A stretch of DNA of 32,000 bases from Acaryochloris marina S15 (lineage in GTDB: Bacteria; Cyanobacteriota; Cyanobacteriia; Thermosynechococcales; Thermosynechococcaceae). The translations under genes were made by a program, and so were the position numbers. Shown here piece after piece: positions 1 through 32,000 of the stretch (positions are counted from its first letter, which is position 1; each line of letters starts with the position of its first letter). The notes under the pieces were generated by a model, which was not told the origin of the DNA, did not search any database, and was given only the letters and a program-made list of their open reading frames with translations. The stretch is from NCBI RefSeq assembly GCF_018336915.1, contig NZ_CP064923.1:4080001-4112000 (forward strand). The letters run 5' to 3'.

Positions 1-570
1 TTGTTATCCCCGAATACCGGCTCTATTCTATGGCGTGGGGAAAATATTGGTGGGCGTAAACCGAATGAAATTGTTACCCAAGGAGTTTGCTATGTTCCAC
101 AGCTAGCCAATGTTTTCCGCTCGCTTACGGTAGAAGAGAACCTAGAGATGGGGGCTTTTATTCGAGATGTTCCTTTAGGGGAACTGAAGTCCAAAATCTA
201 TACCACCTTCCCGAAATTAGCTGACCGTCGTCGTCAACAAGCTGGGACTCTTTCAGGAGGAGAACGACAAATGCTGGCCATGGGCAGAGCAATGATGCTG
301 GAACCAGGGTTATTAATTCTAGATGAGCCTTCGGCTGCCCTTTCACCCATTTTAGTGGATGACATCTTAGCCAAAATTCGTGAGATTAATGCCGAAGGAA
401 CTTCAGTTATTTTAGTTGAACAGAATGCCCGTAAGGCCCTAGCGATGGCTGATCGAGGTTATGTCCTTGATTCAGGCCGAGATCGCTTTGAAGGGCCAGG
501 TCCACAACTATTAGATGATCCAAAAGTAGGTGCACTGTATCTAGGCGGACATTCATCTACCGAAAGTTAG
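1..570 (+). CDS. Branched-chain/neutral amino-acid type ABC transporter ATP-binding protein (LivF/NatE/UrtE-like), 5'-truncated by window edge
   Basis: The ORF runs from the window edge. It has the ABC signature LSGGERQ, Walker B LLILDEPS and a LivF-like C-terminus (DDPKVGALYLGG). Walker A lies upstream of the window. Confidence 0.85.
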   Translation: MLSPNTGSILWRGENIGGRKPNEIVTQGVCYVPQLANVFRSLTVEENLEMGAFIRDVPLGELKSKIYTTFPKLADRRRQQAGTLSGGERQMLAMGRAMMLEPGLLILDEPSAALSPILVDDILAKIREINAEGTSVILVEQNARKALAMADRGYVLDSGRDRFEGPGPQLLDDPKVGALYLGGHSSTES

Positions 571-592
571 GTCTTGGCTCAACCTAACATCA

Positions 593-1282
593 TCATTCTT
601 CTGGCACAGTGTCTTGCATTCCTCTTAAGGCTTCACCAAAGAAGGTTTGATCTGCTGAAGGGGATGGCGAAAATAAAGGACGATCTAAAACAAGAGGCTC
701 TGTTCTAGGTTCTAATTCCAATAAATCTCTAATCGGCTCATCCAATGATTCAAATTTCATCTTGCCATTTTGGTTCAAGATAGTCTGGCCGGTCGCATCG
801 ACCAGCACAAATTGAGGAACAAATTGCCCGTTGTAATAATACTGAGCCTCAGTAGGCTCGTAGTCCCGTCGAGTATTAATGGCATCTACCATCATGGGCA
901 TAAAGTTGAGTTGACGTCTATATTCGGCCTGTAGCTGGGTCAACACCAAGGCATTTTGTTTGCATTCCTGACTATCGTCTGAATAAAACATGATTAGGGT
1001 GGGCATTTCCTTCTTCATTGCCGCTGCTAAGTTTACTTTTGGTGGAACCAATGCAGCATTACTGGCATACAGGATAAAGATATTGCCATCGAATTCATCG
1101 TCGTTAATACCTGCGATCGCATCTTGAGACATTCCCATCCCAAATCCAAACAGGAACAAAACTAGGACCAACCCACTCATAAAACGTTGACCGATACGAC
1201 GCCAGCTTGGACGAATACCTACGCCAAAAATCATGATTACAATTCCTCCAACAGCAAACGTACTAACCCGCCCAAGCACCAT
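593..1282 (-). CDS. Membrane-anchored thioredoxin-fold protein (TxlA-like) with a degenerate SxxC active site
   Basis: 229-aa ORF with an ATG start. It has N-terminal hydrophobic segments. LIMFYSDDSQECK aligns to the thioredoxin FYAPWCGHCK motif, with Ser replacing the first Cys. Confidence 0.6.
   Translation of the reverse strand: MVLGRVSTFAVGGIVIMIFGVGIRPSWRRIGQRFMSGLVLVLFLFGFGMGMSQDAIAGINDDEFDGNIFILYASNAALVPPKVNLAAAMKKEMPTLIMFYSDDSQECKQNALVLTQLQAEYRRQLNFMPMMVDAINTRRDYEPTEAQYYYNGQFVPQFVLVDATGQTILNQNGKMKFESLDEPIRDLLELEPRTEPLVLDRPLFSPSPSADQTFFGEALRGMQDTVPEE
1113..1120. repeat. HIP1 octamer GCGATCGC (one of at least 15 copies in the window)
   Basis: I located exact copies starting at 1113, 8364, 11418, 14505, 17643, 20438, 22279, 23153, 24735, 25557, 26175, 27379, 27819, 29560 and 30786. 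Confidence 0.9.
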
Positions 1283-1437
1283 AGCTTAAAACTGCACTCT
1301 ACAGTACTTGTAGCATTGCAGCACAAGACAGTGCTGGATAATAATCTTCCAAACACACCTGCTAGTTGAAGTACTAGCCATTTAGATAGCAATAGAATTG
1401 ACTGAAGTCAGATTATCAAACGACTAACCATCTTTTC

Positions 1438-2931
1438 TTACTGATCTTTTTTAGTCGGGATGCGCTCATACCCAGGCTTAGTCTTCGTCATTTTTCCCCA
1501 TAGACCCTTCACATCATTGAGCAGTGCTTCCCCCTTCTCTGCTATCTCCTTGGAGTCAACCTTGGGTGTCTTTGGTGTTGTCGAGTCTGCAGATTTAGAT
1601 GCCTTATCTTCAGGATTCTCTACTTTAGGCTCAGAAGTTGCTGTAGATGTATCTGGCTCTTTAACTTGTTCCTTCGGCTTATCCTCACCGCCCTTCGACT
1701 CTACCTTAGCCACAGGTGTAGACTTCTCACCCACTGCCTTTGTATCGACCTTCGGTGCTGGTGCTGGTGCTGACGTGATTTTAGGAGCAGGAGTCGTTGG
1801 GGCTTTAGATTCTGGCTTTGCCTGAGAAGCTGCTGCCTTAGGTGTGGGCTTCACCTCTGCTTTAGCTTTTGGCTTCGCTTCTGTCTTAGGTTTTGCCTTA
1901 GATGTCCCAGCCGTGAGAGACTTTGCCGCAGGTCCCTTGGCTTTGGGCTTGGCCTCTGCTTTCGGCGCTGGCTTATCCTTACCCTTGGCTTTAACGTCTG
2001 CTTTTGGCTTTTCGTCTTGCTCGCCTACTTTAGGAGCTACCTTCTTCGACTTCGAGCTCTTCTTCTCTGCTGTCTTTGCTTCTTTTGCCTCAGGAGCAAG
2101 AGCTTCCACTTCTGGATTTGCTACTGCTGGCACGTTGACGGGCTTACGACCCACTAAGCGTCCTAAGAATTCACAGGTCTTCTCAATGACACCTGGCTTA
2201 CGCTGAACAAATGTTCCCAGGCCTTTTTGAATCGGTAAGGTGTCCAATACGTCTAGCTGAGAGCAATAATTAACGTCTGCTTTGCCCCGCATCTTCAATA
2301 ACCGCTGACCATGACTGGCACTGGCCAACAATTCGGGTAACTGGTCTTGCCACTGCCGAAATAATGAGACGGCGGCGATGGCTTCGTCATTCCCCGCTAG
2401 TTTGCTCAACGGGGTCTTGCCGCTGGCTAAGATGCCATCAATAATTGCGCCTGCACAGACGGTATCTTCGAGGGAATAACTCCCTTCCCAACCGGAAGCT
2501 ACTAGCCAAACGGTCCCAGGGTTCTTGGTGGCTAGATAGTTGACGACGGCCTGACGGTTGGTCAAGGAGGCCATGATCACTTTTGAGGCATTACGGACGC
2601 TCTCTGAACAACGGGTCCCGTTCGTTGTACTCAAAAATAACCGACGGCCTGCGGTGTTCTCTGGGGTAAATGCTAAGGGAGAGTTGCCAAATTCACAGGA
2701 TTTTACTTTCCGACCGCCTCGTTCACCTGCCCGGATCCGTTTGTCTTCTTCTACAGCTTCACTGGCTTCTAGTAAGGGTTCAATTTCACTAAAAACTCTG
2801 ACCGCTTCTGCGCCTGCGTTAATGGCGGCGGCAATGGTGCTGCTGGCTCGCAATACGTCGATGACGACGGCACAGCCAGGGAGACGATTATTGGGAATCT
2901 CTTCGGGGGTATGGTAAACGAATAATTTCAC
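1438..2931 (-). CDS. 2-phosphosulfolactate phosphatase (ComB) family protein with a long C-terminal Lys/Pro/Ala-rich low-complexity tail
   Basis: Residues 1-245 (VVIDVLRASSTI, FGNSP, STTNGT) match my memory of the ComB family. Residues ~265-497 are low-complexity AKPK/PAPK repeats. The start is GTG at 2931. Confidence 0.8.
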   Translation of the reverse strand: MKLFVYHTPEEIPNNRLPGCAVVIDVLRASSTIAAAINAGAEAVRVFSEIEPLLEASEAVEEDKRIRAGERGGRKVKSCEFGNSPLAFTPENTAGRRLFLSTTNGTRCSESVRNASKVIMASLTNRQAVVNYLATKNPGTVWLVASGWEGSYSLEDTVCAGAIIDGILASGKTPLSKLAGNDEAIAAVSLFRQWQDQLPELLASASHGQRLLKMRGKADVNYCSQLDVLDTLPIQKGLGTFVQRKPGVIEKTCEFLGRLVGRKPVNVPAVANPEVEALAPEAKEAKTAEKKSSKSKKVAPKVGEQDEKPKADVKAKGKDKPAPKAEAKPKAKGPAAKSLTAGTSKAKPKTEAKPKAKAEVKPTPKAAASQAKPESKAPTTPAPKITSAPAPAPKVDTKAVGEKSTPVAKVESKGGEDKPKEQVKEPDTSTATSEPKVENPEDKASKSADSTTPKTPKVDSKEIAEKGEALLNDVKGLWGKMTKTKPGYERIPTKKDQ

Positions 2932-3039
2932 GGGATAAAGATGACCTATATCGTTATTTTCTATCGAGTTCTATTTTATGGGGCTTTGTTGCCACTTCTG
3001 CAGGGTTTTTACCTTTCTCTGAAGACTAATCAAGCAAAA

Positions 3040-3065
3040 GGGCAAGCAGGATGTCCTGCTTGCCC
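3040..3065 (-). terminator. Rho-independent terminator downstream of the pcb-like gene ending at 3122
   Basis: The stem is a perfect 11 bp (gggcaagcagg / cctgcttgccc) with a 4-nt loop. On the minus strand it is followed by cttttgctt. Confidence 0.7.
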
Positions 3066-3121
3066 TTAATGACTGACTTTAAGGTCTCTGGTGTAGTTTC
3101 ACTAGAAACTGTCAGGGGGCT

Positions 3122-4189
3122 TTATTTGGTAAGGGCGTGTAGTTTCTCTCCACGCAGGCCATGCCAAAGGCCACCGCCAACCATCCAAAGAAGTCCAAGA
3201 ATCAGTTGAAGGGCGGCTGCACCTCCACGGTCTACTCCATGAAAGATGGGAGGGTAGGCTACATCGCAATATTTGATGAAGATGGAGGAGCTAATGCCCA
3301 TGAATCCAACTGCAGCGACGCTCCAGGAAAGAATGACCTCGCCATTGAGGATTCCTTCGGAGGTGGTCCAACCACCATTTGCGGGTGAGAAGACGGGACG
3401 CTTGTTGAAGATGGGGGTAGCTTGACGATAGACGATGTGGAAAATTGCACCGGCTACGTCTAGGGCGCCAACGAGGAAGTGTCCACCGATGACGTCTTCC
3501 ATGTTGTCGACTGCGGCCATGCCGGCTCCGCTCCAGCCGTTGGGGGTGAATCCGAACAGATAGCCAATCAGGCGAGCAGGATTCAGGTTAGGGCTAATTT
3601 GATGAACGGTTTCAGTGTTGATGTCATACATTCCGGTGCCGTAGGCGGCGTTGCCGGCGAAGATTAAGCACGCAACTCCGATGAAGAGTAGGTGATAACC
3701 CAGAATGTAGGAGGTGCTCTCAAAGTCTTCCCACTCATAGTGGAAGCCAGCGGAGGTGCTGCCTTCGGGACAGTCGCTCAGACGAGCTTCTCCTCGGAAG
3801 GTGTGATACAAACCGGCTGCACAACATACGGCGGCGATGAAAAAGTGCAGGACCCCAATCACGAAGAAGGGGTAGGTGTCGACGATCTCTCCACCGGCAC
3901 CAACGCCAACCCCAAGGGCGGCGAGGTGGGGCATGAATACCATGCTCTGCTCTGATAGGGGAATGCCGGGCTGATAGCGGGCGACTTCTTGAACGATGAA
4001 GGCGCCTGGGACAACACTCATCAAGGCTGCGTGGCACTGATGGGCTCCCAAGAGCATCCCTGATAGGTCGGTCATCCGGACGTTGCCGGCCCACCATTGG
4101 TTCTCAAAGTTGCTTAATACGGATGTCGGTAATTCGTTCTGAACGGCGGCTGCCTTACCGCCTCTTCTTCCTCTTGCGAATGCTGTCAC
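3122..4189 (-). CDS. Pcb/IsiA (CP43-prime) family chlorophyll-binding antenna protein, divergent paralog with an Arg-rich N-terminal extension
   Basis: The 355-aa size fits a six-helix CP43-like protein without the large lumenal loop. Motifs seen are WWAGN, GAHQCH and GGEIVDTYPFF. The start is GTG, preceded by agagga. The gene looks markedly GC-richer than its neighbours. Confidence 0.85.
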   Translation of the reverse strand: MTAFARGRRGGKAAAVQNELPTSVLSNFENQWWAGNVRMTDLSGMLLGAHQCHAALMSVVPGAFIVQEVARYQPGIPLSEQSMVFMPHLAALGVGVGAGGEIVDTYPFFVIGVLHFFIAAVCCAAGLYHTFRGEARLSDCPEGSTSAGFHYEWEDFESTSYILGYHLLFIGVACLIFAGNAAYGTGMYDINTETVHQISPNLNPARLIGYLFGFTPNGWSGAGMAAVDNMEDVIGGHFLVGALDVAGAIFHIVYRQATPIFNKRPVFSPANGGWTTSEGILNGEVILSWSVAAVGFMGISSSIFIKYCDVAYPPIFHGVDRGGAAALQLILGLLWMVGGGLWHGLRGEKLHALTK

Positions 4190-4375
4190 AACTGTTTTCC
4201 TCTTTTGTCTTCTGTATTCGGAAATAGAAATATTTTTATGTGTACCCCATACCAGAACAATGGCATGGCTCCGACAGGTATAAGTAATGGCTTTTAGAGC
4301 TTGAAGTTCTGTCTAACTAAAATGCCTAGAGACTCAACTCAAGCCTAAGCCTAAACACTTTTAACTCAATAATTA

Positions 4376-4420
4376 GGGTGACAGTAATGACTGAAACAAT
4401 CGCTCAATCTACTGCCACCC
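4376..4420 (-). terminator. Candidate stem-loop (terminator or processing site) between the two pcb-like genes
   Basis: In the minus-strand transcript, gggtggcagta pairs with tactgtcaccc (11 bp including one G-U) around a 23-nt loop. It is followed by an AU-rich tract, uaauuauug. The large loop makes this weak. Confidence 0.3.
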
Positions 4421-4469
4421 CAATATCAAGAAGAAATCAAAACAAAGCTGATGGTAGTTCCAACAATAC

Positions 4470-5519
4470 TTAGTTTGTTTCGGGAGTTAAGCTTGCTAAT
4501 GCTTGAGGAATGCGACGGAAGTCGAATCCATAGGAGCGAAGAGCATGGAATAAGTGGCCCTGGAGGCAATAAAAAGCCCAATAGTAGTGGAAATTAGAAA
4601 TCCAGAAACGAGTTGTATGTCCGCCCTGAGAAGGATCTAAAGTTTCTGCAAAGTAAGGCGTGACATTCAATTTGGCTTCCAAAACGGGGCCAAACAGCTC
4701 TACAGGAAATACAACGTCATTTACAGAGCAGAAATACGCTGCATTAAAGCCAGCAAAAGCTAGACCCGCTAAAGCATACCCTAACAATGCTTCGCCATTC
4801 TTGATGTATAAGCGATCGGTATATGGCCAAGGCTTAACAAGAATGTGGAAGATACCACCAAAGACATAGAGTGACGCGACAAAGAAATGACCGCCAATCA
4901 CATCTTCAAGGTTATTAACGAAGTAAGGGTTAAAGCCAGGAGTTGCCCAACCATACTTGAAGAATCTGACTAAATTGAGGTTCGGAGTGATTGCACGGAC
5001 CTCTCCGGCGACAGGATCATAAATCCCATGGGTACATGCCCAAGTCGCAAACAATAGGCATGCTGCGCCTAAAAAGATGAGATGGTGGCCCAGGATACGT
5101 CCCTGAGTTTCAAAGTCATCCCACTCAAAATGGAATCTTCGAGCTCCAGCAAATTCGCTTTCGGATAAAATCTTGGGACCTTTGGTAACCCCATAAAGAG
5201 CACCAGCACCAAAGACTGCCGCTGCAATCAGGTGAATCATGCCAATTGCAAAGTAGGGATAGGTATCTACAATGGCGCCTCCAGCAGCAACACCCCAACC
5301 AGCGCGGGCTAACTGAGGAAGACAAACTAGATTTTGCTGATAAACAGGTAAGTCTGGATTAAATCGACTTAATTCGTAAATGGTGAATGAACCAGCCCAA
5401 AAAGCCATGGAGCCGATTTGGCCATTATGAGCAGCTATAAATTGGCCGCTGTAGTCGGTATAGCGGGAGTTCGACGCCCACCAGCCGTACTCAACGTCAG
5501 GTTGTCCATAAGTTTGCAT
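4470..5519 (-). CDS. Pcb/IsiA (CP43-prime) family chlorophyll-binding antenna protein, IsiA-like N-terminus
   Basis: 349-aa ORF. It begins MQTYGQPDVEYGWWASNSR, which is typical of IsiA/Pcb. It also has GGAIVDTYPYF. A strong RBS (gaggagga) precedes the ATG at 5519. Confidence 0.9.
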   Translation of the reverse strand: MQTYGQPDVEYGWWASNSRYTDYSGQFIAAHNGQIGSMAFWAGSFTIYELSRFNPDLPVYQQNLVCLPQLARAGWGVAAGGAIVDTYPYFAIGMIHLIAAAVFGAGALYGVTKGPKILSESEFAGARRFHFEWDDFETQGRILGHHLIFLGAACLLFATWACTHGIYDPVAGEVRAITPNLNLVRFFKYGWATPGFNPYFVNNLEDVIGGHFFVASLYVFGGIFHILVKPWPYTDRLYIKNGEALLGYALAGLAFAGFNAAYFCSVNDVVFPVELFGPVLEAKLNVTPYFAETLDPSQGGHTTRFWISNFHYYWAFYCLQGHLFHALRSYGFDFRRIPQALASLTPETN

Positions 5520-5559
5520 TTAAAAAATTTCCTCCTCTGTTATCGGTGCCACCGTAACT

Positions 5560-5595
5560 TTATTATCAAACTTAATATCAAAAATACTATCAGAC
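5560..5595 (-). promoter_or_regulatory. Candidate Fur-box-like operator: three TGATA(A/T/G)T hexamers at exact 12-nt spacing upstream of the IsiA-like gene
   Basis: On the plus strand, tatca occurs at 5564, 5576 and 5588. The minus strand reads tgatagt..tgatatt..tgataat, 45-73 nt upstream of the ATG at 5519. This resembles the GATAAT hexamer model of Fur boxes. Confidence 0.3.
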
Positions 5596-5928
5596 CTCGC
5601 CTCTTGCTGTCTGTGGTTTCCAGTTTTTCGTCCGTTTTCTGACTGATCAATTTCAGCTTTGGAGATTTGTCACTCAAGGGATAGACGATTTTTACCTGTT
5701 CCCAGAGGTTCCACACTTTTGGAAGAGATTGATCCGAAGAGGTGAAGCCAATTCGTAAAGTAATGTTAAGTTAGAGGCGTTTCGTTACTTTGTTGACGAA
5801 TAGTTTAAGTAGTGACTTTCTAGCTAACACGACGGGCAGTGCTTGATAAGCAGTGCTTGTACTATTGTTCTCTAAGGTAGATCTCTGTCTCAACTCGACT
5901 TTTAAAAACACAATAGTCAGATTAAACA

Positions 5929-5957
5929 TTGACAGAAGTTCAGAGTTTCGCTAGGTT
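5929..5957 (+). promoter_or_regulatory. Candidate sigma70-type promoter for tRNA-Glu
   Basis: ttgaca (5929-5934), a 17-nt spacer, then taggtt (5952-5957). The mature tRNA 5' end follows about 25 nt downstream. Confidence 0.35.
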
Positions 5958-5981
5958 AGAAATCGTCAAAAAAACGTACAG

Positions 5982-6054
5982 GCCCCCATCGTCTAGAGGC
6001 CTAGGACACCTCCCTTTCACGGAGGCGACAGGGATTCGAATTCCCTTGGGGGTA
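5982..6054 (+). tRNA. trnE: tRNA-Glu (anticodon UUC)
   Basis: I folded the cloverleaf by hand. The acceptor stem is GCCCCCA/TGGGGGT with G1-U72. The D stem is GTCT/GGAC. The anticodon stem is CCTCC/GGAGG with loop CTTTCAC, placing the anticodon at 6016-6018. The T arm is AGGGA-TTCGAAT-TCCCT. The discriminator is A. No CCA is encoded. Confidence 0.95.
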
Positions 6055-6059
6055 TTTCA

Positions 6060-6109
6060 AAAAAATGTTTTACGGCTCTTCGCTAGTGAAGAGCCGTAAA
6101 ACATTTTTT
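6060..6109. terminator. Strong bidirectional rho-independent terminator immediately after tRNA-Glu
   Basis: A perfect 22-bp inverted repeat (aaaaaatgttttacggctcttc / gaagagccgtaaaacatttttt) surrounds a 6-nt loop, gctagt. It has an A-run on the left and a T-run on the right. Confidence 0.85.
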
Positions 6110-6371
6110 ATTCTGTCTATCTCAGTAATCTCTGAGTTCCCATTAGGTTCAGGACATTCCCCTATCATTCATGTTTGATGACCACGGGAGATGTCAGGTT
6201 CTCTATGAAATTTGTAGAAACTAACGCAAAACTGTTGTTACATTAATAAACGGGGAAGTCTGCAGAAGAGTTATTCTCTGCGCTATCTGATATTCTCCCA
6301 GATGCTGTTCAGTATTTCGCTGCAAGCATTTCAGTTCACTTAACTAGCAAACATTGAGGGCGCTTTCTGCA

Positions 6372-7070
6372 ATGCAGGACCAACAGATAATCAATCCAAT
6401 TTCTCAATCTCAGATCCCTCAAGAGCTGTCTGAGAATGTGATTTTGTCTTCCATGAGTGATCTCTACGATTGGGCAAGACTCTCTAGCCTCTGGCCCTTG
6501 ATGTATGGAACTGCTTGCTGCTTTATTGAAATTGCAGCCATGATTGGCTCTCGATTCGATTTTGATCGATTTGGTCTGGTACCCCGGTCTAGTCCTCGGC
6601 AGGCTGACCTAATCATTACGGCAGGAACCGTAACCATGAAAATGGCACCTGCACTAGTTCGGCTTTATGAACAAATGCCTGATCCAAAATATGTGATTGC
6701 TATGGGTGCATGCACCATTACAGGCGGCATGTTCAGCAGTGATTCTACAACTGCTGTACGAGGGGTCGACAAGCTTATTCCTGTGGACGTCTACTTACCT
6801 GGCTGCCCACCTCGCCCGGAAGCCGTCATGGATGCCATTGTTAAGCTGCGTAAGAAAATCGCCAATGAGGATGTGCGTGAGCGAGGCAATCTGATGCAGA
6901 CCCACCGCTATTACAGCACAACCCACCAGATGAAGGTGGTTCCCCCCATTCATACAGGTGTTTATCTGGAAGCTGTTGCTCGTAAGTCTCCTGCTGCAGC
7001 TTTGAGTGCAGGTGTAGGCGAAGATATGACACCAACCTTAGTGGCTGAAGCTGAAAAAGAAGAAGCGTAA
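6372..7070 (+). CDS. ndhK: NAD(P)H-quinone oxidoreductase (NDH-1) subunit K (NuoB homolog)
   Basis: It carries the Fe-S ligand motifs [16 protein letters not shown] and PGCPPRP. It closely resembles cyanobacterial NdhK as I remember it. The ORF opens at TTG 6354. The ATG at 6372, with gaggg 11 nt upstream, is the more likely start. Confidence 0.93.
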
Positions 7071-7295
7071 CCCACTGTCTCTGTACAGGACAGAACTTTT
7101 AATGTCTGGCACTAAAAGCGCTCGGAACCTCTGCAGGGCATAGCTTATAGCCTGAGTTATTAAAAGTACTAATATACATGGCTTTCATAGTTTTTGTCCT
7201 GTACTTAGAACCCACTTCTATAAGTATTAAGCTCCTAAATCCTCTATCCATGCTGATCGCAACTTAAGTCAGCACTACTATTTCGATGAAACATC

Positions 7296-8288
7296 ATGAC
7301 CAGTGACCTGGAAACTCAGTTGCAGCAGCTTCGGAAAGAGGCAGAAGCTGCAATTATTTCTTCTGACACCCTCGATGCTTTAGAAACGCTTCGGGTTAGC
7401 TACCTTGGCAAGAAAGGTCAGCTTTCTCAAATCCTTAAGGGGATGGGCAAACTAGATGCATCGGAACGGCCCAGGATTGGGGGACTAGCTAACCAGGTCA
7501 AGGAAGCATTACAACAGGGATTAGAAAAGAAAAAATCTGATCTAAATCAAGCAGCCATTGCGGTTCAACTTGCAGCAGAAACCTTAGATGTGACCATGCC
7601 GGGAGCCTACGTTCCTCAAGGGCATGTTCATCCTCTAAATAGCACTATTGATAAAGCATTGGATATCTTTGTGGGCTTGGGGTATACCATTGCCCAAGGT
7701 CCAGAGATGGAAACAGACTATTACAATTTCGAAGCCCTGAATACGCCGCCCGATCACCCGGCACGGGATATGCAGGATACGTTTTATCTGCCAGATGGCA
7801 ATCTGCTGCGCACCCATACTTCTGCGGTTCAAATTCACCATATGGAAGACCATGAACCGCCCATTCGAATTGCGGCTCCTGGGCGCTGTTATCGTCGGGA
7901 TACGGAAGATGCTACCCATGCTGCAGTGTTTCATCAAATTGAGATTTTAGCGGTTGATAAGGGGCTTACCTTTACGGATCTCAAAGGCACCATCAAAGTC
8001 TTTATTGAACAGATGTTTGGAGATGTACCTATTCGGTTTCGAGCTAGCTATTTCCCCTTTACGGAACCCTCTGCTGAGGTCGACGTGCAGTGGAAAGGCC
8101 GATGGCTAGAAGTCTTAGGTTGCGGCATGGTTGATCCCAATGTCCTGAAAAACGTGGGCTACGATCCTGAGGTCTATACTGGGTTCGCTGCAGGTTTCGG
8201 GGTGGAGCGATTTGCGATGGTCCTTCACCAAATTGATGATATTCGACGGTTATATACCAGCGATTTGCGTTTTTTACGCCAATTCTAG
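7296..8288 (+). CDS. pheS: Phenylalanine--tRNA ligase alpha subunit
   Basis: 330 aa. Class II aaRS motifs are present ([42 protein letters not shown]). Confidence 0.95.
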
Positions 8289-8450
8289 ACGCTTCCCATT
8301 TGTAGGCAAACTAGTCATTAGCATTTGGGTAGAAGATGCATTTTTTTATCAGGATACTGGGGTGCGATCGCATCTCTAACCCCGTCCATCCGATCTCACC
8401 TGGACCTTTGACTAACAGCAAACACGCCCCCAAGCAACGCAGCATCATGG

Positions 8451-9524
8451 GTGGGGCCAGCCACTCAACGCTCATCTCTGTTTCCAGCCTTCATCATGCC
8501 TGCGCCCTCCATTGACCCAGCACAACTCAGGACTGATTTATCCACCCCTTTGAAGATCGGTCCCTTTGCGGTTAACAGTCGGGTATTGCAGTCGCCCTTA
8601 TCTGGCGTCACGGATTTGGTCTTTCGTCGCTTGGTGCGACGCTATGCCCCCGAATCGATGCTCTACACAGAAATGGTTCATGCCAGCCAGGTCTGCCATG
8701 CCCGTGACCTCTCCAAAGTTATGGACGTGGATTTGGATGAGCAGCCGATTAGTGTACAGCTGTTTGATTGCCGTCCCCATTTTCTAGCGGAAGCCGCCCA
8801 AATGGCAGTCCAGGAAGGGGCAGATACCATTGATTTGAATATGGGCTGTCCCGTCAATAAAATTACTAAAAAAGGTGGCGGATCTTCGCTTTTGCGAGAT
8901 CCAGAAACCGCAGAAGCCATCGTTCGGGCAGTTGTAGCTGCTGTTGAGGTGCCCGTGACAGTTAAAACTCGCATTGGCTGGAAGGAGGACGAAATCAATA
9001 TCCTAGAGTTCGCCCAACGCATGCAGGATGCGGGTGCTCAGATGATTACAGTGCACGGTCGGACACGAGCCCAGGGCTACAATGGTCCCGCTCAGTGGCA
9101 GTGGATCAAACAAGTAAAAGAACGACTGTCGATTCCAGTCATTGCCAATGGCGATATTGTGTCTGTGGAGTCGGCGATTGCCTGTCTAGAGACGACAGGG
9201 GCAGATGGTGTGATGTGTTCGCGAGGGACATTGGGCTATCCCTATTTGGTGGGAGAGATAGATTATTTCCTCAAAACAGGACAGAAAAAGGCCCCACCTA
9301 CTATTATTGAGCGCTTGCAATGTGCGCAGGAGCATTTGCAAGGGCTGTGGGAATATAAAGGCATCAAAGGCATTCACCAAGCTCGAAAACATATGACTTG
9401 GTACGTAAAGGGGTTTGTTGGTGCTGCCGAATTGCGAGATCGACTCTGTCGGATCAATAGCGTCGAAGAAGGTCTAGAGTTGCTTGACCAAGCCATAGAC
9501 GGTAATCCCACCCCGCAGGCTTAA
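8451..9524 (+). CDS. dusB: tRNA dihydrouridine synthase (DusB-like)
   Basis: It has the Dus family motif DLNMGCPVNKITKKGGGSSLL and VTVKTRIGW..ITVHGRT. The ORF opens at GTG 8451. An alternative start is the ATG at 8496 (MPAPSIDP). Confidence 0.9.
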   Translation: MGPATQRSSLFPAFIMPAPSIDPAQLRTDLSTPLKIGPFAVNSRVLQSPLSGVTDLVFRRLVRRYAPESMLYTEMVHASQVCHARDLSKVMDVDLDEQPISVQLFDCRPHFLAEAAQMAVQEGADTIDLNMGCPVNKITKKGGGSSLLRDPETAEAIVRAVVAAVEVPVTVKTRIGWKEDEINILEFAQRMQDAGAQMITVHGRTRAQGYNGPAQWQWIKQVKERLSIPVIANGDIVSVESAIACLETTGADGVMCSRGTLGYPYLVGEIDYFLKTGQKKAPPTIIERLQCAQEHLQGLWEYKGIKGIHQARKHMTWYVKGFVGAAELRDRLCRINSVEEGLELLDQAIDGNPTPQA

Positions 9525-9637
9525 CCAGGTTCCCTACAATATAAAAATGGACTGCTCCATCAATGAAGCTCCATCCCTCATTCGCAATGCACGGGATTGA
9601 CGTAGAATTTTTTGATCAAACACAGCGATAGAACATT

Positions 9638-11749
9638 ATGACCAACGACACCCCCATCGCCGCCCAAGATAACCCTCTCCTCATCTGTGAAGGCTTGCCC
9701 CCTTTTGACCAAATTGAAGCGGAGCACGTGCTGCCCGCCATCACGCAACTTTTAACCGAGCTAGAGCAGGAATTGCAAGCCCTAGAAACAGACGTCCAAC
9801 CCACTTGGACTGGATTGGTGGAACCCTTAGAACAGCTCGGCGACCGATTGAGCTGGAGCTGGGGTATTGTTGGACATTTAATGGGGGTCAAAAACTCTCC
9901 AGAATTACGGAAAGCCTATGAAGCTGGCCAACCCAAGATCGTGGAATTTATCACTCGCTTGAGCCAGAGTCGCCCTATTTACGAAACCTATAAAAAACTG
10001 CAACAGAGTCCAGACTGGTCTCAATTAGATCCGGCTCAACAACGCATCGTTGAGAGTGCGATTCGGGAGGCAGAGCTATCGGGTGTGGGTCTGATTGGAG
10101 AGGTCAAAGAGCGATTCAATCAAATTCAGCTGGAATTAGCGACTCTATCGACTCAATTCTCGAACCATGTCTTGGATGCAACCAAAGCATTCAATATTCT
10201 ACTAACCAATCCCAAGGAAGTGGCAGGCTTACCGCCAAGCTTACTAAGCCTAGCGGCCCAGGCAGCTCGGGCAGTGGGAGAGAAAGACTCCACGCCAGAG
10301 CATGGTCCTTGGTTAATGACCCTTGACATTCCCTGTTTTGGCCCATTTATGCAGCATAGCCAGCGCCGCGACTTACGGGAAAAGCTGTATCGAGCCTATA
10401 TTAGCCGGGCTTCTGAAGGGGAATTTGATAACACTGAGATTATCGATCGAATTCTCAAGCTGCGAAAAGAAGAAGCAAAACTTCTTGGCTTTACAACCTA
10501 TGCGGAAGCCAGTCTAGCGAGTAAAATGGCCCCCACAGTTTCTGCCGTTGAAACCTTACAGGAGCAACTCCGACAGGCTAGTTTCGATCAAGCTACTGCA
10601 GAACTCGAAACCCTCAAAACCTTTGCCAAGGAGCAAGGATCTGAGGAAGATAGCGATCTCAAGCATTGGGATGTCAGTTTCTGGGCCGAGCGCCAGCGAG
10701 AAGCCAAGTTTGATATTACTGATGAGCAATTGCGCCCCTATTTCCCCTTACCCCAGGTCTTAGACGGCTTGTTTAATCTGGTCAACCGCCTGTTTGGGGT
10801 GACGGTGACCGCTGCCGATGGTCAAGCTCCGGTTTGGCAGGAAGATGTTCGCTATTTTCAAGTCGCCAATGAACAGGGAGAACCTATCGCTCACTTCTAC
10901 CTGGATCCTTACTCTCGCCCAGCGGAGAAGCGGGGCGGTGCCTGGATGGATGAATGCTTGGGTCGCGCCAAGTTCCATCGGGGTGATACGGTCCAGACTC
11001 GCTTACCCGTTGCCTATTTGATTTGTAATCAAACCCCTCCAGTAGATGGTAAACCCAGTTTAATGACCTTCAGAGAGGTGGAAACCCTCTTTCATGAGTT
11101 CGGCCATGGCTTGCAGCATATGCTCACTCAGGTGGATTATGCGGGCGCTGCAGGCATCAGTAATGTGGAATGGGATGCGGTCGAACTGCCCAGTCAGTTT
11201 ATGGAAAACTGGTGCTATGACCGCCAAACCCTGATGGGCATGGCCAAGCACTATGAGACAGGTGAATCATTACCTGAAGAGTATTACCAGAAGCTGCTGG
11301 CGGCTCGGACCTATATGAGTGGCAGCACCATGCTGCGGCAGCTCCACTTTGGCATGGTGGATATGGAACTGCACCATAACTACGAGCCCGGTGGTTCTGA
11401 GAAAGTGAAACAGGTCCGCGATCGCATTGCCAAAACCACCACCATCTTGCCTCCCTTGCCAGAAGATTCTTTTCTCTGCTCCTTTGGGCACATTTTTGCC
11501 GGGGGGTATTCCGCCGGATACTACAGCTACAAATGGGCTGAAGTGCTGAGTGCCGACGCTTTTTCTGCCTTTGAAGAAGCAGGATTAGAGAACGATGCTG
11601 CCATTCGAGAGACGGGCCGCCGATTTCGCGATACGGTTCTAGCGTTAGGAGGAAGTCAGCATCCCATGGAAGTCTTCAAATCTTTCAGAGGGCGAGAACC
11701 AAGCACTGAAGCGCTGCTTCGCCATAGTGGTCTAAAAGCCGAAGCCTAA
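9638..11749 (+). CDS. prlC: M3 family metallopeptidase (oligopeptidase A-like)
   Basis: 703 aa. It has the zinc motif HEFGH (LFHEFGHGLQH) and thimet/oligopeptidase-like architecture along its length. Confidence 0.9.
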   Translation: MTNDTPIAAQDNPLLICEGLPPFDQIEAEHVLPAITQLLTELEQELQALETDVQPTWTGLVEPLEQLGDRLSWSWGIVGHLMGVKNSPELRKAYEAGQPKIVEFITRLSQSRPIYETYKKLQQSPDWSQLDPAQQRIVESAIREAELSGVGLIGEVKERFNQIQLELATLSTQFSNHVLDATKAFNILLTNPKEVAGLPPSLLSLAAQAARAVGEKDSTPEHGPWLMTLDIPCFGPFMQHSQRRDLREKLYRAYISRASEGEFDNTEIIDRILKLRKEEAKLLGFTTYAEASLASKMAPTVSAVETLQEQLRQASFDQATAELETLKTFAKEQGSEEDSDLKHWDVSFWAERQREAKFDITDEQLRPYFPLPQVLDGLFNLVNRLFGVTVTAADGQAPVWQEDVRYFQVANEQGEPIAHFYLDPYSRPAEKRGGAWMDECLGRAKFHRGDTVQTRLPVAYLICNQTPPVDGKPSLMTFREVETLFHEFGHGLQHMLTQVDYAGAAGISNVEWDAVELPSQFMENWCYDRQTLMGMAKHYETGESLPEEYYQKLLAARTYMSGSTMLRQLHFGMVDMELHHNYEPGGSEKVKQVRDRIAKTTTILPPLPEDSFLCSFGHIFAGGYSAGYYSYKWAEVLSADAFSAFEEAGLENDAAIRETGRRFRDTVLALGGSQHPMEVFKSFRGREPSTEALLRHSGLKAEA

Positions 11750-12015
11750 ATGTATTTGGCCAACATTTAGAACCGATTGCTAAACACAACTGGTCCTGAT
11801 TTTTGCCACACAAGCCAGTATCATCCAAATTTTCGACATCAGGGATGGGATAGAGCCAAGTAAACATCAGGCCCTATTCCGTCCCTATTTTTTCTCGATC
11901 AGGGATAAAATGCTACGGCTACCAGAATAAACAAAAGTAAATGACCAAGAAGCATTAAAATTCATTTAAGCTGCCAACCTCAGCCCCATGGGACTACCTA
12001 AATCGGGACTGAACA

Positions 12016-12040
12016 GTATCACAAAAATATTTTGTGATAC
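12016..12040. promoter_or_regulatory. Operator-like palindrome upstream of the kinase gene
   Basis: gtatcacaaaa-ata-ttttgtgatac has perfect 11-bp arms around a 3-nt centre, 159 nt upstream of the ATG at 12199. It contains TCACA/TGTGA half-sites in inside-out orientation. Confidence 0.35.
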
Positions 12041-12198
12041 CCATTGATATCGAAACTACACAAGATACGAATGTTATCTTGTCCCCATCCTTTGACTTGA
12101 GGCCAGTTTCCCTGTCCTTTGACCTAGTACCATCACTGTTGTCTTCTCCAAAGCTCCTATGATGGGCCTTTTGAAAAAATACTGTTATTCCTTGGGAA

Positions 12199-13650
12199 AT
12201 GTCTCAGTGTCTTAATCCTGAGTGCTTGCACTCCAATGCCAGTGATAGTTCAACATGTCAACAATGTGGTTGGTCTCTACTCCTAGGCGGGCACTATCGT
12301 GCCATTCGATCCCTGGGAACAGGGGGGTTCTCAAATACCTTTTCGGCAATAGATGAGCACTGTTTGCAGTCTCCATGCGTGATCAAGCAGTTTATTCCAC
12401 CTCAATTAGATCCAAGCCGGGTAGAGAAATCAATCGCCCTTTTTCATCAAGAAGCATCGATATTAAAGGAACTGGGCAATCACCCCCAAATCCCTTCGCT
12501 ATTGGCTTTCTTAGAACAGGACGGACAGCTTTATCTGATCCAGGAATTTATCGAAGGGCAAGATCTATTTCAAGAAGCCATCGAAAATGGCCCCTTCAGT
12601 GAACAGCAGATTCAACAACTGTTTACAGAGCTGTTGCCGATCTTGCAGTTTATTCATGAGCGACAGGTGGTCCACCGAGACATCAAACCCGGCAATATTC
12701 TTCGTCAAGAAAATGGCTCCCTGGTACTGATTGATTTTGGGGGGTCCTTACAATTGGAAGGCCAGTTTCGACCCGTCACCGGAACACCTGGCTATGCCTC
12801 CCCAGAACAACTCAAGGGCCAAGTAGAAGCAGCTAGCGATTTACATAGCTTGGCAATAACAGCGATGCGCCTCTTGACAGGATATCTTGCCCAAGAAGAC
12901 TCAGATCCCTTTGCCAATCCGCAACAACGGCATCAAGTCTGGCATCGCCTCAAGGTCAATGTCAGCCCTGAACTAACGCAAATTTTTGATAACCTTCTCC
13001 ACCCAGACATTCAACAGCGGTATCAATCAGCCATCGAAGTGTGGCAAGCCCTAAGTCCCAATGCGAACCTATCGTCTAGCCCTTCACCCAGTCTTCAGAC
13101 CCTGTCGTCCCCCCTACAACCCAAAATGACGACCTCTGCATCAACCCCTGTCCTAAAAAGCGATGTAGGGGCAAATTACACCTATTTAAAAGACTTATTA
13201 ACCCAACAAAATTTCGCTGCTGCTGACCAAGAAACTTGGAATCTGATGCTAAAAATTGCGGGTATGACCACACAAGAAGCGCTCAATATTCAGGTAGTTC
13301 AGAATTTTCCTCTCCAAGATCTAAAAACTTTAGATTCTTTGTGGACAGAGTATAGTGGTGGACACTTTGGATTTTCAGCTCAAAGACAAATCTACCAGCG
13401 GCTCGGCGGTTCTCAAACGTTAGATTACGCCGTTTGGCAAACATTTGGAAAGCAAATCGGTTGGTTTAGCGAGGAACGATGGCAAGACTATACCAACTTA
13501 AAATTCACCCTCAGCGCACCGATCGGTCACTTACCCGCTTGTTTCGCAGATCCTCTTAATCGTCAGGGGGTTGACCGAGGTGTTTGCGGGTGGTGGCGCT
13601 TAGGATTTGTAACCCTCATTCACCGCCTGACATCATCAGTGAATGAATAA
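12199..13650 (+). CDS. Ser/Thr protein kinase with an N-terminal 4-Cys zinc-ribbon-like motif and a C-terminal GUN4 (porphyrin-binding) domain
   Basis: The 4-Cys motif uses C4, C9, C20 and C23 (CLNPEC..CQQCG). Kinase motifs are GTGGFS, VIK (K63), HRDIKPGN, DFG and TPGYASPE. An S/P-rich linker spans 286-320. Residues ~322-475 look like GUN4 (AADQETWNLMLKIAG, FPLQDLKTLDSLWTEYSGGHFGFSAQ, GHLP). Confidence 0.85.
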   Translation: MSQCLNPECLHSNASDSSTCQQCGWSLLLGGHYRAIRSLGTGGFSNTFSAIDEHCLQSPCVIKQFIPPQLDPSRVEKSIALFHQEASILKELGNHPQIPSLLAFLEQDGQLYLIQEFIEGQDLFQEAIENGPFSEQQIQQLFTELLPILQFIHERQVVHRDIKPGNILRQENGSLVLIDFGGSLQLEGQFRPVTGTPGYASPEQLKGQVEAASDLHSLAITAMRLLTGYLAQEDSDPFANPQQRHQVWHRLKVNVSPELTQIFDNLLHPDIQQRYQSAIEVWQALSPNANLSSSPSPSLQTLSSPLQPKMTTSASTPVLKSDVGANYTYLKDLLTQQNFAAADQETWNLMLKIAGMTTQEALNIQVVQNFPLQDLKTLDSLWTEYSGGHFGFSAQRQIYQRLGGSQTLDYAVWQTFGKQIGWFSEERWQDYTNLKFTLSAPIGHLPACFADPLNRQGVDRGVCGWWRLGFVTLIHRLTSSVNE

Positions 13651-13997
13651 ATCGCGCAGAATCTAAACCCTAAATATCTTGAGCTATTTGCTCTCTGCCA
13701 TAAAAATTAATTAATTCAATGAACGATTACCTGCTTCTTAGAACTGTTATTTATGCATGAAAGATAGCCCAACTTGGGGTTGATTCAAGGGTGGCATTTT
13801 TACAATGGGTATCTCTTCGTTGCATATTCTCTCTGAACATTGGAAAATCACTACAAGGTAAAATTTCACTGCAAATCTTACCCTTAATTTTATAAACTGT
13901 TTTTACATTGGTGTATTTAATACATCCTTAAAACCCGAATTTTGGGATGCTTCCTCTGACGGTTAATGCTTGGCTTACATATGAATGAGGCTATTTT

Positions 13998-16085
13998 GTG
14001 ATGACACATTCTTCTACTCCCTTGGACATCGATACGGCTGACCAGGAGGATCTTCCTACCCATCAAAACTCATCAAGATCGGCCGATCCGTCCTTTCACA
14101 TCCAGGACTTAGAGGCCGATGAGCCTACATCTGGCCCCTGGGATATGCAGATGGATGTAAGTGAAGCAGAAGCCAATCGAGGAGAAACGTTAGAAAGTCA
14201 GAATTCACATCCTGAAGCCCAAGCAACCGCCACTTCTAGCTGGGCTGCATCCCCCTTGGCAGGCCCTGTGAAGAATAAAGACGCTCCCTTTAAAGCTAAA
14301 GCCATATCTCTGGCCTTGGCGGTCAGTATGTTGCCAGTGCTCGCAATCGGAACCGTCACTTACTTTAGTGGGCAACTCGTTCAGCAACAAATTACTCAGG
14401 AACGGCAAGCTGGTAAACCAGATCTTCAAGTAACCGAACGCTCTATTCAGCAACAACTCCCTTCCCTATTGATTGGAACAGGAATCACAGCCCTTCTGGC
14501 CGGTGCGATCGCAGCTTGGTTAGCCCATCGAGCAACAACTCCTGTACTTAAAGCAGTTCAGGTCTCTGATGAGATGCTTCAGCAAATTCGGCCGGGTATG
14601 GTTAAGTCCGGGGAAGCTGAAGCAAATATCTTAAGCCAGCTAGAACATAATATTCGCAGCATCGAAGGCTATATCCCTGCGCTATTGGCCCAGCAAGATG
14701 CCGAAATTGAGCAATTACAGATGCTCAAGTACGTCACCAATAAGATTCGCGCCTCACTCAATGAAGATGATGTCCTCAACACCACCGTTGAAGAAGCTCG
14801 CAAAATCATCAAGGCCGATCGGGTCATTGTCTATGGGTTTGATGCAGACTGGTATGGCACGGTGATAGCTGAATCCGCTATTCCAGGCATTGCCAAGGCC
14901 TTATGGGCCGAAATTAGAGACCCTTGTTTTGCCGAGAACTACGTCGAGAAGTATCGTGCAGGACGAATTCAAGCCATTAATAACGTCCACGAAGCAGGCT
15001 TGACCCAATGCCATCTGGCCCAACTAGAGCCCTTTCAAGTGAAAGCCAACTTAGTGGTGCCGATTCTGCGGGAGGACAAGCTATTTGGTTTATTGATTGC
15101 CCATCAATGTACCCAACCCCGAGTATGGCAAGAGTCAGAAATCAACTTCTTTGCCCAAGTGGCCTCCCAAGTTGGATTTGCCCTTGAACATTCCCGGCTC
15201 CTGGTTCAAGTCGATCAAGCCAATAATAATGCAATGGCTAACACCCAGCAGACGGCTCAAGACTACGAAATGCTACAGCAGAGAATTTCGCAGCTTTCCC
15301 TAGAAAGTAATGGCGTGGTCGAACTATTTGGCACAGATGCCAATATGGCGATCACCCATACGCAAGACCAGATGCATGAAATTGCTGAAGCTGCGGATCA
15401 AATTCATGTCATCCTCAATGAGATTACCCAAACCCAGGAACAGGTGCAGATTGCCACGCAAGAAAGTCAAACTGGGATGACAAATACCGTGGACCATTTA
15501 CAGTCTCTATCCAAGTTGGTGGAAACCGTTGACCAATCGGTTCATCCCTTACAGCAACCCACCCAACAACTCGGTGAGCTGATTGATTTAATGGGACATG
15601 TGGTGTCCCAAGTCCAGCTACAGGCTATGAATGCAGCCCTTGAAGCGGCTCGATCTGGTGCTGCGGGTCAATCCTTTGCTGAAATTGCCGAAAAGGTACA
15701 TGGCTTATCTCGGCAGCTGGACGCGACCCTGACGGACGTCAAGCCCTTAGTCAGCCATATTCAAACAACGACTCAATCTGTGGGTCAGGAGATGTCTACG
15801 GGAAAAAACACAATTGCGGTGGATACCCAAACATTAGGCAATACCCAAGCGAAGTTGCATGAATTAAATAGCCTGAACCAACGGGTCTTAGATCTCGTGC
15901 AGCAAATTGCTGAAGTCACCACGAATCAGGTGGAATTATCGGTGTTAGGTCACAAAACCTTGGATCATCTCGCAAACACTACGCTCAGTGCCACAACACA
16001 ATCCTCCCAAATTGCAGAAGCCGTTCATCAGCTGATGGCTACGGTCAATAACGATCTCAACTCGGAAGATTCATTGTCAGCCTAG
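13998..16085 (+). CDS. Methyl-accepting chemotaxis-type protein with a cyanobacteriochrome-like GAF domain (PixJ/TaxD-like photoreceptor)
   Basis: It has an acidic N-terminus and two predicted TM helices (~103-124 and ~154-178). The GAF domain covers ~245-400. An MCP coiled-coil hairpin has its tip at MNAALEAARSG (544-554). The start is GTG 13998 or the adjacent ATG 14001. Confidence 0.85.
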   Translation: MMTHSSTPLDIDTADQEDLPTHQNSSRSADPSFHIQDLEADEPTSGPWDMQMDVSEAEANRGETLESQNSHPEAQATATSSWAASPLAGPVKNKDAPFKAKAISLALAVSMLPVLAIGTVTYFSGQLVQQQITQERQAGKPDLQVTERSIQQQLPSLLIGTGITALLAGAIAAWLAHRATTPVLKAVQVSDEMLQQIRPGMVKSGEAEANILSQLEHNIRSIEGYIPALLAQQDAEIEQLQMLKYVTNKIRASLNEDDVLNTTVEEARKIIKADRVIVYGFDADWYGTVIAESAIPGIAKALWAEIRDPCFAENYVEKYRAGRIQAINNVHEAGLTQCHLAQLEPFQVKANLVVPILREDKLFGLLIAHQCTQPRVWQESEINFFAQVASQVGFALEHSRLLVQVDQANNNAMANTQQTAQDYEMLQQRISQLSLESNGVVELFGTDANMAITHTQDQMHEIAEAADQIHVILNEITQTQEQVQIATQESQTGMTNTVDHLQSLSKLVETVDQSVHPLQQPTQQLGELIDLMGHVVSQVQLQAMNAALEAARSGAAGQSFAEIAEKVHGLSRQLDATLTDVKPLVSHIQTTTQSVGQEMSTGKNTIAVDTQTLGNTQAKLHELNSLNQRVLDLVQQIAEVTTNQVELSVLGHKTLDHLANTTLSATTQSSQIAEAVHQLMATVNNDLNSEDSLSA
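14730..15197 (+). other. GAF domain with DXCF motif plus canonical Cys-His (candidate two-Cys, bilin-binding cyanobacteriochrome)
   Basis: D308-P-C310-F311 is encoded at 14919-14930. C338-H339 is encoded at 15009-15014. The flanks are typical of CBCR GAFs (DRVIVYGFD..W.GTVIAES; FQVKANLVVPIL; LLIAHQC..W). Confidence 0.7.
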
Positions 16086-16179
16086 TTCATGACTCTGATA
16101 ATCCATCCTTTGCTTTGTTCTGCCTTTGGCCCAGTATCATTTTCTCTGGGGCTATTTCATCTAGTCTGCCGATCAGTTC

Positions 16180-18012
16180 ATGACCTATTCAAGGAAGCCA
16201 GACATGGCTAATGAGACGCCGCTGCGCGATCCTGCCTATCAACTGTTTTTTCAAGAAGCATTAGAACTTTTACTGCAGATTGACACCACCTTACAAGAGG
16301 TTTTGCAAATTCCCAGTAAAACATCCATTGATTTTTTACTGGAGATGGCGCAGATCTTGGATGAGGGAGCCCAATCCCTGGATCTCACTCAGTTAGCCCA
16401 TCAGGTCCAAACCTTTTCGGGTTTCATGCTCAACTTACAGCAAGATCCCTTGGGGACGACCCCGGGGGATGCAGATCTGCTGAGGCAAGCCTATAAAGGG
16501 ATGCAAACAGCTTTAGAAGCTTATATTTCTGGCCCACCAGACTTAGACACTTCTTCAGAACTAGATTTTTCTGCCTATGTGCCTGTTTCTTTAGACGTCG
16601 CCGAAGATGAGTTAGCTGCCAATGGAAATTTAATGCTGCCAGCAGGGGGAAGCGATGTTACCTCTTTAATCTTGATCTCTGACGTTGCGGAAATTTTAGA
16701 GCAGCTCAATCAGGTATTGATCGAGCCCCAGGTCTACGACCTTGCGGCTGAGTTAAAAGCATTAACAGAAGCATTATTGGGTTGGGGAGAAGTCCTGGAG
16801 CTGAATGAGCTGACCACGATTGCTCAATCCACCTTGGAAATGTTGGACAGCAATCCCCAATCTGCGATTTCAATTGGTCAATTATCTTTGGCTGGCTTTC
16901 GAGCAGCCCATAAAACAGCCTTACAGGCATTGCAGACTGACTCTGTTTCACAGCAGAGTCCAGGGAATCAGCAGCAGAGCTCGGAGATGCTGGATACTCA
17001 ATCGATACCCACTGCCATGTTGTCCCCCATGGCTGCAGAAATTCCCACTGCTGAGTCATTATCGGCTTCAGATGAGGTGATCTTAAATGCTACCCAATTG
17101 TTTGTCTGGCAGCAGGAAAGGCTGCTATTTACAATTCCATCAGAAGCTGTGGCAGAAATCCTAATTCCTAGAGCTGAACAGTTGATGGGCAATGAGCATC
17201 AGCGTTGTTTAAGTTGGCAGCAACAATTTATCCCTATTCATCCCTTAGGGCATTTACTCAATCAAGGGGAGAGCCATTGGCCCCGGCTGACCGCAGCGGT
17301 ATTGCCTGGGAATGGAGTGGGCAGTCCCAAGGTATTTGGGAGTTCTCCCTTCGTTATTATTCATCAGGGGGGGCAGACCCTGGCGTTAGAAGTTGAAATC
17401 ACCCGATTGGTGACAGAGTCAGAGCTGGTTCTACAAATCCCAGAAGAACAAATCCATTGTCCTTATTTTTCTGGCGAGACGGCTTTGGAGTCAGAGGAGT
17501 ATGGGGTAGTAGATATTGCCGCCCTGCTCAATGAAATGTTGGATTTAAGTCCGCTGCCAATGCCAAAGGCAGTGCGGCTGTCCAGCCCAGCAGTGTCTGC
17601 CAGTCCCAAGCCTAAACGCCCTCAAAGGCTCCGTAAAAAAACGCGATCGCAAACCACAATACTCGTGGTTGATGATTCCAAAATGGTCCGCATGATGGTA
17701 ACCACGGCGCTACAATCAGCCGGATATGAAGTCCTAGAGGCTGCTGATGGGCAATTAGCCATCGAACAGGTAGAGCGAGCGGATATTCAGCTGATTATCT
17801 GTGACGTAGAAATGCCCAATATGAATGGGTTTGAGTTTCTAGAATATCGCTGCCGTCAGCCAGCCATTATGAACCTGCCGGTGGTGATGCTCAGTACCTG
17901 CAATAGCAATCAGCATCGACAGTTAGCGACAACCTTGGGCGCTAGTGCCTACCTGGCAAAACCTTATGATGAATCCAATCTCTTAGCCACCCTGCAATCG
18001 CTGGTGGGCTAA
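16180..18012 (+). CDS. CheA-like scaffold/response regulator: Hpt-like region(s) + CheW-like domain + CheY-like receiver, without dimerisation or HATPase domains
   Basis: Residues 17-88 are Hpt-like (YQLFFQEALELL...). Residues ~303-453 are CheW-like (LFVWQQERLLFTIPSEAVAEIL..FVIIHQGGQTLALEVE). Residues 493-610 are a REC domain with DD498-499, D542, S572/T573 and K594. I saw no N/G1/G2 ATP-binding boxes. An alternative start is the ATG at 16204. Confidence 0.8.
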   Translation: MTYSRKPDMANETPLRDPAYQLFFQEALELLLQIDTTLQEVLQIPSKTSIDFLLEMAQILDEGAQSLDLTQLAHQVQTFSGFMLNLQQDPLGTTPGDADLLRQAYKGMQTALEAYISGPPDLDTSSELDFSAYVPVSLDVAEDELAANGNLMLPAGGSDVTSLILISDVAEILEQLNQVLIEPQVYDLAAELKALTEALLGWGEVLELNELTTIAQSTLEMLDSNPQSAISIGQLSLAGFRAAHKTALQALQTDSVSQQSPGNQQQSSEMLDTQSIPTAMLSPMAAEIPTAESLSASDEVILNATQLFVWQQERLLFTIPSEAVAEILIPRAEQLMGNEHQRCLSWQQQFIPIHPLGHLLNQGESHWPRLTAAVLPGNGVGSPKVFGSSPFVIIHQGGQTLALEVEITRLVTESELVLQIPEEQIHCPYFSGETALESEEYGVVDIAALLNEMLDLSPLPMPKAVRLSSPAVSASPKPKRPQRLRKKTRSQTTILVVDDSKMVRMMVTTALQSAGYEVLEAADGQLAIEQVERADIQLIICDVEMPNMNGFEFLEYRCRQPAIMNLPVVMLSTCNSNQHRQLATTLGASAYLAKPYDESNLLATLQSLVG

Positions 18013-18067
18013 AATCATCCGCCATTGTTTGAGGGGAATGGCGTTTAGGGATAGATCTAGCTAGACG

Positions 18068-18289
18068 CTACACAGACTCTATTTCGTGCTCGCCCAAATG
18101 AATGCGGAGTTTTTTACTGAACTTAACGAGATAAGGGTAATTGGCGCTCACTTCTCGCCCTTGCCAGTCCTTGATGACTTGAATTAGCTCACCTTCCGTG
18201 CCTTTAATATCGAAGGGGTTATTTCGATGTTCAGGATGATGGTAGATAACAACTGATTCTTTGACGCGGACTTGATCGCCTACTTGCAT
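18068..18289 (-). CDS. ftrV: Ferredoxin-thioredoxin reductase variable subunit
   Basis: 73 aa. VGDQVRVKESVVIYHHPEHRNNPFDIKG..DWQGREVSANYPYLVKF matches the FTR variable chain as I remember it. Confidence 0.88.
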   Translation of the reverse strand: MQVGDQVRVKESVVIYHHPEHRNNPFDIKGTEGELIQVIKDWQGREVSANYPYLVKFSKKLRIHLGEHEIESV

Positions 18290-18589
18290 AACTTAGCCGA
18301 TTACTCTAAACAGGGGCATCAACTGCTTGCGAATCTCTAGAGAGACTGCAGAACAATCTCTTTTAATCTTTGCACAAGATGGACCGTTGCTGATGAAGCA
18401 GTTGCAGGACCTTGCTGTAAAAGCAAAACTTTAAAGTCAGCCAAAGCAAGCCCCAATCAACTAATGGAAGCTTAAAGGGATGTAACAGAAGATACTATTA
18501 TTTTTTGCAAAATGAAGGTTGGTCAGCCTAACTTGTAGGAGCAACCCCCGACACCGCTCCCCTATCGTCCTTGCACCCAAAGGTATCTC

Positions 18590-19837
18590 ATGCTTTCAGT
18601 TGCCCAAGCAGAGTCTCTCATTCTCAAGCTTGCTCTACCGCTCACCGATCAAGAAGTCACCTCTCTTCTCAACGCTCAGCAGCGGATTCTGGCCACAGAT
18701 ATTTCCAGTAAACTGGATTTTCCCTATTGGGATAATTCAGCGATGGATGGGTATGCGGTTCGCTACGAAGATCTCAAAACTTGTGGACCTGACACCCCAG
18801 CCATCCTTGATGTAGTGACGGAAATACCAGCCGGGACTTGCCCTAATATCTCGTTAGCTCCTGGGCAAGCTGCCCGCATTTTTACTGGGGCCATGCTGCC
18901 CCAGGGGGCAGATACAGTGGTGATGCAAGAGAATACGCTCCGACAAGGTGAGCAAGTTCATATCCTGCAATGCCCTCAACCCCAAGCCTTTGTCAGAAAG
19001 CGAGGCGCTTACTATCAAGGGGGAACACCGATTTTAAAGCAAGGCATTACTCTAACGCCTCCAGATATTGCCATTTTGGCAACGGTGCAGTGCACAGAGA
19101 TTCCTGTTTATCGTCGGCCCGTGGTCGCGATTTTATCGACAGGCAATGAGCTCATTGCCCCCGATCAGCCGTTACAGCCCGGACAAATTGTCGATTCCAA
19201 TCGGTATGCTTTAGCAGCGTTGGTGCAGGCAATGGGAGCGGAAGTGCGACTGGTAGATCCGGTGGGTGACCAAGTTGAGGATTTGAGAACTGCGATCTCA
19301 ACTACAATTCCCCAGACCGATGTAGTGATTTCCTCCGGGGGAGTCTCGGTTGGGGATTACGATTATGTGGATCAAGTACTGGCTGAGTTAAATGCTGATA
19401 TTCATATTCGGTCTGTGGCCGTTAAGCCAGGTAAACCTTTAACCTTTGCCACATTTCCTGCTGCAGACGGAAAGCAACCTGTCCTGTATTTTGGTCTACC
19501 AGGAAATCCTGTTTCGGCTTTGGTCAGTTTTTGGCGATTTGTGCAGCCCGCCCTCCGCAAAGTATCCGGTCAGGCTGCCAATTGGAGGCCTCAGTTTGTA
19601 GAAGCTAGAACCTTACATCCTTTACCAGCAGGCGGCCAGCGAGAAATTTATCTCTGGGGGAAATTGAGCCTGGATTCCGGCCAATATGAATTTGCATTAG
19701 CTGGCGGGAGTCATAGCTCTGGTAATCTGATGAATTTGTCTCAAACCAACGGTTTAGTTGTTATTCCTATCGATCATCCGGCAACAGAAGCTGGGGGGGT
19801 AGTGTCTGTGATGCAAGTGGAGGCAGCCAACACCTAA
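18590..19837 (+). CDS. moeA: Molybdopterin molybdotransferase
   Basis: 415 aa. It shows MoeA hallmarks (NSAMDGYAV, STGNEL, SSGGVSVGDYDY, KPGKP, GLPGNPVSA). Confidence 0.92.
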   Translation: MLSVAQAESLILKLALPLTDQEVTSLLNAQQRILATDISSKLDFPYWDNSAMDGYAVRYEDLKTCGPDTPAILDVVTEIPAGTCPNISLAPGQAARIFTGAMLPQGADTVVMQENTLRQGEQVHILQCPQPQAFVRKRGAYYQGGTPILKQGITLTPPDIAILATVQCTEIPVYRRPVVAILSTGNELIAPDQPLQPGQIVDSNRYALAALVQAMGAEVRLVDPVGDQVEDLRTAISTTIPQTDVVISSGGVSVGDYDYVDQVLAELNADIHIRSVAVKPGKPLTFATFPAADGKQPVLYFGLPGNPVSALVSFWRFVQPALRKVSGQAANWRPQFVEARTLHPLPAGGQREIYLWGKLSLDSGQYEFALAGGSHSSGNLMNLSQTNGLVVIPIDHPATEAGGVVSVMQVEAANT

Positions 19838-19992
19838 ACCATTCAAGCAGGCTCGATCAACCATAAAGTAGACCTTTATTAATGCCAAATCCATGACAAC
19901 CATTGGCATTCTTGGATCCTCAGTCTAAACTGTTGCCTAGCTGGTGCAATGCATTAGGCAATGGGAGAAGCAGCCAGCGACTTTAGTACAAA

Positions 19993-21342
19993 TTGTTTGC
20001 AGGAGTGATGGGCATGGCCACTGCCATCAAAATTAAACCCAAAGATCGGGATGCAGTGATTCAGGCCCTGCAAGCGGGCGTGGTTCCACGCAAAGGACAA
20101 CATTTGATTCAAGTGGGACGGGCTGAAGAAATTAAAGCCATTCTGCGAGATGTCGAACGCATCGCCGAAGGCGGCGCCGCCATCCGCTTCATTATTGGTG
20201 AGTACGGCTCGGGTAAAACCTTTTTCATCAATTTGACCCGCACCATTGCTTTAGAGAAAAAGCTGGTGACAGCCCATGCTGACCTAACGCCCGATCGGCG
20301 CTTACATGCGTCTAGTGGTCAAGCCCGGTCCCTGTATACCGAACTCATGGCCAACCTATCGACTCGCACCAAACCAGATGGTGGAGCTTTGCCCAGTGTC
20401 GTCGAACGATTTGTGACGTCAGCGATGACAGAAGGACGCGATCGCAAGGTCAATCCCGAGGACATTATCCGCGAGCGATTAGCTCATCTCTCGGAATTCG
20501 TCGGGGGGTATGACTTTGCCGAAGTAATTGCCGCCTACTGGCGCGGTCATGATAGCGGAGATGATGCCTTGAAAGCCAATGCAGTCCGCTGGCTCCGGGG
20601 AGAATTTTCAACCAAAACCGAAGCCCGAACGGCCTTAGGAGTCAGAACCATCGTGGATGATACCAACGTCTACGATCAACTCAAGCTTTTTGCCCAGCTG
20701 GTGAAACTAGCGGGATACGACGGCTTTATGATTTGCTTGGATGAGATGGTGAATCTATATAAACTCTCCAACACCCAGGCCCGCAAAAGCAATTACGAAC
20801 AAATTCTGCGCATCCTCAATGATTGTTTGCAGGGGAATGCTGGGCATTTAGGGTTTATGTTTGGTGGCACTCCTGATTTGCTAATGGATACACGCCGAGG
20901 ACTCTACAGCTATCCTGCGCTGCAAACGCGCTTGGCAGAGAATAGTTTTGCAGGTGACGGTCTAGTAGATTACAGTGGACCTGTTTTACGCTTAGCGAAC
21001 CTAAGTCCCGAAGACCTGTACGTGCTGCTGGGCAAAATTCGCCTAGTGTTTGCCGAAGGCAATACGAAGAAATCTCGCCTTCCAGATCAAGGCATCCAGG
21101 CATTTATGGCCCATTGCTCAGACTATATTGGCGAAGCGTACTTCCGTACCCCTCGCAATACCATTAAGGCCTTTGTCGATTTATTAGCAGTTCTTGAGCA
21201 AAACACCCAAGTATCCTGGAAAGATCTGGTCACTAAAGTCAGCATTGGTACGGACGTCAATGGAGGAGCCAGCCCCAAAGCAGCCTCCAAAAACGGAAAG
21301 AAAAGCCAAACCAATGATGATCTAGCTTCTTTCAAGTTGTAA
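19993..21342 (+). CDS. P-loop ATPase of the DUF2791 / BrxC-BrxD-like family (orphan)
   Basis: Walker A is GEYGSGKTF and Walker B is FMICLDEM. The N-terminus (ALQAGVVPRKGQHLIQVGR) is typical of this family as I remember it. The ORF opens at TTG 19993. A likelier start is the ATG at 20005 or 20011. Confidence 0.7.
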   Translation: MFAGVMGMATAIKIKPKDRDAVIQALQAGVVPRKGQHLIQVGRAEEIKAILRDVERIAEGGAAIRFIIGEYGSGKTFFINLTRTIALEKKLVTAHADLTPDRRLHASSGQARSLYTELMANLSTRTKPDGGALPSVVERFVTSAMTEGRDRKVNPEDIIRERLAHLSEFVGGYDFAEVIAAYWRGHDSGDDALKANAVRWLRGEFSTKTEARTALGVRTIVDDTNVYDQLKLFAQLVKLAGYDGFMICLDEMVNLYKLSNTQARKSNYEQILRILNDCLQGNAGHLGFMFGGTPDLLMDTRRGLYSYPALQTRLAENSFAGDGLVDYSGPVLRLANLSPEDLYVLLGKIRLVFAEGNTKKSRLPDQGIQAFMAHCSDYIGEAYFRTPRNTIKAFVDLLAVLEQNTQVSWKDLVTKVSIGTDVNGGASPKAASKNGKKSQTNDDLASFKL

Positions 21343-21382
21343 AAATCAGGGCTGTATCGCTTGAGTAACAGCCCTGATTTTT
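21341..21382. terminator. Bidirectional rho-independent terminator between convergent genes
   Basis: The stem aaaaatcagggctgt / acagccctgattttt is a perfect 15 bp around a 12-nt loop. It overlaps both stop codons (taa at 21340-21342 and tta at 21381-21383). Confidence 0.8.
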
Positions 21383-23255
21383 AATAGCGGGTTCCAGCTT
21401 TGCGATGATGAACTGCAGTTTTGACGTTAGATTTCAACACTTCACCGTTCTTGACCGTGGCATAGATGACCCAGTGGTCCCCACATTCCATCCGATTAGC
21501 CACTTCGCACTCCAAATAAGAGATTGATTCTTTCAGAATAGGACTGCCATTACTAGCAGTATCCGTTTCAAGCCCCTGAAATCGGTCTTCGCCTGGACCA
21601 AAAGACTTTAGGAAGTGCTTCATCGTTCGCTGATAGTTATCTTCACCCAAAATATTGAGCACAAACGTACTCTCGTTATGGAGTAAGGACTCAACGGCTC
21701 GCTCCTTGGCAACCGCAACCGTAAATCCCGGTGGATTGAAGGTGGCCTGTGAGACCCATGAGGCCAGCATCCCACTCGCAACATCGCCTTGCTTTGCAGT
21801 CAGAATACAGAGAGAACCGACAATTCGACCTACAGCCTGTTCCGTAGAAGTGGTTTGGGCTCCTAATTGGGTAGAACTTTGGGGACGAGATTTGGCTTTC
21901 TTGGCTTTCTTAATCTTTTGAGCAAAATCAGTGCCCGATTCTTCACAGCTTTTGAGAGTGACATCGGTCGGCTTGAATTTCACCTTAATGGAGTCAAACC
22001 CAAAGCTGTAACCTGCATCCCGCAACTTTCCTTCTAATAAATCAATCGCTTCACCACTCCAGCCAAAGGAACCAAAAACCCCCGTGGGCTTCGTTTTGGG
22101 AACAGTCGACAGCAGAATTCCTAGGGCCGTTTGAATTTGAGTCGGGGCATGTCCCCCAAGGGTTGGCGAACCAATAATAAAGCCCTCGCAATTGTCGGCA
22201 ACGGCTTGAATATCCTTGGGGCTAGCCGTTTCACAATTGATCACCTGCACCGCTACCCCTGCCTTGGTAATCCCTCGAGCGATCGCTTGGCCAATAGTGG
22301 CAGTATTGCCGTAGGCCGAAGCATAAAGAATCGCCACCGAACTGGTTTTCTTTTTCTGGACCTCACTCCATTGCTGATAGGTACGGGTCAGTTCCTGAAC
22401 ACCATACCGAACAATAGGACCGTGGTTAGGGGCATAGGTGCTGATCGCCAAAGGCGCTAACTTTTCGAGCACGACTTCGACCTGGCGGGCATAGGGGGCT
22501 TTCAAACAGTCAAAGTAATAGCGCCGATCTTCCCTCAGTTGAGTAGTGTTGTGGTCAAAGGCATCCTCGCTACAGAGATGAATGCCAAAGAATTTATCGG
22601 AAAAGAGCGTTCGAGTGGCAGCATCGTAAGTTAACAAGCTATCGGGATAGCGAGGCGTAGAGGCCCGAACAAACTGCAGTCGGTGCCCTTGTCCTAAATC
22701 CAGGGTCTTATCGCTGGCACTACTTCTGACAATCTTGAGATTCAGTTCATAGTCTGGGAGAGCAGATTTGAGGGCCGCTGCACCAGGGTTGGAACAAACG
22801 ATAGTGACGCTGGGAACCTGATCGAGAAGTCCCTTTAAGGTTTCTGCGCGGTTGGCATTGACATGACCCAGCACCAAATAATCCAGCGTCTGTAAATCAA
22901 AGTCAAAATCGTCTAAATCAACAGACTGCTGAGTCACCCACCGGAGTTGATCCCAAAGCCGACCGAATAGTGGTTTAAAGGCAGCACTCGACTGAGCCGA
23001 TATGGCCTGAAGCTGTTGAAAAAAGATTTCTGTGAAAGAGCCTCCTGGCGGATCGATCAGGGCAGTTTTATCCCCTTTAACGATGTAGGTATTGGCGGTT
23101 GTACCTCGTTCAAGAGCATATTCAATTTCAAATCGGAGGCGATTCCAACTGCGCGATCGCAACGCCAATGTCCCCGGTGCGACAGGAACCACCTGTACAT
23201 CTCTAGCTTTATCGGTTGCAGACTGGGAAGTGGGAGTAAGGGTGGATGGGGTCAT
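21381..23255 (-). CDS. Class-C flavodiiron protein, Flv1/Flv2-type (non-canonical diiron site)
   Basis: 624 aa with metallo-beta-lactamase-like, flavodoxin-like and flavin-reductase-like domains. HVNANR replaces the diiron ligand motif HxExDH. Its ATG at 23255 lies 4 nt after the upstream stop. Confidence 0.9.
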   Translation of the reverse strand: MTPSTLTPTSQSATDKARDVQVVPVAPGTLALRSRSWNRLRFEIEYALERGTTANTYIVKGDKTALIDPPGGSFTEIFFQQLQAISAQSSAAFKPLFGRLWDQLRWVTQQSVDLDDFDFDLQTLDYLVLGHVNANRAETLKGLLDQVPSVTIVCSNPGAAALKSALPDYELNLKIVRSSASDKTLDLGQGHRLQFVRASTPRYPDSLLTYDAATRTLFSDKFFGIHLCSEDAFDHNTTQLREDRRYYFDCLKAPYARQVEVVLEKLAPLAISTYAPNHGPIVRYGVQELTRTYQQWSEVQKKKTSSVAILYASAYGNTATIGQAIARGITKAGVAVQVINCETASPKDIQAVADNCEGFIIGSPTLGGHAPTQIQTALGILLSTVPKTKPTGVFGSFGWSGEAIDLLEGKLRDAGYSFGFDSIKVKFKPTDVTLKSCEESGTDFAQKIKKAKKAKSRPQSSTQLGAQTTSTEQAVGRIVGSLCILTAKQGDVASGMLASWVSQATFNPPGFTVAVAKERAVESLLHNESTFVLNILGEDNYQRTMKHFLKSFGPGEDRFQGLETDTASNGSPILKESISYLECEVANRMECGDHWVIYATVKNGEVLKSNVKTAVHHRKAGTRY

Positions 23256-23259
23256 GAAT

Positions 23260-23793
23260 CTATCCGTCTAACGGCAAGGAAGAACAAGGTTGAAATTGTG
23301 ATAAAAACTGCTGAACGGCTTTAGGATCGCGAAGCGTCATCACGGTCTGTGGGGAAGGCAGCGTAGCCAGCGCTTGGACAATTTTGGGGCGATTGTGACT
23401 GGGAAAACACCATACGTACCATAGGAACTGCCAGTTGAGTCGCTCGGGACAATGAGGGGCCATGTCAGGTCGAGTTTGACCACGATACTGCCAGATGCGC
23501 TTGAGGACATGTACCAGGCATTGCCAGCGAGAAAAATCTAGGAAGATAACCCTATCGGCAACCGGAAGACGCAGATCAAAAGTGCCACTGTAATTGCCGT
23601 CTATAATCCAGGCTTCTGATTGGACTAGGGCTTCCACTCGTCGCCGCCAAGCCTGTGGTTCGGTTTCCATCCAACCTGGCTGCCAATATGCTTGGTCTAA
23701 ATGGATCACTTTCAGGTTGAGAATAGACCCCAACTGCCGAGCTAAGGTAGACTTACCCGCCCCGCAATTTCCAATAATGGCAACCTTTTGCAC
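23260..23793 (-). CDS. P-loop NTPase, FlaR / topology-modulation / adenylate-kinase-like
   Basis: 177 aa. Walker A is GNCGAGKST. The HLDQAYWQPGW and IIDGNY pattern is typical of FlaR-like kinases. It sits between the two flv genes. Confidence 0.8.
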   Translation of the reverse strand: MQKVAIIGNCGAGKSTLARQLGSILNLKVIHLDQAYWQPGWMETEPQAWRRRVEALVQSEAWIIDGNYSGTFDLRLPVADRVIFLDFSRWQCLVHVLKRIWQYRGQTRPDMAPHCPERLNWQFLWYVWCFPSHNRPKIVQALATLPSPQTVMTLRDPKAVQQFLSQFQPCSSLPLDG

Positions 23794-23840
23794 TCATTTA
23801 GCCTCGAAAATACTCGCAACGATCGATAAAGGCCAAATCC

Positions 23841-25577
23841 CTAATAGTAAGTACCCACCTGTCGATGATGGACTGCTGTGAGGCTATCAGGCTTAGACAC
23901 CTTACCCACCGTAACCTCGCTATAGACCAACCAATGGTCGCTACATTCCATCCGGCTGATGACTTTACATTCCATATAGGAGAGAGCGTCTGCCAAAATA
24001 GGAGACCCATTTTCAGCCGTGCGCGTTTTGACCCCTGCAAATCGATCGGCCCCAGGTGGAAATCGCTTGAGGAAATGACTCATCAAGCTGGCATAATTAT
24101 CGGCTTCTAAGACATTGATAACAAAGGTATCACCGACCTGCATCAGGGATTCGATCGCCCGATCTTTCGCCACGGCCACTGTAAACCCGAGGGGTTCAAA
24201 GCTAGCTTGGGCAACCCAGGAGGCCAGCATGGCCCCGTTCAGATCACCTTTATGGGCCGTAAGAATATAAAGGCCACTGCTAAGACGGCCTAGGGCTTTC
24301 TCCAAATCACCATCAATCTCTTTGATCTTCTTGATGTTTTCCTTCAGAGTCAATTTTTGGCCCAGGTCCGTTCCAGATTCTTCACAGGCTTGGTAAATCG
24401 CTTCAGTGGGGGTGTCCTTGACCCGAATCGCGCTAAAGGCTTCCTTTGAACCCGTGTCTTTAAACCGAGTCAATAGGGGATCAATGGGCTGATCGTCACC
24501 CCCATAGGATTCAAAAACACCAAAAATCTGCTTACTCTTGGCAGCCGCTAAAATCTGGCTAATTGCAGTTTGGGCAACCGTAGCGTAACGGCCTGACGCA
24601 GGTGGAGTCGTGACGACAAACGCAGAAACATAGTTGATTAGTTCCTGTACTTCTTGCACATCAGCGACTTTCAAATCCATCATCTCGACGGCGACCCCGG
24701 TCTTAGAAATGCCGCGGGCAATCGCTTGGGAGAGGCGATCGCTATAGCCGTAATCGGAGATATAAAAGACCGCTGCTGTTTTCTCTGCTTTGGATTTCTC
24801 CTTACTCCACTTGCGATACCGTTCTGTTAGCTCTTGAACATTGTGACGGAGAAGAGGGCCATGGCCAGTCGCAATGGTGTTAATGCCTTCTAGCTTGTCC
24901 ATCCGCTTCATGGCTCCAAGAACAGAGCGAGCGTTGGGTCCCATCAGACATTCGTAGTAAAACCGATAGTCTGGTGAGAGGGCTTCTAGATTGGCATCAA
25001 AGGTATCGTCGGTGCAAAAGTGAGAGCCAAAGGCATCACAGGTATAGAGGATTTGAGTCTTGTGATCGTAGGTGAAGATGGTATCGGGCCAGTGCAAATT
25101 GGGGGCATTGAGGAATTCCAAAACATGACCTTGGCCGAGGTCAATTTGATCGCCATTTTTGGCAATCTGGCTGTTGAAGGACTGGTGAACAAGGTTTTCT
25201 AAAAAGCTGAGGGCAATTTTGGCGCCGACAACGGTGATATTAGGAGCGAGGGCTAAGACATCTTTAACCAGGCCACTATGGTCAGGCTCGGTGTGGCTAA
25301 TAACCAGATAATCAATCTCAGCTGGGTCAATTTCACCCTTGAGGAGGCTGAGGTATAGCTCTCGGAACTTCTCATGGGACGTGTCAATCAGGGCGACTTT
25401 GTCACCCCGGACTAGATAGGAGTTGTAGGTGGTACCGTTCTGTAACCCGAACTCGATGTCAAAGCGATCACGATCCCAATCCAAGGAGCGCATCACGGTG
25501 GTCTCTTCCCCAATCTCAAGGGTTTGCGTGGTTAATCGGTTGTCGGATTGTACGTTGCGATCGCCTAGTGCTACCAT
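23841..25577 (-). CDS. Class-C flavodiiron protein, Flv3/Flv4-type (canonical diiron site)
   Basis: 578 aa. It has SLDWDRDRFDIEFGLQNGTTYNSYL, the canonical HTEPDH motif, and flavodoxin-like and flavin-reductase-like domains. An RBS (ggagg) lies 6 nt upstream of the ATG at 25577. Confidence 0.92.
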   Translation of the reverse strand: MVALGDRNVQSDNRLTTQTLEIGEETTVMRSLDWDRDRFDIEFGLQNGTTYNSYLVRGDKVALIDTSHEKFRELYLSLLKGEIDPAEIDYLVISHTEPDHSGLVKDVLALAPNITVVGAKIALSFLENLVHQSFNSQIAKNGDQIDLGQGHVLEFLNAPNLHWPDTIFTYDHKTQILYTCDAFGSHFCTDDTFDANLEALSPDYRFYYECLMGPNARSVLGAMKRMDKLEGINTIATGHGPLLRHNVQELTERYRKWSKEKSKAEKTAAVFYISDYGYSDRLSQAIARGISKTGVAVEMMDLKVADVQEVQELINYVSAFVVTTPPASGRYATVAQTAISQILAAAKSKQIFGVFESYGGDDQPIDPLLTRFKDTGSKEAFSAIRVKDTPTEAIYQACEESGTDLGQKLTLKENIKKIKEIDGDLEKALGRLSSGLYILTAHKGDLNGAMLASWVAQASFEPLGFTVAVAKDRAIESLMQVGDTFVINVLEADNYASLMSHFLKRFPPGADRFAGVKTRTAENGSPILADALSYMECKVISRMECSDHWLVYSEVTVGKVSKPDSLTAVHHRQVGTYY

Positions 25578-25593
25578 CAGCCACCTCCAATGC

Positions 25594-25621
25594 TATTGCA
25601 AATTGTTAAGATATATTGCAA
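25594..25621 (-). promoter_or_regulatory. Direct repeat TATTGCAA x2 (20-bp spacing) in the flv operon leader/promoter
   Basis: tattgcaa occurs at 25594-25601 and at 25614-25621, 17-44 nt upstream of the flv start codon. On the coding strand it reads TTGCAATA. Confidence 0.3.
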
Positions 25622-25687
25622 TTCTAGCTTAATATCTCCCTTGGCTTTGATTAGAAGTTGTGATGAATGGCATAGAGTTTTCCTGTT

Positions 25688-26605
25688 TCAGGCCATGCCT
25701 GTCGCTTTGCCTGCAAACTCGAATTGGATTTCCTGGAGGGTGCGACGCAATGCCCCGCCATGAATCCAGCCCACAAATCCACTGAATAGGCACTGGTCCT
25801 GGGGGGAGGCCAGAAACACATGATCCACCCGAGCAGGATTCTTCCATAACCGCAGGGTTAAGCCGGAGTCAAAGATCAGGGATACTTTCGCTTTATCAAA
25901 ATCTCGCTGGTGGGCATCCGTCATTCCGGGGACGGCCTGCAGCCGTTGAATAATCTCTAGCTCAGGGGATGGCTTGACAGGGAGGGGTTGACGAGGAATT
26001 TGCCAAAACTCCCGGATGGCGCTATCAATCGCTGCATCATTACGTTGAGCACTATGGACAATATCGGGCAATACGACATGGTGAGCATGATCAAATTGGG
26101 TAGCTCCCAGCATGATTAAGCCATCACTGCCGCCATCGGTATTGCTGGCAATGGAGAGGGTTGGTATTGTGGCTGCGATCGCACTCGCCATACTTCGCCG
26201 ATTCTTACCCAAATCCCGGGCAATCCCTAGCCCCACTTCCAAGGGATCCATGATCCGACAGACATCCGATCCGCCCACGGGGGACCCGACTAAAACAAGA
26301 GACTCTACCTGGGGCCACCACTCTGGATGACGATGCAATACCTCTAACCAAATCAACCCACCCATGGAATGTCCCACAACGCGAACCGGGAGTTGAGGAT
26401 GGTCCGACATCATCTGAGTGGCAATGGCTTCCACATGTTGAACCAAGGGTTCAATCCGCAGCCAGGTCCGCCACCACCCTAGATTAGGAGAAATGATCTT
26501 GGTATTAGCGGGGGCAACTCTTCTCGCCAAACGAGCCATGGCCCCATTGGTATCGGCCCAACCATGCTGGACAAATAGCAGGCGTTCTGGAATCGAAGAC
26601 GTCAT
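25688..26605 (-). CDS. Alpha/beta hydrolase (lipase/esterase-like) with a C-terminal extension
   Basis: 305 aa. It has the nucleophile elbow GHSMGG. It lies on the same strand as the flv operon, 110 nt upstream of it. Confidence 0.8.
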   Translation of the reverse strand: MTSSIPERLLFVQHGWADTNGAMARLARRVAPANTKIISPNLGWWRTWLRIEPLVQHVEAIATQMMSDHPQLPVRVVGHSMGGLIWLEVLHRHPEWWPQVESLVLVGSPVGGSDVCRIMDPLEVGLGIARDLGKNRRSMASAIAATIPTLSIASNTDGGSDGLIMLGATQFDHAHHVVLPDIVHSAQRNDAAIDSAIREFWQIPRQPLPVKPSPELEIIQRLQAVPGMTDAHQRDFDKAKVSLIFDSGLTLRLWKNPARVDHVFLASPQDQCLFSGFVGWIHGGALRRTLQEIQFEFAGKATGMA

Positions 26606-26751
26606 AGACTCCTCTTAGGAATAACAAACTTATGGTGGACCTAGACCTGTTCCAACCTCACCTTAATCCGATTTATCCCATCTTCACCTGGGCTAATATC
26701 CACTTTTGGGACTGGCTGGCCCTTAACGCCTGGCAAAATAAGGCATAACCT

Positions 26752-27630
26752 TTGACGGTGGATAGAATGACGGATCTACTGCTATCAACAGCACAACTTC
26801 CCCTGGACAATAAGCGGATTGTAATGACGGCTCCTCGGCCCTATGCAGCACGTCTGGCAACCGCAATGATTCTGCAAGGGGGGTTGCCTATCGTTATGCC
26901 CACGATAGAGACCTGTGCCTTAGACCCTTCACCCAGCTTGGATCAGGCGTTGCAACATCTCAAGGATTTTTCTTGGGTAGCCTTTACCAGTCGAACAGGT
27001 ATTCAAGCCGTCATTCTGCGGTTGCAGCAGCTAGACATCCCCTTATTCCTGCTCAATCAATGCCATATTTGCGCCATTGGCCAAGATGCAGAAAGACTGC
27101 AAGAGCTAGGCGTTCGTGTTGACCTAGTTCCCGATGAATCGAGTCCGTCGGGCATTGTGAAAGAGCTGGCTCAAATTCCTGGGATAGAAACTCAACGCAT
27201 TCTAGTTCCTATTCCCCAGGTGGAGAGGATACCAGAGCCGGATATTGTGCCCGAGTTCCTTGCCGATCTCCAACAATTGGGATTAACCGTTGTATCGGCA
27301 CCTGCCTATGTAACACGTCGGCTCAATGCCACGGACTATGCTGTCGAGCTGGAGCAGATTTATCAGGGTAGGGTAGATGCGATCGCATTCAGCAGTACCG
27401 CTGAAATCTCTGCACTATTACAGATGGTGGATAGCAAAACACTGATGAAACATTGTGTGATCGCCTGCTTTGGCCCCTATACCGCTGGGAATGCAAAAGC
27501 CTTAGGGCTATCCGTTGATATAGTGTCCAAGGACTTTAGTTCATTTACAGGCTTTGTCGAAGCCATCGCTCAATTTTTCCACCCAGCTTCCGCAGATATC
27601 CCTAGGCAGGACCCCGTAATTTTGCCGTAA
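26752..27630 (+). CDS. hemD: Uroporphyrinogen-III synthase family protein
   Basis: The HEM4-like two-lobe pattern is present (RIVMTAPRP, WVAFTSRTGIQAV, ICAIGQDAERL, AIAFSSTAE, CFGPYTAGNAKALG). The ORF opens at TTG 26752. An alternative start is the ATG at 26767. Confidence 0.75.
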   Translation: MTVDRMTDLLLSTAQLPLDNKRIVMTAPRPYAARLATAMILQGGLPIVMPTIETCALDPSPSLDQALQHLKDFSWVAFTSRTGIQAVILRLQQLDIPLFLLNQCHICAIGQDAERLQELGVRVDLVPDESSPSGIVKELAQIPGIETQRILVPIPQVERIPEPDIVPEFLADLQQLGLTVVSAPAYVTRRLNATDYAVELEQIYQGRVDAIAFSSTAEISALLQMVDSKTLMKHCVIACFGPYTAGNAKALGLSVDIVSKDFSSFTGFVEAIAQFFHPASADIPRQDPVILP

Positions 27631-27703
27631 ACTGTAAATACGTAAATTCGCCCCTGGCCAACCTTCTGTGAGCAAGGCCAGTACCTGGAGTTTTTGAGAC
27701 ACC

Positions 27704-28771
27704 ATGTATCAGACCGCCGACCTTCATGTCGTTGAAACCCGTCCCTTGATTAGTCCTGCTTTGCTCCATCATGAAGTTCCTTTGACGGATACAGCGGCTG
27801 CCCTCGTCGCAGAAACACGCGATCGCATCCGCAATATTCTGCGCAACGAGGATCAGCGCCTCTTAGTCATTGTCGGTCCTTGTTCGGTTCATGACGTCGA
27901 TGCAGCATTGGAATATGGCAAAAAGCTCGCCGTGTTACGGGAACAGCTTTCCGATCAGCTAGAAATTGTCATGCGGGTGTATTTTGAAAAACCTCGGACT
28001 ACCATCGGTTGGAAAGGGCTGATCAACGACCCTCATCTAGATGGTAGCTATGAAATTAATACAGGCTTGCGCTTGGCTCGTCAGTTGCTGTTGGATTTAG
28101 CCAATTTAGGCTTGCCCGCTGCGACAGAATTGCTCGATCCCATTACCCCTCAATATATTGCTGATGTGATTACCTGGACTGCCATTGGCGCTCGGACCAC
28201 GGAAAGCCAAACCCATCGGGAGATGGCCTCGGGTTTATCCATGCCGATTGGTTTCAAAAACAACACCGATGGTAGTTTGCAAGCGGCGACTAACGCGATG
28301 CTAGCCGCCAACCAACCCCATCGTTTTTTAGGCATCAACCACCACGGCCTCGCCAGTATCGTCAAAACCACGGGCAATCCTGATACTCATTTGGTCCTCC
28401 GAGGTGGAAAGCAAGGCCCCAACTATGCCGAAGAGAATGTAGAACAGGCCACGAAAGAACTTTCCAAGCACAATCTAAACCCCAGAGTCATGGTGGACTG
28501 TAGCCATGCCAATGCCAATAAAGACCACAATCGGCAAGTCGAGGTATTAAAAGAAGTAGCACGGCAACTCGATCATGGCTCACAGCGGTTGTTAGGGGTG
28601 ATGATCGAAAGCCATTTAGTGGCTGGGAACCAATCCATTTCAGAAGATTTGAGCCAGCTAACCTATGGACAAAGCATCACGGATGCCTGTGTCAATTTCG
28701 AAACAACAACCGAAATGTTGACCACCTTGGCAAAATCAGTTCGCGGTGCTGACAAGGTCTCCGTGAGCTAA
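27704..28771 (+). CDS. aroG: 3-deoxy-7-phosphoheptulonate (DAHP) synthase, class I
   Basis: 355 aa. Class I signatures are present (LLVIVGPCSVHD, YFEKPRTTIGWKGLINDP, IGARTTESQ.HRE, VMVDCSHAN). Confidence 0.92.
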   Translation: MYQTADLHVVETRPLISPALLHHEVPLTDTAAALVAETRDRIRNILRNEDQRLLVIVGPCSVHDVDAALEYGKKLAVLREQLSDQLEIVMRVYFEKPRTTIGWKGLINDPHLDGSYEINTGLRLARQLLLDLANLGLPAATELLDPITPQYIADVITWTAIGARTTESQTHREMASGLSMPIGFKNNTDGSLQAATNAMLAANQPHRFLGINHHGLASIVKTTGNPDTHLVLRGGKQGPNYAEENVEQATKELSKHNLNPRVMVDCSHANANKDHNRQVEVLKEVARQLDHGSQRLLGVMIESHLVAGNQSISEDLSQLTYGQSITDACVNFETTTEMLTTLAKSVRGADKVSVS

Positions 28772-28784
28772 CTTCCCACATTTT

Positions 28785-29603
28785 TTAAGGTGTGAGCAGT
28801 TTCTTCTTTTGCTCATCAGTCAAAATTGACAGGATACGTTGTTGAGCCAAGGATTCAACTTCTTGCAACTGGGATTTTTGATTGCCTGTGAGATTAAGCT
28901 GTTGCAGCGCAGCTGCTTGGGAGAGCTTTGCCGATTGCAGGGTTTGTAATTGCTTTTGTTGATCTGGGCTCAGAATATTTTGGATTTGGGCCTGGGCTAA
29001 CGCCTGAACTTGCTGCACTTGCGCCTGTTGCTCAGTCGTCAGATTCAAGGCCGCTAGGGCTGAAGGGGGTGACGAGGATGGAGCAGGCGGTGTAGAGGGG
29101 ACAGGAGCAGCAGGCGTGGGAGCGGGCGCAGTCGATGGTCCCTTTTGAAGCTGTTGTTTCTGGTCTGCATTCAGAATAGAGAGCAGTCGCTGCTGAGCAA
29201 TGGATTCAATTTCTTTCAGCTGGTTAATTTGGTCCGGTGACAGGTTGAGCTTAGACAAGGCGGCCCCTTTGGATGCCCCTGAAGCTTGTAGCGATTGCAG
29301 TTCTGACCATTGGGCTGGAGTCAAGACACTTTTGACCTGGGCTTGGATCAAAGCATCAATTCTTTTGATCTGGGTCTCTTGAGCAGCACTCAGATTCAAC
29401 GAAGATAGAGGATTGGCTGGGGGGGCTTGGGCAATGAATGAGGGTTGCGCAACAGGCGCTATCGGTGCAGTACTGGCAAGTTGTTTCGGAGTGAAATTCA
29501 GTTGTGCTGGAAACTCCAAGGGCTTTTGGGCTTGAGCTGCAGGCTGAGTGAGGGTGAATGCGATCGCACCCACAACAACAGAAATTAGTTTGGGTTTGAT
29601 CAT
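28785..29603 (-). CDS. Secreted/periplasmic protein with repeated LTXXQ-like motifs (CpxP/Spy-like), internally duplicated
   Basis: The ORF opens at 29663. The ATG at 29603 gives a signal-peptide-like N-terminus (MIKPKLISVVVGAIAFTLTQPAAQA). Two ~85-aa units each hold four L[ST/N]xxQ motifs, and a Pro-rich linker separates the units. Confidence 0.7.
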   Translation of the reverse strand: MIKPKLISVVVGAIAFTLTQPAAQAQKPLEFPAQLNFTPKQLASTAPIAPVAQPSFIAQAPPANPLSSLNLSAAQETQIKRIDALIQAQVKSVLTPAQWSELQSLQASGASKGAALSKLNLSPDQINQLKEIESIAQQRLLSILNADQKQQLQKGPSTAPAPTPAAPVPSTPPAPSSSPPSALAALNLTTEQQAQVQQVQALAQAQIQNILSPDQQKQLQTLQSAKLSQAAALQQLNLTGNQKSQLQEVESLAQQRILSILTDEQKKKLLTP

Positions 29604-29758
29604 GTTTAAAAGCATCAAGAATTCAGCAATCAGTCTACTCTCTGGGGGCTTCACAGATAACAAGTTGTTAACCTGGGCGATGAATCAGAGAAGGAGGGTC
29701 TACAAAGAAAGAAGAAAAGTAAGCCCATTTTGTTTCACAGCATAGGACATCTTTCTCC

Positions 29759-30145
29759 ATGCAGGATGAGCAGGTTATTCTTGACACCAACGCCGCTTTT
29801 TATCGAGCTTTTGAGAAAAAAGATCTAGCAGCCATGCAAAAGGTATGGTCCCACGGCATTGCTAGTATCTGTGTTCATCCCGGCCGAGGGGAATTGAAGG
29901 GGTGGGACGCCATTGAGTCGTCCTGGGAAAAAATCTTCCAGAATACCGCCTATCTTGAAATTGACACCAAAATCATTACGGTCAACCGCAGCGGAGAGTT
30001 AGCCTATGTTGTGCTCATTGAAAAAGTGTTGCAGGTCGCCCAACGTCGCCAACAAAAAGCTGAATCCATGGCCACCAACATTTTTGAGCGCATGGGCCAG
30101 GACTGGTATTTAGTTCATCATCATGGCAGCCCCATTGTCAGTTAG
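29759..30145 (+). CDS. NTF2-like / SnoaL-like (DUF4440-type) small protein
   Basis: 128 aa. It follows the NTF2-fold pattern: N-terminal helix (NAAFYRAFEKKDLAAM), then VHPG..L.GWDAI and a C-terminal W.LVHHHGSP. Confidence 0.65.
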   Translation: MQDEQVILDTNAAFYRAFEKKDLAAMQKVWSHGIASICVHPGRGELKGWDAIESSWEKIFQNTAYLEIDTKIITVNRSGELAYVVLIEKVLQVAQRRQQKAESMATNIFERMGQDWYLVHHHGSPIVS

Positions 30146-30208
30146 ACCCTGGAGCAATACAGCTAGTAGCTGGCAATGGCGTCTCAAGTCCTCACCATGA
30201 GTTGAGAA

Positions 30209-30820
30209 TTAGCGTTTCTTTTTCTTCTTCAGCTTTTTGAGGAATTCAGGATCTTCTCGCATGGTCCGAGAGACCGTACGAAAGGCATTTTCGACTTGGG
30301 GTATTGGCAAATACGTATCGGCTTCTAAGGCCAACATCACCTTACTGCCATCACTTAAAGGCACCAGATAAATTTCGACGATGTTGTAGCCCCGATTGGT
30401 GCGTTTATACTGCAACTCTCCTGCCAACATTTGTCCCAGGAAGCGACGCTGATGATATTCTCGTGCCGGAGCATTAATCCCTAAATAGGTTGTTTTGAGA
30501 TACCCCAGTAACTCTTCATCTTCCATATTCAGCAGTTCTAGCCAGTCGGCAGCTAAGGAGGCCATGCGGATTTTGAGTTTGCGGTTTCCTTTTTGCGCCA
30601 CTACACCGACGGTATCGTTGCCTAAGGATTTGACCTCGGAAAAGCCTTTTGGGGTTTCAAAGATCAGGCCATTGGCAAAGTGGGTGAGACGGTTGGGTTG
30701 CGATTTAGCCTGGGTATCTGCTGTGGGAGCTTCCTCAGCTAGACTGGCGAGAGGAAGAAAAGTTGGGGTGAGGGCGATCAGACCTGCGATCGCAGTCGGT
30801 AACATCCGAAATTGAGTCAT
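30209..30820 (-). CDS. Hypothetical secreted protein with a poly-Lys C-terminus
   Basis: The ORF opens at TTG 30832, but the ATG at 30820 is the more likely start. The N-terminus is signal-like (MTQFRMLPTAIAGLIALTPTFLPLASLA). The C-terminus is KKLKKKKKR. I recognise no family. Confidence 0.5.
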   Translation of the reverse strand: MTQFRMLPTAIAGLIALTPTFLPLASLAEEAPTADTQAKSQPNRLTHFANGLIFETPKGFSEVKSLGNDTVGVVAQKGNRKLKIRMASLAADWLELLNMEDEELLGYLKTTYLGINAPAREYHQRRFLGQMLAGELQYKRTNRGYNIVEIYLVPLSDGSKVMLALEADTYLPIPQVENAFRTVSRTMREDPEFLKKLKKKKKR

Positions 30821-30889
30821 AGTATCAGCCAAAAACTAAGGAATCAGGACAGTTCTGAATGTCTAGCAGAAAAAGTAAATAATGTTGTC

Positions 30890-32000
30890 CTAGGGGTGGG
30901 TCATTTGCACAGGTTGCACAGATTGGTCGAACTCTTCGGCAGTCATAAAACCAAGAGCGACGCAAGTTTCTCGTAAGGTTTGGCCCGTTTGATACGCTTG
31001 TTTCGCAACTTGTGCGGCCCGGTCATAACCAATTTGAGGCGTTAGCGCAGTCACTAACATCAGTGACTGATTCAGATAGGTTTCTATTTGCGACAAGTTG
31101 GGTTGAATACCAACGACCAGATAGGTTTTGAACGCACCACAAGCATCCGAAAGAATGCGAATAGAGTGCAAAAGATTGTGAATAATCACTGGCTTGAAGA
31201 CATTCAGCTCTAGGTTACCCTGACTCCCCGCAAAACTAATCGCCGTGTCATTACCAATCACTTGAGCACAGACCATCGTTAACGCTTCGCACTGAGTCGG
31301 GTTGACCTTTCCAGGCATAATGGATGACCCGGGTTCATTAGCCGGCAAGCTTAATTCCCCTAATCCACAGCGAGGTCCAGACGCCATCCAGCGCAGGTCG
31401 TTGGCAATCTTGACTAAGCTACACGCCAAGGTTTTCAACACACCACTAGCCATCACAAAGGCATCATGGGCAGCCAATCCTGCAAATTTATTGGGGGCAG
31501 TGACAAAGGGCAAGCCCGTTAATGCTGCAATTTGGTGGGCCACTCGCTCTGCAAACTCAGGGTGAGTATTCAGCCCAGTCCCCACAGCCGTTCCCCCCAA
31601 AACCAATTCATATAGGTGGGACAATGTATTCTGGAGTCTCTCTAGGTTTTGATCCAGTTGGGCAACATATCCCGAGAACTCTTGTCCTAACGTTAACGGC
31701 ACTGCATCCATCAAATGGGTGCGGCCAATTTTGACAATTCCATCAAATTCCTCAGCCTTGGTCGCGAGAGCATCACGAAGGGCAGTCACTTGGGGAATCA
31801 ATTGATGGACCAGTTGTTCCATAGCTGCAATGTGCATCGCTGTAGGAAACACATCATTCGATGACTGAGATAGGTTGACATGATCATTGGGATGGCAAGG
31901 GTCTTTACTGCCCAACTGGCCACCCGCCAATTCAATTGCACGATTGGCAATCACCTCATTCGCATTCATATTGGATTGAGTGCCACTACCTGTCTGCCAC
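30890..32000 (-). CDS. fumC: Class II fumarate hydratase, N-terminally truncated by window edge
   Basis: It has the [15 protein letters not shown] signature and [16 protein letters not shown]. The reading frame continues past the track's M at 31969 to the window end, where the reverse complement reads [15 protein letters not shown]. Confidence 0.92.

Follow-up and report, generated by a model that had tools for sequence, protein, structure and literature searches.

Three consecutive plus-strand genes in the 32 kb stretch of Acaryochloris marina DNA analysed here (the window) encode a Ser/Thr kinase fused to a GUN4 domain, a photoreceptor of the methyl-accepting type (MCP) and a CheA derivative without a kinase core. 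No cheA, cheW, cheY or patA gene was found across the whole 32 kb window, as had been predicted from the sequence, and the locus raises the question of what such a receptor signals to and what a CheA derivative of this kind does beside it.

The kinase, the receptor and the CheA derivative

The three reading frames were confirmed, and Pfam and HMM calls upheld the predicted domain assignments of all three proteins, with one amendment to the third.

12199-13650, plus strand: Ser/Thr kinase-GUN4 gene, 483 aa (Pfam, structure matches)
Kinase residues 3-27: 4-Cys prefix, a weak match (NCBIfam 4Cys_prefix_kin, 22.2 bits, slightly under cutoff)
12295-13026, plus strand: Hanks kinase domain, residues 33-276 (Pfam Pkinase, 133.8 bits)
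13159-13539, plus strand: C-terminal GUN4 core domain, residues 321-447 (Pfam GUN4, 134.1 bits)
13651-13997, no strand: intergenic gap between kinase and MCP, 347 bp, AT-rich (34.6% GC)
13998-16085, plus strand: membrane-anchored methyl-accepting-type receptor, 695 aa (Pfam, hydropathy, TePixJ match)
14766-15185, plus strand: GAF domain of the MCP, residues 257-396 (Pfam GAF, 74.4 bits)
14925-15011, plus strand: chromophore cysteines of the GAF domain (TePixJ alignment)
15510-15935, plus strand: signalling domain of the MCP, residues 505-646 (MCPsignal, 59.8 bits)
From 15630, plus strand: diverged hairpin tip of the MCP (tip comparison)
16180-18012, plus strand: PixL-type CheA derivative, 610 aa (BLASTP, family alignment, AF2 model, profiles)
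16231-16527, plus strand: pseudo-Hpt bundle, residues 18-116
16351-16353, plus strand: Gln58 codon, at the P1 phospho-His position (alignments)
16657-16938, plus strand: second helical bundle, following the pseudo-Hpt, residues 160-253
17095-17544, plus strand: CheW/P5-like domain, residues about 306-455
17659-17994, plus strand: receiver (REC), residues 494-605 (Pfam REC, 91.2 bits)
17803-17805, plus strand: Asp542 codon, predicted phospho-acceptor of the receiver (alignment)

The predicted fusion of a Ser/Thr kinase to GUN4 was recovered with all catalytic motifs intact (GTGGFS, K63, HRDIKPGN, DFG and SPE) and with a GUN4 core homologous to solved structures of Gun4, the Mg-chelatase cofactor (T. 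elongatus 1Z3X, E 1.7e-19, and also Synechocystis 1Y6I). The protein is 100% identical to NCBI A. marina entries. The fusion is not, however, as unusual as the original prediction held: kinase-GUN4 proteins of the same architecture are widespread in cyanobacteria and one was noted in Nostoc PCC 7120 in 2005, with a suggested role in regulating chlorophyll synthesis (PMC1262709). In the literature that could be searched, no earlier source was found that ties this fusion to an MCP or CheA-like partner, nor was an earlier description of the trio found.

The start of the receptor is probably ATG 14001, where gene callers and homologues place it. Hydropathy identifies two hydrophobic, putatively transmembrane segments (residues ~98-125 and ~154-177), and the GAF domain matches that of TePixJ (3VV4, E 1.2e-44). 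Alignment to TePixJ locates the DXCF cysteine (DPCF, Cys310, nt 14925-14927) and the canonical CH cysteine (Cys338, nt 15009-15011), in agreement with the two-Cys cyanobacteriochrome type that had been proposed. The MCPs found in equivalent positions in other genomes have tips with a common signature, at 43-71% identity to the window tip against 32-37% for canonical PixJ tips, and depart from the canonical tip at many positions that otherwise hardly vary. A shared signature so unlike that of PixJ suggests that these MCPs may have a dedicated signalling partner.

The third protein, probably starting at ATG 16204 (Met9) as judged by gene callers and homologues, aligns by BLASTP to the full PixL-type CheA P0020 (1060 aa) in two blocks: residues 9-253 correspond to its residues 1-246 (E 3e-22) and residues 317-607 to its 758-1043 (E 1e-50), leaving ~510 residues missing relative to P0020, namely P3/P4 with the dimerisation and HATPase regions. 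No HATPase or H-kinase_dim match was found among 12 family members. REC is the sole Pfam call in the window copy and homologues score above threshold in Pfam for Hpt and CheW; furthermore, the N-terminal family profile matches CheA P1 structures (1I5N, E 7.7e-7) and the profile of the CheW region weakly matches E. coli CheA P5 (8C5V, E 0.008). The CheW-like and REC modules and the absent ATPase core had thus been correctly recognized, but the module described as Hpt-like is a pseudo-Hpt in which Gln58 replaces the phospho-His (AQILDEGA, against AHSIKGGA in canonical PixL). In 14 of the 15 family lineages examined the residue at this position is Q, E, S, R or T, His being kept only in Nostoc 106C. 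Besides Asp542, the receiver keeps the acidic pair D498/D499, S572/T573 and K594.

All four domains of the CheA derivative are under purifying selection, with dN/dS relative to MBIC11017 of 0.13 for the pseudo-Hpt, 0.08 for the second bundle, 0.06 for the CheW-like domain and 0.03 for REC, which is the most constrained domain where it is present. The fastest-evolving parts are the linkers (0.27-0.39), which are long and of low confidence in the AF2 model at residues 118-158 and 253-337. Low dN/dS in every domain indicates that the 'dead' domains are functional. Given the loss of the dimerisation and ATPase core and of the phospho-His, it is proposed that the protein could act neither as a kinase nor as a phosphotransfer protein. 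Pseudo-Hpt proteins such as Arabidopsis AHP6, an inhibitor of phosphorelay, likewise have a substituted phospho-His in an Hpt fold that is under selection; by analogy, retention of such a fold in the window protein would indicate a binding or regulatory role and not transfer, although its lineage, context and partners are unrelated to those of AHP6.

Recurrence of the trio in cyanobacteria

Co-occurrence, the test set in advance, was found in every Acaryochloridaceae locus whose contig spans the three genes (identities of 68-95% for the kinase, 54-87% for the MCP and 52-88% for the CheA derivative) and in five of the six more distant GUN4-kinase neighbourhoods sampled, kinase orthologues further afield being 46-53% identical. 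In A. thomasi, a Thermosynechococcaceae MAG, Hydrococcus C42 and Altericista CCNU0014 the GUN4-kinase is followed by a multi-GAF MCP and a kinase-less CheA, and in GCA_053484935 a CheW-like protein comes directly after it; the Microcoleus orthologue, one of the six, has no module alongside. Two further pairs lie on contigs of identical length, which suggests one shared contig. Neither of the findings named beforehand as speaking against the prediction, a lack of co-conservation and a complete cheA/cheW/cheY set just outside the window in the same operon, was encountered. Flanking genes differ among the distant loci and the spacing within them is tight, with 21-134 bp between the kinase and the next gene and -8 to 65 bp downstream of the MCP. 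The AT-rich gap of 347 bp is real, as had been noted, but the worry that it divides two transcripts is confined to the A. marina clade. A separate promoter may lie there in that clade; a promoter and terminator scan of the gap gave sites no more numerous than in shuffles.

Because their upstream genes are syntenic, A. thomasi and the Thermosynechococcaceae MAG are not fully independent. Five Nostocales loci, which are syntenic and so amount to one observation, have orthologues of the MCP and the kinase-less CheA, there preceded by a different 4-Cys-prefix Ser/Thr kinase; this kinase lacks GUN4 and is 40-42% identical, whereas unlinked kinases reach 46-53%, and it is judged by these identities not to be a specific orthologue of the GUN4-kinase. 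No Ser/Thr kinase lies within 10 kb of the kinase-less CheA/MCP pairs at loci L018 and L091, and the kinase-less layout itself is common to dozens of 50%-identity clusters. The third protein lacks REC in A. thomasi, the MAG and GCA_053484935, and hence these modules hold no two-component phospho-acceptor. Two observations bear on the choice between the circuits first suggested, one that borrows a distant CheA and one in which the Ser/Thr kinase takes its place. The loss of the Hpt His, together with the absence of REC from some orthologues, argues against a phosphorelay through the CheA derivative; where REC is present, retention of all its acceptor residues argues for a surviving His~P donor.

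The locus is best read as one instance of a conserved cyanobacterial signalling module that stands alone, not as a piece of a tax/pix operon, and the recurrence of the trio in distant cyanobacteria points to a light-signalling unit without the usual CheA kinase. In the Tax1/Pix systems of Synechocystis and Thermosynechococcus (PixJ1/TePixJ, PixL, PixG, PixH and PixI) the MCP likewise bears a two-Cys DXCF GAF, and the gene directly after the window MCP descends from PixL, aligning to full CheA at both ends. The domains described for PixL, namely two helical (Hpt-type) ones at the N-terminus, P5 and REC at the C-terminus (PMC11181946), are all shared by the CheA derivative. In contrast to Tax1/Pix, genes for PixG (PatA-type), PixH (CheY) and PixI (CheW) are absent from the window, the catalytic core and phospho-His of PixL are gone, the MCP has a diverged tip, a single GAF and no HAMP domain that could be detected, and the place of the third conserved partner is taken by a GUN4 Ser/Thr kinase, in a host listed as non-motile (PMC2853384).

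Possible routes from receptor to output

It is tentatively suggested, at somewhat under an even chance, that the dead CheA bridges the photoreceptor MCP and the Ser/Thr kinase as a scaffold. The membrane MCP would sense light, expected to be blue/green, through its TePixJ-type two-Cys GAF, and a conformational signal would pass through the diverged tip to the CheW/P5-like domain. The PixL-derived protein, devoid of ATPase/dimerisation core and phospho-His, would serve as the scaffold, its helical bundles and P5 coupling the receptor to the co-conserved Hanks-type kinase, whose GUN4 domain may bind and report a tetrapyrrole as a second input. The output would be Ser/Thr phosphorylation of scaffold, receptor or other targets, with the receiver, where present, as an accessory regulatory or sink element. 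We infer in this way the physical coupling of the kinase to the MCP and scaffold, the direction of the signal and its physiological output. To our knowledge, control of a Hanks kinase by an MCP/CheW-type complex would be without precedent. Several observations count against the scaffold model: the intact, constrained REC implies a His~P donor that the model does not supply; 347 bp separate kinase and MCP in A. marina; the Microcoleus orthologue stands without the module, and the L018 and L091 pairs without a nearby Ser/Thr kinase; and the Nostocales kinase is not a specific orthologue and the A. thomasi and MAG loci are partly dependent.

The main rival to the scaffold model, which is possible but rather unlikely, is that the third protein is an adaptor resembling CheV. 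CheV proteins (Bacillus, Helicobacter, Salmonella) are CheW-REC coupling/adaptation proteins, and the window protein also joins a CheW-like domain to a phosphorylatable receiver, a composition that suggests by analogy coupling or adaptation at the tip of the receptor. Its P5/CheW-like domain would plug the MCP into an array with an active CheA (PixL, PilL or Hmp type) encoded elsewhere, its receiver, phosphorylated in trans by that remote CheA, would be a phosphate sink or adaptation element, as has been proposed for CheV, and the Ser/Thr kinase would be a co-regulated or modulatory neighbour and not the output kinase. This is consistent with the intact acceptor residues and strongest constraint of REC, and a phosphate-sink role has been proposed for the REC of PixL (PMC11181946). 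Canonical PixJ/PixL clusters are widespread in cyanobacteria (L022-L087, in genomes other than those with the module), making a remote CheA plausible in many genomes. Rhodobacter sphaeroides CheA3, part of a split CheA, keeps P1 and P5. It is a natural CheA without a kinase core that works in a receptor cluster and relies on another CheA, CheA4 (PMC6829392). However, CheA3 keeps its phospho-His, is phosphorylated by the CheA4 encoded alongside and carries a CheY6-P phosphatase region, whereas the window protein has no such His, a fused REC and no CheA4-like partner nearby. It also differs from CheV in deriving from CheA P5 and not CheW, in its two extra conserved helical bundles, in the orthologues that lack REC and in the absence of CheA from the locus. 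Furthermore, the diverged tips make it less likely that module MCPs share an array with canonical CheA/CheW, the conserved and tightly spaced GUN4-kinase is left unexplained, no CheA was among the top matches on the A. marina plasmids (a check that covered the plasmids), and the recorded non-motility of the host (PMC2853384) also speaks against an adaptor of this kind.

It is less probable still that the GUN4-kinase acts upstream, phosphorylating the MCP or the S/T/P/Q-rich disordered linkers of the third protein according to tetrapyrrole/redox state, with the receiver or the helical bundles passing the output on to some effector and with REC phosphorylated by an unrelated histidine kinase or acetyl phosphate. 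This reading draws on the same co-conservation evidence as the scaffold model, and the long low-confidence linkers fit such a role, but these linkers evolve fastest, the trio contains no effector domain and the idea is purely inferential. An FHA-GAF histidine kinase adjoins the module in A. thomasi and the related MAG, though not in the window; FHA is a phospho-Thr-binding domain, and this neighbour hints that Ser/Thr kinases and His kinases may communicate.

A role in anti-phage defence, in which a PD-T4-6-like kinase would sit beside a degenerate photoreceptor pair by historical adjacency, is very improbable. The PADLOC model PDLC04062 (PD-T4-6) matches kinase residues 1-449 (E 1.6e-130) and, 2 kb downstream of the trio, a SngB/BrxD-like ATPase is encoded; however, this PADLOC family consists of broad Ser/Thr-kinase models, and PDLC04062 spans the GUN4 region and so effectively models these cyanobacterial proteins, not tested defence. 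Moreover, the kinase gene is fixed on the chromosome between housekeeping genes across Acaryochloris species (68-100% identity), its partners are conserved across orders, and neither a mobile element nor other defence genes are adjacent. Least credible is a functionless pix-operon leftover, whether pseudogene or assembly artefact, which the missing core and His and the lone Pfam call might suggest and which is contradicted by an intact frame of similar length in at least 12 species, an overall dN/dS of ~0.1 (0.03-0.13 per domain), the widespread kinase-less layout and the conserved partner genes.

One further gene adjoins the trio, convergent with it and directly downstream.

18068-18289, minus strand: ftrV-like FeThRed_A gene, 73 aa (ferredoxin-thioredoxin reductase variable chain)

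It is a kept neighbour in Acaryochloridaceae, including A. thomasi, and is absent from the module elsewhere; its adjacency is probably lineage synteny, outside the module.

The three signalling genes

The three plus-strand reading frames of the original prediction are present, exact to the nucleotide:

12199-13650, plus strand: GUN4-kinase, 483 aa; Pfam Pkinase at residues 33-276 (133.8 bits) and GUN4 (PF05419) at residues 321-447 (134.1 bits)
13998-16085, plus strand: GAF-MCP, 695 aa; two hydrophobic segments, one GAF domain and one MCP signalling domain
16180-18012, plus strand: kinase-less CheA, 610 aa; a receiver (REC) is the only Pfam domain

The first protein is 100% identical to A. marina proteins at NCBI. 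Its Hanks motifs are complete (GTGGFS at 40, CVIK with K63, HRDIKPGN at 159, DFG at 179 and SPE at 201), as predicted for a Hanks-type Ser/Thr kinase, and the N-terminus carries a short 4-Cys prefix that scores slightly under the NCBIfam cutoff. The GUN4 core domain matches the structures 1Z3X (E 1.7e-19) and 1Y6I (E 2.4e-14), and both fold and sequence place it in the GUN4 family, with porphyrin binding and Mg-chelatase stimulation as putative activities. In 2005 a kinase-GUN4 fusion was seen in Nostoc PCC 7120, with a conjectured role in regulating chlorophyll synthesis (PMC1262709).

The GAF domain of the second protein matches the TePixJ GAF structures 3VV4 and 4FOF (E about 1e-44) and keeps both cysteines, Cys310 in DPCF (DXCF) and the canonical Cys338 (CH). 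This pair identifies it as a TePixJ-type DXCF cyanobacteriochrome, for which bilin attachment and blue/green photoconversion are predicted. The signalling domain scores 59.8 bits for MCPsignal, above threshold, and its hairpin tip reads QVQLQAMNAALEAARSGAAGQSFAEIAEKVH. The tip of an MCP is the surface that binds CheW and the P5 domain of CheA. Among the module receptors of Acaryochloris, A. thomasi, Hydrococcus, Altericista, Thermosynechococcaceae and Nostocales the tip follows a consensus of approximately SQ(M/V)KLQAM(N/H)xxLE(A/S)(A/S)RxGxxGQxFAxI...(Q/E)LD and is 43-71% identical to that of the window, whereas canonical PixJ-type receptors adjoining full CheAs reach only 32-37%. By tip sequence the module receptors form an MCP class of their own. 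Given that the tip contacts CheW and P5, and that the module tip is both shared and diverged, these receptors may be fitted to a dedicated partner and insulated from canonical arrays. A third tip type, QM(N/T)QQxMNVxIxAGRTG..GQSV, was found in a five-GAF MCP of a Leptolyngbyaceae MAG (L028, 1796-10930) and in an MCP of Pleurocapsa PCC 7327 (L091, 6337-11401). After the MCP, the former locus encodes a kinase-less CheA-like ORF and, next, a CheA that includes an ATPase region, an arrangement that could be a natural split-CheA.

The third protein was compared by BLASTP with P0020, a full-length PixL-type CheA of 1060 aa. Residues 9-253 align with P0020 1-246 and residues 317-607 with 758-1043, the CheW and REC region of P0020 matching at E 1e-50; the dimerisation and ATPase domains between the aligned ends are missing, about 510 residues of P0020 having no counterpart. 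The phospho-His motif, AHSIKGGA in P0020, is AQILDEGA, with Gln58 at the place of the histidine. A profile of the family N-terminus matches CheA P1 structures (1I5N, E 7.7e-7) and that of the CheW-like region matches E. coli CheA P5 weakly (E 0.008); Pfam detects CheW in 6 of 12 family members, and above threshold in Nostocales homologues. Neither H-kinase_dim (P3) nor HATPase_c (P4) gave a Pfam match in the window protein or in any of the 12 members. Of the features of a CheA, the phospho-His and P3/P4 are thus absent and the P5/CheW-like coupling domain is present. The receiver (91.2 bits) conserves D498/D499, D542, S572/T573 and K594. An AF2 model contains four-helix bundles at 18-116 and 160-253, a poorly resolved beta domain and the receiver; since its pTM is 0.27 with low confidence in the CheW region, and Foldseek with the full-length model returned matches to the receiver domain only, domain identity rests on the sequence and profile evidence. 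Given the alignment to P0020 and the loss of the histidine, the third gene is a PixL minus the catalytic core and the phospho-His. The predicted layout of Hpt-like, CheW-like and REC modules with no ATPase core was upheld by BLASTP, profiles and Pfam; 'Hpt-like' holds for the fold of the first module and fails for its phospho-acceptor, and this bundle is referred to here as a pseudo-Hpt.

Conservation of the proteins and of their linkage

Twelve kinase-less CheAs of Acaryochloridaceae, at 52-91% identity, have equal length and layout. Comparison with A. marina MBIC11017 gave dN/dS of 0.13 for the pseudo-Hpt, 0.08 for the second bundle, 0.06 for the CheW-like region and 0.03 for the receiver, against 0.27-0.35 for the linkers. 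Residues 1-460, searched against 1.84 billion cluster representatives, returned 316 relatives, dozens of which are 410-670 aa long and colinear from the first bundle to CheW, with no space for a kinase core; those named come from Oculatella and Prochloraceae and are annotated only as 'response regulator' or 'CheA/CheY-like'. It was considered that the third gene might be a decaying remnant, and this was rejected given the layout shared by 12 members, the low dN/dS and the dozens of kinase-less relatives. The phospho-His position is occupied by another residue in 14 of 15 lineages: Gln in Acaryochloris, A. thomasi, a Thermosynechococcaceae MAG, Aulosira and three Calothrix, Glu in Pleurocapsa PCC 7327, Ser in Hydrococcus, Arg in Altericista and Thr in GCA_053484935. 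Among the members examined, only Nostoc sp. 106C (L014, 9965-11683) keeps the histidine, in AHTIKSAA, and its near relatives Aulosira and Calothrix have Gln. The acidic pair, Asp542, the Ser/Thr and the Lys of the receiver are kept in every member that has a receiver; orthologues of the A. thomasi type have none. In a neighbour-joining tree of CheW domains, marked by long branches, the kinase-less proteins were monophyletic in 3 of 100 bootstraps. Shorter variants occur in two Thermosynechococcaceae MAGs (L017, L018) and a Nostocales MAG (L021) in two layouts, either an MCP with no detectable GAF ahead of a protein reduced to the second bundle, CheW and REC, or an MCP followed by a 329-aa CheW-REC protein, a true CheV-like layout.

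Gene-neighbourhood conservation, proposed as a check on the original prediction, was found both within Acaryochloridaceae and in distant loci. In every Acaryochloridaceae locus whose contig spans the region the order is GUN4-kinase, GAF-MCP, kinase-less CheA, followed by a small convergent gene similar to ftrV (a ferredoxin-thioredoxin reductase variable-chain gene), with genes farther out variable; A. marina MBIC11017 carries all three, their proteins 95%, 87% and 88% identical to those of the window. The distant sample comprised six GUN4-kinase orthologues from outside this family, at 46-53% identity. A. thomasi and a related MAG encode, after the kinase, a three-GAF MCP and next to it a 430-aa protein with the bundles and a CheW-like domain and no receiver. 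Hydrococcus sp. C42 has the kinase, a three-GAF MCP and a 582-aa Hpt/CheW/REC protein; Altericista CCNU0014 has the kinase, a three-GAF MCP and a 547-aa family member with a receiver; and in GCA_053484935 a 404-aa CheW-like protein starts 21 bp after the kinase, with GAF proteins upstream. The Microcoleus orthologue has nothing related adjacent to it. Flanks are unrelated among the distant loci, except for upstream synteny common to A. thomasi and the MAG. In these loci the kinase is separated from the next gene by 21-134 bp and the MCP from its downstream neighbour by -8 to 65 bp, so that the 347-bp AT-rich gap after the kinase in the window is a peculiarity of the A. marina clade. A promoter and terminator scan of 11700-18700 gave no more sites than shuffled sequence. 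Two further pairs of GUN4-kinase and kinase-less CheA have equal longest contigs (41920 and 19219), which suggests that each pair shares a contig.

Five mutually syntenic Nostocales loci hold a two- or three-GAF MCP and a kinase-less Hpt/CheW/REC protein, and upstream of these a 4-Cys-prefix Ser/Thr kinase lacking GUN4 and a periplasmic-binding-protein gene. This kinase was rejected as an orthologue of the GUN4-kinase, given that its 40-42% identity is below that of unlinked kinases (46-53%), and these loci amount to one weak, independent hint of kinase linkage. The periplasmic-binding gene, of Peripla_BP_6 type, lies between kinase and MCP (L014-L016, L019 and L020, about 4600-6300), and a Peripla_BP_5/6 gene is found just downstream of the Hydrococcus module (L174, 13488-14834, minus strand); BLAST detected no similarity between the two. 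Exceptions to the linkage are the MCP and kinase-less CheA pairs of L018 and L091, which have no Ser/Thr kinase nearby. A metagenome scan by a generic kinase motif recovered kinase-only relatives lacking GUN4 in 80 of 80 loci and is uninformative on the rate of co-occurrence.

A histidine kinase of FHA-GAF-HisKA-HATPase architecture adjoins the receiver-less module of A. thomasi and the related MAG (L089 14437-16551 and L090 14163-16280, both minus strand), and is 87% identical between the two, against 44-59% for the module proteins. Given that FHA is a phospho-Thr-binding domain, this kinase may connect Ser/Thr and His-kinase signalling.

Candidate roles of the kinase-less CheA

Bacterial chemosensing has its paradigm in MCP-CheW-CheA arrays, whose output, to our knowledge, has always been taken as His-Asp phosphotransfer. 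In the kinase-less CheA family the ATPase and the phospho-His are gone, the coupling domain and bundles are under purifying selection, and a Ser/Thr kinase lies alongside. Lacking both ATPase and histidine, the third protein is incapable of autophosphorylation and of phosphate relay and, given that its receptor-coupling domain and two helical bundles are still under selection, it is read as a scaffold. No kinase other than the Ser/Thr kinase accompanies it, and the receiver-less variants contain no two-component phospho-acceptor in the module. It is tentatively suggested, as quite possible, that the kinase-less CheA would act as a scaffold coupling the photoreceptor MCP to the GUN4-kinase, with Ser/Thr phosphorylation as the output. 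Should this coupling prove real, it would provide the first case in which chemoreceptor architecture is rewired to a Hanks kinase, would assign a function to the kinase-GUN4 fusion, long known but uncharacterised, and would tie cyanobacteriochrome colour sensing to tetrapyrrole status. DXCF cyanobacteriochrome MCPs and PixL are well known; the literature searched contained no paper that brings together GUN4, cyanobacteriochromes and methyl-accepting proteins and no account of a kinase-less, His-less PixL family.

A. marina is a chlorophyll d cyanobacterium. The fuller proposal, that the Ser/Thr kinase replaces CheA, that the remnant serves for docking, and that the bilin MCP and the tetrapyrrole-binding GUN4 domain would jointly set Ser/Thr phosphorylation directed at pigment or tetrapyrrole metabolism and not at motility, is more doubtful. 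A. marina is listed as non-motile (PMC2853384).

The main argument against the scaffold is the intact receiver. In the proteins that have it, no other domain is as constrained, and on paper it is fully competent, implying that a His~P donor exists somewhere. The same evidence favours the chief rival, in which the kinase-less CheA is a CheV-like adaptor or phosphate sink for a CheA encoded elsewhere, a role that is unlikely, if not markedly so. A CheV combines a CheW-like domain with a receiver whose acceptor residues are intact, and this layout is found here; a sink role has already been proposed for the PixL receiver, and a parallel exists in the split CheA3/CheA4 of R. sphaeroides (PMC6829392). 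A CheV receiver is phosphorylated by its cognate CheA. A split CheA of the CheA3 type keeps the P1 histidine and has a partner CheA (P3-P5) in its cluster, whereas the window protein has no histidine and no HATPase-bearing che gene, nor any other che gene, was found by Pfam annotation of all large ORFs in the 32 kb. The predicted absence of CheA, CheW, CheY and PatA-type regulators from the window accordingly stands, and separates this locus from the Tax/Pix operon, in which PatA-type regulator, CheY, CheW and full CheA are co-located, as seen in canonical form at comparison loci L022-L087. A tblastn search of plasmids for an intact CheA had no Acaryochloris among the best matches listed. Should the CheV-like role be correct, the module would still stand for a separate class of MCP tip and for a family of CheA-derived adaptors, the latter at present annotated only as 'response regulator' or 'CheW'.

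That the Ser/Thr kinase instead acts upstream, as a modulator, is improbable; the FHA-GAF histidine kinase that adjoins the module in A. thomasi and the related MAG is a hint of Ser/Thr-His crosstalk. A role for the GUN4-kinase as an anti-phage defence kinase of PD-T4-6 type is highly improbable: PADLOC model PDLC04062 matches residues 1-449, nearly the full length and including the GUN4 region, at E 1.6e-130, but the PD-T4-6 set consists of broad Ser/Thr-kinase profiles, the gene sits at a constant position between housekeeping genes across Acaryochloris and not in a variable, defence-island-like, stand-alone context, and its MCP and kinase-less CheA partners are kept across orders. The model is probably over-broad, and its label on kinase-GUN4 proteins could misdirect automated defence-system annotation in cyanobacteria.

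Neighbouring genes

The rest of the window holds housekeeping and photosynthesis genes, among them Pcb/IsiA-like antennae, NdhK, PheS, Dus, an M3 peptidase, MoeA, two flavodiiron proteins, HemD and DAHP synthase. Those with a bearing on the module or of separate interest are:

3122-4189 and 4470-5519, minus strand: tandem CP43-like (PF00421) chlorophyll-binding proteins of about 350 aa, probably Pcb/IsiA-type antennae
18068-18289, minus strand: ftrV, 73 aa, convergent to the kinase-less CheA
19993-21342, plus strand: SngB-like ATPase, 449 aa, stand-alone
21381-23255 and 23841-25577, minus strand: tandem flavodiiron-type genes with ODP/lactamase, flavodoxin and flavin reductase domains
23260-23793: 177-aa ORF between the flavodiiron genes, with a weak AAA_18 match
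26752-27630, plus strand: HemD (uroporphyrinogen-III synthase)

The ftrV gene is kept in all Acaryochloridaceae loci, including A. thomasi, and was rejected as a fourth module gene given that its conservation is confined to this family; a redox link to the adjacent kinase is conceivable, given the 4-Cys prefix. HemD lies 9 kb downstream of the GUN4-kinase, which is probably a coincidence, since the neighbourhood past ftrV is not conserved elsewhere. No other Shango or BREX component was found in the window beside the SngB-like ATPase, which sits between MoeA and a flavodiiron gene and matches PADLOC SngB (Shango) at E 1.3e-181 and Pfam BrxC_BrxD at E 7e-158.

Follow-up and report, generated by a model that had tools for sequence, protein, structure and literature searches.

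A kinase-less CheA-like gene directly downstream of a cyanobacteriochrome chemoreceptor gene in Acaryochloris marina S15

Here we ask what a CheA-like protein may do once it has lost both its kinase core and the histidine on which CheA is phosphorylated. The question is raised by an intact open reading frame of 610 aa at 16180..18012 on the plus strand of the window, a 32,000-nucleotide stretch of the Acaryochloris marina S15 genome that was analysed as a whole. The gene product is probably a receptor-specific adaptor or phosphate acceptor and not a kinase, because the family to which it belongs always adjoins the gene for a light-sensing chemoreceptor. How such a protein might work, and how it differs from the chemosensory proteins that it resembles, is considered below.

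Domain make-up of the CheA-like protein

Translation probably starts at Met9, the ATG at 16204, and not at the first ATG at 16180, because all orthologs begin there (MAN/MDH) and a Shine-Dalgarno-like AAGGAAG motif precedes it by 7 nt. The called product (P0001) has 602 aa; residue numbers given here are those of the 610-aa frame of 16180..18012. A scan for promoters and terminators around the genes stayed at chance level. From the N to the C terminus the protein comprises a CheA-P1/Hpt domain with glutamine at the phospho-histidine position (N1), a second helical bundle (N2), a linker rich in Gln and Ser, a P5/CheW-like domain and a receiver:

16204..18012, plus strand: kinase-less CheA-like gene, 602 aa plus stop (first ATG of the reading frame at 16180, 610 aa)
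16231..16527, plus strand: N1, CheA-P1/Hpt four-helix bundle lacking the phospho-His (pseudo-Hpt), aa 18-116, from profile A3, AlphaFold and dN/dS
16351..16353, plus strand: CAG codon of Gln58, at the position of CheA His48, from alignments to 1i5n and to H48 of P0020
16657..16947, plus strand: N2, second four-helix bundle as modelled, aa 160-256 (AlphaFold pLDDT 88, pTM 0.78), aligning with about 150-246 of P0020
16948..17073, plus strand: Q/S-rich disordered linker, aa 257-298 (pLDDT <50), in the place of P3/P4
17074..17541, plus strand: P5/CheW-like domain, aa 299-454, from profile A5, Foldseek and the P0020 alignment
17656..18006, plus strand: receiver (REC), aa 493-609 (Pfam Response_reg E 6.1e-26, residues 494-605)
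17803..17805, plus strand: GAC codon of Asp542, predicted phospho-acceptor, in a conserved column

The CheA core has been defined as P1, P3, P4 and P5 (Berry, Andrianova and Zhulin 2023, PMC10782961), and the present protein has the first and the last of these but neither the P3 dimerisation domain nor the P4 ATP-binding domain. Aligned by BLASTP with P0020, a complete cyanobacterial CheA-REC protein of 1060 aa, residues 9-253 matched 1-246 (E 3e-22, 30% identity) and residues 317-607 matched 758-1043 (E 1e-50, 38% identity); the gap falls at the Q/S-rich linker, and the ∼510 aa of P0020 that carry P3 and P4 have no counterpart. Only ∼40 disordered residues separate N2 from P5. Neither HATPase_c nor H-kinase_dim was found by Pfam, by NCBIfam or in the AlphaFold model, and the protein was not matched by an HMM that we made for P3+P4 from cyanobacterial CheA sequences. 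The alignment thus bears out the original prediction, made from the sequence alone, of a hybrid CheA without P3/P4 and without the phospho-accepting His.

Recognition of N1 as a P1 domain required family profiles. As a single sequence the region scored E 0.51 against Pfam Hpt, below threshold, and phmmer with the N-terminal 487 aa found no match in the PDB, whereas the family-only profile A3 matched P1 of Salmonella/E. coli CheA (1i5n) at E 1.1e-8 over residues 11-108. The N1 helices are modelled with a pLDDT of about 90, and dN/dS in the domain is 0.12-0.13. The proposed replacement of the phospho-His by Gln stands, although the residue is Gln58 and not, as first numbered, Gln57: 1i5n and P0020 both align here, with H48 of P0020 (in AAHSIKGG) opposite Q58 in the BLASTP alignment. 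The His48-equivalent is Q or E in 16/16 family N1 sequences, and further neighbours in the P1 active site are altered, with D for the K51-equivalent and E for the G52-equivalent. Across the ortholog alignment, neither N1 nor N2 has a conserved His elsewhere; H244, in the FRAAHKT string correctly placed at 240-246 and initially entertained as the possible true phospho-site, is Tyr in most orthologs. N1 accordingly combines an Hpt fold, a substituted phospho-His and conservation under selection, the features of a pseudo-HPt.

The neighbouring bundle, N2, had been described as a second Hpt-like region, of which the fold survives and the homology does not. N2 is predicted with confidence to be a four-helix bundle compatible with an Hpt fold, but hhalign of N1 against N2 gave a probability of 5%, the N2 profile found no sequence match in the PDB, and a Foldseek search with the N2 model returned Hpt proteins as its top matches at E 0.2-0.5 only. 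There is likewise no His at the site (E197, within TEALLGWG). Cyanobacterial CheAs of the PixL type carry N2 as the conserved companion of Hpt, and giant CheAs repeat N1-N2 pairs up to four times; dN/dS is 0.05-0.09.

The CheW-like domain was missed by Pfam on the single target sequence and was recognised as P5 by family profile A5 (E. coli CheA P5, E 7.6e-5) and by Foldseek of the AlphaFold model (CheA P5 in 6s1k_A, E 5.7e-8; also 8c5v_A and 3ur1_A); its nearest relatives are CheA P5 domains and not domains of the CheW/CheV lineage. The receiver gave Foldseek matches to CheY/RR468 with a target-normalised TM of 0.9 and resembles most closely the receivers of CheA-REC hybrids. Its phospho-acceptor set is complete (D498, D499, D542, S572/T573 and K594), at the positions originally listed. 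Family profiles, AlphaFold/Foldseek and Pfam together therefore confirm the Hpt-like, CheW-like and REC domains that had been proposed. The full-length AlphaFold model has a pTM of 0.33 and, being so low, backs no particular contact between domains.

Conservation and genomic setting

At least five Acaryochloris species, as well as relatives, have an ortholog of 586-608 aa, and the complete MBIC11017 chromosome is among the sources; the A. marina ortholog has the accessions ABW26410.1 and WP_012161942.1. Overall dN/dS is about 0.10, rising to 0.29-0.40 in linkers, and pairwise identity is 0.65-0.78 in the domains against 0.23-0.44 in the linkers, with the Q/S-rich linker at 0.44. The REC catalytic residues are (nearly) invariant within the Acaryochloris clade. 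These lengths and the strength of selection leave no room for the suggestion that the gene is a frameshifted fragment of a longer cheA, and no longer cheA was found at the orthologous locus in close relatives. As judged from these alignments, the P5/CheW-like domain, a fully competent receiver and the two helical bundles are all retained under purifying selection.

Wider relatives were counted among the best 150 representatives of clusters formed at 50% identity. The kinase core is absent from about 50 of them, in which N2 and P5 are separated by 7-172 aa. Kinase-less members keep the phospho-His in 19/50 cases, as against 89/91 for kinase-bearing relatives, and those that do keep it, such as the Aetokthonos and P0133 proteins, have a canonical AHTIKGG site. 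For 49/54 kinase-less proteins the nearest neighbour by P5 domain is itself kinase-less, which places them in pure clades. About a third of the kinase-less relatives have no REC (12 N1-N2-P5 representatives), so the receiver is not essential to the core role of the family. Where it is present, the Asp of the D542 column is found in 32/36 kinase-less and 85/85 kinase-bearing relatives, and phosphorylation of the receiver thus stays selected without a donor in cis. The gene apparently belongs to an undescribed cyanobacterial family of kinase-less CheA descendants; our search of the literature found no described kinase-less CheA next to a cyanobacteriochrome MCP.

The gene that precedes it encodes a photoreceptor:

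13998..16085, plus strand: PixJ-like photoreceptor MCP, the upstream partner, a 695-aa reading frame (called product 694 aa)
14766..15209, plus strand: GAF domain of this MCP, DXCF-type cyanobacteriochrome, with DPCF at aa 308-311 and the canonical Cys338-His339
12199..13650, plus strand: Ser/Thr protein kinase fused to GUN4 (STK-GUN4), a possible associate (uncertain), Pfam Pkinase 9.6e-39 and GUN4 5.1e-39

The MCP has one GAF domain (Pfam E 1.7e-20), an MCPsignal domain (3.9e-16) and two TM-like segments at about aa 102-121 and 154-177. In a phmmer search of the PDB its GAF domain matched that of TePixJ (3vv4, E 1.2e-44; also 4fof/4glq). With the DXCF Cys, the Cys-His pair, homology to TePixJ and an MCP domain, the protein can be assigned on its sequence to the PixJ-type DXCF cyanobacteriochrome MCPs. 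The same MCP gene precedes the CheA-like gene at all orthologous loci, and a kinase-less gene lies directly 3' of a GAF-MCP gene in 9/9 loci inspected (the A. marina locus by ORF layout only). Such a position lends support to the idea, present from the start, that the protein is receptor-coupled. The scan of genome contigs relied on one narrow N2 peptide pattern and is not a census.

No cheA, cheW or cheY gene was found near the kinase-less gene at the nine inspected loci, nor is the target accompanied by patA, cheY or cheW genes. The full-length relatives are differently placed. Of the full CheAs that came nearest in the first search (P0021, P0024 and P0027), P0024 and P0027 are encoded within patA-like/cheY/cheW/MCP/cheA clusters, and the gene for P0020 is flanked by an MCP gene and by cheW; full CheAs thus occupy canonical operons, whereas the kinase-less genes directly follow a GAF-MCP gene without che genes. 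The STK-GUN4 gene stands immediately upstream of the MCP gene, an order also seen in Acaryochloris RU_4_1 and SU_2_1 and on the contig encoding P0134, which falls into another cluster at 50% identity; the Pleurocapsa, P0133 and Aetokthonos loci lack the gene.

A receptor-specific adaptor and its closest parallels

With P3, P4 and the P1 His lost, the protein would be unable to autophosphorylate or to carry phosphate on its Hpt domain, and we infer a role as phospho-acceptor or scaffold. The reading that we favour, at a probability just short of an even chance, is that a PixL-type hybrid CheA has given rise to a CheV-like adaptor for a specific receptor, with a receiver that is phosphorylated in trans. 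The adaptor would serve the blue/green PixJ-like MCP encoded just upstream, its P5 domain docking on the signalling tip of the MCP and into P5/CheW rings. The receiver would be phosphorylated by a kinase-competent CheA from another part of the genome, and might then act as a receptor-proximal phosphate acceptor or sink, as the REC domain of PixL does (PMC11181946), or as a feedback element. The pseudo-Hpt/N2 pair could provide a non-transferring docking surface for a receiver domain or for CheA P4, in the manner of plant AHP6, a pseudo-HPt whose effect on a phosphorelay is competitive (PMC7402358). In this scheme the docking on the MCP, the part played by the pseudo-Hpt and the identity of the phosphodonor are all putative.

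A kinase acting in trans is plausible because a complete CheA is listed for the species: the part of Table S2 of Berry et al. (PMC10782961) available to us gives, for A. marina MBIC11017, the ACF-class protein AM1_RS22990 (777 aa, Hpt-dim-HATPase-CheW-REC), and another ACF-class CheA for strain CCMEE 5410. As this CheA is of the ACF class and the target is of the PixL lineage, their compatibility is only putative. The best 120 matches to P0020 include no Acaryochloris protein, which says little about the genus because thousands of cyanobacterial CheAs rank higher. Table 1 of PMC2853384 enters A. marina as non-motile, so that phototaxis may not be the output.

The nearest of the known systems is the PixL-type hybrid CheA, such as Synechocystis PixL, represented here by P0020 and its relatives (JGI label PixL). 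Hpt plus N2 and P5-REC are homologous in the two, both end in a receiver, and in both an MCP gene is followed by the CheA-like gene. Our protein differs in having ∼40 aa of linker instead of P3/P4, Gln for the phospho-His, and no patA, cheY or cheW genes alongside. CheV offers the closest functional parallel, as an additional adaptor for specific receptors (PMC4742279, PMC12691637) in which a CheW-fold domain precedes a phosphorylatable receiver; here, too, a CheW-like domain (299-454) leads straight to a receiver whose phospho-acceptor site is intact (493-609), and adjacency to one MCP gene recalls the receptor specificity of CheV. The protein is nevertheless not a two-domain protein of the CheW/CheV lineage: its CheW-fold domain descends from CheA P5, and ∼290 extra N-terminal residues form the pseudo-Hpt and N2, which makes it an independently arisen analogue of CheV and not a member of the CheV family.

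For the pseudo-Hpt itself the parallels are more distant. Arabidopsis AHP6 likewise keeps the Hpt fold with the phospho-His replaced, by Asn there and by Gln here (PMC7402358), but is a stand-alone eukaryotic protein. Pseudomonas ChpA has Ser/Thr or His-less Hpt domains, of which the His-less ones are not phosphorylated (PMC10782961); these share one polypeptide with functional Hpt domains and a kinase, whereas in the present protein the only Hpt domain is His-less and there is no kinase.

Alternative readings and implications

An alternative that we regard as unlikely assigns the main function to the N-terminal half. The protein would be a light-gated negative regulator or decoy, in which the pseudo-Hpt/N2 pair competes with genuine P1 domains at CheA P4, or sequesters CheY/PatA-type regulators, so that the MCP damps another chemosensory pathway and the receiver is secondary. 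N1 and N2 are conserved as strongly as P5, with the dN/dS of N2 reported above, and many relatives consist of N1-N2-P5 without REC; AHP6 is a precedent for a His-less Hpt that acts by competition (PMC7402358), and the His-less Hpt domains of ChpA likewise have no known function (PMC10782961). The near-invariance of the REC catalytic residues in the Acaryochloris clade and the retention of the Asp in REC-bearing relatives argue instead for a role in the target that depends on phosphorylation. The acidic residues at the K51- and G52-equivalents may also weaken docking on P4, and competitive binding is itself only putative.

It is also improbable, in our estimation, that the module works independently of CheA, with the receiver taking its phosphate from acetyl phosphate or from some unrelated histidine kinase, or being controlled by the neighbouring STK-GUN4, and with the MCP gating access or conformation in a self-contained two-gene photosensory module whose output is other than motility. 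Such a scheme would accommodate the listing of A. marina as non-motile, and the species has 75 HisKA and 161 REC Pfam domains (PMC2853384, Table 1). It also agrees with the solitary position of the module, without che genes, at the inspected loci, and with the STK-GUN4 synteny common to a representative of a different cluster, but STK-GUN4 is missing from three inspected loci and the REC domain is closest to those of CheA-REC hybrids. To our knowledge, moreover, P5 domains work only inside MCP/CheW/CheA arrays, and a complete CheA is listed for A. marina in the accessible table cited above.

A split CheA of the kind formed by CheA3 and CheA4 in Rhodobacter (Cereibacter) sphaeroides, called "a unique case" (PMC10782961), is a very remote prospect for this gene. 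N1 would then be phosphorylated in trans and pass phosphate to regulators or to its own REC. CheA3, which sits in the receptor array, is likewise derived from CheA and combines P1 and P5 without a working kinase (PMC10782961), and the model is plausible for the 19/50 kinase-less relatives that keep the His. CheA3 itself has a phosphorylatable His and degenerate remnants of P2/P3/P4 in a 794-aa spacer, lacks a REC and is encoded next to cheA4. Our protein has no such His, no remnants and a REC, and neither a CheA4-like gene nor any complementary P3-P4-P5 kinase gene was found in the 32-kb window or at the inspected orthologous loci. The lack of any conserved His in N1 or N2 contradicts a split CheA in the case of this gene. 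There is a negligible probability that the gene is what is left of a tax operon in decay, or an artefact of assembly or frameshift in a longer cheA. The description of the organism as non-motile and the failure of Pfam to recognise Hpt and CheW in the protein would fit such a view, but conservation and selection refute it: the reading frame is intact and does not vary in length among five or more Acaryochloris species, its catalytic REC residues are invariant at a dN/dS of 0.10, and the architecture recurs, in pure clades, in about 50 clusters at 50% identity.

Returning to the receptor-specific adaptor, a wider generalisation is possible but doubtful: that two-gene photosensory modules, each made of a cyanobacteriochrome-MCP and a kinase-less CheA that is His-less in many lineages, Acaryochloris included, form a widespread and hitherto undescribed class in cyanobacteria, and that the receptor in each signals through its pseudo-CheA, which would serve as a phosphate sink gated by light, as a decoy or as a scaffold for effects on other pathways, and not through a kinase of its own. 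If true, this would be a mode of chemosensory output for which CheA as now defined makes no provision, and no bacterial pseudo-Hpt would have been given a dedicated role before. The present gene shows that an entire lineage of CheA descendants in cyanobacteria has dispensed with the kinase, and often with the phospho-His, and remains under selection and in association with one photoreceptor MCP. An adaptor or sink would, if that model holds, account for the way in which additional colour sensors feed into a single kinase pathway, and would offer a natural, testable case for the role of His-less Hpt domains, a question that ChpA also poses.

CheA-lineage proteins without HATPase_c have been classified before, as CheA.XI and CheA.XII in the survey of Vass et al. 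(bioRxiv 10.1101/2022.05.07.491035), which, in the portion available to us, also records fusions of CheW-like domains with Hpt or with receivers. Compared by their description there, CheA.XI and CheA.XII are read as split kinases, "not degenerate"; the same portion of the survey describes neither loss of the His nor a link to cyanobacteriochrome-MCPs. As Pfam misses both Hpt and CheW in our protein, it would not have been counted in a survey of this kind. On a practical level, public databases label the kinase-less proteins only as "response regulator" or, misleadingly, as "ATP-binding response regulator", and under the "response regulator" labels these relatives of CheA are invisible to chemosensory censuses.

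Domain architecture and loss of the kinase core

The original prediction had read this gene as a CheA relative without its kinase core, and the analysis supports that interpretation overall.

16180-18012, + strand: intact open reading frame of 610 aa
16204-18012, + strand: most likely true extent of the gene

The later start is preferred because every ortholog starts at the frame's second Met (MAN.. or MD..), the called gene product has 602 aa, and an AAGGAAG motif lies 7 nt 5' of the ATG at 16204. Searched alone, the sequence gave a Pfam receiver (494-605, E 6e-26), a sub-threshold Hpt match (E 0.51) and nothing else, with only receiver-based matches in NCBIfam. Since these single-sequence searches are blind to the other domains, we used family profiles and an AlphaFold model built from an 18-sequence alignment (mean pLDDT 70, domains 75-92), which has the following order in 602-aa numbering.

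10-108: four-helix bundle (N1)
Between the first and second bundles: disordered stretch
152-248: second four-helix bundle (N2)
Between N2 and the beta-rich domain: Q/S-rich disordered linker
291-446: beta-rich domain (P5)
485-601: receiver (REC)

A family-only profile of N1 matches Salmonella CheA P1 (1i5n) over its whole length (E 1.1e-8), with His48 facing a consensus Gln, bearing out the Hpt-like assignment. The predicted CheW-like domain was likewise recovered, its P5 profile matching E. coli CheA P5 (E 7.6e-5) and its fold the CheA of the E. coli core signalling unit (Foldseek, 6s1k_A, E 5.7e-8) as well as T. maritima P4-P5 (3ur1_A). REC matches CheY and RR468 (target-normalised TM ~0.9) and has every phosphorylation residue that had been listed for it (D498, D499, D542, S572/T573 and K594; 610-aa numbering here and below). 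The region described as a second Hpt-like helical domain is a four-helix bundle (pLDDT 88, pTM 0.78 when modelled by itself), but only a putative Hpt homolog: hhalign against N1 gave a probability of 5%, sequence comparison with the PDB gave no match, and the best-scoring Foldseek matches (Hpt proteins, with R. sphaeroides CheA3 P1 among them) reached just E 0.2-0.5, alongside generic helical bundles.

BLASTP against P0020, a full cyanobacterial PixL-type CheA-REC of 1060 aa, aligned residues 9-253 with 1-246 (E 3e-22) and 317-607 with 758-1043 (E 1e-50), so that the ~510 intervening P0020 residues (linker, P3 dimerisation and P4 ATPase domains) have no counterpart, confirming the absence of the kinase core. 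In this alignment MMRAAHSIKGGAASVGL of P0020 faces LLEMAQILDEGAQSLDL of the window's protein. The phospho-His is indeed replaced by Gln, but at Gln58 (CAG, 16351-16353) and not at Gln57 as proposed; the position is Q or E in 16/16 family N1 sequences, and the equivalents of Lys51 and Gly52 of the P1 active site are Asp and Glu. No conserved His was found in N1 or N2 in the ortholog alignment, and H244 of FRAAHKT, which had been named as a possible true site, is Tyr in most orthologs. Lacking both P4 and the phospho-His, the protein can neither autophosphorylate nor pass phosphate via an Hpt domain, and it fails three of the five features that define a CheA (His, P3 and P4). Because P0020 also carries N2, likewise without His, N2 is an ancestral Hpt partner in this CheA lineage rather than a degenerate second phospho-site.

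Conservation and the wider family

A homology search returned ~18 full-length orthologs (52-100% identity, 586-608 aa), all of those with organism names belonging to Acaryochloris or Acaryochloridaceae. The A. marina MBIC11017 ortholog (88% identity) lies on a complete chromosome (NC_009925.1, about 1,357,980-1,359,797).

Pairwise amino-acid identity, then dN/dS against MBIC11017, by region
N1: 0.65; 0.13
N2: 0.75; 0.09
P5: 0.67; 0.05
REC: 0.78; 0.03
Linkers: 0.23-0.44; 0.29
Whole gene: dN/dS 0.10

Values against a second Acaryochloris genome were similar, and at the sequence level these ratios indicate that the His-less Hpt domain retains some function. A frameshifted cheA fragment, raised in the original prediction as a possible objection, does not agree with the same-length orthologs in five Acaryochloris species-level genomes, MBIC11017 among them, and together with the whole-gene dN/dS these leave a relic close to excluded.

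An N1+N2+P5 profile run against 1.84 billion cluster representatives retrieved 939 proteins at E <= 1e-3; we sorted the best 150 by domain content, using custom HMMs for each of N1, N2, P5, REC and the P3+P4 core. The core is present in 91 of these 150, usually in the order N1-N2-core-P5-REC, and absent from ~50 (28 N1-N2-P5-REC, 12 N1-N2-P5, the remainder partial or variant), in which the N2-to-P5 gap of 7-172 aa cannot fit P3+P4. Within the same 150, the phospho-His is found in 89/91 kinase-bearing proteins versus 19/50 kinase-less ones, the others having Q, N, E, S, K, D or R; the receiver Asp is retained in 32/36 REC-bearing kinase-less representatives. When P5 domains were compared, the nearest neighbour was also kinase-less for 49/54 kinase-less proteins, and a crude NJ tree contained pure kinase-less clades, the window's protein falling in one of 18 representatives. 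These counts and clades make the kinase loss an old and stable one; His loss follows it often, not always. Where an organism is named, the member belongs to Oculatella, Prochloraceae, Pleurocapsa/Hydrococcus or Aetokthonos.

In kinase-bearing proteins of 1.7-2.3 kaa the N1-N2 pair is repeated up to four times, N1 and N2 acting as a single repeating unit before the core of these giant cyanobacterial CheAs (1,690-2,273 aa, P0121-P0127 included). N2 is more conserved than N1 within the Acaryochloris clade, and its function appears to be so far undescribed. Database labels for kinase-less members, ortholog records ABW26410.1, WP_012161942.1 and WP_261890731.1 included, vary: 'response regulator', 'ATP-binding response regulator' (NCBI, for several orthologs, with no detectable ATP-binding domain), 'Chemotaxis response regulator, putative' (UniProt B0C6I9) and, for a Pleurocapsa relative without REC, 'chemotaxis protein CheW'.

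Pairing with photoreceptor genes and proposed role

13998-16085, + strand: PixJ-like GAF-MCP photoreceptor gene (ORF 695 aa, called product 694 aa), ending 118 nt 5' of the kinase-less gene

Two TM segments and a single GAF domain were recognised in this MCP. The GAF carries DPCF and the canonical Cys-His and is closely homologous to TePixJ, a blue/green cyanobacteriochrome (3vv4, E 1.2e-44). A GAF-MCP gene directly followed by the kinase-less gene was seen at every locus inspected.

Acaryochloris RU_4_1 and Acaryochloridaceae SU_2_1: GAF-MCP, then kinase-less gene
A. marina MBIC11017: pairing judged from ORF layout only
Metagenomic member from outside the 50% cluster of the window's protein: 2xGAF MCP
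GCA_029979785.1: multi-GAF MCP; His retained
Pleurocapsa PCC 7327 and a Hydrococcus MAG: multi-GAF MCP; kinase-less protein without REC
Aetokthonos hydrillicola: 3xGAF MCP; His retained; Pfam Hpt, CheW and REC above threshold

Full-length CheA relatives, in contrast, are found in canonical che operons: P0024 and P0027 belong to patA-like/cheY/cheW/MCP-HAMP/cheA clusters, and P0020 has an MCP-HAMP gene on one side and a cheW gene on the other. The 32-kb window contains no further che genes.

The kinase-less, His-less CheA descendant is real; we tentatively favour its being an adaptor for one receptor, with REC phosphorylated in trans, because it has P5, is strictly adjacent to one MCP and keeps the REC catalytic residues without a cis donor. 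The protein would thus act in a CheV-like manner, dedicated to the adjacent photoreceptor MCP, with its receiver taking phosphate from a donor available in principle (for example the ACF-class CheA AM1_RS22990 of MBIC11017; PMC10782961) and the pseudo-Hpt/N2 pair most plausibly kept as a docking surface. A role in accommodating particular receptors has been proposed for CheV, whose phospho-form binds a subset of them (PMC4742279, PMC12691637), and the PixL receiver behaves as a phosphate sink (PMC11181946), as this receiver might. For the pseudo-Hpt there is a plant analogue in AHP6, a pseudo-HPt that carries Asn instead of His and acts by competition (PMC7402358). The likeness to CheV would be one of function, since a CheW fold of P5 lineage and additional N-terminal domains place the protein outside that family.

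An emphasis on a decoy or inhibitor role and a CheA-independent pathway are both unlikely. A. marina is listed as non-motile (PMC2853384), so the cellular output may be something other than phototaxis. A split kinase, as surveys have read CheA-lineage proteins without HATPase_c (CheA.XI, CheA.XII; bioRxiv 10.1101/2022.05.07.491035), is close to excluded for this gene. R. sphaeroides CheA3 differs from the window's protein in that it retains His, has degenerate kinase remnants and lacks REC, and its gene adjoins cheA4 (PMC10782961). In the incomplete literature searched we found no published account of this kinase-less cyanobacterial CheA family, its systematic cyanobacteriochrome-MCP pairing or the correlated phospho-His loss.

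Neighbouring genes

12199-13650, + strand: Ser/Thr protein kinase-GUN4 (porphyrin-binding) fusion, directly upstream of the MCP gene
18068-18289, - strand: FeThRed_A (ferredoxin-thioredoxin reductase variable chain, 73 aa, E 1e-33), convergent with the 3' end of the kinase-less gene
19993-21342, + strand: 449-aa protein matching the BREX ATPase family BrxC/BrxD near end to end (PF10923, E 7e-158)
21381-25577, - strand: pair of flavodiiron-type genes (624 aa and 578 aa); domains: ODP/Lactamase_B, flavodoxin and flavin-reductase
3122-5519, - strand: tandem genes (355 and 349 aa) whose match to the PSII CP43/CP47 family (PF00421) is confined to the N-terminal half of that family

The kinase-GUN4 gene has counterparts at comparison loci L002 (4008-5483), L004 (2258-3718) and L025 (2262-3881); the order kinase-GUN4, MCP, kinase-less gene is common to several Acaryochloris genomes and the contig of a kinase-less member that falls in another cluster at 50% identity, and is absent at the Pleurocapsa, GCA_029979785.1 and Aetokthonos loci. 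This putative partner may be linked in function to the photoreceptor module. FeThRed_A keeps its position in all Acaryochloridaceae loci inspected. The BrxC/BrxD-like gene sits between moeA and the flavodiiron genes, with no other BREX components in the window and an ORF of similar size at its position in MBIC11017. A 177-aa ORF without clear family separates the two flavodiiron-type genes, a layout that we take to resemble the Synechocystis flv4-sll0218-flv2 operon. Acaryochloris has Pcb/IsiA-like chlorophyll-binding antenna proteins, and the tandem PF00421 genes would fit this class.
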